Below are positions 1 to 64,000 of a DNA stretch of 64,000 bases, piece by piece. Origin of the DNA: Octopus sinensis (lineage: Eukaryota); contig NW_021835996.1 of the NCBI RefSeq assembly GCF_006345805.1, positions 62,001 to 126,000 on the forward strand. The letters are read 5' to 3'. Made by a program: the position numbers and the translations under genes. The first letter of the stretch is position 1; the number at the start of each line of letters is the position of its first letter. The notes below the pieces were generated by a model. It was not told the DNA's origin. It did not search any database and worked only from the letters and a program-made list of their open reading frames with translations.

Positions 1-136
1 AGACGGAACTGTCATTAATCGACCAAGATCAAGTAATATATTTGCTATTTCCAGGTAGGGTTTTCCAACTTAAAAATAAGCAGGGTATCATATTAAAATT
101 ATAAAATTTAATTATTCGTTCTATTCAAATATAACT

Positions 137-1079
137 TTAAAGTGAAAAAAGAAGCAATTCTAAGTAAGACACACAAATGCAGCGAACTGCAAAATTCCTA
201 TAGAACTCAATATCCAGAGCACCCATATTATCCAAAACATTGTGACCAGTGAAAAACATACATCTCTGAGGATTAGCACACTGTAGTTTCCCCCGATCGA
301 ATTCATACGATGTCTGAATTCCTCCCAAAAATACATGATAATAGAAAAGTATAAAAACCACCGTAAATAAGAAGGAATTGAATTAACTGGGATAAAATAT
401 CCAGAAAAAAGAAGCATAGGTGTAGTCATAACAGGGGCTAAGAACACTCCAGTCTAAGTAATAAACCCACATAAACATACTTCCATAGAACAGCTAGTTC
501 CAATCAGCAGACCCAACGACTGCGAGACCAATCCAGTTAGAATACAAATAGTAAGATATAATATAAATCGAAATCCATCACTCGACTGTGCAGTCATCCA
601 GTATATAATCGTCCCGTACATCACAAAAAGAATGATCTAAATATACCACCACATTCCACCTGTAGAGGAATATCTGCAAATGTCTTGGCCATATAACAAG
701 AGAATAGTGGATACCACGAATTCAACTGTTCTCTCAATAATACTTCTCTTTCACTGGGACTATTATACTAATTAAGATTGTTACAAGATAAAACAGTCGG
801 CATTAGGGAGAGATCCATTATAAACATGATTGAAATGAACTTTAAGGAAGAATTCATTAAAGTTGAGTCATTCTTAGTTCCCACATTTAAATAAAGCAGT
901 CCAACAACTATGGCCAACCCCAAATGTGATATCAATCGAAGACAATGCCTGAAATACTTTTTGAGTAAATATAAACCAACCGAGTCTTGAAAAAAACATT
1001 TGGTTGTTCTGATTAGAAAGATATAAAACTGATATATAAAAGATGTAGGAAAATGTTGCATTTTCTCTAATATTATCAA
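137..1079 (-). pseudogene. ABCG/white-type transporter, transmembrane (C-terminal) half only, tiny introns, frameshift in last exon
   Basis: Spliced translation gives ABC2-membrane motifs (PSEREVLLREQLNSWY, KTFADIPLQ, LLFSGYFIPVNSIPSYLRW). No ATPase half is present upstream before the PGM3 copy begins, and the last exon switches frame. Confidence 0.7.
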
Positions 1080-1102
1080 ATTATATAACTTTTGACCGCA
1101 TT

Positions 1103-1246
1103 TTTGAATTGCCTGAAGCTTGACTGTTACTAAAAACAGAGCGACGTTGAGCAGCTAAATATAAACAAAGTACAGTCTAACCCCGGCTGGGGCATCAAAG
1201 TGCCCCGAAAGCGGCGGTGCCCTTTCAAACAGGGGCCTGGTTCAAA
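1103..1246. ncRNA. unidentified GC-rich structured element (candidate ncRNA)
   Basis: Terminal pairing 1103-1110/1239-1246, stem 1122-1127/1172-1177, hairpin GGGGCAT-caaa-GTGCCCC 1189-1206 and a further GCCC/GGGC hairpin. No family recognised. Confidence 0.25.
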
Positions 1247-1285
1247 CTATTGAATTATTTGAATAATATTAAAAAAATTCAAAAT

Positions 1286-2720
1286 ATGGATTTTCGAAGT
1301 GGTTATTTGAGAGGAATAAGCAAATATAAAAATACCATCGTAGAACCTAAATGGGATTATGGTACAGCCGGTTATCGGGGATGCGCCGATACATTGAAAC
1401 TACTTTTTTTCAAAGTTGGATTGTTTGCCTCTGTTCGGTCTATCTCTCTTAAATCAAATATCCGCTTAATGATTACAGCATTCCACAACCCTCCAGAAGA
1501 TAATGGAATAAAAATAGTAGACCCAGGTGGAGGAATGATGGTTCAAGAAGATGAAGAATTTTGTAATGAATTTGTTAACTCGAATGACCAACAATTATTA
1601 TCATCACTGCTTGATATACTAAAAACGAAAAATAAAACAAAAACTAATATTATAATCGGATACGACAGCCGAGGCTCCTCTCTTGAACCTTTATTATGTT
1701 TAATGGATGGAATTGATCTTTTTGTTGATTATATCGTTCCCATCAATATTGGACTCACCACAACTCCATGTCTGTATTTTTCCGTGTTTTATAACAACGA
1801 AAAATGTTGGAATCCTGAAAATTCAATCGAAATTTATTTAACTCGGCTTATCGGAGGCTATAAAAAAGCTACAGATCTTATAAATAAAGACTTTTTCAAA
1901 TCTTCCATCCTTATGTGCCAATGGAGTTGCTTCCGTCGTTCTCAGTGAAAGTTCCATAAAATCCACAATTTTTGATTATAAATTGAATAATGCAGCAATT
2001 AATGACAATCATTTACTCAACTGATTATGTAAAAACAAAAAAATGTAAACCAGTCGGTTTTGATGAACTAAAATTTGAAAAGTGCATATCTTTTGACGGG
2101 GATGCAGATAGGATAATCTATTTTTACCAAAATGCTAAAAATGGTTTCACTATTTTAGACGGAGATCGGATTCTGTGTCTTTTTGTTAAATTTTTTAAAC
2201 ATCTCATCACAATCTGTCATCTTAAAGTGAATAAATGAATAATGTTTCAGGACATTTTTCTTAAAGCAGTACAAACAGCTTAAGCCAATGGAGCCTCGTC
2301 TAAATACATCAGGAATGTTTTGGATGTTGATGTGTTATTTGTACCCACTGGAGTCAAGCATCTTGTTAAAAAAGCAAAAGAATTGAATCTTGGTGTCTAT
2401 TTTGAAGCAAACGGGCATGGGTCTGTTTATTTTTCTGAAAAATTGTGCAGAACATTAGAAAGTAATGTTGATTCTAGTTCTGTGGTGATAAAATTTAGTT
2501 TTGTTATTTTAATTTAGAAAGAAAAAATATGGGCGGCAAAATTTTTATTGGCTTCAAATGAAATAATAAATCCTGCAATAGGCGATGCCATTTCTGCCAT
2601 GTTATTAGTCGAAGTAATATAGTGTTATTATCAATGGAGTCTGGATGACTGGACTTGCCAATATCAGGAATTTCCATTAGTATAATTCATAAATAATTAC
2701 TTAAAGCTGAAAGAGTAAAC
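1286..2720 (+). pseudogene. PGM3: phosphoacetylglucosamine mutase (PGM3/AGM1) pseudogene
   Basis: Motifs YGTAGYR, SFDGDADR, TGVKHL, GVYFEANGHG and GDAIS. The catalytic ITASHNP reads ITAFHNP, VQTAYANG contains TAA (2281-2283), a later TAG is in frame, and there is a frameshift at the CANG motif. Short introns are retained. Confidence 0.85.
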
Positions 2721-2793
2721 CCTAAGGAGCAAGTGAATGATTTCTATTATTTAAATTAGAGAAAATTAATAATAGAAGGAGGTGAATTTTATT

Positions 2794-2865
2794 GGCTCGG
2801 TGGTCTAGTGGTATGATTCTCTCTTAGGGTGGGAGAGGTCCCGGGTTCAATTCCCGGCCGAGCCC
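2794..2865 (+). tRNA. trnP-AGG: tRNA-Pro (anticodon AGG)
   Basis: 72 nt GGCTCGG...CCGAGCCC cloverleaf with anticodon loop TTAGGGT and T-loop GGTTCAATTCC, very close to the eukaryotic tRNA-Pro consensus. Confidence 0.97.
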
Positions 2866-2877
2866 TTTTTGTTTTTT
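2866..2877 (+). terminator. Pol III oligo-T terminator
   Basis: TTTTTgTTTTTT immediately after the tRNA. Confidence 0.8.
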
Positions 2878-3174
2878 GCATAAATGAATAAATTTATTTA
2901 TTTGTCTATAAATCTCTTAAATTTTAGCTATCTGTGCTACAACTGTTTCATCATTCTTAAAATTGAATCAAACAATACAAATTGATAATAAATTAAAAAT
3001 TTTTTTAAATCGAGAATGTTTCATAATCAAAATATCTAACGTCAGGAAGTGAGCGGCCTAGCTCGATCTGCGAGCGCGACGGGGCAGGAGTTATAGCCCA
3101 GCCGAACGGATTGCTTGCGCGTTGCCACGCACGATTGCGAGCGAGATTTTTTAAATTAGTATTTTTTTGCTGGT

Positions 3175-3194
3175 CAATCCGTTGTGTTGTTGTT

Positions 3195-3228
<34 letters not shown>

Positions 3229-4660
3229 CACATATTATATGTAATTAACAAATAGTTATTAACTAACTAAATTCCCGTTGTTGCTCTTGTTCTTCATTCT
3301 TATATTCTTGCTTACCTATGAACCCATCCCATATCCAATCGTTTCCAACATTCTAATGTCTTATTTGCTTAACCAATAACACTCGCAAGAAGGCGAGGAA
3401 GTGCTTTAACTGCCAGAGAGATGTCCACCTATTTTGTGCCGGCTTAACTAAGTTATCATCTGTAGTCCTCGCAATCTGGAAATGTCCGACGTGTTTCAGT
3501 GTTTGTCCCCTGAAGCCAGTACCCTTCAAAATCCTCCACTTCCGTCTTCCCTGGCTGTTTGTGATATCCCCTTCGAGGATGTGTTATCCACTGTTGTTGG
3601 TCTGCGCCGCGCACGGAAGATATGCATAAAAATTCCGAAAGCAGCCAGGATTCCCGTCGCCGACTCGCTCACTAAGTCCATTGTAAACGCCTTTGATTCT
3701 GACCAGCTTGGTTGAAATTATTTTGCTTTGGTTCCATGGAATTGGCACACCCTACAGGGAACCTAATTCGAAGCAGCTGACTTCGCAATTAAAGGAAAAT
3801 CTGACCCTCTTTGACCAAAACCCATACACGGTTCTTTCCATCCCCTCTCGTTGTACTTGAGCCCCCTTCAAGGAATAAACCTGAACGTACTAACCTTCGT
3901 AATAAAGTCCACGCCAAGCTTATGGAAAATGATGTTAAAGCAGCTTTCTGCCTTGTGGCTTCCGCTAACATTGTTCTATTTCCGCCGGAAGAGCTTCTCG
4001 AGTCACTCAAACTAAAACACCCGCCTGCCCCCATCGACCTCCGTACTTTGCCAGTCCTCTCTGGAAACCCTACACATTCGTTTACACCCTCGGAGAGCTT
4101 AAGCTGCATCGCGAGTTTCCCTCTTAGCAGCAGTGGTGGCGTGGATGGTTTTCGTCTGACGTCCCCGGTTACAGGCAAGGCAAGAACCCGCCTGTTGAAG
4201 GCAATCACTGGCTTTTCAATCGGTTTTTCTCTGGCAACATTATCCTGTATCAACGTGACTTATTCTTCTCTGTCAATCTCACTGCCTTGAGGAAGACTGA
4301 TGGAGTAGTTCGCCTCATCGATGTTGGAAATGTCTTCAGGAGGCTGGCTGCTAAGCTTGCCTGCAGGCTCGTCTCTTCTGATCTTGAGGCATTTTTCGAG
4401 CCTGTTCAACTCGGAGTTGCTGTCAAGAATGGATGTGAGGCTGCGCCCACGCCATGAGATCTTATATCGCCAATGCGTCAGCCGACAGAGCCTTTCTCAA
4501 ACTCGATATTAAAAACGCATTCAACTGCTTCCATCGGGATCACTTCCTTTTAGTTTGCCACAACCATTTCCCTATTTTGTACCCCCTGCCGCTCTCGTCC
4601 TATGGAAAACCCAGCTCTCTAATATTCGGATCAAATATTATCCCCTTATGTACGGAAACC
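3175..4660 (+). mobile_element. degenerate CRE-clade non-LTR retrotransposon, 5' half (PHD finger + RT N-terminus)
   Basis: Colinear with the intact 997-aa ORF: CFNC...HLFC...WKCPTC, IKIPKAARIPVADSL, LKLKHP, SSSGGVDG, KLDIKNAFNC. Many stops and frameshifts. The GTTGTGTTGTTG start resembles that of the intact copy. Confidence 0.85.
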
Positions 4661-4883
4661 TTACCGGAAAATTTAATTTAATGTTTTTAATAAATTTAAT
4701 TCAATTTGTCGACTCTAACTCTATGCAAAAAAAATCATTAAAAGCGAAGGATGGATAGGTCGAGACTTTTTTTCATAATTTTTGATAAATAGAAAACCAA
4801 TCTTAACCGTTATAATAAGTTAAGCAACTAATTTATACAGTTTTAATAAATAAGAAACGTGCAATTAAATCAACAACAAATAA

Positions 4884-5273
4884 TCACGTAGACTGTCTCT
4901 TCATGAGTTGATAGGTCTGTTGTTTAATCCAGTTTTTGTTATGTGGGGAATAAACACCAGTCGAGCAGTCAAAACTATCCAATTATTAAAATGATCACAG
5001 ACACAAGACACGAAATTCGAGTGAAGGAGTCAATAAATTGGAAGAGGTCTTGCAAAGAATATTCCATTGATGTCGAGGTTGTGTCTTTGGCCTTTAAATG
5101 TTCCTCAAAAATTCGACAAATGTCTTTGTTTTTATAATAATTTGGAATACTTTCGAGACATTTGTTCTCATTTTCAAACTCAGAGAATATTCTAGTCTCT
5201 ATATTTCTGGTCGTTTGCAGTAGGAGTATGGTATGATTTTGTGCCTATTTATTATTTATAAAAATTACACCAT
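4884..5273 (-). CDS. ERH: enhancer of rudimentary homolog (4 exons; not in ORF track)
   Basis: Removing introns 5245-5270, 5124-5150 and 4975-5002 gives MAQNHTILLLQTTRNIETRIFSEFENENKCLENICRIFEEHLK...LFQFIDSFTRISCLVFDCSTGVYSPHNKNWIKQQTYQLMKRQST*, which is colinear with ERH. Confidence 0.93.
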
Positions 5274-5614
5274 TACGGAAAATACCACAACAAAACTAAG
5301 AGTCAATACGACTATTTAATATGAATTTAATTAAGTATCTAATAATATTACTTGTTATTATTTATTTGATCTGATTATAATGGGATTGATTTTGATTTGA
5401 TTTGAATACACATCAATCTTTTTGATGATACCTTCACATACTTTTGAGAAGGCAAAGTATCACAGTAGAAAGGGGACTTCTACCTCCCTTGATTACATTA
5501 CCAATGAAAAAATCTTCATTATGTAAAACCCTTCCGGAAACAAATGACGTGCGGTAAGCGACGTTAGGACGCTGATAAATTCTCTTGTTTTTCGATGTAA
5601 AAAGTGTTAAAAGA

Positions 5615-6050
5615 TTAATCGATGGGAGGGCTAGCGGCCTGACGGATCGCCAAACTGTTCCTCCGGATAACGGCAATCGAGAACCTTTGGAAAAGCCAGT
5701 CCACCTCCGGCGGATCGTGAGTGCGCATGGAGATTTTGGCTCCGAGCTTAAGGAGGAATTTTTTCGTCTTTGGACCAAGAGCACCCAACGTCTCCACCGC
5801 TATCGGCATCACAAAAAACTCATTTGAAAGAGCGGAATATTTTGTCAGCTTTAAATCTTCAGTTTTTTTAGCAGCAGATTTAACCTCCAGAGCACAAAAA
5901 GTTATATGTGAAGCAGAAAATGTATCCCAGCAGGTTGCGTCCCAAACGAGGCCTTTTCCGCCCTCGAAAGGGAAATGGGTCGTCCCGTCAAGACGTTTCC
6001 CGTCACCGCGCTCAAGACCTGGTGGTTCGAGGACCGAAGGAAAGGAAATT
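5615..6050 (-). mobile_element. CRE retrotransposon 3' fragment (restriction-like endonuclease)
   Basis: LEPPGLERGDGKRLDG...LVWDATCWDTF...PIAVETLG...WLFQRFSIAV, homologous to the C-terminus of the intact ORF. Confidence 0.88.
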
Positions 6051-6239
6051 TCTTGAATTGTATAAGAAATGAACAATTTTCGATCCCGGAGGAAATATTT
6101 GATAGTAGAGTTTTTTTTGTAACAAACAAATATGCAAACATTTATGAGAAGTACTACATGTACCTCAGTGGTCATCTTCTGATATTCCAATAATCATTTC
6201 CAAAAATTTTTAAAAAATTAGAACGCCAATAAGCTTGAA

Positions 6240-7000
6240 AGAGAATATGGCTCAGGTGGGTCATGTGCATTCCGCTTCAGAGACGGGCAAGCAGAGTTGT
6301 ACAAGAGACCTGGACAGACACTTTCGAGCTAACCAACTGGTGGAGAAGAAGAGTTCTGTGATGACATGCCGAGACTTATATAGGAAGCACACTGTAATGG
6401 TGTGGTGATAGTTGGGAGGACTGGATTTGGGGTGTGGAGACCAGAAGTAGTAGTCCTGGTGACAAGTACAAGGCCACAGTTGTTAGTGGATGTAAGGACT
6501 TACTGATGTTGTGTGTGGAATGAAGGACTGGAGGCACTGTGGTGTGAGGAGAACGAAGGCTGATCTTGATCTTTTTTGAGTTATCTAATTCAGTTATTTT
6601 TTATGGATAGTGTTAGGCTTTTGCACGGTCTACCTCGAGAGCAAACGGTTTTTAGAAACTACGAGTCCATAATATGATTTTCAGAAGTGGCAGAATCCAT
6701 TCTCAGGATATGTCCAAGTAGTCCCCCATCGAGCATTCCTTATAGTAGTCTCCAAGCTTTCAGATTTAAAATTTAGCGTATAGCTTCTTGTTTTTGATTT
6801 CCTTCGATAGCCTATTTTCACTAAAAATTTTAGTTGTCGTCTGTAAAATACATTTAGGCTTTTAGTGCATTTTTGCTCAGACTTCAGTTGTATTTCAGTA
6901 TAAGCAGAACAGCCATGTTGACTTTAATCTTTTGAGGACAAGAATCGAGAGAATTTTTCTTTCTCTGTACATCCTCAGAAACCATTCGCCAAATACATCA
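6240..7000 (-). mobile_element. two degraded LINE 3' remnants
   Basis: Minus-strand LLARL*SG (as in 13310-13918 LARLRSGH) and IRNARWGLLGHILRM (RTE-like RT C-terminus). Confidence 0.45.
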
Positions 7001-7259
7001 GAGGTGTGAGTGAGGACTTTTCTGAACTCTTCTTTACGTCATCCACGTAGAACAGTTCTATTATTGAACTTGTCTCAGATTGTCAGTTATGATCATGATG
7101 ATGCATTTTAAATTCTAATCAAAATTTAATTTTTACGTAAAAACTTTATTATGTTTGCATCGCGGTTATTTTTAAAGGCTTTATTTTTCAAGGTATTTCT
7201 TGATAAAATTTAAAAAAAATTGACGATAAAATGAAAAAAATAATTAATAAGTGCTGGTC

Positions 7260-7690
7260 ATGCCCCTTATCACAACGAACTCACCGTTATCATACAGAGA
7301 GCCCTCAGTTCGGCTGATGTCCCGTCAATCCTCGAACTAGCTGGGCTGGATAAATAAGACGGCAAACGTCCAGAATGCCTATCCACGTTTCTATACGAGT
7401 AGGGGGAATCCCTAATTTGAGATTCTATCTGCTTAGACACATTTTCGCGCGGAAATCTCGTTCGATCTACGGTTGATCCTGAGCACGCGTCAAGGCAACC
7501 CGAGGATCGCAAAATACTCAATTACGGCCACCTTCCAAACTCGTTGTTTTTTTCTAATCGCTTCGGACTCCTTCGGCATCTTCGGCCCCAAGACGCTTCG
7601 CTTCTTTCGCTTCCTTGGTCAACAGATATCGAAACACGACTTGAGAAAGTCATTTTTGTTTTTGGAATGTCTGTCAATCGTTGTGGAGCC
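7260..7690 (+). mobile_element. CRE retrotransposon 3' fragment (RLE), degraded
   Basis: HNELTVIIHRALSSADVPSILE...DGKRPE...DSICLDTFS...DSFGIFGPKTLRF with stops. Confidence 0.75.
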
Positions 7691-8078
7691 TTAAACTCAC
7701 GGATAAATCCAAATAGTATGAGTCTTACTATTAAATGCTATAACCAAAAATTTCCTAAAAATGCTCATACTACTTCAATAAGCATACTATTTAAAGTGTT
7801 TAATTTACAATTTTCATAAGGCGGAGTTCAATAATCTCATCAAAGACTATTTGTTCAAATTTGCCCAAAGTTGTTTTTCTTCTCTTACCAGTCGAAGAAC
7901 ACGCGCGCAGGTGTCGATTTCACTGGCGTCATTTGCTGTCCAAATTGGTGCAAAGACGGGAAATGATTACTCATACTATTATATAGTATGACCAAAAATT
8001 TCTTAAATATGGTCATACTATTTTGACGGTCACACTATTTGGAATGGTCATAGTATCTGGAGTTATTTGTTAGTTTAA
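7691..8078. mobile_element. MITE-like non-autonomous DNA transposon bounded by TTAA
   Basis: Imperfect ~30-bp terminal inverted repeats (ttaaactcacggataaatccaaatagtatga versus the reverse complement ttaaactaacaaataactccagatactatga) and multiple internal CATACTA/TAGTATG motifs. Confidence 0.65.
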
Positions 8079-9239
8079 CTTTCGATTTATTAACTACTTG
8101 GTTCGAAAATAAAATTACTGAATAATTCTAGAATTATAGCAAGTTATTTGCTTATATAACTATAAAAATTATATGGAAACAATGTCTCCAAGCAATACTG
8201 ACTGCTTCTTATATTTAATTTTACTTATCAACAAGATTTAATAGTGGGTTTTGGACTTTAAATTAAGGTACCTGAAAATGTAGATTTAATTAAATTTATA
8301 AAAATTACATTGTTTTTTCTGAAGAAAACATTTTATAAATTCATTTGAGAACCAAGTCAAATTCATGCAAAATTAAAAAATCCCAAACAATCTGTAACGG
8401 CGACGACTCAGACTTGTGCACATTCCCTGTTGGATCTTCAATGGAAAGGGTTTTCTGGAGACAATGATCTTCTTAATTAGTTCGGATACTTGTTCTCTCA
8501 TTTCTTTTTTCATTTAAAAAAAAAAATCTGTAATGAAAGTTCCAGATTTGTGAGTGTTAATTCGAAAAAAATATAAAGTTAAGAAGGTTGCCACAAAAAC
8601 TGAAAAAGATACTTAAAATCATTTAATCCCAAGTCAAAAAACACGAAAAGACACTAAAATCGGGGTCTAAGAGCACAAAGTTTAACAAAAAGTGAAAGAT
8701 GCTTAATTTTAGAAAAAAAATATGAAAACTCTTTAGGCCACCATTAAATAAGAGACACATAAGGAACTCTTGAGATCAAAAGAAGGTTTTTTAAAATACC
8801 CAAATCAAAATGCAAACCAAGATGACCTACGCAGTTTGATAGAGTCCGACCTTAAATTGGACACTAAGCGTCCCAAAAACTGTTACAGCCTTGAGGTCTG
8901 TTCCAAATCAAGGTCGGACTGTACCGATATTACTATTGTAGGCCCGCGAGAAAAAGCATTTAAAATCACTAACAGATATTGAAGCATCAGGTTTTTTAAA
9001 TCTTCTAAAGATGTCCGCCAGTTCATAAATAGATAATTTCAAAATACTTACTTTGATTATAAATACCAAGAATTTAGTTTCCAATATCAAATCTAGAGAC
9101 CTAATGTTGAGGGATTAAGTTGGTGATTCTCCCTCAACGTAAATTTTCAATCTGAATGACACTGCTCGGATCAGTTTTGATAATCATTCATTTATCAATG
9201 ACTATTATATTCAACTTTTTTAATCTGTTGTCGCAGAAA

Positions 9240-9730
9240 AAAAACCTTTGCTTTCTGTATGAATCTTGGAAAAACTGGTCCTAAAACATATTCGCCCTTT
9301 CCTCCCACAATCTACATTCCAACATGGATTCAAGGAAGGATTGTCAACGACCTCCTTCCTTACCACACTAACAGATTTCATAAATGAAGGACACAAAAAG
9401 AAGAAATTGCAGGAGAAATCGATTGTATGCACTATCGACATTGAAAAAGCGTTTGACTCCGTCCCAAGGAAGATCCTAACTCAAAAGATATTTGGTACAA
9501 ATATTTCTACACGTATCAACCTGTATAAAGAAGATCAATTTTGTAAAAGTCTTCCTTTGGAACTGTGGGAGAACTTATCCGCCAGGGGTAGAGAGCCTTT
9601 ACAAGCAGTATATCGAGCCAATAATAGGCTATGCATGTGCTGCTTGGGGCTGTAACCTGGCGGCAACGAACCGGCTAAAAATCGAAAAAAATTCAAGAAA
9701 GATCTATCAACCTACTGAAGGACCATACCG
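9240..9730 (+). mobile_element. APE-type LINE reverse transcriptase remnant with internal deletion
   Basis: EKLVLKHI...QHGFKEGLSTT...IDIEKAFDSV is joined directly to LYKQYIEPIIGYACAAW. Confidence 0.8.
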
Positions 9731-10606
9731 ATAGGGAAATTGTCCATAGAACACTGGAGTCTCTCGTAGAGGCAAATGGAGGGGATCGTGGAAATGGACC
9801 ACAAACCATTCACCGTACATACAGAAAGTGTGTGGGGTCACGGTCGGAACATCGTGAAAAGATGGCTCGACTGTTGAGAAGTGTCGGAATCACCTGAAAG
9901 TGTTAGTTAATGGTTAAGACGGTGATTTTGTTTGGCTTAAATAATAATAATAATTGAGGACTAAAAAAGACTATAATTAAATGAAAGGACTACCACTGTT
10001 CAAAGGACAAAATTTCAACTTTCCATTTTTTGGAAGGACCAAATATGACTACAGTCACAAGTACATGAGTCACTGGAAAGTGACTGGGAAAACATGATTT
10101 AATCACAATACTACGAAGAAAAATCAATAAAATAAATCTTTAACGAAAACTTGGATGCATATGGGTACATTCTGTCATTAAGTTTTCAAGCCTACTGGCT
10201 TTCAATTGCAGCAAAAATTTACCGTGAATATCATGCTACAAAAAAGGAACTCGTTATGCATTATTTAAGCTAAAAGACGCCGGATTTGTTGATACTAAAC
10301 ACAAATTTGGTTTTTTTGTTGATTTGCTTTTTTTCACTTTTCTCACTTTAGGTCTCTGTTTTATACCTCCCTTCTTAACTTATGGTGTGACCCTAAGAGG
10401 TCTGTCAGTTTTGTTTGAGACGCATTCCTCCCAATTTAAGGGGGAATGGGGTTAAATAAATAAAAAACCTAACAGAATGTCGGCCATGTTTCAGATAAAG
10501 AACCCGTCTTATAAGTGAATCGTCTTATATATGAAAAAATACGGTATTGTAAACAAAATATAATTTTGAGATTGAATAATAAATATTGAGTAAATATCAT
10601 GAACTC

Positions 10607-10907
10607 TCAGAAGCATTGTGGTAGTACTCCAAATATTTTATAATCTGTGGAGAAAAAGTCGCCAAAAAATTTGTAGATTCCAGAAATTCCTGTTCTAACT
10701 CTGTTTAGAACATTTAAAAACTACATATACTAACCTGACCATTCCATTGTGTTTCCGATAACAATATTCCCTTCATTATCACCTAAGATCAGAGTGCCCA
10801 AATAATCAGAAAAGAAAATTACCGATGAATATTCTTCCATTGTTGATATAAACTTTGAGTGTTTTCCCAATTAGATATTCTATTGTTATTTTGTCATTAT
10901 CTGACAT
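10607..10907 (-). CDS. small Sm/LSm-fold protein (NAA38/SmB-like Sm1 motif), 3 exons; not in ORF track
   Basis: MSDNDKITIEYLIGKTLKVYINNGRIFI-G-TLILGDNEGNIVIGNTMEW aligns with the Sm1 motif ([20 protein letters not shown]). Head-to-head with SARS2. Confidence 0.65.
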
Positions 10908-11148
10908 TAAATATGACCCACAAAAAATAAACTCATCTTTTTAATTAATATGTTTTATTTCTATATAAATAATCAAATTTTAATCATTTTTTAATAATTT
11001 TCGAGATTGTAGATTTGACATAACCGAGTAATTAAATGAATGCTAAAAATTATGTACTTAATTAGTTTATTTATTTTATAAAGGTTAACTAACGATTTTT
11101 ATTTGCATTTATTATTTTATTGAACTTACTAAATTAATATTTTAAATA

Positions 11149-12766
11149 ATGCGATACTTTTTACGTGTTGTTTTGCACGCCAGAAAATTTTCAAATTATG
11201 TATTTCCCAACTGCGAACAATCCATCCCTGATCCACATTTGGATTTTGATTACATTTTTAACCAAGAAAACTTTGAAGAGATTCGTACAAATATTAAAAA
11301 CAGAAAATCTTCTGGGGACATAAAAGCTATTGTATGCATTCCATTTGTACTTCTCTAGCACGATATCCTCAATAAGACACATCCCAATGAGCACCAAAAA
11401 GTAATTTAATTTTAATTATTTGTAGCTTATTAAAAACCCACGATTCCTCCGTCTGTGTAAAAAACTACCAAATTTTACTCATCCCGAAACAGTAAGTGAG
11501 TCCTAATCACGAAAGCCCATCGGTGATGAATCTATGGGTGAGCAGGTCACTCTGAAAGGGAAAAGGCCTGGTTGATATAAAAAAATCATATTTTTAGAAT
11601 TTAACTTCCCCCCACGTTCGGCTTCCATAATTTGTGCATTTCTGGGGCAGTTGAGGACACAGTGCTAATTCACACGATAAGTACTGTTTAGAAACACGGG
11701 AATGATCACTGGACCTCGCTCGTACTATCTGATTGGCCAGCTAGCTGAGTTGGAGGAGGCTCTGCTCGAATATGCGCTGGATGTGGTTCAAAAAAAAGTT
11801 GATTGTTCTAAAATGTATTTTTAGGGATTCAAGTTGATTTCAGTGCCAGAAATATTGAATGATGGAGTTATTGTATAGTTTTAATAACATTTTGTAGGAG
11901 TGTTGTGGTGTGGTGAATGACAGTGACCGGTCTTTGGTTTATCGTCTCGACTCAGAACATTATGGACATCACAGTCTCTCGGGGACTTCTGAACTTGCTC
12001 TGGCAGGACTGAACATGAATAATACTTTCGATGAATCAGAATTGCCAAAAAAGTCTGTTTTCAATCATTTTCATGTAATCTTTTAGACTGACGGCTTGTT
12101 CTCGCTGCTACAGAGCAGAGGTAAGCAACGTGGAGGATGAGAAGGGACTATACCGTGTCCATCAGTTCAATAAGGTCGAAATGTTTGGAGTCACTACGAG
12201 AGAAAAAAGTGACTCTTTTCTCAAAGAGATACTATCAATACAACAAGAAATATATGATAGTCTCGGACTGCATTATCGGTTGTTGGTTTATATTATTTCA
12301 GTGTAATTAACATGCCTTCGGAGGAATTGGGGGCTTCCGCTTACTGTAAATACGACATTGAGGCGTGGATTCCTTCCAGTAAATCATTTGGAGAAGTTTG
12401 TTTTCATATTCTAGGAATTTTAGATATCGAGTTGTTCAGATTGTTCGGATTACCAATCAAGGAGGCTGATAATTCGATACAAGGCCGAGAATGGCGATCT
12501 TTCATATGCTCACACAGTAAATGTGCTTATTTAGTCCTGTTGAGGTGAATGGAACTGCGGTGGCACTACCTCGATTGCTTATTCCACTTTTAGAGACACA
12601 CCAGACTAGTGTTAGTGTGTGTTGATGATTTGTGCAGAGGTACTGTGTTGATATTCCACAAGTACTACATCCCTACATGTCGAATGGGACTAAAAGACTT
12701 TGTGAACTTGATAAAATTGTGATGCACTTTAACAAGGCCCTTCCAAAGATTGATTCGGATTTTTGA
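11149..12766 (+). CDS. SARS2: mitochondrial seryl-tRNA synthetase, about 12 exons
   Basis: Spliced product contains [65 protein letters not shown] and [12 protein letters not shown], with a basic N-terminal presequence. Confidence 0.95.
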
Positions 12767-13199
12767 TGAATTTGTTTACTTGTTTTTTAGATGCTATAGA
12801 TTTGTATTAAAGTCTGTTTTAGAAATGTTATTTATGATATAAATTATTTGATGGTAATTTAGTAATAGGGTGGTTTCTGTGTAAAAAAAGTGGTAGTACC
12901 GGTAAAACGTGGAGACCCTAGTCCCTTAGCTTTCCTTGTTCTAACCACAGAATTTTTGAGATCGAAAGAGAACTAGAAAGTCAATTATTTAAATTAATTA
13001 TGAAGTAAGAAGTTTCTTGGTTACTCTTGTCGTGTAGTTTCTTTTAATTATAGTGCACCCCAATACACGTTAGTTTTTGTGCGAATTGAATTATCAATTT
13101 ATTCGATAAAAAAGATTTAAAATTAGAAAGAAAAATCATTTGTGGGTAGTAAAGAGTGCCTGTCTGTTCCCGCTGAGGATGGCAATCGAAATTCTTAAA

Positions 13200-13920
13200 G
13201 CTATGAATTTTTATGTGGCGATTATGTGCCTTATCAGGACAATCTTATGGCCAAGCCAAAGAATGCCTCGCTCTGGTCTACAGACAATTTGTCAGATCAT
13301 CAATGAACTATGGTAGTCCGGCTTGGTCATGGAACCTTTCTCTATCAAATCTCCAAAAACTACAAAGAATCCAAAACTCAGGCCTCAGGCCTCCGCACAA
13401 TAACCATCAGGCCTCCGCACAATAACCATCTTCATTGGGAATCTTGTATCCTTCCGTTCGAAGACCATTTGGAGATGAGAGGACTTCAATTCCTCTACGA
13501 AATACAAGAAATATCTCATCCATGCCACAAAATCTCTATCTCAGAAAACAAAAAACATATTATCACTACTCTAGCCGATCAATGCAGACCTCTCTCAAAA
13601 ATACTCTTAACGAACAATGGGAAAACTGGGAAGAAATTAATTTACGATTACATCTCAACTCGTGCTATCAGGATGCTTAAAAATAACAAACTCCTTGATT
13701 CTCCTCCGCCACCAGTCCATCCTTCAGAGCAATCACTCGACAGGTACTTCCGTGTCCAGCTTGCACGACTTCGCTCGGGACATCATCCACTCTTTTTCGA
13801 AACACTCCGCACCCTCGCCCCTGAAGACCTTTTTTCCTGTCCTGGACCGCCTCACCAGTCGCCACCTATTGGGATTCGGGATCTCTGGGAGCGCCGATTG
13901 CCGCTGTCTGCTACCTGATT
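13200..13920 (+). mobile_element. LINE 3' fragment (RT C-terminal region)
   Basis: VYRQFVRSSMNYGSPAW...LQRIQNSGLR...RVQLARLRSGH. An internal 22-bp tandem duplication near 13385-13430 shifts the frame. Confidence 0.8.
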
Positions 13921-15501
13921 GCAGCCGGCTTCCTACATGCTAGAGAAGCCGGGGTAACTAACTATGTGGCGAAAGTTTTTGCGGCTCGATGCCACCCGTG
14001 CAAGAAAGTGATAATCCAAAAGAATTTTGTAGTTGCTTTTTAGCACAGTCCACTTCGTTCTTGCCGTACTTTGGGGATTCGGCAAATGAGATGATGTTAA
14101 ATGACGTGTCCATGCTTGTCGCATTTCAAACAAGTGACCGGCTTTCATAATATGGAAATATAGTCATTCAAAAATTAAAGGGAAGCCTGGTAGGCTCGGT
14201 GTACGACATTGTTTACCGACCCGTGTCAGGATAAACGCTTGGCAAGAAAGAAAGTGAAGTTTCTTTACGTCTATCCTGCTCACGAAGGGAAATTTTTGAC
14301 TATGCATTGATTTATTCCGGATCAAAAGACGGCGTTAGCTGGATGAGCGAAGGTTTCATGTTCTTAAAGGCTTCTATAGCTTTAGTTGCTTTGATTTGTC
14401 TATAGGTATCGAAAGGTTTGAATAAGTTTAGGAAACCAACAGGTTTTCACTCAATATGTACCCCGAGAGATTGTTGAATGAGTTAGAATTTTATGGATAA
14501 GATTACGGCTGCTGAAAATCGAGAAAGATGCTTTGGGAGCAAGGTCTTAGTGCAGTGAAGTCAGACCTTTTCATCAATATCGTCAAAGTTCATATTAAAA
14601 ATGGATTCAGTTGACGAGTTCATGAAGAACTTGAGTTTAGAAAGGAAATTGCAATTAGCCAAACAAGCAGAGAGTTTTATCATTGTGTTTAGGCATGTGT
14701 TTTTGAATTGAGTAGTACAAGTCGGTGTTAGTCTGCGGAGTTGTCCATCTTTGGATACAAGGTTAGGTTGAATTATTTCGGATCCGCGAAGACGGTCAAA
14801 AAATGATGCTTCTGGCAATTCGGTAAATTTTACGCCTGGAAATGCCCCCAGGATTAGCTTCAAGCGGCTTGTGAGCCGGGTTCTAGGAATTTGGCATTCC
14901 ATTAATTATTTTTCTATTTCTCTTATGAATCGTTGTTATAGCGAAATTCGATTTATTGATTAATCCAATTAATATTAACCTTCAGTGTTTTTTAGTATTT
15001 TAACAATTTATTTTAGGGAAAAAAAAGTAAAATATTACAGAATTACTACGTAAAACTTTACTTTGTTGCTTAGATCTATGAATTTGTAGTATATTGTGCT
15101 AAAATAAACAATAAATTGGATGTAATAATAAAAAAATAACAAAATTTTAGAAAAAATCTGAAAATTGAGTTGGAATTTTTAAGGAATTTTATTTGAAAAT
15201 CTAAAAAAAACAGCTTTATATAATCGGAAATTTTATTTACATATTGTTTTATCGTATAGTATTTATATTGTTGTTCCGGGACATTCGCGAAATTTAAAAA
15301 ATCTATTTTTAGTTTAATTTTTAACAAGATTGTTTATCACATTTTAGTTCGATATTCTTTTTTGGTTTGTTAGTCCAAAAAAAAACTTTAAGATATAATT
15401 GATTATATTCATTTTTATGGACAATTATTATATTTTAAAATAAATATTATGAATTTTAATACAATAAACTTACAAAATCAAATTTTAATTTTGAATCTGA
15501 A

Positions 15502-17069
15502 ATGCAACAATCTGACATCTGGTTGCTCAAGATATTTAATATTTGCGGTGGCAATGAACACGATTTCGTAGACAAAACCGCACTTGTAAACAAGCTGTCA
15601 TCAATTCACATTGTGGATGATAAAAACACCCATGTCAGACTTATTCAAACGACCTTTAGATTATGGACCAATTTATCAAATCGATTCTCAACACAAATAA
15701 TGACAAAAATCAAATTAATTTTGTTGAATTTAAAGAGTGCTATTCTCCTCTCATCTCGTGGACAGAGGATTCTAAGCCATTTAATAATGTAATGAATTTG
15801 TTTTCATGAAATTAAAACTTTATTGTTTTTCATATATTCTAGAATTTATCAAAAAATCCAAAATGCACTCAATTTAACCCGAATTCATTTCCTGAAGAGC
15901 GGTAATAAATTTGTGCGTAAAAGCCCTCAGGTACACCAATTCTGATGACGTGGATTTCGATCCCCTCAAGTAAAAAATTTATTTACAATCTCTAGTTCTT
16001 TGTATGGGGAGTATGATTATATGACCGAGGTCAAGCAATAGTTTATTCAGTTCTAGATTCAGAAAATAAAAAACAAAGTATCTGCAGTAGAGGACTCCAT
16101 TTCCAACAACAGTACTCTAAGTCTGAGGTGATGTTCTTGCTATAAACTAAGACTCTCAATGGTGGAAAAACAATTGGAAGAATTAGTGGTGTCCAATACT
16201 TGTCCAGATTCAGAATTTGATGGAATGGAGTTTCGAGCCTCAATCCAAGACATATATTCAAAGTCGGATATTATTATAAAATTAGACTCAACAAAAGAGA
16301 GCAGGATTATGAGCACTTTGAAAAACAATTTTCGGAATTTAATTTCAAAAAAATCCTACAAGTTTATTTTTATGTCTCAAAATCAGGAAACAGCCCGACT
16401 TTCGGAAAATCTCTGCAACATCCATTCTCAGTTTTCTTCTTTAAAAGACGAGCATGTTCTATTGCTTAGCAACCACCGGAATTTACTTCACGAATTGGAA
16501 GCAGAAAAGCGTAAAAACGAAAAGGTTCTAATTGAGTTTGTCTAGTAGGAATTAGATTTCATCAGAACTAAAAGAAGTCCTCAAATCCTCGGCTTACGTC
16601 AATACTGAACGGAGAAAGGATCTTGAAATGATAGGTAGAATCCTTGAATTGGAGTCCCCTTCAGTCAATGACATTTTGGGCAATATTACTTGCATTAAGA
16701 AGGTATTGACTAAAATAAAATTTTAGGAAAATGAAATTCAAAAGTCGCAGCTTGAAAGCTTGTATTTTTATTTTAAAGATTCTGATTTATCGAAACGGGT
16801 TATCCATGATAGTGACGACGTTTGTTAGTTTCACAATTTTGTTTAGATAACAGTAAAATTTGAGGATTTGTTGGAAGATAAGAATAAACAGAGGTTATAT
16901 ATTGAGAAGCTCGTTTCACGTGTGTTGCTATATAATCCAGAATTACTTGAAAAAGAGGATTAGTTTTGTTATATTGATACATATTATATATCAAATATTA
17001 CTTGTTTTTACTAAAATTAAGAGCTGTGTGAAATTATGCTTTAAAATGATAATAAAAAACAATTTTTAG
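15502..17069 (+). CDS. EF-hand-like N-terminus + coiled coil + hydrophobic C-terminus (KASH5/LRMP-like architecture)
   Basis: LLKIFNICGGNEHDFVDKTALVNKL...QINFVEFKEC, heptad-rich central exons and tiny introns. The 3' end is uncertain. Confidence 0.45.
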
Positions 17070-17374
17070 CAATTTTACGTAAATAATTATCTTTAATAAT
17101 CTTTTTTGAGAACATTATTAAATATTAAACTGTTTGGAGAAGGTTCCTCATAATTAAATAAACTTATAGATATATAGCCAAAAGACCGAAATATTAAATC
17201 TTTATGAAATGGGCGTTGATTAACACATTTCCTTAATAGTTTATCTATTTTCGGTTATTGAATCAGCAATCTTAAAATTAAGATTTAGGTCATTATACTG
17301 TAAAAAATCTCTCTACATGACCAAATACCAAAAAGAATTGTTCCGTGAACAAATGAATAAAAAAATGCTACTAA

Positions 17375-20300
17375 TCACATATTATTAAAAATCACATCTT
17401 CCACCAAGTTACCTCCAATAAGTTTTAAATCTTCTCCAAACAATGTTATATCGGGCTTAAGCATCACAGAAATGCCATCTGATCCAATAACTGGCTGTCT
17501 ATATTCGACTTGATTGACCTAAAAATATAACAAAAATTAAACCGAGAAAGGTATATCCGTCAAAAAACTTGGCCTGAGCATAACACCAACTTTATAGCCT
17601 CCATATACATCGTAGAAAAAAAGCGCATGTTCTGAAAACCGTTTCTAAGATAAATTTAACAAATTAAAACAGCGAGGCAATCAACATATTTACGTAAAGG
17701 ATCATAATCTAACACTGGAATTGGTAAAATCTGGCGTTTCGAATCTTCGATGGTCTTTGAAGAAATGTGATGAAGAGAATAGACGACTTTTCGTCGTAGT
17801 ATTATTAAAATGTCAAACATTTTATCATTCTGACTGAATATAAACTGCATAGTGAAACGATAAAATAATAACTTTGGATATTTCTCCTGAAGAATTTGAC
17901 AAAATTTCAAAAGCCTTCTTAGAAATTTGCACAAGTCGTGTAACAACGACTTTAGAGGGTCCCTTAAACGTACACATAGAGTTAAATTTATCCATCGGCG
18001 TGGCAATAAACATTGCAGGAAGTTCAGAGCGATTGCTGTTAAACCTATTAATAATTTCATCTCTTTCTTCGTCTAAGTAATAGAGTTGGTTCAAAATAAC
18101 CCGATAAAACAGAATGTGGATCAAATATTAATGGTTTTGAATTCCAGTCAAAGGAACTCACAAATCGTAAAAATCGTATGAAAATAACACGCGGGGACCT
18201 AAAAATACACAAAATTCTCAACATTGGAGTCGTAAAAGGCGCACTCTCTATACATAAATGATTTACGATGATCTCAATGACTATTTCAGGGATATGGACA
18301 ATTAAAAGTAATTGTGCGGCAACCCATCTTTTGACCAGCCTGACTCCACCAGAATAGGAACGACTAGCTTGTTGATGTAAACTAAAATAATAAATTGGAT
18401 TATATACTTTGTAAAAAATGAGTTAATTTGAGGAAAAACGTTATAATCATAATTAAATTCGTTCATTTCTTGCTTATTCTTAAACCGAAGAGATTTCAGC
18501 TCACTATGAGAAGTAAGTTGAAGCCTCCATGGGATAGAACACTGAAAAAATTATAAATATAAATCTAACATGGATGATGTCCACTCTATCAGAATATCCA
18601 ACTGCCTGGATGGATTCGGTTTTTCTCAGCAGCGCAGCTATTCTCAGGTAAAATGAAGCTTTCAAATGTCGAACAGCATCCAAATCATTAGGCCATTTGG
18701 TACTTGACTCAAGTATTCCCAGAACTACAAAACTATAACTAAGACCACTTTCTATCGGCTTTATATAAGACGAAAGAAGAGATGAGCCTTGTTGTGGAAT
18801 GCAGTGGCCGCGCAATACCTTCCCCGTTACTTCATTACTAATTGGATTCACTGGAAAAACCTAAAAAGGTCCAATCAATTAGAAAACCTCAGCATGACGT
18901 AGAGTAGGAGACATGGATTGTATTTTTACAATAGGTAAAGGTAGAAATGAAAATGACAAAAGTAAATTAGACAATTGAGTGAAGTACTTGTTGACTTCAG
19001 CGTACCTTTCGTCCACAGAAAAAGATAGCTCCCTTATTTTAGACTTAAAGTTCTTCCTATTGTATTCGTTAAATCCAAAAAGAATTTGTTGTTCAGTCAG
19101 TTCGATTACATTGATATTTTTTTCAGTTCCTTCAAAATGCCTAAATATAAATAGCAACATTACAAATCAAGAATATATTTGATTATAGATTTTATTATTC
19201 CACGTTTTTCGTCAAAATTTTTTGCCGGCCAAATAACTGATTCGCATACAATTCCATCCGGAAACCTCCTTAAAAGACAGCTGTTGCCCCAAAATTCTCG
19301 GAATGAATTAACCTATAAAGAACATACAAATATGGGATAATTACAAGTTCTTTGTCTTTAGATTCCAATCTATCGACATCTCTATAGCAATGTTTTCCAT
19401 TTAACAAAACTCCAACATTAATAACATCTAGAAAAGCACTTTTTGGCGGAGGCGAGTCAATTGACCACTGAAATAACTCAGGACATATAAACATTTAAAA
19501 CAGAAGAGCAGCACAAGTATAGGAGCGTAATGCGATTATCAAGTGCTCTGCTAAGGACCTTTTCAATATGTTCAATAGACGAATAATAACTACATCGACC
19601 ACAGTCCTCGTATTTATCTGTTGATTGACTATTCTGGAGGCAGTTAGAAATCCTAGCTTATCACAGGTGACATACAAACTGAAATTGGAGGTCAAATTTC
19701 TCGTAGAATCGAATTGGAGTCATAAACAAAAGTTCATAACTGTCATTCTCTCGTTCTAAAATTTTCAAACTCAGTCGTGCTTCGTGAACGAGCTATAAAT
19801 AGATATACGATTATTACCAGTTGATAATGACTAACGGATACGAGACAAAATATTCATAAAACCAGATGGGTCAACAAATACGAGATCAGAATGCTCACGA
19901 AAGTCTTGCAATTTCGGCAAATTTTCATTTCCTTGGTTATAACATAGAGAAATGGGATTCTTTATAAGACAATGTTGATCTGAAAGTTAATTACATTACT
20001 TTCGAACCAAAATAAACGAATATATTTCGTAGAATCTGTATAATATCCATAGAATTAGAAATTATGCCATTTTTGAGAAAATAAGCAAAAAACATGGTAA
20101 AAATAAATCCCGAAAACTGACCAGAATTCTATGAACAGTATAATTAACAAAATAGAAACTGTCTGATCGAGTTCTCGCTGTCTAGCCCAAACTTTCAGTA
20201 AAATAAGTGCGTCGGCAATATTCCCGTTTATCAGATCTGTAAGAAATTCGTTGATCTCCATCATTAGAACATCCGAAAGACATGAGTGATTATAAAATGG

Positions 20301-21129
20301 AGACTTTCCGATCGCAATACAATCAAGATTATTATGATTCGGAGAAAATAATTCTTTTTGAAAGATACCCTTTGGTGGAATTGGATGAATGATGACTTTA
20401 ATTCTTCTTAAAATAGGTTCTAATGTAAAAATTTGTTTATTAAAACTAACCATTTGAATAGACATACAGAACAGGATGATATTTGTTTTGACGGTAAGAA
20501 AATTCAACTTTCTTAACAAAGTCAGATTTACAAAGAGAATCAGCAATACAGCTCAAGTAAAGGGCTCTCTTTGCAAAATAAATTAAATTTCTATGATCTT
20601 GATCGGAAAATATTTCTGCTGGCATTTCAACGGAAATATCAATAGAGACGTCCGGACGAAGAGCTGTACGGGACTCAAAACTTCCAAGAATATTAATTTT
20701 TAGTGGGGAGACAAATTTAAAAGAAACTTTAACATTTGGATAATCAAATGGAACGTAAACTCCTCTGAATTTACGATTAGATTGATTCTAAAATGAATTC
20801 ATTCAAAAATAAACATATTTAACATTCTTTGACTTAATCGAAGAAAGATTTTGTTTTATGCCAGATAGAAAAAAGTCCAATTTCTCATTAATTTCAGAAA
20901 TTTTTATGGATTTAATTAATTCCAATAACTATATGATTTTTTTAATTTAAAATAACAAACCTTCATTTCCAGTAAGGTCGAGCTTCTTGAATAATATAAA
21001 TTCTTTAAAAACAACAGTTCTTCCTGTTCGTTGAATTTTAAATTAGCTTTCGTTTTTGGAGAGTTGCCTGCCTATTTAATACCAATAATAAATATAATTT
21101 ACTTCATTATTAATCAATTTTCTTTTCAT
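17375..21129 (-). CDS. NOL6: nucleolar protein 6 (Nrap/Utp22), many tiny introns
   Basis: DALILLKVWARQREL, FVDPSG, KWPNDLDAVRHLKASFY, LPAMFIATPMD, ALFFYDVYGG. Confidence 0.92.
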
Positions 21130-21273
21130 TTAAAATCTTTGAAATGAGAATTTTTAGAAACAACAACAGATGTATCAAAATTGCACGCTTTTATTAAAAG
21201 TTTATTAAAAAATTTTATTCATTTAAAAATATTTATTATTTTGAAAAATATTATTTTTTTCAAATATGTAATT

Positions 21274-22590
21274 TTAAAATACATCTCTGGAAGAAGTCCG
21301 CCTTTTAAATATTTTTTTCTTTTTTAAAAAGGAACACTGTTCCAAAGCCGAAGAAGGCTCTTTTTCTTTTTTAACATCTTTAGACGTGTTATCGTTGTCT
21401 ATTTTGATTGAATCTTTGTCTTCCATTTGGTCCTCTTTGTACTGCTTCATCATTTCAAGAACATTGACATTTTCCGAGTTTATTGTCTTTCCCTGTTGGA
21501 TAAATGTCATAAAATTTATTTAAAATATAAACCGTAATCCAATAGGAATTTGAAATTTCATTTGCTGAGAGACGTAAAGCGGGATTTACTTCTAACATTC
21601 CCTGAATACACTTCCTTCCTTAAAATTCGTTTATCTTGTACAACCAGACACTGACATTCCACTAAAGCGAGTTGATTCGTAGTCGATTTCTCCATTTTTT
21701 ATTAGTTTGTATAACTGTTGTTGAGATTTAAAGCTGTAGGGTTGCTGACCTTCAACTCTAAAATTGAATATCCTAACAACTAACAGACAGTAAGCTATGA
21801 TTCCCATGGCCCAAACATCGCAGAGTGTACTGTACGATTGCTTTCTCACTATTTCTGGAGCTGGAAGATTGATAAAATAATAATAAAACCCATGTAAACC
21901 GGAGTCCCGCAGAAATCGTGTAGCATGTGATCAGCCGTAACTCCTCCAATTTTTATGGCCAGACCGAAATCACTAATCTGAAATATATTAGAATTATATT
22001 ATACTTTAATTCTAAATGTATATTCATGGTCAATTATATCTTGAATTAAAATATTTTCAAGTTTAATATCTCGATGAACAATGTCTAATAATATAGATTA
22101 CTAGTTTTACCCATTTTGTGAAGATAGGTTAAAGCACATGCTAATTGTTTAATTACATCCCGAATTTCGCGTTCTTCTAAATTATTCTTTTTCTTTAGCA
22201 TTTGCGCTAGCTGTCCTTTCTCACATAATTCCATTACCAAAAAAACTTGCTAATCAAATAAATGTATTTTATTGTAAAACCTGCCTAGTTTCATACACTT
22301 CATAAAGTTTAATTAAGTTTGGGTGATTGATTATTTTCAAAATTTCTATTTCATGCTCGAGTAAACACACTCCCCGACTGCCGGCCTGATGATATAAGAA
22401 ATGCATTTACTTTTTCTTTGTTAACAATTTTGATCGCAATGTCTGTTTGTGTTTTCTGGCTGAATGCCTTGTAGACAGTTCCAAATGTCCCTTTTCCGAT
22501 AGTTTGATCAAACACAAATAAAATATTTAAGGCTGAATTGCTGTCGACGCGTTTGTGAATTATTCTCTCCTCAAGTTGATTTCCATCCAT
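21274..22590 (-). CDS. STK33: serine/threonine kinase 33-like
   Basis: IGKGTFGTV, AIKIVNKEK|AGSRGVCLLEHEIEILK, VHRDIKLENIL, SDFGLA, CGTPVYM, CDVWAMG. The NKEKAGS signature is typical of STK33. Confidence 0.88.
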
Positions 22591-23217
22591 ATTAATAATT
22601 ATTTCTTTAAACTATAATACTATTTAACTATTTGTGACCAAATCACGTCAGAAAATATCCGAAATCAAGCTTTATATATTTGACTAAACCACATTTAGTC
22701 ACCGTTGCTAAGAAAAACATATTTCATATAATTTTATTACATTTCTGCACCTAATTAATTTAATAGTAATCTTTATTAGAAAACACAAAATTACGTTTCT
22801 TCATTTTTAAAATATTTTATTCGTTTTCAGAAAAACTCTACACCCTTTCGTTAATCAATTGATAGTTGTTTGGAATTTATAGTTTATTGTCATCAAACAA
22901 TAATGCTCTATTAATAAATTGTCAAGGTTATCCCATTAATATTGAGTGACAATCAAGTTCATGAACTGATCAGGTGCTCTAATATTTTATTAAATATATT
23001 ATCAATTTCAAATAAGTATTAATTAAGTAATCTTCTTTTTGAGTCGATACATTCTTTATTCGCACAGTGATTCAAGTAGCCAAGCCCGCCTCACTTCTTT
23101 CGAGGTGCTTGCAGGCACTGGGGGTGTTGTAGACACACTTATTTGGTGATAAATCTTAGTTATTCTTTTGTCCAGTTCAAGCCTCTTTTCCCACGGTTCA
23201 ACTCTGTTCCTATAAGA

Positions 23218-25360
23218 CAGGCCTGGCCAACCCAAATCGCATCGCGGGCCACTTTGTCCAAATGAATCCTTTCCGCGGGCCGCATATACATGTACATACT
23301 AAGGATAGATATCAAAACAACACAGATAAGATTTTATTTAGTAAAATAGCATTCAGTCCAATTATACGTATCAATGAGAAATCTGTTTTTCTTTATCTTC
23401 ACTTAATTTTTTCAAATCAACTTCACAATTACTAGTTGCACATCTTAATTGGTTTTCTAAGTTTTTATCTGTTAAAGAAGATCTATATCTACTTTTACTA
23501 AACTTTAATTTCGAAAAGAATGATTCACATACGTAAGTAGATCCAAAGGAGCTTACAACTCTTTGTGCAAAAATTCTTAAGTTGGGATATTTTTCTGCAG
23601 TCACATATTTGTTATAAAAGTCAATTTTGGATATAGTAGGATAAACAAGTCTTAGTTCACTGTTGCACTGTAGGTCAATTATTTCCGTCTGCAAAGTATT
23701 TGAAACAATAGAAACGTCAACATGAAATGGAGAAGAAAATGTTTCAAACATTTTCTCATATTTTTTTAGTTCCGAGAATCGACTGTCAAATGCTGCAGCA
23801 AGATTTTTTATTTCATCAGCGTACTTGAAGAAATTTTTACAATGGCTGATTTTAAATTGATTTAGCGTTGGAAAATGTTGATCATTTCCATTTCTTATTT
23901 GACATTCAAACAATGACAATTTCATTCGAAATGCTTTGACTTGATGGCATGCATTAGTAATCAAATTATCCTGTCCTTGTAACTCCTTGTTTAATTGATT
24001 AATTTTTTCGGTTATATCTACCAAAAAGCACAGATCTAGCATCCATTCTTCATCATTTAATTCAGTTAATGTCATTTTCTTATGCATCATAAAACTTTTG
24101 ATTTCTTCTCTCAAGTCGAAAAAACGTTTTAAACATTTTCCGCGACTCAGCCATCTGACATTGGAAAAATACACAAGATCACCATAGTGAGAATATAACT
24201 CGTTCAATAATTCTTTAAACTGGCGATGTTGAAGTGCATGAGAACGAATGAAGTTTATAGTTCTTACAACCACACTCATAACATGGTTCATAGACAACAC
24301 TTGCGCGCACAAATTGTGTTGATGTATCAAGCAGTGTATTACAAATAAATCATTTTTTATGCTTCTTGACTCCATCTCATCCATTATTAGCTTTACAACT
24401 CCTTTATTTCTTCCAATCATAGCCGGCGCCCCATCTGTTGTCAATCCAGCAAGGGTCTCTAAATTCGCTCCATTGTCGGATAAACATTTCATAACAGCTT
24501 GGAAAATATCTTCGCCCTTTGTAGTATCTTTCAAACTGACAAGGTTAAGCATTTCTTGTTTCACTTGAAAAGATTCGGTAACTCCACGAATATATACTAC
24601 AAGTTGAGACGTGTCTGATATATCCGTGCATTCGTCAAAGGCCAAAGAATAACTTTTGAAATATTTTATTTGATCACGCAAAGTCACCACAATTTCATTT
24701 GAAATGTCATTAACCCTGCGACATATGGTTTGACGTGACAAGCTAATGTTTGAAAACTTTTTAGTTTTATCTGGCAAAATGTCTTTCACGACAGCATCCA
24801 AACACTCTTTTACGAATTCTCCATCCGAAAATGATTTCATTCTCTTTGAAATTATCATTGCAACAGAGTAGCTTGCTTTAACAGTATCAGAAGAAGAGTG
24901 TATCGATGAATTTAATAGTCTTTGCTGATTTCTCAATTCAGATTTAAGCGAATCCAGTTTCCTTGTTTTCAATTCCTTACTAAATTTCGCGTATTCGGAA
25001 TGCTTTGTTTCATAATGTCTTCTTACATTGTACTCTTTCACCACCGATACTTTCTCCTTGCAAATTAAACATGTTGGCTTGGAATTATGCATTATAAAAA
25101 AGTAATCTTCTTCCCAATGATTGCTGAATTGCCTGTTTTCTTCAAAAATTTTCCTTTTCTTCATATTGATAACAGCTACAAAAATAGATAAACTTTAAAA
25201 TTTATTAAACTTATAAAATTTATCTTTATTTATTAAACTTAAGAAAAATTTATCTTGAATGTATTTATAGGTTAACTACATACAAAATTTCTCTCGCGGG
25301 CCGCACCAAACTCCATCGCGGGCCGCATGCGGCCCGCGGGCCTTGGGTTGGCCAGCCCTG
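23218..25360 (-). mobile_element. complete autonomous hAT (Buster/SPIN-type) DNA transposon
   Basis: 18-bp TIRs CAGG(C/G)CTGGCCAACCCAA with one mismatch, perfect 8-bp TSD CTATAAGA (23210-23217 and 25361-25368) and GCGGGCC subterminal repeats. Confidence 0.97.
23371..25164 (-). CDS. hAT transposase, 597 aa, intact and intronless
   Basis: BED-like CLIC...RRHYETKH, LAFDECTD, TTDGAPAM, HCLIH, VRWLSRG, FGSTYVCESFFS and terminal QISH. Confidence 0.96.
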   Translation of the reverse strand: MKKRKIFEENRQFSNHWEEDYFFIMHNSKPTCLICKEKVSVVKEYNVRRHYETKHSEYAKFSKELKTRKLDSLKSELRNQQRLLNSSIHSSSDTVKASYSVAMIISKRMKSFSDGEFVKECLDAVVKDILPDKTKKFSNISLSRQTICRRVNDISNEIVVTLRDQIKYFKSYSLAFDECTDISDTSQLVVYIRGVTESFQVKQEMLNLVSLKDTTKGEDIFQAVMKCLSDNGANLETLAGLTTDGAPAMIGRNKGVVKLIMDEMESRSIKNDLFVIHCLIHQHNLCAQVLSMNHVMSVVVRTINFIRSHALQHRQFKELLNELYSHYGDLVYFSNVRWLSRGKCLKRFFDLREEIKSFMMHKKMTLTELNDEEWMLDLCFLVDITEKINQLNKELQGQDNLITNACHQVKAFRMKLSLFECQIRNGNDQHFPTLNQFKISHCKNFFKYADEIKNLAAAFDSRFSELKKYEKMFETFSSPFHVDVSIVSNTLQTEIIDLQCNSELRLVYPTISKIDFYNKYVTAEKYPNLRIFAQRVVSSFGSTYVCESFFSKLKFSKSRYRSSLTDKNLENQLRCATSNCEVDLKKLSEDKEKQISH

Positions 25361-25603
25361 CTATAAGAGATAATCATTCCCTCAAGGGTTTTTTTATACT
25401 AAGTGATTGAATGTATGCGTACGTTCTCTCATGATGCTAAGCAAACGTGCATATTGCAGAAATTTTTGATTTACCAGCCCATCTTACATCCCTCAACAAA
25501 AAATTTTGTTATTCAATTTTTCCTGCTTTTATTCATTTAAAAACGGATAAATTCTAACTTTAAGATTCTTCAGATCTTCAAAAATAATATTTATTTTGTA
25601 TTT

Positions 25604-28600
25604 TTTTTTTAATGTTAATGTATTTTTTTAACAAAAGGAAGAAAATATAGGTTAATTAAGGTTGTTTAAGAGCAGAAAGGATAGCGTGGCTATTACCCCT
25701 GACAACGGTTGTTGAAAGGCGTTGAAACAGCCATTCGGTCTCCCTTCTATCTTTCGTCCGAACCGAGATCAGGGATCCAAGTTTCCTAATGAAAGCGATT
25801 GATTCCGGACCAAAGACTCCGGATGACTCCACAATGATCGGTTGCACTATGAACCTGTCCTTGAGCTCTGAATATTTTAATTTTTTAATTTTTTCGTAGT
25901 TCTGTGAAGCATATCCTGGAGAGGAGGCTGAGGCGATCAGGTTTGTCTCTGAGAAGGTGTCGGTGCAGGCGCAGTCCCAAACAAGGCACTTCCCGTTGGT
26001 GTACGGGAAAATTGTTATCCCATCAGGCCTTTTTCCGTCTGTGCGGATGAGACCAGGAGGCTCCAGCTGTGCCGGGAAACCAGCTGCATGCAAAGCGTTC
26101 TTGACAATTAGGTTCATTGTATGATGTCTTGGAAACCGGCCTGCACTGCGTCTGCATGAGAGAGCATGCCGTCCGAATTCGTCAACGGAAGCCCCGCAAC
26201 TACAGCGGTGCTGGCGGCAGATCTTCATGCAAAGGCGTAAGGAGATTGCAATTCGCAATGTCTCGTCGTCCAGTTTGTTTCCGACTGAAGGGATAGGACA
26301 TGCATTGAGCCACGCTCCGGATTGTTTTTGTGAAGCGCTTCTAAGGCATGCAAGACGAGATTGATCAGAGACCTCTTCCAAGTGGTGGTAAATTGACATA
26401 GAAGACAGGTCGTCCCAACATCTCTGTGAGAATGAGTTAGCAGGTATCTTGAGGCCTTTGTTCGACCAAATTTCGATTGCCATCTGATACCAGGAGGATG
26501 CGTTACGTTCAGTGGAAAGGGGGAGAACAGCATCCACCAGTGAGTCACACGACAATCGAGAAGAGAGGAAAGCGGGTAATGCAATATCTGCTGGGGAGCG
26601 GAGACCAATGCCTCCGAATCGTATTGGAAGCGTGGCTTGGGTCCACGAGGCTTCGTCAAAACGAATGTTGCAGAGATTTTCGGCACTGTGTTTCAGCCCT
26701 GATTCCAGTTCTTTGAGAAGTTCAGGGTTTATAAAGCAGGGGGCAGAGCGGAGAACGTGTTGTAGCTTGGGGAGTGATATGAAGTTTTTCAACAAGAAAA
26801 ACCCTTCGTGAGCGTCCAGGATGGATAGCCTGCTTGACATAAACTCAAAAGTGGATAATTTTCCGGACAGTATTTTCTCGATTCCTTCCGGGAAAATGGG
26901 AGATCCTAAGACTTCAAGCGACCCTTTCCTGGTTATAATGCCACCCGGTAAGACTGCGTGATATTTTTCCACTATAGTCGCGAAATCTTCCTCGTTGGCG
27001 TTGAGGTTTATAATCTCACATTTTGAAGGGTTCAACTGTAATCCAATTTTCTTCAGACTTACAGCGATTGATTCGATATCCAAGATGACTTGGTGAGCAG
27101 GACCACCAATAGTAATGTCATCCAGATACCAAACGTTGAGCGGTGATTTTACGGCGTGTGCTGTTGGGTTAACACCCATGGAGAAGAGTAATGGACCAAG
27201 GGGGTCACCTTGTTGGACCCCAGAGGAGGACAAGATCGTGTGTCCGTCTATCATTAGTTCAGGTGTGCAACCGTAGCACATGCTGGCCATCGGGAGTAAT
27301 GGAATGTTATGTTTGCTGCATTCTTTAAGGAAGCATGAGCGGTCGATGCAATTAAAAGCATTTTTCATGTCCAATTTAGCAAGAATACAGTCGTTATAAG
27401 CAGAGTGTGAAAACTCTGTAAAATCCCTCACGGCGTGGACAGTGGCTTCGCAGCCACTTTTAACACCGACACCCATCTGTATGTTATGGAAAATTTTCGG
27501 AATCAGATGTAAAGACCTGGCGCAAGCGATCTTAGCCGCCAGTCTCCTGAAAACATTACCGACGGATATGGGACGGATTCCACCGTCCTTTTTATTCAGC
27601 GCGGTCAGGTTACCGGAGAGAAAAAGTGAGCGTGGGAAATCAGACAGAGACCCTTCGAGGAATGCGTTCATTAGACCACAAATATCCGTCAAAAGACGTT
27701 CTCCGGCTGCGGAAGCTGAAGAGGAGACCAGATCCATGATATGACTTGGACGGAGGCCATCGATTCCGCCGCTGCTACTAGGGCGAAACGACTTCAGGGC
27801 TCTCAACACTTCGTCTTTATCGACATGCACAAAGTCATGATCCGGGCTTGGTGTTGGTACTGTTGTAGGAGAAGATGGGGTGGGATGTTTTGCTAGGAGG
27901 GACTGTATTGTTTGTTCGTCAACCCTCGCAACTTTATCGTCTGAGGAAATTATTCTCAAGGCGGCCGAGAAGTCGCCTGACATTAACTTGGAACGTACTC
28001 TCTTGCGTAGGTTTTCGTTGTGGTTTAGTCTTGGTTTTGACAGTGAGTGGCTTTCCTGAGATATTAATGTGTCGATGGAAAAGGGGAGGTAAGAAGAAAT
28101 AGATCTTTTAAGTTTGGAAGTAAAATTCCCAGGCAATTTATCTCCACGGGTCAGGCCAAGTCCGAAAAAGTGGAAGCAGAACGCTTTTGCCCAATCCTCG
28201 TCCCTGTTTGAGGTCATAGCTCTGGATATCAGAAGAGACAAGGCCTCCGCAGCTGCTGGACGAGCTGGTTTCGGTAAACGGATAGGGATGCTTCTCGAAT
28301 GACGATATCTTGATAGATAAGATAGTATTGCGTTCGATGAAGTTAGTATATTGGGAGATTGATCATGGGAACTATCAAACAATGTGGGTGTGTCGTGGAA
28401 TGAGGCAGCTGCCAGGCAAGAGTTACAGTGCCATATTGGGATGCTGGAAGCGGATTTCTTCGAAATCTTGAGACATCCAATATGGAAGTAAGCATGGCAG
28501 TTGGCGCAGTAAATGCCGTTTTTGCGGCAGTTAATTTTACTGCATTTACCACATGGTAATGGATCGTGGAAAAGAAATGACATGTAAAAATAGGAAAGAA

Positions 28601-28705
28601 GTATTAAGAAAGATAACAGAAATACCGACGAAAGTATTAAATTATACAAAAAATATGAAAAATAACAGATAAATGAAAAATGTACACCACAACACCACGA
28701 ACGTG
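25604..28705 (-). mobile_element. full-length CRE-clade non-LTR retrotransposon
   Basis: Single ORF, short 3' poly(A) (T-run at 25601-25610) and 11-bp TSD ATTTTGTATTT at 25593-25603 and 28706-28716. Confidence 0.92.
25656..28583 (-). CDS. PHD finger + reverse transcriptase + CCHC + restriction-like endonuclease polyprotein
   Basis: C4-H-C3 PHD, KKDGGIRPI, LDMKNAFN, GVQQGDPLGPLLF, YLDD, CSCG...HALSC, RH and KRPDG...WD. The first ATG is at 28583; the ORF track starts at an upstream TTG. Confidence 0.93.
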   Translation of the reverse strand: MSFLFHDPLPCGKCSKINCRKNGIYCANCHAYFHIGCLKISKKSASSIPIWHCNSCLAAASFHDTPTLFDSSHDQSPNILTSSNAILSYLSRYRHSRSIPIRLPKPARPAAAEALSLLISRAMTSNRDEDWAKAFCFHFFGLGLTRGDKLPGNFTSKLKRSISSYLPFSIDTLISQESHSLSKPRLNHNENLRKRVRSKLMSGDFSAALRIISSDDKVARVDEQTIQSLLAKHPTPSSPTTVPTPSPDHDFVHVDKDEVLRALKSFRPSSSGGIDGLRPSHIMDLVSSSASAAGERLLTDICGLMNAFLEGSLSDFPRSLFLSGNLTALNKKDGGIRPISVGNVFRRLAAKIACARSLHLIPKIFHNIQMGVGVKSGCEATVHAVRDFTEFSHSAYNDCILAKLDMKNAFNCIDRSCFLKECSKHNIPLLPMASMCYGCTPELMIDGHTILSSSGVQQGDPLGPLLFSMGVNPTAHAVKSPLNVWYLDDITIGGPAHQVILDIESIAVSLKKIGLQLNPSKCEIINLNANEEDFATIVEKYHAVLPGGIITRKGSLEVLGSPIFPEGIEKILSGKLSTFEFMSSRLSILDAHEGFFLLKNFISLPKLQHVLRSAPCFINPELLKELESGLKHSAENLCNIRFDEASWTQATLPIRFGGIGLRSPADIALPAFLSSRLSCDSLVDAVLPLSTERNASSWYQMAIEIWSNKGLKIPANSFSQRCWDDLSSMSIYHHLEEVSDQSRLACLRSASQKQSGAWLNACPIPSVGNKLDDETLRIAISLRLCMKICRQHRCSCGASVDEFGRHALSCRRSAGRFPRHHTMNLIVKNALHAAGFPAQLEPPGLIRTDGKRPDGITIFPYTNGKCLVWDCACTDTFSETNLIASASSPGYASQNYEKIKKLKYSELKDRFIVQPIIVESSGVFGPESIAFIRKLGSLISVRTKDRRETEWLFQRLSTTVVRGNSHAILSALKQP

Positions 28706-28929
28706 ATTTTGTATTTATAATAAAAATAGATTTAAATTTTAATATTGAAACAAATTTAAAGCATGTCCGGAATTAGGCTAGTGACATTAAAATTGTTATA
28801 AAATTTGAACCGTAAAATTATGCTAATAATTTGAACCGTAAAATTACCTTTTTACTCTCGATTTGTAAAATGAAAATTTTTCGTTTTTTTTCGTTAGTAT
28901 TTAGAGTTTGATCTTAATAAACAAATATT

Positions 28930-30146
28930 TTTAGATATAATACTCTCGATTCGTTTATGAAAGGGAAAATAATTGCGTTATACGACTTAAATATGTCCTA
29001 TATTAAAATTTCTAAAGAAACCGGTGTTTCATATTCAATAGTCGTGAATTTTGTCAAAAAGTACAATAAAACTGTATCATATGACCGCCAACATGGTTCT
29101 GGAAGACCATCAATTTGAATAATGTACAAATTAATCATTTGGAACTCACATCAGAAGAAAATTCATCTTTAACTGCTTCTGAACTTTCTAATGAAATAGA
29201 AAAGTTTTTTGATACACATGTCTCGTTTCGAACTATAATACGTAATTTAAATAAAAATGGAATTTTCAGAAGAATTGCAAAGAAAAAACCACTTCTAACA
29301 AAAAAACACATGGTTTCCAGATTCAACAAATTTCTTCAAATTTTAGACCATGATTTTAGATCAATAATCTTTTCTGATGAATGTATTTTTGAATTATTAC
29401 CGACCCAAAAAAATTGTGTATAGAAAAAAATTTGAAATGAATAAATCGGAAAATATTACTCCAACTGTCAAATTTGGAAAAGGTAAATTGTGATGTAATA
29501 AAAAATTAGGAAAAGTCATGGTGTGGGGTTGTTTGTCCTATCATGGAGTAGGCGATTTGGTATTTATAGACAAGACGCTTAATTCTGCAAAATATCAATC
29601 TATTTTGACCAATAATTTACCACATTCTGCACAAAAAATGAGGATTGTTGACTATATTTTTCAACATGACAACGCTCCCAGCCATACATCAAAAATATTT
29701 TTACGAAAAACATATTAAAAATTAGAATGGCCTTCGCAATCTCTGGATTTAAATCCAATAGAGCATTTGTGGGCTTATATGAAGGTTCAAATTAGGCAAA
29801 GAAAAAATGAGAACTTTTAGCACTGAAGGAAAATATAATAAATATTTAGTATTCTATTCCAACAAAAACACTTGAAAAATTAGTTGGGTCAATGAAAAAA
29901 AGATGTTGGGAGATCTATTCGACAAAAGGAGGTTATTTTACATATTAATTTGACAATAACCAAATTTTATGTCAATGAAAGTCGTTGTTTTTTCCAAATT
30001 TCTTAGACAAAATTTCAAAATTTAAATAATTAAACTAATTATTCTCAATTTTATCAGATTTTAAAATATATTGGAAGAAAAAATTAAATCATTCTTTGTA
30101 TAAATTAAGTAAGTTGAAGATTCACCAATATTTATTTCGAGGGGTG
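28930..30146 (+). mobile_element. degenerate Tc1-family transposon with a 27-nt intron
   Basis: KGKIIALY...[46 protein letters not shown]. Right end ...GAGGGGTG followed by TA. Left TIR not found. Confidence 0.88.
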
Positions 30147-30179
30147 TATGTTAATACAATAGGTATTATTTTACTCTCG

Positions 30180-30760
30180 CATGATAAATTAATTTCAGCT
30201 CTTTAAATAGGAGGTCATATTTTCTCACTTTTTCGATCTCCACTTTCCGTAAATTTTAGGAAGATGTTATTCCACCTTTAACTTGCAGATTTAATTATTT
30301 ATTTTGTCAAAAACAAAAAAAATGAGTTTGTTATGTTCCAAGACGATATCAGTCCTTATAAATGTGTTCGCCCTGATTGCAGCCTTCTCATTCTTCGATA
30401 TAGATTCTACTGAATGTGTTTTGACCTTTTTGTTATTCTTAAGTTCAAATTCTGGACAAAAATAAAAGTTTATGCATCTCACTACTTTATCATGCCCCCT
30501 GACATAATTCACATGTAACATCTTATTACGTATAGTGGCACAATTGTCGACGGTCTTCTTCCATCTCATGGAGTGGGAACTCATTGAGTTATGTTCTGCG
30601 CGGAATAAATTTATATCTTGTACGAGACAGAATAAGCCTTCAGATCGTGGGGAGTTATAGCCTTTTGCTAGGCAGTGATTAGAGTTTTAAACATTCACAA
30701 AATCATCCGTAACAATTTTTTATAGGATGGAATGAAGACATTTTGATAAAATCTGGTCAG
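30180..30760 (-). mobile_element. R4/Dong-like RLE retrotransposon 3' remnant
   Basis: KTVDNCAT...YVRGHDKVVRCI...KTHSVE...IRTDIVLEHNK, homologous to the 55250-56380 and 63220-64000 remnants. Confidence 0.7.
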
Positions 30761-31339
30761 TAGATACTTGTTCTGGGTGCTGTAGTGTAGATTTTATTTT
30801 TCTTAATAAAATACCAAATAGATTTTTTAAAAACAATCGGTGTCATTGGAAAACCCAATCAATTTGAAAATTTTGATTATTTTTGTTACTGTAGAAATAC
30901 AAATTCAATTATATTTTTTACAAGTATAAAAAATCTGTTATTTCTTCAGTCAAATTTTTTTTACCAACCTATTAAATTACCGTTATTTGGTGTCACGAGA
31001 CATTAGAAAAGAGTTGCCAATGTGCTTTTTAAACCAGATTGTGCGTATCAATAGATGCATAATGTTGTGAACGATTTCAAATGATGGTAAAAAAGCAGAG
31101 GACTTAAATTTGTGCCTACCAGTGTTATGTCCTCACAACCTGAAAAGGACTGAAGATTAACATAAAATGAGGAGCAAATTCTATAAGCGATTTTAGAAAT
31201 GATGAAAATAGTTTATATTTTTTTGGAAACTATTGGGTTAGAAATAAATCTTAAAAACCTGTGACTAATTTACCGTTTTGAAAGACCTTGGAATACTTTA
31301 TTTGAGAGTTTTAGCACTGTATGAAGAGCAAAAAACTAT

Positions 31340-31600
31340 AAGGCACTAGCCAATCCAATGTAGACCCGCCGCAGTGTTCTTACTTCGGGAGATCGCTGCC
31401 AGAATCTCCGCTTCGGAAATATTGCCTGCATCGTTCCTTGATATGCCCAGCTGGCAGCGCTTGTCCCACGACAATATCTGCTGGACAGTATCAAAGGACG
31501 ATGTCTCCACGAACTGATTTCCGTCAGTTCCAGAGATGTCATTGAGGTAGGTCGAAAATATTTCAGTCAGTCAGTTAACAGAACATTCAGTACTAATTTT
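31340..31600 (-). mobile_element. LINE RT N-terminal remnant
   Basis: ISEAEILAAISRSKNTAAG...I, the pre-RT motif. Confidence 0.5.
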
Positions 31601-31639
31601 CCACACTGAAGTTCGGTGGCTGTCAAGAGGAAGGGTGCT

Positions 31640-32606
31640 TAAATGGGTTGCCGAACTAATTGGTGCACTCACTAATTTTTTACAAGAAATAAATAATATA
31701 GAACTCGCCAATATGTTCGCAGATTATGCCTTCAAACAAAAGTTATTCTATCTTGCTGATGTATGGAATAATAAACGAATTAAATTTATCCATACAAGGT
31801 AAATCTTTCTTTTTTATCCTGAAGGTAAATGCATAGAAGCTTTTGAAAAAGTATCTGCATTTAAGCAAAAGTTGAATTTATGGAGGAAAAAATTAACTTT
31901 TTCCGATGTTGGAGGAATTAATTGGAAATAATAAACCTGAAAAATGAATTATTTTACAAATCGACGAACACCTAAAAAATTTGCAAATTAAATTCGAAGA
32001 ATATTTTAATTGCGATCAGATTGTTCCCCGATTGTATTTTGTGTAAGATTGATGAGGCTCAGGAACTTCCTTTTCTACAAGAATTAATTGATTTAAAAAG
32101 CTCTACGACTGCAAGGGTTACTTTTAAAATTTTTGTGATTATTCAGATATGTTTCAATTCTTGCACACTTATGGAATTTTGGAGTAAAATGATTCCAAAG
32201 TATTCGTTTTGACTATGGCTAGTATGCAATATTTAATTCATTATCCAACAACTATGCGAAACTGCGACGTCTTGTTTATCATTTATTAAAAATAAATCTC
32301 TTAATCGATTGAAAGTTGGAGATGATATGCTAATCGCTCTTAGCAACGTGGATTCGAATATTACAAAACTTGTTGCAGAAAAACAACAGCAAATATCTCA
32401 CTAGAATTAAATCTTTTACACTTTTTCTGCATAAAATATTTTATTGATTTTGTTTAGTTAAAAAATAATTTATCTTTTATAATTAAATCATTTATCTCAA
32501 AAAAAGATATGTAAAAATTTAAAAATCGATAGGGGGTACGCGGGATCCATTTTTAACTCCAAGGGGTACAATTTATTAAAAAATTGAAAAAGGTTAAGAA
32601 CCTCTG
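31640..32606 (+). mobile_element. degenerate hAT (Buster/ZBED5-like) 3' half with two tiny introns
   Basis: YLAD...NELNLSIQG, AFKQKLNLW, ELIDL...FW, NRLKVGDDMLIALS...KQQQISH*. Right TIR ...AAGGTTAAGAACCTCTG with GGGGTAC subterminal repeats. Confidence 0.85.
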
Positions 32607-34103
32607 CTCTAAAGTAATCAGCCGGAATTATTTTTTTTATTTCTTTGATTTTTAGATTTAAATTTTGGAATCATATAGCCTTTTAATATATTTTTAACTT
32701 GTGCGGATTTCGGAGTATTTCTAAGTCATTAGTGCATCAATGTTATCCATAGTCACTAAAAGTGAACATATAAAAAACAGAAATAACTGAACTGATTAGA
32801 AGGGATTATAGGACCAAGGAACTATGGCGGAAAGTCCGTCTTCGGTGACGAAAATAATATTAGAAGAAGGAAACACTTATTTACGCTACACTACAAACAC
32901 TTAGGAAAAACTAGCTCGCCCACAGAGGGCTTGATTTTACAATGCATATGTAAAATCTATATCCTCAACAACTCGGGAACATGAACATGGGATAATATAA
33001 GACAATAATACGAAAAGCTAAAAACTTTCCGCAGAAATCAGCTACAACTAATCCCGATCAATCAAAAATTTCGTCAGGAATCCTCTACAAGAGAACGGGA
33101 ATCACTATATTCTCGGAGGAGATTCTGGAGTCAAGATGAAGCCTGTTTTGTCACGCCTTAGTATTGGAAAGCGCCTTAAGGATGGAAAAGACCTCGACAT
33201 GTCACGCGACACAACTCAAAATGGAAAAAGCTGTTCAGGGACCTGACCTATTGTGCTGCAATAACATCACGTAGTGCTAATAACAGTGCCCAAATGTCAT
33301 TTGAAAATACTGAGTTACAAAGTGATTTTTAAATAGAATTTACAACTATTTTGTATTTTCCAACTTATAGATGCCTAAAACGTCGAGGATTATATGTAAT
33401 TCGCTGTGGTGGGCTGCTCCAAATCATTATCGAACCAAGCCAGCCAAGTTTTATGAAAATATTAACTGTCTTGAATGAGTCAAATGATCGAAATTTGATG
33501 GTAGGACGCTAGTCGTATTAATGCATGGGGTATCACCATGCACAGCTACGATGCTCTTCAACAGGCGAGGGAGCTGTCTTTTATATTTTAACAATAATTA
33601 AGCCTCCCTAAAAAGTCCTTATCTATCATCTACAATTTCAATATCATTTTTAAATAAATAAATTTCTGAGGATTCATTTATGTCCAAAAAATTATTTTCC
33701 TTTTCCGGCACGTATCATTAACAAATTTATAGTGGAAAAAGTGCCTGAAGGAATGCCAATTCATCTTAATGTACAACCCTGCAATAATCCATCCTGGAAT
33801 AAACATCCAGTATCTATAATTTTACTCATTATCCTCCAATCAAATCATCATCGACAAGCATTCCTCTAGGAAAGAATCCTTTATCTGTGTGAGGGACAAT
33901 TTTTATTATTTGTAATTTTACTATTGGATCAAAGTCAAAAAGCTCACAAGAATATATAGACATTGAATAATCTGGACATAAGTGTAGAGAACAAGTCTCA
34001 TTCAAATGAGATTAGTCTTTTTAATAAACAAATTAATTTAATTGTTTAGTATTAATTTTATTAATTTTTAAATAATATTAATTTGTAATATAAACGTGCA
34101 TTC

Positions 34104-35078
34104 ATGGTGATTGCTGGTGTTAATATTCATATAGGGTGTAAGAGGTATTAAAAGACATCTGAAACGAGTAAATGCTCCAAAGAAATGGATGCTGAGCAAG
34201 ATGGGCGGTGTCTTTGTATGACTGAATGTCTACTAATGTATAAATAGGCACCAAAGCCCACATCAGGTCCCCACAAGCAACGTGAATGTATCCCAATGGC
34301 TCTGGTCCTTCGAGAATATTTCAAATTTGCTTTGAATTACCAAGAAACCAAAAAAATCGCTAAACGTAGAGTAGTGAAAATCGACAACAAAATTCGAACT
34401 GACCACCGATATCCGATTGGTCTGATGGGTGGGTATTCTTTAGTTTATTCTTAGATGTGATCTCTTTCGGAAAACTAAACAAGCACTACAGAATGCTTTA
34501 TGACGCCAAAGGACGATTTAAACCCACTCCTATTGGAGAAACTGAGGCCGAGGTTAAATCTATAGAGTTGTATTTGATAGGTCAAACTGTGTAAAGTTCG
34601 AAGAACCATAATCGGTCCTCAGAAGATTCCTTATCTATACACCTATGATGGAAGGACTATCAGATTCCCCAACCCTGCAGTAAAGGCTAATGACACGATA
34701 ATGCTCCATTTGGCTACGGGAGAGATTAAAGACTTTATAAGCATGGACAAGGGTTTGTTTCGTATGATTATTTGTAAGGCAACTTGTGTATTATTACTGG
34801 AGGGCGTAATTTGGGGCGAGTAGGGGTGGTCAATAAGATTGAGAAACACCCTGGTGTGTATGATATTGTTTATGTTGAGGATTCCTCACATAACAAGTTT
34901 TGTACTCGGTAAGAATTGTCGGTTTTATATAAGAATGCAAAATGTGTTTATTATTGGGAGGGGGAATTCTCCGTGGATCACGCTAAGTATTGATAATGGT
35001 GTCAGACTTACTACAATGGCTGATCGTGAGAGGAGACTCAAAATGTCTGCAAAAGCAAAGGGAATAGAATTGGCCTAA
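34104..35078 (+). CDS. RPS4: 40S ribosomal protein S4 (eS4), 7 exons
   Basis: Introns 34107-34134, 34216-34247, 34429-34454, 34553-34580, 34753-34778 and 34909-34933 (28, 32, 26, 28, 26 and 25 nt) give [21 protein letters not shown]...GPHK...KLCKV...DGRTIR...GGRNLGRVG...EKHPG. Confidence 0.97.
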
Positions 35079-35997
35079 TTTTTACTTTATTCTTTCATTA
35101 ATGTTTTGGTTTATATTTTTTCAGCTACTCTTTAACATCTTTGTGAGGATCTTTTTTTACTATATTTATCAATGACTTTCACTTGCTCACTACCCATTTT
35201 TTAGATTCTCATTGCTGTTCTAGTAGTTTCCTTGGTTATAGCGTTTATTTTTTTTTTAAATTTTTTTTTTTTTTGGACCTTCAAAAATTATTGAAATAAG
35301 TTGGCGTTTATTTGATCTTTGATCTCAATCTGCTGAGTCATCTTTCTCACTCCATCCACTTTTGCAATCCACCCGCATACTTTCCAGGGTTTTTCTTCTT
35401 AAAGGGCTTTCATGTATGCATTGATTGAATTGACTAAATTAAGAGTATTTGGACTGTGATTTTAAAAATTGCTTATACCATCACAGGTTAGCACTATAAG
35501 TACTATATTCACTTGAGCATTGTGGATCGATGGGATTTATTGCGGTATTCGTTTGTATTTTCATAAAATGACTAGCGCATAACAAGTCTATTTAAATTAT
35601 TTAATGATACTTTCTTCCATTGAAAATCACTAATTCCAGTTCAAAATGTTGACTTAAAATTGATTCATTCATACAATCTCTAATTGATTCATAAAATATA
35701 ATATTTACAAATATCTTGTTGAATTATCATTTAAGATCTTGCGGGGTGTTTTTGATTGAGGTCAACTCTATATTTGAAAGATAATTCTCTAATTAATATT
35801 TGTAGTATATAGGTCGTGTGAAAAGATTCCAAGCTTTTAATTCTAATCCCATTAAACAGTAAACAATGAATAATATAAATAAATTTGAATTTTAGTCAAT
35901 TCAATTCTTTTATTTCGTTTCAGATAACAAACGTTTATCGTTAAATTTATATACAAATTTATTCGAATAATACCGTAAAAATGATAATTTTGAAAGA

Positions 35998-36393
35998 ATG
36001 ATCAAATCCAGTGATAACTTAGAAATGGAAAGAAATGAAATGTGCAATATTTGCCATAAAACATTTTTGTTTCAAAAAGGATTAAAACAGCATATGAACA
36101 TTCATTTGAGCTATAGACTATTTACGTGTAAGGTACTTTCACTTAAAACAACGCTCCAAGGTCTGTAGTAAAGCATACACGCAATATTCCAATTTATGCA
36201 GGCATATAAAAAGCACAGCGTAAAAAAATCTGCTGCTACGATGGATACTAGCAGATATCAACACTCACTAGAAAATGACGAATCCGAAGGAAAAAAGCTA
36301 TATTATCAGTTGTATTTAAAGAAAGAATGTTTTATAAAGTATGAGAATTATTCAGAGGCATATATTTACAAAAGCATGTTAAAGAAATGTTAG
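35998..36393 (+). CDS. short C2H2 zinc-finger gene, Evi1/Prdm16/hamlet-type finger pair; apparent 1-nt frameshift
   Basis: CNICHKTFLFQKGLKQHMNIH...FTCK|28-nt intron|VCSKAYTQYSNLCRH. One extra A in the run at ~36207-36212 restores the final His (HIKKH) and joins ORF 36196-36393. Confidence 0.7.
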
Positions 36394-37073
36394 TTTATTA
36401 CTATTTCATGTTTTTGGGAATGTATAATCTAACCCCATTAATCTATCGAAACAATTTGAATACAATTAAATACAATAGTGAAAAATGCGACAAATCGGAC
36501 CAAAAGTGCAAAAACTTATCAATTCAAGAAGATAATAAATAATCAAAAAAACAAGAACACTCTCAGACAGAGTGAAAGGAATTATAACTGAAGACATCAA
36601 AGAATTAATCAGTTTTGAACGTTTCCTCCCCGCACATCCTTCAGAGAGCTACGATAAAAATAAAAGATTTTTAACGGGGCGATCAACTTTTATTTACACA
36701 AACAAGGCAATTTACGACGTGGCCACGTAGAATTCATTAACAGTGCACTCGAAAACATTAAAGTACGGATTCTCTTTAAAATTCATAGAAATTTGGAATG
36801 AAGCAAGATTTAGATTTATATATTAGAATATTGGAGGTTTTTCCTAAAGGGAAGATGATTGCAGAGACAGCTTTTCAGAGGGAACTAGTCCATTACCCTA
36901 AAAAGCAGCACTGCTGTGGAAACAATCTATCACATGGAAAAGAACGGTAGATGAACGAGTTTTGACTTTTAAGGAGTTGTTCCCAATGTATTCGGGCTCA
37001 AATCTTTTGCAATGAAGAGATATTTGAGGGCGATGTACTGGATGCCAAAGTTTAAAGGAATAAACCCCAACTA

Positions 37074-38534
37074 CACCCCTCGTCACCGAAAACCGGACAA
37101 GCCATTTTTTATGATTTTATTAATTAAATACGAAAAATCAAAAACTTAAGCTTAATATTTTTACTTAATAATAATAATTGTGTATTAATTATTAATTATG
37201 CTATTATAGAACTAATATTTAACGCAGAATTTCAATTTAGCTAAGACATGTAAAACCGGACAAAACTTTTATAGATCTAAAAGTCGTTGAAAAGAAGCTA
37301 AAAATGTATAGTCAAAGAAGAAGTCACCTTTCAGATTTCCTGAAAGGACAAATTATTGCATTTTATAATCATAATATGACTTATCGAATGATTTCTACAA
37401 GTATAGGAGTCCCAAAATCAACTGTATCAAATGTGATTCAGAAATTCAAAAAAACTGGATCAATTAACAGACATCCGGAAACTGAAAGAATAAAATATTG
37501 TAAGAGGAAGAAATTTTGATTTTAGTAAAACTATCAAATAATACCCCTTATAAAAGTGCCAAAACTCTTAGCATCGAAATTAAAAATATGTTCAAAAAAA
37601 ATTTCAACAAGAATAGTATCTCGAATTTTAAATAAGAAAGGATTATATGGCCGAGCTGCTAAAAGAAAACCTCTTTTATCCACAAAAAATATAATTTTAA
37701 GACGTGAAATTACGAAATCATTTTAAAGCATTTCCGACGAGACATAGAAGTCGGTAATTTTTACCGATGAATGGTCTTTTGATATTTTTAATATCAATGA
37801 GCATCAAATAGTGTATAGAAAAAATGGTTCTGCATACAAAAAATGCAATATTGTCCCAACTGTAAAATTCGGTGGTGGAAAAGTAATGGTTTGGGGCAGT
37901 TTCCGTATAACCGAGTCGGTAATCTTGTTTTTATTGATGGAATCTTGAATAGCGCGAAATATATTAATATTTTATCCAATAATATATTCGAATGTATCAA
38001 AAAATTTAGAATAGACTCATTTATCTTACAACATGATAATGCACCTTGCCATAAATCTAAAATATACAAGATTATATTAAAGAAAAAAACATTATTTTAC
38101 TTCAATGGCCGGCTCAATCACCGGATCTAAACCCGATAGAACATCTATGGGCAGAAATGAAGAGAGAATCATCAAAAAATGTAGCCAAAAACAAAAATGA
38201 ACTAAAGGACAAATTAGCAGAAATATGGAATACTATATCACTAGAATTATTGAAAAAACTAGTAATGTCTATGAAAAATAGGTGTTATAAAATTTTCAGT
38301 GCAAATGGTGGAAATATTAACTACTAAATGACTTGTTTTTATTTTTGTCCGGTTTTACATGTCTTAGCTAAATTGAAATTCTGCGTTAAATATTAGTTCT
38401 ATAATAGTATAATTAATAATTAATACACAATTATTATTATTAAGTAAAAATATTAAGCGTAAGTTTTTGATTTTTCGTATTTAATTAATAAAATCATCAA
38501 AAATAGCTTGTCCGGTTTTCAGTGACGAGGGGTG
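37074..38534 (+). mobile_element. full-length but inactivated Tc1 element with ~192-bp IR/DR-type TIRs
   Basis: TIRs 37074-37265 and 38343-38534 are nearly identical, with TA flanks and AAAACCGGACAA at both ends of each TIR. Frameshifted transposase with IFTDE, LQHDNAPCH and [11 protein letters not shown]. Confidence 0.95.
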
Positions 38535-38641
38535 TATGTTCTCCCTCTTCGTAAAGAACACGTCAAATCAGATCACTTCCAGCTCACTTTGGCCAGACTC
38601 GCTCTAAAAAGAATGTCGTTTGATATCGAGGCAGTTATTTC

Positions 38642-39949
38642 GGTACTGTTGCATTTCATACTGCACGAAAATTGCCTCTAAGTGAATTAATGAAAATTTT
38701 TATGAATATTAGATCGAAAACTTAAAAAATTAAACTATGCCGAATTTGACATTTTATTCTAATTTTTTTTAAAAAAATTTGAATTTTTACCGGCTTAGTG
38801 GTGTCAAAACAATACCGACAAAATTAAATCTGAGCTATTAACGACCACCTGTCTAAAAAGACACAGTTGTTGGTTAATAAAGATGCTTATCATCATTCCC
38901 TCAGTGACAAAATCTTTATTACAATAAAAAAGGTCAGCTGGTAGTACGAAGCGTGATATTCGGCGGACAAAATTTGACGATGGCATCTATTAGCTCATCG
39001 AAGGAGTTGTCTAAATGGCTCACTTGCCTTCTCCATAATGCACCCATGAAGTGACGCGGGGTCCCCCTTTGTCTCTTATGCACATAAGCAAGAGCATTGA
39101 GATCTGGCGTTGAATAACCTATTAGCAAGAATAAAGTAGAATTACCCTTCCATTTGTCAGTGTGTATCACTGATCCCGGTGCGATATTTTCCTGTATTGC
39201 GGCGGTTAGAGTTCTTTTGGAACGATCTGGAACCATCTTGATGAAACAGTCTTTACTTCCACGACAGATTCCCCCAAAAACCCATTGTTGAGGGAGAATC
39301 CGTCCTGCATTGTTTTTCCGTTTAGAAAACATGCATTCGTCAACTTGGACAACTTTGCCAATACCACCTAACAATCTAATGGAACACTCATACCAATAAT
39401 AATATGCGCAAACCTCTCGCAGGGAGTGAGACCAATTACGAATTGTATGGCTGCTCCATTCCAGTTGACGCCGACACCATAAAATACTGTGTCTGTCGAA
39501 ACTCCACATGTACATAAAGCGAATACATGACTGTAAGGTCACTTTCGTGCCTTCGAGCCACGTACCTAAAAATAAAGTACTCTCTTATACCGTTTCTAAT
39601 AGAACTATATGTTCGACACCCACTTTTATGGCACACCCATGTTGTATTCTCCTGCTGTTGGAGAAGGGTCATAAAATGTCTGTTTTGACATTTTTTTTCT
39701 TTGTGAAAGATTCCAACCTCTTGAAAGAAGGCAACTGACTCCATTTCAGTACGGGGAAGCTCATAGTCCTTCAGTTTTGCAAATTTTCGCATGACAACTG
39801 TATCATTCATCTCCACAAGCCGGTAAAAAATTCAATTTTTTTTAAAAAAAAATTAGAATAAAATTTACAAATTCGGCATAGTTTAATTTTTTAAATTTTC
39901 GATCTAATATTCATAAAAATTTTCATTAATTCATTTAGAGGCTATTTTC
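38642..39949 (-). mobile_element. Merlin (IS1595/ISXO2-like) DNA transposon, defective, with two tiny introns
   Basis: LGGIGKVVQVDE...KRKNNAGR...QWVFGG...VPDRSKRTL...IAPGSVIHTDKWKG, ~130-bp inverted repeats and 8-bp TSD GTTATTTC (38634-38641 and 39950-39957). Confidence 0.93.
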
Positions 39950-40962
39950 GTTATTTCTTGCAACAAACTAAGAAGTCAACCAAATTCTTTGTTCATAGTC
40001 TCCTCACAAAGTCCACTGCAGAAAGAACTAATAGAAAAGGCTCCAGCTTGTGCCCAGTTCTGTATTTCTGGGCCGTTCAAAAGTTTTTTGAGAAAACATG
40101 CTTACCTATTACGTGTTGGGGTATAGGACTGATGCAACTGGTAGAGTGGAGAATTCGGACGAAAATTTGTTCAATTTTTACTATGAAAGTGAAGAAAATA
40201 GGAAAAAACTAAAACCTATAAAACAATACATGAACAAGATGATGAAACAATCCTGGCACTGTGTATTTTGGTAAATGAATTGGATTTTGGATCCACTCTC
40301 AGTGGGTGGCTGATCTATTCACGAGAGGAAAATCCAAGTTTAGTTTCCAGAAAAGTGAATATACGTCTGTCGGAATAAAACTAATCTTCCATTGTTGCAT
40401 CAATAATTTTCAAACAGAGATTTACAATTTTTTTAATAACAACAACTTTTGTACATAGTCTTGAAATGTTATAAAATCGAGGATAAATTCTTAAAAGAAA
40501 ATGTTTTTTAAGTAAGAGGCGTGTTAAAGGACAATTAATAATTATTCATGAAAAAATTGTTTTAATCAAATTCAGATCTTTGGGACAAAATGAAGAATCT
40601 TTTTAATAAGGGTATAAAGGTCTGATATTGAAAAATTCTACTGAATGTCGTGTTTTTAACACCACAAAGCGTGTCACACAGGAAAATCAAATTTTTTTCG
40701 ATAGATACGAATTCTTTGTATAACACAGGAAACATGGGACCTCGATAAAAAATTTAATGCCTGAGTATTCCAAAGACCCATATGATTCATAAGTGTGAGG
40801 AATAGTTATTTTCTTTTAAAATAATCTTGCTAAGACTAGAAAATGAACATCAAACTGTGATACTTAATAAAATATTTTTTGCATTAATAATTAGATCGAA
40901 AAGAGTTATTGCCAGAATATATAAAAATAATGTAAAATAAAACTATCCAGGTTAATATATAA

Positions 40963-43900
40963 TCATCTCATCAGTAAAATTTCCCCTGAATCAGATGCAA
41001 CTAAAATAAGTTGACTCCGAGGAAGAAAAGTAAAACATTTGATATTCCCCTTAAATAAATTGACAGGCAATTCCATCGGCTGATAGTAACTCTAGAGAAA
41101 TCAAAGTTTAATCGTACTTTTTTGCCAGTGAACGACCCGTACCACCCAAGACGATGATTGGCCGACAGAGTGACCAAATCATTATTGTGGACTTCAATCT
41201 GAGATATCACATCCTGATGACCTCACAAATATACCAAAGTGTCAAACCACTGAGAATAAAATCTGATTTGACGTGGTCTTGGTAAACATTCAAACCAATA
41301 AGAGACTTGTCAGAACCAGAAGCCATCAACAATGAAGTATAGCAAGCATTGACCTTCCTTATTTCAAAAGGAGTGTGATATGTTTCCATAATCCTCCCAG
41401 AACGAATATCCGTGATGTACAAAAGTCCCGCAGATGAAGCAACAGCAACCCAATTATCAGATGGATCCACCGACACACTATTCACAGAACCAGAACTAAA
41501 ACGGTCGACAAGTCGGAAAAACAACGAGGGACTCTTTGCTCGAATGTCATACAAACTAGCACATAAAGGAAACATGAAACCCAATGTTAAGTCGACTGGT
41601 TGCCAATAGTATAGTAGACGAGGGAGAATGCAGGGGACAAATATCGGCAATGTCAAACATGGGATCATAAACCCGCACAACTCTCCCCTGAGAGTAATCC
41701 AGTGTCTGAAAAAGTAATTTCACATAAAAACGTGAAGACTTCCATCACAGGAAACGGCCTGCTCGGAGTTCTCGATCATCCCAAGTCCCCAGACTGGTCT
41801 CCGATGCATAGAATACGTCCACAGAGGTCTTCATGCTTATTTAATAATAGGTACCCCGATTTTTTACTATCCAAAATAGACCACATCCTGACTGTCTTGT
41901 CACGGGAAACACTTAAAAATCGATTTTCAGAACCAAGTGCTTGCATTTTGACAACGCTTGAGGAATGTCCCAAAAACGATTGAAGTCTGATTTGTTTCAA
42001 GTCAAAGAAGTAATCAAATCTTCCAAGACCGAGTTGATACATCCAATACGCCAGCCACTGCTCGTTCATTCGCTTTTTGATAATAATCCCGCCACTAAAA
42101 AATATTTTTGTTCCTTATTCTAGACTTGGCCACTTTGAGATCCTTCAACATCCTCGAGTTCCTGGAAAGTCTTTCCTTAACCAAGTCTTGGTTTGTGTTG
42201 TATGCTCCTACCAAATCACCAACTTTCTGGCTAAATTGGGTCGCTTGTTGCTTTGGAAATATTTGCTCGGTTAGAAAACGCCTATTCTGGTTACCAACAG
42301 CCCAACCTTCCAAAAATCCACATTAAGAGCAAATAACAGTCCAGCGCAAAGTCATCCGAATACACAAATTCACGCTGTTTCATGATAGACTCATCCTCAA
42401 TCACTATAAGTCAAAATTCCGAAAAGAACAATAATTGTTGAATGGTTCGAGAAGATGACATATGACTGATGACAGTTTATCTCTGCAGTGATACACACCC
42501 AGTCTCATTCCAAGGACAGAAATCACGTCCATTAGTTTATAGGCAACCAAAAGCCGTGTCTCACCACCACTTGAGAAAACGTGCTTTGAAGAAGACACCA
42601 ACATCAACACCGGGAGTACCATTTTCTGTATTATCATATCCTATATACTCAAAAAACAAGAAAATAGAACATCCAAATATTCGAATAATTTTTTTTCTGA
42701 CAGGGTGGACACACATGACTTCAACAGAACCAAAGAGCCAATAAGGGCTGCTTCCTTTTTCTCGTTAAGAACATATGAAGTGGCAATAATTGAGTTCTAA
42801 TATCAGCATAAAAAGATCACCATAGCTTTAACGTACTCAAAGTACTGTGCGGTAATAAATTCGTCTCCATAGGTGTTGGCCGCCTCCATCAAACACCTGA
42901 CTACTGGCTGGGAGTACACGTCCCCTTCCACAACACAAAACGAAAGGTAATCATGATGGAATACGTCTAAATCAAATCATAAGTGAATAAAACAGTTTAT
43001 TGACGCTGAATTGTACATCTTTCTGTACTCTGACAGGTAGTAGGACAATTCCATAACTCCCAGCAGTTTCCTGGTCACCGAGACAGCAGTCATGACTGGG
43101 CCGATTTCTTTAAACAACCAATAAATATTTTGTTCGCAAATCTCAGACAATTGTGACTTGTGTATGGAGGCACGAGGAATGTCGAATGGAGAATTGTTAG
43201 ACAAATTCATTCTCTCTTCGTCCATCACAGGAAATCCAGCCAAAGTATGTATAAATATCTCCGTAAATAATGCAAGGAAGGCCTCATCCCCCAACCTTCT
43301 CCGGACAATCGCCAAAAAATGTTGTGAATATAACTTTAGAAAAGTTTGATCAGGATTGTCAATTGTATATAGTCTCCGTAGAAGCGGGACAATGTCAACT
43401 GCAATTTGACGGGAAGATAAATGTCGAGTTATCCCATCAAAACAAAAAGGCATCAATTTTAAAGCAAGAAAACGGTTGTGGAGCAACGACTTAATAATTG
43501 AAAGGGAAACGGATATTTCCAGGTTATTCAACTTTGGAAGAACCCCGCCACAAAACTCGTGGACATCTACAACAATGTTGGAGATCAAGTCGTGGCTGGT
43601 ATTCAGGAGACTTGTAAAGTCAAGACTGTCTTCTCTCAGGAGCCTTGAACACAAATTCCACTCAAGTTTATTCAGATTGGCGGCGAAAGAGTAAATATCG
43701 TTGAAATGAGAGGGAAAATGGACATGTGGAGAAAGTACGTTAGTGTAGTATGGACTATCGAATAAAATGGATAGCAAGTTGACCATCGCCCTAATTTTTA
43801 TCAAAACGATGAAACATTGGGGCCTTGTGGCGATTGTCTTTGTAATGATGTCGTGCAATGTCATACCGAGAATTTAGATCACCAGAATTTGGGAAGAAAC

Positions 43901-45680
43901 TGAGTTCATCGAAAAAAATGATTTCAGCTATCAGGCAGCTCATGACCATCCAATTATGACTCGGCTTGACTTTCTTCTCGTTCATATCGTTGTCAAACGT
44001 GTCGAATACTTGCCTCACTGCACTGCCGTAAAACTGGCCCGTTTTTTCAATGTGTTCAATAAGACCATCAAAGCAGTCAAATGAATATAAGGGAAAAGAC
44101 GATATGCAACGAGAAGGGTGTTCTCGGCCAAAAAGTTTTACAGTATTGTGAGAATACAAGTCCAATGACTCACAAGCAAATGCTAAACTCACGTTCTTTG
44201 CTTCCAGAGCAGCCTCCCCAGTTAACTGCAAGTATTGGTTAGTCTTAATACTTTATAGCCAAAGGTGATATCAATCCAATGGTGGAGATTCCGAGATACT
44301 TGGTCACTTTCCAGGACTTGCCGATGACAGTCAATGAAATGTTGAGGCGAGCGAGCCCAACTGGGAAGTCGGAGATCCTCCAAATCGTCATGAATAGAAG
44401 AAAACATTAAGGGATCAGTAAAAAACTCAGGAATACATTCGTCGGGAGACCAGGAATAGAGACGAGACAGTGAGTTAGGATATTCCTTGGGCACCCACCG
44501 CTGTCTGAGAATACAGGACACGTGATACCTCACAATGGAGCATAGGATAGACTTGGGAGTCCTCCTGGCCATATACATATAGTATGTAACGTCTGATAGC
44601 ATTCCAGCAATGTGATGAGGCTTATGTTTATTCACAGAAAATTCATTTTCGTATACAGTTTCGAAAAATCCATTAAAAGTGACATCCAACTGGTCGTCTC
44701 CCTTGCATAATCTGTACTTTGATTTGGTCAGATCCCGCAAATTCCCATCCTCTGTTTCAAAGTCAGAGACCCACGGAAATATTGGATGGACACGGGCAGA
44801 TTCCATTTTCCTTCCAGCCATCGAGTTTAGAAACATCAAGTAATCGTAGTTTGACATTTTACCACACTGCCAGTCCTTCACGGCGGAATAAAAATCTTTT
44901 TTGGCCAAAAAGCCCTCATTGAAGTCTTTAATCGGAGAACCCAGATCTCCTTCATCCACGAATTGCGGACTCTCCGCAAAAAAGGGTGGAAATGTAAGCC
45001 AAAACGAGTCACTGACGTGAATATCGGAACAAGAAAGCGCAGGTAGTTCAAGTCCATTTTTACGTAAAGTCGAATTTAGGTTAAAAAGTTGGTAAATAAA
45101 ATAGCTCAGCAAAATTCCGCCATTTTTACGGAATTCCGTGGGACAGAATGCAAAAATATCCTTCAGACTTGGATTTCCACGGAGTTCTACAAAAACGTCA
45201 AATCCGTCGACCGTGAATTCAAAAATAGAGGGAATTAAACTGCCGGGTAAATACCCTCGACATTGCTGAGCGTACAAAGCGAGACTGTTCCTCTAATTTT
45301 AATAAACGTGTCCTCAACTGGTGTTGTGGGTTGGGAAGACTTTCTTTTGAGTGTTTTCTCCCAACCAAAGTGTTTGGAAATGTGAGGACAACTGTCGAGG
45401 ACTTTTTGCATGTCCCTCTGCTGGCTTTCCAAAACTCGTGTCCTCAGCAATTCACTCACGGAAATAGAGTCAGTTGTTGAAGAAACACGACTTTTTAATT
45501 GAGTACAAATTCGTACTTTTCGGATTTTTGAGGTTGAGTTTTAAGGAGAAATGCTCTCAATTTTATCGTTTTATCTCCAATGATAGATTCACGGGAATAT
45601 CCGAATTCTTGTAATATTTCTGTTAAAAATTGCATGTCGAACTTTTCGTTGTTTAAGCCTTTTCTTACATTTTCCGTCAT
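40963..45680 (-). CDS. WDR81: WD repeat and BEACH domain protein 81
   Basis: SNYDYLMFLNSMAGR, HPIFPWVSDF, RDLTKSKYRLCKGDDQLD, WSPDECIPEFF, LHHWIDITFGYKLTG, WLAYW and WD40 repeats (FLSVSRDKTVRMWS). Confidence 0.93.
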
Positions 45681-45899
45681 AAAACAAATATCGGCCTAGG
45701 AGATATATTATTGGGGTGTACTTCGATGTCGAATACTGAAATTTCTTCATTTGACCTTTCCTTGTTAAAAAATGTCGAATTTGTACTGAATCCACATTTT
45801 TGGAGAATTTTCTGACATTCATTGACATCAATACTCATATTGACTACTTAGACCACAAAATTTAATTAACATTTAAATAAATTTATATATAAATATCAA

Positions 45900-46863
45900 A
45901 ATCACCATCATTTAATTTTTCCACAATAACAAACACAACGATGGGGCAGTATATTCAAGACCAAGCCTCTGCTAAACTCGATCCTCATGGATTCATTGTT
46001 CAGTAAGAATCTAATGATGACAGTGCATTCAACCAGTCACGAATTAATGTTTGCAAGCTTAATTCCAAAGACTGATTTTAAAATTTTGTCCTGATTCCTT
46101 TTGGCATGTTGATATGTAGGTTGAAAGAAATCCATAATTTGTCACCCAAAGAACACTCAACCATCCCAGACTAATCGGAACACGGAAGGGAACAAGATAA
46201 ATGAGGTTATAGGAAACTGTCATGGAAGAAAAATAACACGTGAGAGCAAGGTTAACTAAGAAAACCAAAGTTTTCGTGACATATTGATAGATTTGTGCCT
46301 GAAATGAGTAAACTCTGTTTAAGAGTTGGGTCAACGAACGGAGAACAATATAATCGAAGGAAGAGGCCATGCCTTTGAATCTATAGAAAGAGATAGAGAA
46401 TCCCGATTTGGTAAAGCACGTAGTAAGGGGTTTAAAGGCTTTCGTTTTGGCTTGAAGAACGGTGATGATTGTTCCAGAAAGCCATAGATTTAAGCAGTGA
46501 TGATTTTTCTGTTCTCGAAGCTAGTTAACCTATTGTAAGCATGAGGGGGAAAATAAAAGATCTCATTTAACTCCAGAAAGTAGTCGGTGGGGGTTGGTTC
46601 CAGGCATCTATTGATAATTTGAACTACGTTGGAAAGGCATAATAAAATAAGTTTTTTTGAATTTCTTTGACTGTCTATAGAAGTACCTCAAAGCGCTCAA
46701 AAAGCGTTCAGTTTTTTTTGTTTAAAACAAATTTGTTGCACTTAAGGACAGAAAAATCGAGAACCGGAAATTACGACCTAATAAGAGTCGTTTTCCATGG
46801 ATATATTTGGGTCGAATTTGAATTGACGGCAATCGATGTTTTGAGTGTAAAGTTTCAGTCATT
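45900..46863 (-). CDS. hypothetical, possibly membrane protein; structure unresolved
   Basis: The 103-aa ORF 46059-46370 has hydrophobic segments and lies within a same-strand gene block. No recognised motif. Confidence 0.3.
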
Positions 46864-47177
46864 AATGAAAAAAACTTAATGATATAACTTTATTCCTGGA
46901 CAAAATTTCTAGGCAACCAACATAAAAAGGCAGGGATGAGCCTTTGTAGGACGAGAAAGCCCCAAGTTTCAGTGCCATTTAATAAATCTCCATGTTTTGT
47001 TATTAAGCAAAACATGTTTGATCCGGATTGTGGGCATTTAATGGCATATCTGTACACCGAAATTTGAGAATAGTAAATAATAAATTGGCGATAAATAGGG
47101 CACTCAAGCATTTTTTTATTTCCACGTCAGTCTTTGTGGCATTATTAAATAGTTTAAATGTTAATAAAAATTGTAAA

Positions 47178-50078
47178 CTAAATCGTTTTAGTCTGATTAA
47201 GGCACTCTTGGACAATCCCCAACAAGTATAAAACTTGCTTTTCTTCTAAGAATTTATTGTATTCCAGCTTCATCCTAGCTTCAATCTCCTCTTTACTAAG
47301 AACAACCAAAGGGGCCATCTACATTATTCAAGTCTTATAAAATTCACCCCGGCCTGTTTTTTATTTTCCTAGTGCTCTTTTTGCTTTCGTCCTCCTTGAT
47401 GTCGTATCTTCTTTTTACAAAGATTCGTCTTTTTATTTCTCGGTCAATTTAAGTTTTAAATTGATTCAACTATTCTTAACAACAAAACAAAACCTCGTTT
47501 GAGTGTGGAATACATAGACAGGTAGGAATCTTGATTATATGCAAAGTGGCCTGTTCATCCCCAACTGCCATCAAATGCTGTTTTTCTGGAAAAATTACAT
47601 AAAATGAGAACTATTAGCAGTCGTGATGTTTATCGATGTTATGTTAGACAGTGATATACTCTGCGAAGCAGTGGGCTCGTGAGACTTGTCCAAAAATAAA
47701 ATAAAATACGGCGAGCCTAGAAGGCGACCATTCGGCTGATGTGAGTCGTCTGGTAAACTTTTTGCTCTTTATAAGAGGTCCCAACTGCGGTTAGAAATAT
47801 CAGATACATGAAAGTTTTCCTTCCAAAGAGAAAAGTTCCAGCCTCCGACACACAGAAGCAAGTCTCTCAAAATGGAGGTCTGACTAAGGCAGTGACCGGA
47901 CCGTAGTGCTCGTGTGCCGTGAATTCGGGTTTCGGAGCTATACTTTTACTCAACAAATTATCACTTTCAAATTTTATTGACTCGAAATTCTTTTCTGGAA
48001 TCCAATTCAAATAAATAAGTTCCTCGTCCTACCAGATTAGGACAACTTGTAAAACATCTGCTCCAACATAAAACATGGTACCAATTGAGTTCAAAGCTAT
48101 TTTGTCTGATGTGTATAATTTTTGCGAACATTCCTGCACGGTTAATGGGGGATTCTGGGGTTTTCTGTGATTTTCTACAAAGTCTTCAAAGATCATAAAC
48201 ACCCATATTCGTGTATTCGTGGATCGAGAACTTGACTGGGTAGTAGAATCTCCCATTCTCCCTGTGATGGGTCGTTACCTCAATTTACTTAATTATCATT
48301 CGATACTTTAAGAAAAGGCTTCCATATCAAATTGAGATAGTCGAAAGTATTCGTTCTGGGAGGAGAATCCACCTTCTTCTGCTCCCATTGATGTAGTCGA
48401 TAGTTACGAATGTCGAATAAGAATAATGTGCTAATCTAAGTCATAATATCCCCACCTATCAAGTCCACATGACATTATTTGTGATGAAAAATTCATTGAT
48501 TTTTCCATTAGTTTGCCATTTTTGCAAATCTGGAAATTATACTTTACAAAACATTACTTCAAAATGACTTAGAATCCAAATCATGTCCGTGACCGCACAC
48601 GTATGGGACGAGCCAATGGCTGTGGAAGAAACGGAGTCAAAAAAGCTGAATCATTGTCATACCCGGACTTAAATATTTTTAAAATTTTTACGAATACGTC
48701 AAAAGGGTTTTTGAGTGGCTGCCTGTGGTTGTAAATGAGAATATTCTGAAATGTCCCATATGACGATTGTTCTGTTCACACACCCAGCGGCCACATAATT
48801 AAGATTTGAAGGGTTAAAATCAAAGACTGTCACGTCGTTGGGTGCTTCAACTATCAACTGAGAAATGTCTCAATCACGTTTACTTGAGGATTTATTGGGT
48901 CAGAAAACACCAAAACAAAATAAGGGATTTTTCTACCAAAAGTTCGTGTTTATTGTTTATTTTGTAGTCGAAAGTGTTTCCGTGAATCAAAGAAACCGCG
49001 ATGACGTCTGAAATGCTGAAGTGAACATAACCTGAGTAAAGCGGGTGCCATCGAATGCAACTGACAATTTTTGCTCTCGTGGATTTGAGGTCAGAAAATG
49101 ATTGATACTCCTAAATGAATTATTATAGGAGAAAGACTCGCAGATGGATATCCAGCTTGTCGTCAAAACTGGATGATTTCTTTTTCTGAGATCTTGATTT
49201 CTCGGAATTCATATTCTGTAGCTTTGTTGAAGGGATATTTCCACTTTACTTGACTTGTTCCCTCCAACTTTGTGTTGATTGTCTGCCTTTTTAAAACATC
49301 AATTCATAAACATCAGTTCCTCTATGTAAAAGAGGGATTTTTATAGCAAAAATCATCGCATTTTGAGGACTTTATATTAATCAGCCCGTCCCTCGTCTTT
49401 TCAACATCTCTGTCTTGGAATTGCCGATTCTTGTTGAGCAGTTTATTTGAACAAGAAATTAAGACTGTTATCTAAAATACACCTCATTGATGGCAACTGG
49501 CTTTGAATATTGTCTTATGTTTTCTTCCTCAATCTTTTTCTCACTTCCGTATGAAAGCCATCTTGTAGATACTGGAGGAATGTACACCAAAGGAATTTCT
49601 TCTGAACTCTCCTCAAAAAGTAAATTTTTAGTCTGGCACCTTAATCAATTAGACCAACCTTATCCGTGAGTGTGTTTGCTACCTCGAGAGTGGCTGCCAT
49701 ATAAAAGTTATTTCCATATTTAAAGTTAAAGTCATAGCAAATGAGGATTTTATCCTCCGGATAATTAACAATGACGTCTTTAAAAGGTTTAAAGTCGGAG
49801 ACCGCAGCTCGGTTACAAATGTCTTTCATAATTTCCTCTTTTTTAATTCTTTTTATCCAGTTTGTTGATGTAACGTCTTCTTCGACACGTAGATTGAATA
49901 TGGCCTGAGTACTTGATGTCAGTAATAGCGAAATGATTCCATCGGGGACTGAATTGTAAATTTTTCTTACTTTGTCTTGATGTTCTTGGTTTTTTACGTT
50001 TAATGTGAATGAATTTTTTTCGACTCTTAAATAAATTGGTTATTTTAAACTAACAGATTTTTTGCTTGCAAAAGACAT
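47178..50078 (-). CDS. DNAI3: dynein axonemal intermediate chain 3 (WDR63/IC140)
   Basis: STQAIFNLRVEEDVT, DICNRAAVSDFKP, YDFNFKYGNNFY, VGGWNFSLWKE, DKSHEPTASQSI, TLHIIKIP. At least one homopolymer frameshift (~47870). Confidence 0.9.
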
Positions 50079-50399
50079 GTTTAGTTAATATTTCTATGAA
50101 TTTTTGAAATTATATTGTGGATACTTTATATTTATACGTAGAAGAGCATAAAAAATTAATAAAATAATTTTATTAATTATAAAATCGTCGAGCGTATTGG
50201 TCAGTTGAATATGACTTTATTTTCCTCCGGAATATGTAACAAAAATACTTATATGTAAAATCCATTTATCCACAGTATTAAATAAAAATAACACGTTAGT
50301 TATTGAATATTAAATTATTACTTAATACGAAAAAGTAATGAATCTTCCTAAGTACTTTTTAAAAGGATATGATTTACACCGGAAAGTAACAACCCCCAT

Positions 50400-52560
50400 A
50401 TTTATTGGTTTTTCTAAAGCTTCAATTAGTGAATGGGGGAACTATAAAGTTCAAAGAAACAAGTCACTTTCTTAATTTAAAAATAACCTTTATCATCAAA
50501 TAATAATCACGATATTAACATATTCAATCTCTCCAATCGTATTTAAAGCATTGGTGTATTCTGTTGAAAAACATTACAAATTTCGCATGTAATTTTCAAT
50601 TCCACCAGCAAGATCGTTTATCGAACCTGTGAAAATACTGTCAATAATTGTATAACACTTAATTCGACAAATTTATACTGTAGAGCTTGCCGTTCTTGTT
50701 TTTGCAGGGTTTTAATCGTTTCAAGAAGCATTCTATGTTCATTACAAATTAATTCATCAACAAAATCAGCCTTTATCGCATTTTCTCGATCGAACTCATT
50801 GTGAGAAAAAACATCTTCCACATCATAAGACTCTTTTGAATGTAATTCGCGTAAATTATCAACATTCACTTGTTCGAGTCGAGATATTGCAGAAAGATAT
50901 TCAGAATTTTGAAGATTTATAAAATATAGATTTTTTCCAAGTTCAGCGTTACAGGATTTTAATAAATCCAGTTTTTCAATCTTGCAGTACAATTCGTCAT
51001 TTGTACATTTCAGTTGATGGCATTGGAACATTGTAGTGCTGAGATTTTCCTTTTCAGCATTTAAACGGATGTTTAACTCATCAATTGACTTTCTATCTAA
51101 TTCGAGCTTGTGGAGCAATTCTTTGAAATGAGTGTTCTCACTCTCAAGTTCATCTACTTTGGACGAGAGAGTCTCTTTAGCTTTGTGCATCCACGATATC
51201 TCCACCTGCAGAGAATCGTTCAAATTGTTCAATTGATCAATCTCGACTCTTTCTTGACTTAGTTTACAAAAATTTGTGTGCAGCCCCGCAAATTCCTGTT
51301 TAAGTGTTTGAATTTCATTTTTTAATTGTGTCGTAAACTGACTATTTTCAACTTGTGATCTGAGATGGTCAGCTTTCGTTATTTCTAAAATCTGTTTGAG
51401 ATCATTTCGTTCCAAAATAAGTTTTTTCGCCTTTTCAAATTCCTCGGCCTAAAATTTCTTTAGTTGAGCTCTAACAGAGTCCCTTTCTTCATGGAGATTG
51501 CTTATTATCGCTCCAGTATCAACCCTAAGTTGTTCCAGACGACTTATCTCCTCCCCAGCTTTAATTTTGCCATTTTCTAAGCCTTTTACAACCTTTTACA
51601 ACGTTTTCTCTTTTGGACTGCAAATGTCCAAACTGGGCTTCTAATGAGTAGTATGCATTCTCCCAATCAGAGTTTCTGCAATTGATTTGCTCAAAATTGT
51701 CTCTCTCCTTAGTTATGTTGTTCATTAATTCATTAATTGTGACATTCTGAGAGGATAGGGTCGAATTCTGAGAAGCCAGAGAATCATTTTAGTCTCTTAA
51801 TTTGGCATTCGTTGTTTGTTCAAGTTCAAAATTTTTTAGCAGCTGTTCCTTGGCACTTTGGCAGCTTTCCAATTTACAAGTTAGCTGCTCCTGAAAATCC
51901 ATTTGAGACTGCATTTGATTTACGAGGCACGTTTTTTGATCGTTTATTTGTTTAACTTCACTTTATAAGGGATGGACAGTCATTTCAAGGTTACTTTAGT
52001 CAATTTGGCGTTCTTTAACGACTTTATTAAGATTGGTCTGCTCTTTGTTAATTAAGCGACTTTTTGATCGCAAAAATTTTTCTGATCTTTTAACTCAAAA
52101 AATTGACTTTCCAGGATTAAAAAATTGTTTGATAGTGAATCAAAATCTGAATTTTTTTGAGTCAAGTTTAGGGTGACAGTCTCTCATGATTTATTAATTT
52201 CATCCAATTCAGACCGCAGTGTGTCAACAAGTCGAGATTTTTCTATAAATTTTGTCAATTTGGCCTCAAGTTTGGCAATTTTGTCTGCATTTTCCTTTTC
52301 TTTTTGCTTCATTTGATCATTGATTTTTACAAGAGAGGCATTCTCCACACTCTTTTGGTCTCTCTCTGCCACTAAAACACCGATGTGGCTTAATTTATTG
52401 GAAATAAGTTCGTAAAAATCTTCTTGTAATTGAGCAGTGTCCTTTTTGTCACACACAAACTATGCCACATAAACAGGAGCACCAAACCATATCGCTTCTC
52501 AGGCCAACAGCATTGATCTTGCCACTAAGAACACACATTTGTGATTTGAATCGATTGTTT
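50400..52560 (-). CDS. long coiled-coil protein, unassigned, with apparent frame disruptions
   Basis: Heptad- and E/K/Q-rich ORFs 52184-52456 and 50618-51415 with tiny introns. Boundaries approximate. Confidence 0.5.
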
Positions 52561-52624
52561 GAATTTTCCAAATAATTATTTTGAAGTGAAAAGTTTCCAA
52601 GTTGAGTTTGAAGTTGTTCGATTT

Positions 52625-53115
52625 GGGCTTGCTCAATAAAAAGAGCCCAATGTGGCTATCCACACAACGTAATTTTTCAGAGAGAAGGGAAAATTCCGAA
52701 ATTTTAGCCTTCATAACAACTTTGATGCTACTTTCAAAAATAGGAGATCCAAGAAAAATCAAGTCTTCTTAGAGGGGGAAGATGGATCCAGGTAGCAGTT
52801 TGTCGAATTCGGTCATCTACTTACGAAAGGAAAGTTCGTCCGCGTTGACATTCACAATTTCGCATTTGCCGCAGTTGAATTCAAGCCCAAGCGCTCCAAA
52901 ATTAAACACAAGAGACTTCAGCGTTTCCAAGATGCCTTCGGGGGTTTCTCCAATTACTCCATCATCCAAATACCACATGTTAAGATCAGTTTTACACGAT
53001 CTCGTTGTTTGGTGGGTTGCGAGGGAGAATAAGAGAGGACCTAGAGGGTCACCTTGTTGAACTCCATTGGGAGAATCAAGTATGGTTGTCCCGAATATAA
53101 GCGCGGAAGGCTTGA
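52625..53115 (-). mobile_element. CRE retrotransposon RT-core fragment
   Basis: GVQQGDPLGPLLFSL...NMWYLDDG...KCEIVN...FLGSPIF. Confidence 0.88.
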
Positions 53116-53545
53116 AGTATTGAATAACTTTAAATGAATGTCTTTATTTTGTTTAAAATGGACAAATATTTTATAAATGGAGTATTTTTATACAAGTACT
53201 CATTCAGGATTGTTGTAAACAGAGTCGACTTAAATCAATTAGTTTAATAGATAAAGAATATTTGAATAATGAATGGTTTTTAAGATTGGCTTGTCTACGA
53301 ATTGTTGCTTAAACTGTAAATTGTATTTTTCGGATTTAAAAAAGCATCTAATCAGTCAAAACATGGTCCAACGATTATATTTTCAGATTATGTTTAGTCG
53401 TGATTCCTAACTCATTGATTTGCAATTGTGGTCCACCAAAAACTAGAAATAAAATAGCCCGCCCGACCCTATATGAGAGGGAGACGTCCGGTGGCAAGAA
53501 TACTGTTTTTATCAAGGAACAGATTCACGACCCGAGAAAACTATG

Positions 53546-53870
53546 TTAAATCTGCTTATATATCGCGAGCGAAATGCGCTGAAAAAACCAGCTAGACTCA
53601 CGTCTCTTATGACTCTTCCTCGAGATCATCAAACCAATCTCCAAAAGGAACTCCAGGGCTTTTGGGCCGATTATCCCACTCGTCTCGAAAGCCAGGGGGA
53701 CGAAAAGGCAGGTGTTCTCCAATGAGGCGTACTTTGCGATTTTTTTCTTTTCGGGATGTGCGGAGGCTGAGCCAGGGCGGGAGGCAAAATCGATGAGAGA
53801 TGACGAGGAAAACGAGTCGACACAGGTGACGTCCCAAACGAGAGCGAGTCCCCCCTCCATGGCCTTTTGT
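53546..53870 (-). mobile_element. CRE retrotransposon 3' RLE fragment
   Basis: LVWDVTCVDSFS...EKKKIAKY...FVPLAFETSGIIGP...WFFQRISLAI. Confidence 0.88.
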
Positions 53871-54475
53871 TGCGGTTGTAGACATCGGCACTTTGTGAAC
53901 GACGACACGGTCAGGAATGGATATCCCAATACGACATCAAGTGAAAGATTACATCTAAAGATTGTGTAAGCTTTATTTCTGGAATACAGGGAAATATTGG
54001 CGACAGACTAAATATGGTTAACATAAAATTTTAAACAAAGAATTTTTTGGTGTTAATCCCATTTAGTTTGCTATTAATCCCATATTGTTTGGTATTCCTT
54101 TATGTACACACTAATGTCGATTCCAATCTTAGAGTGCAGTTGTCCCGGGATTGACTTACATTTAATTTATTGTTCATTTTAGCACAATATACTACAAATT
54201 CATAGATCTAAACAACAAAGAAAGGTTTACGTAGTGATTCTGCCTCGATCTGAATTTTTGTAATATTTTACTTTTTTTTCCTTAAAATAAATAGTCAACC
54301 CCGGGATAACTATCAACATACTGGTGGCAGACAAAAAGACCAGTGCAATTGAACATTTAAAAACAGAACTGGAGGATCTCCATATTAAATCGAAAATGAC
54401 GACTAAAAAAACGTTTACAAATTTATTGGAACTGGTGGCGCTCTTTATGGAGGACAGTCACCAAAACTTGACGAG

Positions 54476-54620
54476 ATGAGCGTTTTTACGCTTATCAACG
54501 CCCGGTCAATTCGGAAACGGGCTACGGAGCTAACCTACTGGGTTAGATCGATAAAGATGGACATATTGATTGTTAATGAAACGATGCTCAAGGGCATCAC
54601 AAAATCCATGGTTTTCAGTC
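54476..54620 (+). mobile_element. LINE apurinic endonuclease N-terminal remnant
   Basis: INARSIRKR...DILIVNETML. Confidence 0.6.
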
Positions 54621-55249
54621 GATTGATATCCCATGGTGACCTGACGCAGTGGCTGGCACTGGGACATCAATATATTATAAGAAAATTGGCCCATAGTTGG
54701 AGTTTGGCTCAATCCCAGGTCGTAGTGTATTACCACACATTTAAAAGTGGGAAAATGAATAAATAGGGCCTGTTCACTAGAGAATTGGAAATTATCAATG
54801 GTCAAAAAATGGGAATGATCGATGTCATGATTACATGAGATAAGAACTATTGAGCATTCTTCTTTATCTTTTTGTAAATTTTGTATTAAATGAAGTGAAA
54901 ATGCTGGACTATTCACGAAAAATAATTATTTGTTAAATCTACTAATGATTAATAAACTTTCAACCGATCTTAAAGGATTTTATTTCCAGGTAGAGTTGTT
55001 TTTAAGCAAATGCTTTTTGAAGGAACATTTTTCTAAAAAAACACCAGTTTCATCACCATTGTAGACTTTTTCACGATCATATTGTTGTAATTTCGTAGAT
55101 AACTTTCGATATGGGCCACCTTCATGTGGCAAAAGTTGGACGTTATGTTTCTCACTGCGACCCTCAGTTCTCTCCCCATTGGATCCCTCATCCTCTTAGG
55201 GCCTACGTACAGTACACAGATGGACAGATACGTGTGACAGGCAGTAGAT

Positions 55250-56380
55250 TCAAGGGCTACGTCCTCAACAGGCATCGATAACCCGTGCCTTGTCTCTTCA
55301 TCCATGCTCTCTGAGGTTTTCCACAACACCAGTGTCTGGATCCTGTCATCCACTCCGAGCGCCTCCAGATGGTTATTTAATAATTATGACACAATTCCGT
55401 ACCAGATATTAACGATAGGGACGATTTTTTACTTTTGCCCGGTGAATCGCTCCCAGTTCAGTTGCCAGCAAGTCGTATTTGTGGAACTTTTCCAGAATTG
55501 GTTCTCTCCAGTGTCTGGATGTATGCCTTCACCCTGTCCTCCACGCCAAGCACCACCAGATGGTTTTTGAAGAATTTTGACATTATTCAGTCCCAGCTCA
55601 TGGCGACAAATCGTATTTGTAGAACTTCTCGAATTTCCTGAGACAATTTTGTAAAATGATTTCCACCTCAATAAGTGTAATTGTATTGCTCCATTTGTTG
55701 TGAATAAATATGTCAGACTTGTTATTCTGGATAGCATTATCAGTCGGAAGGTTTGTGTCAACTCGGATTTCCACAAATTAATTGGTGGTAACAGATTGGA
55801 CTAAATGAGTTTTTAATTTTTAGACCGATGTTCTCATCAATTCCTCAAACTCTTCGGTCTTAATATCAATAACTTCTCACAGTGTCTTGTTTTCAAAATT
55901 TATGCTGATTTTCCATTTTGTAGTAAGTTTCTGGATAAACATTACTATCCAATTCGGGAGGCCAGAGTTTTGCAGGGTCTGAATTAAGAATTCGTATTCG
56001 AGTGAGTCAAATGCTTTCCTCACATCAATTAACACACAAGACAATTTATTCCCATTTTGTTGGTAGATACACTGATTGATGATTGCCTGTTCCTTCGCTC
56101 CCTGACACATTCTTCGTGTTCCAAGTTGATTGTCGCTAAAGAGGTCATATGCTTCGACATATTCCGATAGTTTGTTGTTCACATACCTTGGCATCAGACA
56201 GGTTGGGCATGCACGTAATTGGTCTCAGATCGTTGGATGAATCACATACATCTATTTTTGGTATAAGGTACGTAATTTCGGTGTAAAACCAATCTTCGTG
56301 CGTATATTCATCTTTTATTATTTTCCGTATCTCCTCACATGGGGATCCGTGGACAGCAGTGAAGCTCTTTATAAAAAAGC
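55250..56380 (-). mobile_element. R4/Dong-like retrotransposon remnant (RT start + RLE, internally deleted and duplicated)
   Basis: LRPITCMP, NQLGTRRMCQGAKEQAIIN, IDVRKAFDS, then IQNNKSDIFI...ITLIEV and a twice-present KYDL segment. Confidence 0.8.
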
Positions 56381-56862
56381 TAATATTTTGTTTAGTATAT
56401 TTTGTTTACTATTCTAACTTGACTGAATCCTACATTCTTTTAAGCTCTTATTTTTTACACCTTTTGTAAGTCTAGAAATATAAATATTTTTTTATATTCA
56501 ATTTTTTTAATATTTTTTCAGTTACTTACTGTCTTCAAAAGAATCCAAACGTTGACAAAAGCTTAGATAATAAAAGATGGCCTAAACTATTTATAAGGTA
56601 AACAAATTATCTAGAGGATGAGTTGAATAATAACAAATTGTTTTTACAAGTAACCATTTATTGATACTTGAATGAATGCCATTTATTGATATATGCCACA
56701 TAACGTAAGTGTATTTTAAAATATAAATGTTTGTTCAAGAAATATATGGCATGAAAAGGATGACACCCAATTGATTTAAAAAGGATTAATATATAAATTA
56801 ATCAATTCATTCATTATGATCTTTATTAAGAATTAATCCAATTAGAAATCTAATCTAAAATA

Positions 56863-57399
56863 TTACTTTCTGGCCATCATTAGAGAGAGGAACTCTGAGA
56901 GACCAAAGTTAAAAATGTCAACCTTCAAGGTCGAGCAAGCCGTTGTCATCGGCGTCAATTTCTCTAATCATTCTCAACGCATTTTCGTAAGTAAAATTTT
57001 TGTCAAATTTAAGCATCGCCTTTGCGAGGTCGTCCGCGGAAATGACTCCGTCGTTTGATTTGTCAAAAAATTGGAATGCTTCGAGATAAGATTCCTCAAG
57101 ACTTTTTGGGACGAATTTAGTAGACATTATTTCCACAAATTCAGTGAAATTAAAATTGTTTTTACCTTATGATCTAAACAGCAATATAACCATGAAAGTT
57201 TTGTTTAATGATAAATTCCGTAAATTCTTCTTCAGAAAATATGTGTCCAAGTGCACGGATTGTATGTTTAAGTTCATTTTTGGTGATTGTGCCTTCGCAG
57301 TCCTTGTCAAAAAGGGAGAACGCCTCCTTATAATCTAACGACTATTTTGTATGTCAAACTTAACAAATCCTCTTCTGATAGTTTAGTTTTGTTACCCAT
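56863..57399 (-). CDS. calmodulin-like EF-hand protein, 4 exons
   Basis: YKEAFSLFDKDCEGTITKNELKHTIRALG...EAFQFFDKSNDGVISADDL...MIREIDADDNGLLDLEEFLSLMMARK* after removing three 25-28 nt introns. Confidence 0.9.
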
Positions 57400-58149
57400 C
57401 GTTCATACACATTTCATTGAATAAGTTTGTTTAATTATTTTGTCATACTATTTTATAATATTTTTAGATTAAAAAGTAAATTACAAATTCATTATGAAAT
57501 AAAATATATTATTATTCCAAAGAATTAGACAAATTTAGTCAACAAAATGTTATTGACTGCAAATTTTCATACAAAAAATATACACAGCAGGGGGGTTGTT
57601 GTACTATTGGATTACATTTTATTGTTGGTGTAAAAATATTAAAAATTGGGCACAAATAAATTCTTTAATTATTTCTGACCAGTTCGCCTATAGTATTTTA
57701 GTCAGACCACATTGAAGGAACTTGCAGACATTAGTGACAACAGATAAGAGTTTAACGTACGAAAAGCAATAAAATTATTTTCTTTTGAAGATTAGTATTG
57801 GGCAGGCGCAGATTAATGAAATTTAAAAGAAAAAAAAACAAAATAGACAAGTAGAAGTAAAGAAAAACAAAATAATAATAAAACTATATGAATAGATAAA
57901 AATGATATGCTATATATAAAAAAATAAGAAAGTGTACCGAAAAAGAAAGACTACCAGAAATAGTGCGAACATATAATACACACACTTAGACGGCAATTTA
58001 GCTTGCTTACAGAATGAATATTTGTGTACAGATTTAAAACAATTGTCAACTATTTCAGGATGACACAATGTGGGCTCGACACACGTTCAACTACCAGCCC
58101 TAAACGACTATAAACAGTAAGATCAAAAATGAACAAATTAACGAAATTA

Positions 58150-59200
58150 TGTTTTTAAATTTATTTAAGTTTTCTTTTGGTCCATTGATAGTTCTCGGGC
58201 GTCTTTCATCATCCCAATACCGATACTACAAAAGTCGTTAATGCCGCAGGGACCTTTTTCTCTCTTCTTCCATCAAAGATTGGAATGAATTCATGGTTTC
58301 AAAGTGGAAAATGTGGGACCATGTGGTTCTTCTTTCTGATTTTTCCTTTTTTCTCTCTTTCTCGCCTTTGTTCGCATGTTTAGATGACATTTCGGTGAGT
58401 TTTTTATTTTTCTGCTTTTTACCCAGCTGTTTTGAACCAAGCCCTTCATGTTGTTTTTTGGCCAATTTATGCAGGGATTCGTAACTTACTGGCTTTTTGT
58501 CGCTTTTACCAGTTTTTTTAGATTTTTGAATGTCAAAATCTGTCGCTGACCTTGACACGTTCGGCTTATATGGCCCTTTGAAGATCCCTGAAATAACCTA
58601 TTACATTTTACCAATTGGAGCCACGTTTTGTTCGAAGATTGGAGTTGAACTTTTCTTCCTACTTTCTAGTTGACCTAGTTTCTTCTAATAGTTTATGAAG
58701 AGACCAAGTCCTACTTTATTCTCTGCAGCATTCTGTGCTGCTTGATATAATAGGTTTTTGTACTTTATCACACCGGTATTCCACTACGAAAATAATATTT
58801 ATATCAGAAGATAAGATTATCGTATTTAAACTGTTACAAGTAAGCATAATATTGTTGATAAAACAGTAGAGCACTCGTTACCATCGCCTCGCCTCCTGTT
58901 ATGCACGTAATTTAGTTATTAATTTCGTTTAATACATCAATAATTTATATACCTTCGCTGTCCACGCAAAATTGTAATATTTCAATAATCCAGTTAACCT
59001 CAATATTTCTTACACATTCCCAAATACAGAATTCCTAAAGTATATTTATTCATTACAATGTGATGTGTATTGAAATAAATGGTACCTGCAATTTCTCATC
59101 TTTAACAAGTTCATGTCACTTTTATATTCTGACCACATTTTAATGTCATTTTATCTATTTTTACTTTCATACATTGCCGATCTGTTTGTTTTGATGAAAA
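58150..59200 (-). CDS. hypothetical protein with lysine-rich C-terminal region
   Basis: ORF 58238-58558 plus upstream exon-like blocks separated by short GT-AG segments. Family not recognised and boundaries uncertain. Confidence 0.35.
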
Positions 59201-60299
59201 ATAACACCAAATTATTACTTGGCTGATATAGGTCACATCTGAACTGTGAAATATTGCCGTAAATTGATAAGTTTGTCTTCCTATTAAATCTGATTGGTTG
59301 AGCGATGCATATCGTAAAAACCTTACGGTATTTCGCTTGCACGAGAGAGGATGAAGACCATATCGGTCGACGGTATCGCTTCATGCATAATTATGAGACT
59401 GGCATATTTCTAAATATAGAGCCTCAGACAGACACAGATTCTCAGAAACTCGTTGTCCAGCAAAAGTCTGGTGGAAGACAAAGTTAACCAGTCACCGAAA
59501 TGCTGTTCAGAGGCCGAATTCAAGCTTGCAAGCTGGCTTTGATCAACCTTGGCCCGATGACTCTGTAAAATCCATTCGCACTTCATAACATCCCAGTTCT
59601 TCTGAACGCATGAGACAAAAAGCGGAGAGTATACCAGACATAAGCAGCCCTTGAAAACTCAGCCAACCCAGAGGGAACAGAGTTGATGGAAAGCAGGCAT
59701 GAATGAGAAGTAGCAGGACAGAAAAAGGTAAGCACAACTGCAAAAAAGGTAAGCATCTTGTCTTTTCAGAAAAAGGTAAGCATCTTGTCTTTTTTCTTTT
59801 ATGGTGTGGCAGAAGAAGTCATCCGGTTCTGCAGTGAGATCACTGATGACGGCGTCACTCGTCAAGCCGGGTTGCATATAATATGCATGGAACCTTCGGC
59901 CGGAATGATAACAGTGAGATGCGAACCCGGGAACTTTGCAAAACTATCAAGCCCTTCAAACACTGCACCACCCAATAAGCGTGTTAAAAATCATTGTCAA
60001 AAGCGGGACACGGTGGTATCAAAAAGCAATAGGAATTTTTCAGAACGATAGCAGAAAGGCGACCGGAGAACCCTTAAAATTTTGGAGTTTAAAATTTACG
60101 TGCATTGGAAATTAGTATGCTATTTAGTTTCTATTGATTATGTGCATTGGAATTGTTTGAAAAGTGTTCTTTGTAGACGGTGGCGGTTATTCTTTAAAAA
60201 TGAATTTAATTTATTATTAATTTGAATTGAGTTGTTTTTGTTGTTAAAGAAAAACCAAAAACCCATATAACAAAGAAAAATCATTAACGGAAAGATAGG

Positions 60300-60670
60300 A
60301 CAAGGCAACAAAGTGTCTCTTTCCATACTGACTCCAATTATAATTACTCAACACAACTTTTCTCCAGGACCACCCGGATCGTAGGCACATAGGATTCTTG
60401 CGAGTCTTTTAGCCTTCCGTAAAGTTGTACTCTGTAAACCAGTTTTAATGCGAAACGTCTTGTTTTTTCCAACTGTTCGATAAGGTAGTCACTCTCCTCG
60501 GCAACGAACTAGCCCTCGTAGCCACATGTGAGGACTGGCTGTACACAAGTTCTGTACATGTAGATATACGTTTTCAAACCCAGATGGAACCTGGTTAGGC
60601 TTTTAATGATTCTCACACTCCTTTTCCTTTGATTTACTACGCCAATGTCCGGTTCCAACCTCGGTATGCA
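60300..60670 (-). mobile_element. LINE RT C-terminal remnant
   Basis: LKTYIYMYRTCVQPVLTCGYE. Confidence 0.55.
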
Positions 60671-61271
60671 GAATAAGAAATCAATTGACCCTGAATCTTT
60701 TCCATGTTGAATAAAATAAAAATTGCATACGAAAAAACTCAAAATATCCCAATATATCAAACAAAACGATCTTTCGGAGTGTAGAATTGGGGACATTTTC
60801 AAAGTTAGCAGGGCTAAAATCTTACTCATAAAAAGGATGCTCCTCTTTTTGATAATCTTATTTCAATTCTTCCGAACATAAAAGTGATCTTTAAAAGCTG
60901 AAAAATCTAGATCTCAAATTTTTCGAAAATTTTCTGCAGAGAGCAGTAAGTCCTATGGAGGAGCGTCAAGCCCTGCGTATAAAATTCGAGTTCTGCGGCA
61001 AAGAGTCAAGAACTTTGGAAGTCCTGCAGAGAAGGTCAATTCCTGCTGACGATAGCTACGGACGACTCAGTGTGTAAGGCCTTCTAATAGCCCTTGAAGA
61101 TATTCTTGATATGTAGTTTTTTGGTGGAAGATTTTTGGAGGAGCTCAGCATTTTGGGGAAAAGAATTTTGACAATTATAGCGGAAAAGGATCTTGACAAT
61201 TTATCTGTACTTTACCAATTTGAAGTTGGTGCGCATACACAGACACACACCATACAATTTTATTATTAAGA

Positions 61272-61940
61272 TTAAAAACGTGCACAAGTTTTTTTCCATT
61301 GACATTGTTTACACCACAAATGACGTTTTTCTGCTCCATACACTTTTCGACATTTCCCATTTTGAGCTTTATTGAAAATCTGTTTTCTTTTAGATTTATT
61401 TCCATTTTTAATGTTCTAACAAATTTAAAAAATCAAATACCGTTTTTTTAGACTGCGTTTTTTTGGACTCAATTATTGTATTTTTTGTAGGAAATGTATT
61501 CCAAGAGATGATTCATATTAGTAGTTTTCAGTATTTGCAATTTGTTCAGCGTATTCATATTCAATCACATTTGAATCATCTTTTAATCTTTCGTCGTACA
61601 TTTCTTTGTAATATTTGGAATCACCATATACACTATCTTCTGAAGAATCTGAAAGACACTAAAAATAATTTAAGAAAATCAAAATTACAAAATCAGATTC
61701 TTGTTTCAGAACACGATTTAAATGTCGGAACATGTATTCAGACGTTTTCATAAATTTACGATGTCTCGGATCACGTTCATTCTTTAAATAATCTAAAATG
61801 ATCATTATGATCTACCTTGAAAGCAATATTCCAAATCCTGCTGGTATTGTTCTGATATGGACTTTTTTATGGGCCTTCGGTATCTGAAATGTATTGTTGA
61901 ACATATTTAAATACCGATTAATTACAATTTTCAACATTTA
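61272..61940 (-). CDS. C-clamp (CRARF) domain protein, ZNF395/ZNF704/SLC2A4RG-type C-terminus
   Basis: A frame not shown in the ORF track, 61272-61358, reads [28 protein letters not shown]. Upstream exons have tiny introns, but the frame is not cleanly restorable. Confidence 0.75.
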
Positions 61941-63219
61941 GCGATTAAAAAAATTTCCTTATTTAATAAAGAGTCGTATTTATTTTTTGATACTTTCTAA
62001 ACTTACTACGTTTAGGTAGTATAGGAAATAACTTTTTTACAATTAGGAAATAAAAAATGTCCAAGGTTAACTTTAAAGTTTATGATATCAAATAGTTAGA
62101 AAGCTATTGGAACATTACAACAACCCGATATTAGGTTCTACGGTAAGGTAATTGAGATGATTACAGGAAGTATCATCACCTTTAAAAAAAACTTTTTTAC
62201 TACAATAAAAACAAGATTTCGACTAAAATCTTAAGTAAAATTATTTTAAAAAGTCGAAATTCTTTCAAAATAGCAAATTAAATTTACTTCCACATTTACG
62301 TTTTAGCGCAAAATTTCCGTTTTAGTATAAATCAAATTTACTGCGATAAATTTATTAAAATGGACGGAATTGGTCTAAACTGTGTGTCACTCAACCTTAT
62401 CACAATTTTAAAAAAAATAGTCCGAAATTTTGTGGAAAGTCTCACAGCTATAACACTCATAATTATGAATCAATTGGTGGAACTACTTGCCCAAATTATG
62501 AAAAAACACAAACAGTGACATTCTTCCTATTACCTTTAATTGAATATCTACAATCTTAATTAGTTTTTAACTCTGTCTGTTCTTATTAATTATTATTTAT
62601 TTAACAAAAAATTAATATTAATTGATCTTAAATTCTCTAGAACAGTCATAGTCTCTCCTTTCTCTTCAGAGCGCCCTTCAAAGTGTGTGGCTTTGAAGAG
62701 AGTAGATGATGCTAGTTCAAACTGGTCAACATAGGATCGTAGGTTAATAGGGAGATGCTTATTTTCGAGTAACTATAGACACCATCACTCTCACAAGACT
62801 TGCAATTTAAAGAACTTTTTTTATTTATGAATATTTTTCAAATTGTAAATTCTCCTTTTTAGGTTTTCTTACCTTAAACAGCTGTTTAACAATTGGAATG
62901 CTTTTGCTGGTAGAAAAACCTTATGGAGTGGAAAATCTTTCGAAAGAAGTTAGATATAATTTTATGAATTGTGATTTTAATTATTTTTATGATTTGAAGC
63001 ATTGATTTTAGAAATTGATAAAAGAAAATTAGTTACTTCGATTATTTCTGTCTGTCGAAAGTTACTTCCTTAATCAGATAATCAATTTTTCTAATAAAAC
63101 CATTTGTAAAATTAGTAAAAACAAAATTCGAGACTAATTGAGTCGCAGCGATGTTTGTAGAATTTACTCACCGCATCACCTCACGTTAGTACTAGTGGTG
63201 CTCTATAGTGGTGCTCTAT

Positions 63220-64000
63220 AGTTACCTTTGCGTTGTGGATTACTCCCAGTACACTGGCAAAGTAATCGTACTTATGGAGCTTTCCCACCTCAACTTTAGG
63301 TTTTTTGGGAGGTGATCCCAATCTCAATAAGATCATTGTGTTCCTCATGCCCGGCTTGTTATTCTAGATTCTCAAATTCGTACTTATTGTCGTGTCAAAA
63401 CGAATCTCCACAGAATTATTCGCAACCACTGACTGAACAGATGAGTTTTCAACCTCCTGGATTTCTTAATTACATACTTCGTACATAACTGCAGATGTAT
63501 ACACTTCACTACTTCTTTGTTTCTTCCTTCTTAAGTAGTCACTATTTAGCATTCAACAACACATCGTCATTAAGTGATCAACTGTCTTCGTGGCTAAGTT
63601 ACAGTGACTGCACAATGCTCCAACATTGTCGAAAAATAAATTACGGTCCTGTATTAGACACAGAAGCCCCTCGCTTATCAGGGAGTTATTTCCATGAGAT
63701 AAGCAATAGAAAGATTCATCGATATCGACGTTGGAATCGTTTAAACACTCGAAAGAGAATTGCATGCAATTGTTTTTTCTTCTGTACTTCCTTCAGCATG
63801 TTCAAATCAAGGTCCCCAGTTTCTTAAATACTTTACTCGCGCTTGAGGTATTCCGCGATTGTGCCCAAGTGAGTTTTCTTTGCATGAATGGCCTGCAGAA
63901 TCCCATCTTTCCTATGGCAGTAACGAGACTTTTCTCAAAATCACGGAGGAATAGGAGAAATATCCGTTCACTTTTGTGGACAGTAGATACGAGTCCTCTC
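63220..64000 (-). mobile_element. R4/Dong-like retrotransposon 3' remnant (runs off window)
   Basis: RGLVS..., LIQDRNLF...CSHC...KTVDHLMTMC, LIEIGITS. Confidence 0.78.

Follow-up and report, generated by a model that had tools for sequence, protein, structure and literature searches.

A putative donor-anchored branch-point adenosine and distance-dominated acceptor choice in introns of 23 to 40 nt

The shortest animal introns, described in 2026 (PMC13644364), have median lengths of 22-27 nt in myxobolids and 24 nt in Dicyema japonicum, and PMC6543705 gives a median of 27 nt for Dicyema sp. The ultra-short introns of dicyemids and myxozoans carry GTa and AG motifs and a weak stretch of 2-3 As, whose distance from the AG grows with intron length (PMC13644364). 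The same paper reports U2 and U2AF to be conserved in myxozoans, and it leaves the mechanism of recognition and splicing open. Dicyemids have no branch signature according to PMC2483917, and length optima and low-GC effects are described for Paramecium in PMC12862383 and PMC8997360.

The window analysed here is the whole DNA stretch of 64 kb, in which we curated 84 GT-AG introns belonging to ten genes: 12 in a seryl-tRNA synthetase gene (SARS2-like), 6 in RPS4, 8 in STK33, 3 in a calmodulin-like gene, 3 in ERH, 19 in NOL6, 16 in WDR81, 14 in WDR63, 2 in ABCG and 1 in a ZnF gene. Their lengths range from 23 to 40 nt, mostly from 23 to 32 nt, with a median of 26 nt; 71 of the 84 are shorter than 30 nt, and none was called below 23 nt. 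Lengths in the twenties and motifs reduced to little more than GT and AG are shared with D. japonicum and the myxobolids. In contrast to the clear "GTa" of dicyemid and myxobolid introns, the base at donor position +3 is T in 44/84 introns and A in 28/84. Only G at donor position +5 (enriched, 23/84) and a pyrimidine at acceptor position -3 (71/84) stand out in the splice motifs, and the donors comprise 61 different hexamers. The degeneracy of donors beyond GT that the original prediction had claimed was borne out for GTGCTA, GTCTGT and GTTGAT, which occur in the curated set, while its further example GTCAGA occurs only in the unverified intron 15634-15659. AAG acceptors, said there to be common, were indeed found in RPS4 (twice), ERH, SARS2 and the ZnF gene; the -3 base at the used acceptors is T in 51, C in 20, A in 10 (AAG) and G in 3 (GAG) of the 84 introns, which departs from the intron composition (P = 2.5e-6). 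As to the weak A stretch of Dicyema and the myxobolids, the A peak of the present introns is stronger overall when anchored to the 5' end, and the two anchorings tie in introns of at least 29 nt. The text of PMC13644364 contains no analysis of skipped AGs, no donor-anchored position and no selection rule. The number of curated introns with a length divisible by three is 23 of 84 versus 28 expected, and several introns are stop-free and hidden in long ORFs (21758-21784, 18199-18222, 44505-44528 and 5124-5150).

Only GT-AG or GC-AG intron ends were allowed in the curation. The boundaries of 60 of the 84 introns, which are those outside SARS2, RPS4, the calmodulin-like gene and ERH, were set by reading frame and presumed homology; 7 of the 84 are ambiguous, and the results were alike when these were omitted. 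The curation was not length-blind, and it was completed before the A signal described below was tested. In the homology-checked genes, removal of the GT...AG segments restores the conserved protein, as is expected of U2-type introns. The orthologue names SARS2, WDR81 and ABCG are labels that we presume for matches to SerRS, BEACH-WD40 and ABC2, respectively. Left outside the 84 were genes without clear homology at about 8.6-10.9, 14.5-17.0, 36.5-37.2, 39.9-40.5, 46-47, 50.6-52.8 and 58-64 kb, PGM3, and a few ABCG and WDR63 junctions adjoining apparent indels. Length-blind gene parsers, tried as independent callers, were too weak (26/38 exact in six segments), and introns shorter than 23 nt proposed by such a parser were rejected on homology. 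Protein searches for spliced proteins of the organism itself returned none: the RPS4 query retrieved one plant protein (P0001), the NOL6 query had no match, and the SerRS matches were of at most 66% identity. A metagenome scan gave one locus (35%), which was left unused. By eye, single-base breaks of the reading frame that no intron explains, many of them in homopolymer runs, were seen at about 19834 (NOL6), 320 and 783 (ABCG), 42310 (WDR81) and 48910, 48650 and 47870 (WDR63); these breaks are probably consensus errors in the assembly.

The SARS2-like gene and several of the introns in which a proximal AG is skipped, together with the exon between the two SARS2 introns cited in the original prediction, are as follows.

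11149..12768, plus strand: seryl-tRNA synthetase gene (SARS2-like), with 12 introns of 23-34 nt
12396..12423, plus strand: SARS2 intron of 28 nt; AGs end at nt 19 (CTAG, skipped) and nt 28
12424..12516, plus strand: SARS2 exon between these two introns; the encoded peptide ends in ...AHT
12517..12544, plus strand: SARS2 intron of 28 nt; AGs at nt 18 (TTTAG, skipped) and nt 28 (GAG)
34429..34454, plus strand: RPS4 intron of 26 nt; AGs at nt 15 (TTTAG, skipped) and nt 26; As at +14 and +19
57166..57190, minus strand: calmodulin-like intron of 25 nt; AGs at nt 17 (TTTAG, skipped) and nt 25 (AAG)
57335..57359, minus strand: first intron of the calmodulin-like gene, 25 nt; ATAG at nt 18 skipped

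To these may be added the SARS2 intron 11662-11691, which skips an AAG at nt 20. In the boundary test, every stop-free, frame-compatible GT-AG or GC-AG alternative within 40 nt was scored, for SARS2 against a SerRS HMM made from 75 of 150 SerRS proteins, those of 330-570 aa, and for RPS4 against the single plant protein P0001. The results showed that the chosen boundaries scored best for all 12 SARS2 introns. For the intron at 12517, the GAG acceptor gave 507.1 bits versus 495.7 bits for the sole option using the proximal AG, a GC-AG intron of 10 nt. The chosen boundaries were best for 5 of the 6 RPS4 introns, the miss being the intron at 34429, for which an 11-nt alternative scored higher against P0001 (303.9 vs 298.8). 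P0001 carries a 13-residue insertion of its own exactly at this intron site, which is likely a mis-called splice site in the plant annotation, and in solved eS4 chains residues 28-87 and 88-119 align, with no gap between them, with the RPS4 exons flanking the intron. The calmodulin exons are contiguous across a split Gly codon, and the ERH exons correspond to positions 1-29 and 31-69 of the profile. Frame and homology agree that the four introns on which the original prediction was built (two in SARS2, one in RPS4 and one in the calmodulin-like gene) are real, as are their skipped AGs. Use of the proximal AG would give a stop in 12396-12423 and a frameshift in each of the introns at 12517, 34429 and 57190. 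Within 12517-12550, Val-Asn is encoded at the intron start and again at the start of the next exon, and a second GT at +7 of this intron would yield an in-frame 22-nt intron duplicating VN, which scored 7 bits lower.

Over the whole set, taking the first AG that ends at nt 21 or later finds the acceptor in 82 of the 84 introns, and the count is the same with a threshold of 22 or 23; the first YAG is the acceptor in 71/84. When the acceptor was chosen by leave-one-out among the AGs located 8-50 nt from the donor, threshold plus order recovered 82/84 and a sequence-only matrix 62/84, chance being 49%. Distance and sequence combined also gave 82/84, with a better likelihood (-7.8 vs -10.1). At nt 21 or beyond, 2 of 425 positions were the end of a non-terminal AG, and at nt 7-20 the figure was 27 of 1176 (Fisher P = 0.017); the 2 AGs in the former region compare with 7.1 expected under a dinucleotide-preserving null (P = 0.009). 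Such a depletion of AGs between the putative branch point and the acceptor is what a scanning model expects; taken alone, it is fitted about equally well by a threshold set from the 5' end and by an exclusion zone at the 3' end (lnL gain 3.76 vs 3.25). An enrichment of skipped AGs at nt 14-20 was considered and rejected (18/588 vs 9/588 at nt 7-13, P = 0.12).

The original prediction that 3' splice sites are chosen by distance agrees with these counts as far as position is concerned; its addition that sequence strength plays no part goes too far. A YAG is present at 71/84 used sites versus 10 of the 27 skipped AGs at nt 7-20 (P = 5e-6). Where an AG ends at nt 23, it was used in 4/4 cases when it was YAG (these are all the 23-nt introns) and skipped in 2/2 cases when it was RAG. 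The intron 49287-49311 takes an AAG though a CAG sits 4 nt downstream. Weak acceptors are found in 13/66 of the introns of 24-28 nt and in 0/18 elsewhere, a difference that is only suggestive (P = 0.06). Moreover, 11,987 nt of exon contain 228 spans of 21-32 nt running from a GT to the first AG, whereas those segments hold 69 real introns, so the ruler cannot alone define introns; these decoys, none of which was called as an intron, differ from introns in GC content (0.41 vs 0.23) and in T content. A second GT at a permissible distance exists for 23/84 acceptors. We concluded that distance dominates acceptor choice and that sequence still contributes to it.

An adenosine is present at intron position +18 in 39/84 introns and at +17 or +18 in 62/84. 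In 5000 shuffles, no 2-nt window anchored to the 5' end reached this count (null maximum 50.0), and the 62/84 at +17/+18 was likewise unmatched in 1000 dinucleotide shuffles. For single positions, the A peak had P = 0.011 when anchored to the 5' end and P = 0.47 when anchored to the 3' end. All 11 introns of at most 24 nt have an A at +17/+18 (expected 4.5, P = 5e-5). An A is found between +17 and L-5 in 83/84 introns (null 69.5), and from +19 on there is no excess (53 vs 55.9). The signal was observed in the four tool-checked genes (18/24 vs 12.0, P = 0.009), remained when WDR63 was left out (51/70), and is present on both strands; nine parser-called introns outside the curated set, unverified and too few to carry weight, have it in 6/9. 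The remaining 22 of the 84 introns have no A at +17/+18. Homopolymer error was considered as the cause of the split between +17 and +18 and rejected (P = 0.53). The original prediction had named a strong branch-point motif downstream of the skipped AGs as a competing explanation; over the 84 introns, the best-site score for a U2-pairing branch motif was 3.69 versus 3.60 +/- 0.08 for shuffles (P = 0.105), which does not exceed chance, and a strong motif of this kind was rejected. The U2 pairing pattern behind this score is an assumed one.

The adenosine at +17/+18 is likely the branch point. It is present in 10 of the 12 SARS2 introns, and in both of those listed above it is the A of the skipped AG itself. 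In 12396-12423, the predicted branch A is that of the skipped CTAG (12413), at intron position +18. In 12517-12544, the A of the skipped TTTAG (12533, position +17) is the sole A between +14 and +26, so 12533 is the only candidate branch A in this interval. Similarly, in 57335-57359 no A other than that of the skipped ATAG (+17) lies between +17 and L-5, and in 57166-57190 the A of the skipped TTTAG is at +16 and the next A at +18.

The mechanism that we propose from these alignments, and that we regard as having a somewhat better than even chance of being correct, is that a branch A anchored to the donor about 17-18 nt into the intron is selected and that the acceptor is then the first AG to follow it by about 5 nt or more. 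A minimum donor-to-branch spacing would fix the branch A at about 17-18 nt from the donor; an AG overlapping the branch A or lying within about 4 nt of it would be unusable in step 2; and the next AG after this exclusion zone, at least about 5 nt past the branch A, would be taken. The YAG preference might settle close calls between AGs and, together with U-richness, might mark which GT-AG pairs are introns. The use of the first AG past about nt 21 as acceptor would then likely follow from the branch A sitting 17-18 nt from the donor. The interval measured is more likely that from donor to branch A than that from donor to AG, which is where we depart from the distance ruler first predicted, and the 3' step would in that case be the usual choice of the first AG beyond the branch point. 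Three introns bear on this choice of interval.

19653..19679, minus strand: NOL6 intron of 27 nt; departs from the plain ruler by skipping an AAG at nt 23
42641..42670, minus strand: WDR81 intron of 30 nt; departs from the plain ruler by skipping a GAG at nt 23
56895..56922, minus strand: last intron of the calmodulin-like gene, 28 nt; breaks the branch-first rule

A pure donor-to-AG ruler would skip no AG beyond its minimum, yet 2/84 introns do so, in both cases at nt 23; the boundary of the NOL6 intron was set by frame and presumed homology, a PDB search having given no match, and that of the WDR81 intron by reading frame. Neither exception has an A at +17/+18. The first A in the relevant part of 19653-19679 is at +19, and 42641-42670 has no A from +7 to +21, its first A (+22) being that of the skipped GAG. 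A rule that takes the first A from +16/+17 onward and then the first AG no less than 5 nt beyond it recovers the acceptor in 83/84 introns; it predicts both of these exceptions and creates one new miss, 56895-56922, which has no A from +15 to +26 and As at +13/+14. This rule was fitted on a post-hoc grid, and the step from 82 to 83 of the 84 is not significant.

The best surviving alternative, which we consider unlikely, is a direct donor-to-acceptor ruler that takes the first AG once a minimum of about 21-23 nt is passed and assigns no set position to the branch point. It attains its 82/84 with one parameter (a preferred-length model also gives 82/84), and the shortest intron, of 23 nt, is in keeping with it. 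The same ruler misses 19653-19679 and 42641-42670, where AGs at nt 23 are skipped despite the existence of four 23-nt introns, and it leaves unexplained the excess of A at +17/+18, including that in the 11 shortest introns.

Still less probable, in our judgement, is that splicing is defined from the 3' side by U2AF bound to a U-rich YAG, with a branch A 8-10 nt upstream, and that the donor anchoring is only apparent and follows from the small spread of lengths. The frequency of YAG speaks for it, and so does the best acceptor-anchored 2-nt window, A at -8/-9 in 55/84 introns, a weak enrichment (P about 0.04); in introns of at least 29 nt this window ties with that at +17/+18, each having 9/14. 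Supplement S12 of PMC13644364 also shows U2AF1 and U2AF2 to be kept in myxozoans. Against this, the sequence-only model recovers no more than the 62/84 given above, the skipped AG outscores the used AG in 8 of 21 cases with the sequence matrix, an AG precedes the acceptor by 4-7 nt in 7 introns, the A peak is stronger in its 5'-anchored form, and the published A stretch recedes from the AG as length increases (PMC13644364). Sloppy splicing, in which proximal AGs would be appreciably used, their products lost to nonsense-mediated decay and the pattern produced by functional-isoform annotation and selection, is very improbable: use of the 21 skipped AGs at nt 13 or later would indeed give a frameshift in 15, a stop in 3 and an in-frame product in 3 (18/21 damaging the frame or stopping), and 479/512 alternative 3' events of Paramecium bursaria shift the frame according to PMC12862383, but no intron below 23 nt was called (the shorter proposals of the parser having been rejected on homology) and AGs are depleted only beyond nt 20 in comparison with nt 14-20, as expected if only those beyond nt 20 compete.

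The proposed order of events, a donor-anchored branch A followed by the first AG, resembles the scanning from branch point to AG of Smith 1989/1993 (in PMC1431707). In that model, the AG that comes first downstream of the branch point is taken, AGs too close to it are bypassed and the -3 base matters among neighbouring AGs; the mammalian bypass zone given there is below 12-15 nt versus about 5 nt proposed here, and the branch position of the present introns appears tied to the donor instead of to a motif with a pyrimidine tract. The human spliceosome likewise has a steric lower limit on donor-branch spacing, about 50-52 nt (Smu1/RED; PMC6692369), against the 17-18 nt suggested here; the human limit is a floor, whereas the A in our introns would cluster at the floor. 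The 15-16 nt introns of Stentor coeruleus are similar in that they lack a branch motif and have a putative branch A at a fixed place (PMC9505925). Their A occupies position 10 when the intron has 15 nt and position 11 when it has 16 nt, and so is constant from the 3' end, whereas in the present introns, of 23-40 nt, the A is better aligned to the donor. For Trichomonas, Giardia and Yarrowia, PMC2483917 describes acceptors set by the spacing from the branch site, as proposed here, with strong branch motifs and 3' anchoring, neither of which was seen in our set.

Tiny introns, weak motifs, an A stretch and the bypass of AGs near the branch point are already published. What appears to be new is a rule stated explicitly from the donor, together with the finding that skipped AGs overlap the putative branch A; a literature search, with subscription papers outside its scope, found neither a donor-anchored branch rule for ultra-short introns nor such an overlap. 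A donor-anchored A followed by the first AG is a concrete rule that predicts 82-83 of the 84 acceptors here, and it would improve the annotation of dicyemid and myxozoan genomes. It also points to the spliceosome parts that would necessarily be shrunk, the U2 and U6 helices having to fit within 17-18 nt. We put forward more tentatively, as an idea that has less than an even chance, a remodelled spliceosome whose donor-bound complex sets a motif-less branch point 17-18 nt downstream and which evolved separately in unrelated lineages with tiny introns. If such a donor-to-branch molecular ruler exists, its 17-18 nt would be a third of the approximately 52 nt of the human B complex, and it would have different settings in unrelated tiny-intron lineages.

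The gene content gives a clue to the host of these introns. The window contains axonemal WDR63/DNAI3, STK33 and ECSIT, and the WDR63/DNAI3 product matches 9fqr and 8j07 (E about 1e-23) much better than it does IC140 of 8glv (1e-5). These three genes suggest a ciliated animal; to our knowledge, myxozoans are without cilia. Combined with introns in the twenties, the gene content suggests a dicyemid-like ciliated animal, and the host of these genes is probably a parasitic animal. The GC content is about 0.30-0.40 in most bins of the window.

Several other features of the window were noted. The WDR63/DNAI3 gene (47178-50078, minus strand) has several frameshifts, an in-frame TAA near 47450 and two apparent deletions relative to the human protein, and the locus is either of poor consensus or a decaying gene. 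In a PGM3-like gene (1286-2720, plus strand), the first 650 nt are intronless, unlike the intron-dense neighbours, and frameshifts occur near 1925, 2020 and 2235; it is possibly a decayed retrocopy. No snRNA genes were found within the 64-kb window, the only Rfam hit being a tRNA gene (2794-2865, plus strand) located directly after the PGM3-like gene. By eye, the long intronless ORFs at 23374-25194 and 25659-28772 on the minus strand resemble a DNA transposase and a non-LTR retrotransposon; ORFs of mobile elements are common in the window, and many further fragments of them lie in the intergenic stretches.

Follow-up and report, generated by a model that had tools for sequence, protein, structure and literature searches.

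Predicted ultrashort introns in Merlin, Tc1 and hAT transposases of a likely dicyemid genome

Introns in transposases and the tiny introns of dicyemids are known separately. Transposons are reportedly linked to intron gain in the form of introners; these are mobile introns with shared sequence, whereas the introns described here lie within transposases and have no sequence common to the different positions. The cited passages on TLEWI (bioRxiv 10.1101/656579) call introns of class II elements rare and describe a bivalve Tc1-like clade with conserved GT-AG introns that went on transposing afterwards. TLEWI elements are DD36E, low-copy, mostly without terminal repeats and look domesticated. The element that we term Tc1A is DD34E, multi-copy and young and has terminal repeats, the introns of this Tc1 group are 27-37 nt long, and Merlin and hAT elements of the same genome carry introns likewise. 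For plant CACTA and mariner-like transposases the cited passages (PMC4158355) report clade-wide positions and intron loss, as found here, and propose that introns hinder horizontal transfer. CACTA elements are described there as mainly losing introns from an intron-rich ancestor, while we find lineage-private sets in three superfamilies of one animal. For dicyemids, the cited passages (PMC2222250, PMC6543705, PMC6736024, PMC13644364) give a Dicyema japonicum genome of 36.7% GC with 49% repeats, and introns with a mean of 26.2 and a median of 27 nt and weak GT...AG signals. The inserts described here are alike in length and in the weakness of these signals. Those passages treat the ultrashort introns of the dicyemid's own genes, which sit at ancestral positions and are regarded as shrunken ancestral introns (PMC2222250), and do not mention introns in transposases. 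We found no report in the literature of tiny dicyemid-type introns within transposases.

Source of the DNA and introns of its own genes

The window, that is the whole stretch of 64,000 nucleotides analysed here, carries the species label of an octopus and likely stems from a dicyemid, a kidney parasite whose DNA was assembled along with that of its octopus host. The assignment to dicyemids is indirect; protein searches returned no named close relative, the best identity being 57-61%. The chromosomes of the assembly encode molluscan haemocyanin, on which ground a myxozoan source of the window was rejected. Both ultrashort introns and an association with a cephalopod, as expected of Dicyemida, are found, and the GC content of the window is 35.1%. 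Introns of the genome's own genes in the window measure 23-34 nt with a median of 27 (n=19). The seryl-tRNA synthetase gene reaches a spliced alignment score of 471 with GT-AG introns, 346 with a decoy and 310 without introns, and for ribosomal protein S4 a single combination of candidate splice sites leaves the frame open. The original prediction had not recognised the DNA as that of a parasite in a joint assembly with a large-genome host. The parasite genome apparently lies in long contigs among the unplaced scaffolds of the host assembly, and public databases list its proteins under the species name of the host. Four candidate host-to-parasite transfers (L247, L244, L267, L148) were rejected, as their scaffolds bear microsatellites and match host rather than window-type repeats; they were removed from the parasite counts.

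Table 1. Transposons, predicted introns and reference genes in the window.
Feature	Coordinates	Strand	Remarks
Seryl-tRNA synthetase gene	11401..12637	+	11 predicted introns, 23-34 nt
Intact intronless hAT transposase, control	23371..25194	-	607 aa stop to stop; PF05699; young family
Tc1A, Tc1-like element, decayed copy	25485..30148	+	flanking TA; PF01498
Tc1A transposase	28957-29948	+	within 25485..30148
Tc1A predicted intron	29483..29509	+	27 nt, phase 1, in G-rich box VKFGK^GK
hAT element, 3' part, decayed	31577..32606	+	spliced alignment to hAT profile
Predicted intron hAT1	31799..31824	+	26 nt, phase 1, at IQ^G
Predicted intron hAT2	32117..32146	+	30 nt, phase 0, at TAR^I
Ribosomal protein S4 gene	34104..35078	+	six predicted introns, 25-32 nt; PF00900
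Tc1B, Tc1-like, intronless control	37072..38536	+	194-nt terminal inverted repeats
Merlin, internally deleted copy	38642..39951	-	start codon 39810; PF12762 over cut-off
Merlin predicted intron I3	39119..39145	-	27 nt, phase 1, at DKWK^GY
Merlin predicted intron I2	39368..39393	-	26 nt, phase 1
Merlin predicted intron I1	39566..39590	-	25 nt, phase 1

Inserts in three transposase superfamilies

Five inserts had been proposed, namely those of Tc1A, hAT1, hAT2, I1 and I3. All begin with GT and end with AG at the lengths predicted, and removal of each yields the peptide claimed for it; for hAT1 this peptide, LSIQGKCIEAF, is obtained but is shaped by a 9-nt deletion that only the window-type copy has. 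A sixth insert, I2, had been missed because an adjacent 23-nt deletion restores the frame. Across families we count 18 distinct positions (six Merlin, one Tc1, eleven hAT) with GT-AG inserts of 20-37 nt. The 40 transposon introns and the 19 introns of the genome's own genes have equal medians of 27 nt (p=0.33) and AT contents of 0.84 and 0.75, respectively. Removal of the transposon introns restores a conserved frame and their positions are conserved among homologues, as expected of U2-type introns; the notion that resident transposons carry introns of the size usual in their genome is supported. A G precedes the donor at 14/18 positions compared to 8/19 introns of the genome's own genes (p=0.045, uncorrected). 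Three of the 40, among them hAT2 and the window form of I3, have a length divisible by three and no stop, and might stay in the product as peptide. Copy counts are minimum values throughout, with the best 40 or 150 candidates scored, and a DNA search that starts from an intron-bearing query puts intron-bearing copies at the top.

In the window's Tc1A copy, which is about 92% identical to locus L032, the 5' non-coding part contains a non-LTR retroelement (about 25604-28705). The predicted intron contains an in-frame TGA, and its removal turns the 183-aa frame of L032 into a 330-aa DD34E transposase with 34 residues from the second D to the E. A paired-like HTH, terminal inverted repeats and TA at both ends place the element in Tc1; short imperfect repeats with TA were seen in 6/8 copies checked. 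The family has at least 30 copies, and the insert is present in 30/30 aligned loci, all GT..AG. Most copies are 98-100% identical to L032, hence an element whose catalytic domain is interrupted has undergone recent amplification. The position is common to L177, L178, L180, L182 and L194 at 54-55% amino acid identity. As predicted, the related Tc1B lacks the insert and reads VKFGGGKVMVW unbroken in 12/12 loci. The intron-bearing Tc1 families form a single clade (bootstrap 98) with nine intronless families around it, in a tree that omitted 8/55 loci (L125, L127-L130, L132, L193, L212).

The decayed hAT element, which we take to be Buster/ZBED8-like, is assigned by its spliced alignment and by the Pfam domain of its intact relative; its two exon fragments alone have no Pfam match. 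Only the right end survives for a check of terminal repeat and 8-bp target duplication. The hAT1 insert is carried by 6/6 distinct elements, with GT..AG intact in four, and the L234/L236 and L237 families (43-57% identity) have an insert at the same position. The hAT2 insert, the weakest of the five, occurs in 10/10 elements (GT..AG intact in nine) and in the window's family only; a third insert of this family lies in the 5' part, which is absent from the window. In total there are 11 hAT positions, and separate lineages hold non-overlapping sets. The intact hAT is a single frame, again as predicted.

Merlin elements have an IS1595/ISXO2-like DDE domain and terminal repeats starting with GG, and duplicate 8-9 bp of target site. 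The domain (29.3 bits, cut-off 27) and the GG-start repeats are found, with ends GGTAC; candidate target-site duplications match at 7/8 in L014 and 6/8 in L003, over 7 bp in L138 and 4 bp in L004. The full-length family has six predicted introns and not two; three are held by the window copy, and the other three fall in segments deleted from it. The insert was seen in 27/27 loci for I1 and 22/22 for I3, all GT..AG. I1 is occupied in each of the three deep lineages into which the Merlins of the parasite fall, and I3 is common to family E, where L134 scores 273 with GT-AG introns, 200 with a CT-AC decoy and 193 without introns. L010 and L027 count as a single element.

The inserts might be disabling insertions in non-autonomous copies that are never spliced, or alignment artefacts. 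The aligner indeed calls spurious introns over unrelated insertions, and such calls were discarded (L010, L018, L193, L197, L251, L252, L256, L277, L289). We give this explanation hardly any credence, since GT-AG and its codon phase are preserved even where interiors and lengths have diverged, between families about 55% identical, the coding sequence is under purifying selection, and a frame-preserving loss is known. The copies in the window are decayed, but each of the five proposed inserts recurs in every aligned family copy covering its site; the outcome that was to speak against the original prediction, inserts private to single decayed copies, is not what we found.

Probable gain and loss, possible shrinkage

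Taken together, the sequence comparisons suggest, with a probability of about 0.65, that these predicted spliceosomal introns were gained singly and long ago by resident Merlin, Tc1 and hAT lineages within the likely dicyemid genome. We infer that rare insertions at G|G-type exon sites, being spliced and nearly neutral, would have become fixed in a founder element; the parasite spliceosome would remove them like its own 27-nt introns. Once an intron bearing a stop or a frameshift was fixed, the transposase would depend on splicing, and selection would therefore preserve both splice ends and a good part of the tiny interior. Loss also occurs, each lineage has its own intron set, and many families are intronless. 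The introns may have been small from the start or may have shrunk together with those of the genome. Between Merlin subfamilies dN/dS is about 0.2 at a synonymous p-distance of 0.35-0.44; intron interiors differ by 0.07-0.14 compared to a neutral null of 0.27-0.29, and at most 1/300 simulations reached 0.14.

Creation of tiny introns that is still going on in present-day copies, as the original prediction had offered, is largely refuted at the sampled sites and would be a highly improbable explanation overall. Certain positions occur in a single family (hAT2; four in L249), and intron presence varies between Merlin subfamilies, as such creation would have it. However, no copy without an intron at the sites in question was found among the aligned family copies; L182, considered as a precise loss of the Tc1 intron, retains a decayed one. 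Several positions are common to families about 45-57% identical, with saturated synonymous sites and unalignable intron interiors. Only 1/34 introns resembles its own flanks at p<0.05, as tandem duplication would predict, and 12/536 pairs of positions score above shuffles (8.8 expected), so that there is no introner-like signature; the insertion mechanism left no detectable trace in the introns. The Merlin difference is most simply a loss: three copies of subfamily C lack the adjacent introns I4 and I5 with the frame kept, and the outgroup families E and F hold both.

The parasite's Merlins form one clade (support 100/98) in a tree that omitted 17/45 rows (near-duplicates, long or partial rows). 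The order of their three deep lineages has a support of 29/20, and stepwise gain and a six-intron ancestor with losses both fit. Beyond this clade, the neighbouring-branch genomic Merlins L213, L218, L219, L226 and L228 lack the six positions where covered. On host chromosomes there are no introns in 12 Merlin loci, and none of the 11 hAT positions is occupied in 20 hAT loci. The outgroups are sparse (17 metagenome loci and the host elements) and include no outside genomic sequence for Tc1. In the hAT tree (FastTree only, weak deep branches; loci below 230 columns and five duplicates omitted) L262, an intronless decayed copy, is sister to the window's intron-bearing clade. Since the nearest relatives sampled and the host-chromosome elements lack the inserts, gain in the parasite lineage is likely; where the original prediction had left gain and shrinkage side by side, gain after entry is now the probable course.

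At two of the six Merlin positions, neither of them named in the original prediction, introns do occur in outgroups, an outcome that was to speak against that prediction. A separate clade of metagenome Merlins (L220, L222, L223, L227) holds 48-57-nt introns at I2 and I4, those at I2 in L222, L223 and L227 being 48-54 nt long, which fits parallel gain as well as ancestry. Under shrinkage alone, the founders would have entered with normal-sized introns that shrank along with those of the genome, and intronless relatives would have lost theirs. These longer introns speak for it, as do the shrunken ancestral introns of the dicyemid's own genes (PMC2222250), the dominance of loss in CACTA transposases in the cited text (PMC4158355) and the loss in subfamily C. 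We nevertheless regard it as unlikely. The AU test rejects joining the metagenome Merlins to the parasite clade (p=0.004, for a group chosen after the first tree), the intronless L215 is nested among the intron-bearing metagenome Merlins, and three further private positions in the same metagenomes argue that gain is frequent there too. Neither the remaining four Merlin positions nor any of the 11 hAT positions turned up outside, and parallel gains are common in Daphnia (43/90 in the cited passage, PMC4202315).

The original prediction had also proposed that introns are selected because spliced transcripts evade the silencing of intronless RNA. Among the parasite-side Merlins, every family covered nearly in full has three to six introns, and intron-based self recognition, as reportedly exerted by human HUSH, offers a precedent. 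Yet introns are absent from 9/12 Tc1 and 5/12 hAT families in the sample, some of which have numerous copies 99-100% identical; this argues against introns being required. Such families are intact and young: the window's intact hAT has at least 13 copies with 99-100% identity across the query, and two more intronless hAT families and one Tc1 family have runs of equal-scoring copies on window-like scaffolds. Escape from silencing is thus a very unlikely cause.

Significance for dicyemids and their transposons

So far, the dicyemid lineage has been known from descriptions solely for the shrinkage of ancestral introns. As DNA transposases mostly lack introns, they provide a near-zero starting state for a record of intron gain; with 18 positions spread over three superfamilies in a single animal, gains can be counted, along with at least one paired loss. 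Site preference, parallel gain and a confinement of transposons to their host by introns can all be tested on this set. Repeat and gene annotation that applies the customary lower limit for intron length would score these families as dead. Tentatively, the tiny introns may lock the clades to dicyemids and mark predictable sites of gain. The spliceosomes of other animals would be unable to remove introns of 20-37 nt, so the intron-bearing clades would spread only among dicyemids and newcomers would be intronless; the purifying selection between subfamilies would then stem from transfer among parasite species that inhabit one kidney. The Merlin codons I^G and NH^K, apparently hit independently in another organism, would indicate that gain is funnelled to few sites. 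If this were true, intron number would be a measure of residence time in the lineage.

Origin of the DNA and other features

The window sits on an unplaced 520-kb scaffold within a 2.72-Gb assembly, and its genes are densely packed. There are no microsatellites in the window, and the introns of its own genes (11 in seryl-tRNA synthetase, two in a BEACH-domain gene and six in RPS4) measure 23-34 nt, with a median of 27. The chromosome-scale contigs of the assembly carry molluscan haemocyanin arrays and a second RPS4 that is merely 49% identical to that of the window in the tested exon. Samples of 10 kb split in two, those with microsatellites and chromosome-repeat matches and those that are microsatellite-free and match the window's transposons. 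Among sequenced animals introns this short are reported only for myxobolid myxozoans and Dicyema japonicum (PMC13644364), and cephalopod kidneys are the habitat of dicyemids (PMC2222250). On these grounds it is likely, at about 90%, that the window DNA is dicyemid.

Dozens of unplaced scaffolds of 0.2-1.3 Mb (e.g. C12467, which bears the window, C1794, C8702, C6303 and C7755) have transposon families in common with the window, and microsatellites are absent from those scaffolds that were sampled. Public proteins that match the intact hAT element of the window at 99% identity bear the label Octopus sinensis. Apparently, a long-contig parasite genome lies inside the host assembly, with its proteins under the host species label in public databases.

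A second RPS4 exon (C12467:295021-295191), about 200 kb off on the same scaffold, is 98% identical to the window gene at 34104-35078. Near-identical pairs also occur among several transposon loci, which together suggests duplications or haplotype redundancy. The non-LTR retroelement, a single open frame, sits in the 5' non-coding part of the decayed Tc1-like element Tc1A. The phosphoglucomutase-family gene may be a copy that has decayed or is in part intron-less.

Inserts and further features of the window
Feature	Position	Strand	Description
Tc1A insert	29483-29509	+	27 nt
hAT insert	31799-31824		26 nt
hAT insert	32117-32146		30 nt
Merlin insert I1	39566-39590	-	25 nt
Merlin insert I3	39119-39145	-	27 nt
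Non-LTR retroelement	25604-28772	-	1038-aa stop-to-stop frame, weak PHD finger and RVT_1
Decayed relatives of the non-LTR retroelement	about 3350-6200, 7270-7700, 52500-54000, 59100-59950		
Phosphoglucomutase-family gene	1181-2700	+	255-aa first frame, internal stops, few introns
tRNA-like sequence	2795-2866	+	tRNA-Pro by eye
Further repeat	15000-15125 and 54156-54298		two ends inverted, 39 kb apart

Tc1 and hAT inserts

The five inserts named by the original prediction all have GT and AG ends, and their excision gives the predicted peptides. Because the window copies are interrupted by frameshifts, stops and deletions, the inserts were examined on element families. The Tc1 insert, 26-27 nt with GT and AG, is present in 30/30 fetched loci (of 41 matches), most of them 98-100% identical to the copy L032. 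The L032 frame reaches 330 aa when spliced and halts at 183 when unspliced, and the insert falls between catalytic aspartates 1 and 2 of the DD34E triad. Among 52 further Tc1 loci the same phase-1 site is filled in L177, L178, L180 and L194, and also in L182, which is decayed there. The five share 54-55% identity with Tc1A, dS exceeds 2 and the intron interiors are unrelated. The intron-bearing families, three of which were checked for scaffold compartment, form a single clade with Tc1A (ultrafast bootstrap 98), with nine intronless families around it. One old gain is the simplest reading of these sequences.

The window's hAT family has three intron positions, two of them common to families 43-57% identical. 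Other hAT lineages have separate sets of four, two and one; none of the eleven positions in total is filled in 20 hAT loci of the octopus chromosomes. Five sampled parasite-side families are intronless, among them the window's intact element, for which at least 13 copies reach 99-100% identity across the query.

Merlin inserts

Full-length Merlin copies contain six inserts (I1-I6), with GT and AG in 27/27 covering loci for I1 and in 22/22 for I3. Families 53-57% identical over the query have positions in common with them (E five, F and G three each). Twelve Merlin loci of the octopus chromosomes showed no introns, nor broken alignments at covered sites such as long introns would give, in a comparison whose profile was built partly from those same loci. 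The parasite's Merlins are one clade (support 100/98). Subfamily C lacks I4 and I5 with the frame kept in 3/3 informative copies (L015, L019, L253), and retains the flanking I3 and I6. Since family E has I4 and family F has I5, loss is most parsimonious, and its route is compatible with either cDNA conversion or microhomology deletion. Between subfamilies, dN/dS is ~0.2 and intron interiors are far better conserved than synonymous sites (differences of 0.07-0.14 versus 0.35-0.44; null 0.27-0.29, without I2).

Introns of 48-57 nt occur at five positions in 7/17 metagenome Merlin loci (L213, L219, L220, L222, L223, L226 and L227, all from one metagenome). Two of these positions are I2 and I4, a coincidence that speaks against simple gain and may reflect parallel gain or ancestral introns with several losses. 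The intron-bearing metagenome Merlins branch apart from the parasite clade with intronless lineages intervening, and an AU test rejects their grouping with it (p=0.004).

Intron signals and origin

Gains at proto-splice sites are expected to show a G before the donor. Such a G precedes 14/18 transposon positions versus 8/19 host introns (p=0.045, uncorrected), an excess in line with this expectation. The 40 transposon introns do not differ in length from host introns (p=0.33), and the predicted host-intron size in Merlin, Tc1 and hAT is supported. No flank duplication or introner signature remains in the transposon introns tested. Ongoing intron creation, also proposed, finds no support, and escape from silencing as a requirement is unsupported too. 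The inserts are fixed, conserved, frame-restoring, host-sized GT-AG sequences, and judged from sequence they are predicted introns that the host spliceosome would remove. Gains may have been rare and then fixed in founder elements, where the resulting need of the transposase for splicing would keep the introns in place, apart from occasional loss. The phenomenon is genuine, wider than the original prediction reported and older than it proposed.

Our literature search, which left most subscription papers (the original Merlin description included) outside its scope, found neither transposase introns of dicyemids nor dicyemid scaffolds within an octopus assembly described in any listed paper; material relevant to novelty may lie in Repbase or in the supplement on repeats of PMC6736024. 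Transposase introns are known from bivalve TLEWI (10.1101/656579) and from plant CACTA and mariner-like elements (PMC4158355), and tiny introns from dicyemids (PMC2222250, PMC6543705, PMC6736024, PMC13644364). Each kind is known separately; as far as the search reached, tiny predicted introns within likely dicyemid transposases are new.

Follow-up and report, generated by a model that had tools for sequence, protein, structure and literature searches.

A perfect 9-bp direct repeat at the borders of a candidate 26-nt intron in a dead hAT transposase gene and its putative origin by duplication at AG/GT

Where new introns come from is still an open question. Seven routes of intron gain are listed in the available part of a review of the subject (PMC3443670); one is tandem duplication at AGGT, and another is break repair accompanied by direct repeats. 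In the same part, tandem genomic duplication at AGGT is credited with 188 listed events and with in vivo support, most gained introns are said to have no identified source, and it is cautioned that repeats at intron borders need comparison with those of conserved introns (PMC3443670). In Drosophila, the excerpted text of one study reports no excess of border repeats (PMC3296678).

Ultra-short introns of the kind described below are reported, among animals, from myxobolids and dicyemids only, according to the accessible sections of a recent account (PMC13644364). Partial texts on dicyemids give a median intron of 27 nt for Dicyema sp. (PMC6543705) and 36.7% GC with 49% repeats for D. japonicum (PMC6736024). 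Intron gain and transposon introns are not treated in those sections of the dicyemid and myxobolid account (PMC13644364), and we found no report of either in dicyemids in the open-licence literature. The excerpt of a preprint describes introns as rare in class II transposons (bioRxiv 10.1101/656579).

The window analyzed here, by which we mean the whole stretch of DNA (64,000 nt), is ~35% GC and eukaryotic, with host genes (RPS4, seryl-tRNA synthetase, NOL6/Nrap, kinase, BEACH-WD40, EF-hand, and ER, from Pfam) lying among many transposons. Host introns are predictions from our own gene finder, without transcript support; as the gene finder over-predicts across the whole window, introns were taken from seven genes only, and 4 of the 71 predicted there were removed as doubtful before counting. 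The remaining 67 host introns measure 23-43 nt, with a median of 27 and a mode of 26. In this median, the reduced splice signals, a GC content near 35%, and its richness in repeats, the window resembles the dicyemids and myxobolids as portrayed in the available parts of the literature (PMC13644364, PMC6543705, PMC6736024). A gene for an axonemal dynein intermediate chain, DNAI3/WDR63, is located at ~47476-50050 on the minus strand (E value of 2e-23 against solved chains) and suggests an animal with cilia over a myxozoan. To our knowledge, myxozoans have no cilia. Intron size, GC, and the axonemal dynein gene together suggest that the host genome is dicyemid-like.

The locus of interest falls within a hAT transposase gene on the plus strand, in its C-terminal third (31578-32404), recognized by homology with a frameshift-aware alignment and carrying a transposase motif. 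We take this fragment to be of the Buster type, and the label HTEVRW for its motif is likewise our assumption. Its best homologues are ~45-65% identical (about 45-50% over the first 100 residues). The fragment is 5′-truncated. In the frameshift-aware alignment, which included four homologues, either of the two with the highest scores reveals five further frameshifts in it, along with one stop and several small deletions; judged from its sequence, the copy is dead. A 3′ terminal inverted repeat at 32592-32606 on the minus strand is followed by an 8-mer with a central TA. The left terminal repeat was not found in the window, where the one other match has 3 mismatches and is within chance, nor was any sister copy of the fragment found there. 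The gene also holds a second, clean intron of 30 nt (32117-32146, plus strand, phase 0, in frame), overlooked by the earlier sequence-only reading of this DNA. Its removal leaves a spacing of 23, the value found in 8 of the 10 homologues that have both anchors (24 in the other 2), and no border repeat was found at it.

Upstream of this second intron, the perfect direct repeat AAGGTAAAT occurs at 31796-31804 and 31822-31830, with a period of 26, and cannot be extended. It had been claimed that this repeat supplies both the GT and the AG of a 26-nt intron, and that description stands: both copies are located on the plus strand and frame a candidate GT..AG intron (31799-31824, 26 nt, plus strand, phase 1 within a Gly codon) with which they are in register. 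The first copy spans the end of a Gln codon, the first base of Gly, and then the candidate donor, while the second contains the candidate acceptor and the start of the downstream exon. The duplicated stretch contains AG/GT and provides both splice sites, its period of 26 equals the length of the candidate intron, and its 9 nt lie above the border repeat of at least 5 bp expected of break repair.

As a putative splice substrate, 31799-31824 is ordinary. It has GT-AG ends, host-like length and composition (26 nt being the host mode), and an interior that is rich in T and includes a 12-nt run free of A. Host introns that score no higher than the candidate number 29/67 for the donor, 13/67 for the acceptor, 59/67 for the interior, and 27/67 in total; among 174 exonic decoys, 1.7% attain an equally high total. 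The donor hexamer is shared with 3/67 host introns and with the Tc1 intron described below, and the acceptor is weak, with its GAAG ending found in 1/67 host introns and AAG in 8/67. Alternative acceptors for this donor at 31836 and 31839 were rejected, as the resulting segments of 38 and 41 nt cost even more coding sequence.

As an intron border, the repeat is unusually long. In-register border overlap is 9 nt at the hAT site and averages 0.97 in the 67 host introns, with a maximum of 7, and none of 4422 cross-paired host borders, whose mean is the same as that of the true ones, overlaps by 9. The analytic probability of an overlap of at least 9 is 1.7e-4, rising to 3.3e-3 given G/GT at both ends and to 7.1e-3 given AG/GT at both ends. 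By these figures the repeat is longer than chance would give at an intron border. Overlaps of at least 5 nt occur in 1/6 transposon introns versus 1/67 host introns, a comparison in which the hAT case was picked for its repeat. The longest host overlap belongs to an intron of NOL6/Nrap (18861-18887, minus strand), which has a 7-nt in-register border repeat at AG/GT and is a candidate for a second case of duplication origin.

As a free-standing repeat, AAGGTAAAT is less special than as an intron border, and the site was chosen post hoc. Across the whole window, 31 perfect repeats of at least 9 nt with 20-40 nt spacing were observed versus 13.1 expected (150 shuffles), and local repeats of at least 13 nt numbered 6 versus 0.14 expected in shuffles, an excess showing that short local duplications are common in the window. 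Local repeats containing AGGT/ACCT numbered 3 versus 0.14 expected, and a single array at 59722-59793 accounts for two of the three. This array is a tandem repeat with periods of 21 and 27, perfect over up to 24 nt and with AGGTAAG on the plus strand; its perfect 24-nt AGGT-containing repeat (period 27, at 59743) is, in our gene model, an in-frame duplication in a minus-strand exon. Short duplications resembling the array lie at 13385, 25200, 28802, and 56654.

Removal of the candidate intron does not restore the length of the protein family. Of 156 homologues examined, 130 could be anchored and 48 have both anchors, a conserved Gln and a conserved Trp; the Gln-to-Trp spacing is 23 residues in 47 of these 48 and 25 in the other. 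After removal of 31799-31824 the spacing is 20, with a genomic excess of 17 nt, so that a separate loss of 9 nt is needed to explain the 3-codon deficit, and the earlier description of a "clean intron" is not borne out by homology. The deficit may stem from a later deletion or from a gain that was itself imprecise. A single removal of 17 nt (31800-31816) restores 23 residues and gives a profile score of 42.5, versus 42.4 for splicing plus a free 3-residue gap. This removal puts Pro at +2, where 13/107 homologues have it, and requires Gly-Lys at +4/+5, which is found in 0/107. Gly-Lys would also fall at +4/+5 if the second copy of AAGGTAAAT were ordinary coding sequence; it is common right after the conserved Gln, and Lys is at +2 in 18/107 homologues. 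As to an intron shared by homologues at this site, 7/113 of them are proteins that stop soon after the conserved Gln, with differing tails, which, as judged from protein records only, carries no weight either way.

The interior of the candidate intron matches its flanks in part. A 7-nt word of the upstream exon (31785-31791, plus strand) recurs in the intron at 31813-31819, with a period of 28 and thus two bases off register, a match missed by the sequence-only reading. In all, 16 of the 26 nt match the flanks: 6 nt match the downstream exon, and on the upstream side 3 match in register and 7 two bases off. A duplication-template score of 11 was obtained at the hAT site, compared with a maximum of 9 in the 67 host introns, and 7 of 2500 cross pairs reach 11. 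The same score is reached by 22% of 4000 interior shuffles, indicating that it comes mostly from the 9-mer, and by 2/67 host introns set in the hAT flanks. A match as good as the 7-nt one arises in 0.6% of 20000 interior shuffles, and 4/67 host introns give a 7-nt near-register match. The evidence in the interior for copying beyond AAGGTAAAT is suggestive only.

Other DNA transposons in the window carry introns of similar size. Tc1-like copy 1 has a 27-nt intron (29483-29509, plus strand, phase 1 in Gly) that leaves an in-frame stop if retained, and comparison of the sequences supports it well, as its removal yields a protein colinear with the intron-less Tc1-like copy 2 of the window, which aligns gap-free to Sleeping Beauty at the intron site of copy 1. 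Copy 2 (37072-38536, plus strand) has 194-nt arms that are 97% complementary and lacks an intron at this site. It had been claimed that the Tc1 intron is similarly bracketed by GGAAAAG; this does not hold, as one copy lies at 29476 and the other at 29509, a spacing of 33 nt for a 27-nt intron, and the in-register overlap is 3 nt. Being out of register and equal to a Gly-Lys-Gly-Lys codon repeat, this bracket was ruled out as a duplication scar. A 5′ intron candidate in copy 1 (~28893-28934) was excluded, having no homology support; it is not at G/G, so counting it would weaken the G/G pattern described below.

A Merlin-like element on the minus strand (38665-39951), which is frameshifted and has lost 32 residues at the C terminus, contains three introns of 25 nt (39566-39590), 26 nt (39368-39393), and 27 nt (39119-39145, in frame without a stop), all on the minus strand and all in phase 1 in Gly at G/GT. 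The sequence-only reading had counted two introns and placed them at G/GT; the placement holds for all three, while their border overlaps of 4, 3, and 3 nt rule them out as further examples of long repeats. Each intron breaks a motif that is unbroken in the homologues (the motifs were matched in 6, 17, and 16 of 17), and excision restores it. The continuous protein records suggest that the Merlin homologues are intron-less in their DNA.

Taken together, six tiny introns are found in three DNA-transposon superfamilies, and five of them, the hAT candidate included, lie inside a Gly codon at G/G. With the hAT candidate left out, phase-1 Gly accounts for 4/5 transposon introns versus 4/67 host introns (Fisher P 0.0003) and G/G for 4/5 versus 10/67 (P 0.004), statistics that are post hoc and small, with three of the five introns coming from one Merlin element. 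Border overlap stays below 5 nt in all five transposon introns other than the hAT candidate. No sequence family was found in the window among the six introns, whose best pair reaches 7, versus a 99th percentile of 10 for host introns. Elsewhere in the window the interior of the hAT candidate has only low-complexity 10-11-mer matches, and an introner family was rejected within the window. Two other DNA transposons in the window have no introns.

The association of new introns with transposons is shared with introners, as far as the available text describes them (PMC9860276); unlike introners, the six introns form no sequence family, and the transposons here receive introns rather than form them. 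In the preprint excerpt cited above, the transposase gene of the bivalve Tc1-like element TLEWI has similarly acquired GT-AG introns; TLEWI is, however, mostly without terminal repeats and maybe domesticated, whereas we find introns of 25-30 nt in three superfamilies with terminal repeats (bioRxiv 10.1101/656579).

We propose, at about an even chance, that 31799-31824 is a putative spliceosomal intron that arose by duplication, or by re-copying during break repair, at AG/GT and was later damaged in a dead copy. The Gln-Gly codons and their immediate surroundings, a short stretch containing AG/GT, would have been duplicated or re-copied in break repair, with the upstream AG/GT becoming the donor and the downstream AG/GT the acceptor. 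Under duplication, the 5′ part of the intron is predicted to be a copy of the downstream exon and its 3′ part a copy of the end of the upstream exon. The gain may have taken place while the hAT family was active, with the segment spliced, and the middle of the intron may have drifted T-rich later; the dead copy probably went on to lose another 9 exonic bases. A duplication-born intron is supported by the long in-register overlap, the template score, and the 7-nt match, by the host-like score, the modal length, the presence of a second, clean intron in the same element, and the many small deletions in the copy, and further by the Gly-Lys counts in homologues, the enrichment of local duplications in the window, and the Gly G/G position shared with 4/5 other transposon introns. 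It is opposed by the weak acceptor, the need for a second event, the small contribution of the interior once the borders are fixed, and the 17-nt removal that does equally well on the profile. In addition, the 9-mer AAGGTAAAT is also the context of the Tc1 donor and can thus arise without duplication.

The site behaves like a described tandem-duplication gain in that a duplicated AG/GT gives both donor and acceptor, the period equals the intron length, and the ends resemble the flanking exons (PMC3443670, available part). It differs in that its match to the flanks is partial, its coding length is 3 codons short, it is ~26 nt long, and its host gene is a dead transposase. With gains by double-strand break repair (DSBR) it has in common that each border carries a copy of a short direct repeat, with non-matching filler between the two. 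It differs in that part of the filler is local and no foreign source for it was found in the window, and in that one of six transposon introns versus one of 67 host introns with an overlap of at least 5 nt is too few for enrichment. The mechanism is already described, and as the site fails the test of precision, it is not classed as a proven member of the tandem-duplication gains. Duplication remains the best single account of the repeat at the hAT site, although the family length is not restored, the copy is dead, and the other five introns have overlaps below 5 nt. That such events are a "simple engine" of intron gain, as had been suggested, is not established from one site.

The main competing explanation, which we consider possible but rather doubtful, is that the segment is a repair scar in a dead transposon, left by one deletion with a templated insertion (net +17 nt, by synthesis-dependent microhomology-mediated end joining, SD-MMEJ) and never spliced in a working gene. 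The two share the duplication and differ in its timing and in splicing. A scar would obtain its GT..AG ends for free since the copied stretch contained AGGT, and a single event would cover the repeat together with the 7-nt match, and the 3-codon deficit as well. The death of the copy and the enrichment of local duplications in the window, including the 24-nt AGGT repeat at 59743, favor it as well, and insertions with direct repeats of nearby flank and loss of bases are a described signature of SD-MMEJ and polymerase theta, as given in the portion of the source at hand (PMC7407515). However, SD-MMEJ scars need no splicing and predict neither the modal intron length nor an intron-like interior. 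The segment has exactly the host mode of 26 nt, its interior is intron-like rather than exon-like, few exonic decoys score as high overall, and it belongs to the phase-1 Gly, G/G class seen in 4/5 other transposon introns.

It is quite unlikely that an ordinary intron was gained in some other way at a G/G proto-splice site and that the repeat is coincidental. The recurrence of the donor hexamer and of the AAG ending in host introns would fit, as would the 7-nt overlap of the NOL6 intron, but a chance overlap of at least 9 nt has a probability of 0.003-0.007 even given G/GT or AG/GT at both ends. In one version of this explanation, the true acceptor was deleted and the present "acceptor" is exonic; the 17-nt removal does yield the family length, with the Pro at +2 known from 13/107 homologues, whereas the Gly-Lys that it needs at +4/+5 is found in none of the 107.

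In introners, short target duplications can supply splice sites, and target-site duplications of the ~9-nt size class are made by Mutator and Merlin. A target-site duplication from a small introner-like mobile element or from transposon excision, with 17 nt of filler, is nevertheless very unlikely here; the perfect 9-nt repeat is of fitting size and the genome is rich in DNA transposons, but similarity among the six transposon introns does not exceed that among host introns, and the interior has no match elsewhere in the window beyond low-complexity ones. An assembly or sequencing error that duplicated bases is extremely improbable, as the duplication is imperfect with a unique interior and the neighboring host genes and an intact 597-codon hAT ORF have no frameshifts.

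By itself, the hAT site offers a single, unproven case of a mechanism already known, and does so in a dead element; the transposon introns at Gly G/G sites are the part that deserves genome-wide attention, as a usable record of recent intron gain. If they are what they seem, a genome in which a 25-nt insertion is a full-size intron and in which multi-copy transposons gain introns would offer many present/absent pairs. It is conceivable, though unlikely, that short local duplications in this genome are commonly of 20-30 nt, the size of its introns, and that duplication or templated repair at G/G(T) is a running one-step source of introns. DNA transposons arriving without introns would then record the gain, and the six introns in Buster, Tc1, and Merlin elements would be its products, the 9-nt repeat being the scar that has eroded least, a reading that we put forward tentatively and with more doubt than belief. 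If such a running source exists, copies with and without each intron would expose the mechanism directly.

Several other features of the window were observed. The RPS4 gene (34104-35078, plus strand) has six introns of 25-32 nt, five of which seem, on our assumption, to be at vertebrate positions. A phosphoacetylglucosamine mutase gene (1181-2710, plus strand) has apparent frameshifts and stops and appears to be a pseudogene or to contain sequence errors, and it is followed by a tRNA-like stretch recognized by eye (~2793-2864). An intact ORF of 975 codons (25656-28583, minus strand) combines a PHD finger with a reverse transcriptase and is presumably of the non-LTR, CRE-like kind; decayed relatives lie near 3357-4640, 5400-6200, and 52800-54000. 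Two inverted copies of an AT-rich element, 91-92% identical and ~39 kb apart (15000-15125 and 54156-54298), are possibly a MITE. The intact, intron-less hAT element that holds the 597-codon ORF (23218-25360, minus strand) has terminal repeats, shows a perfect target duplication of 8 bp, and is probably young.
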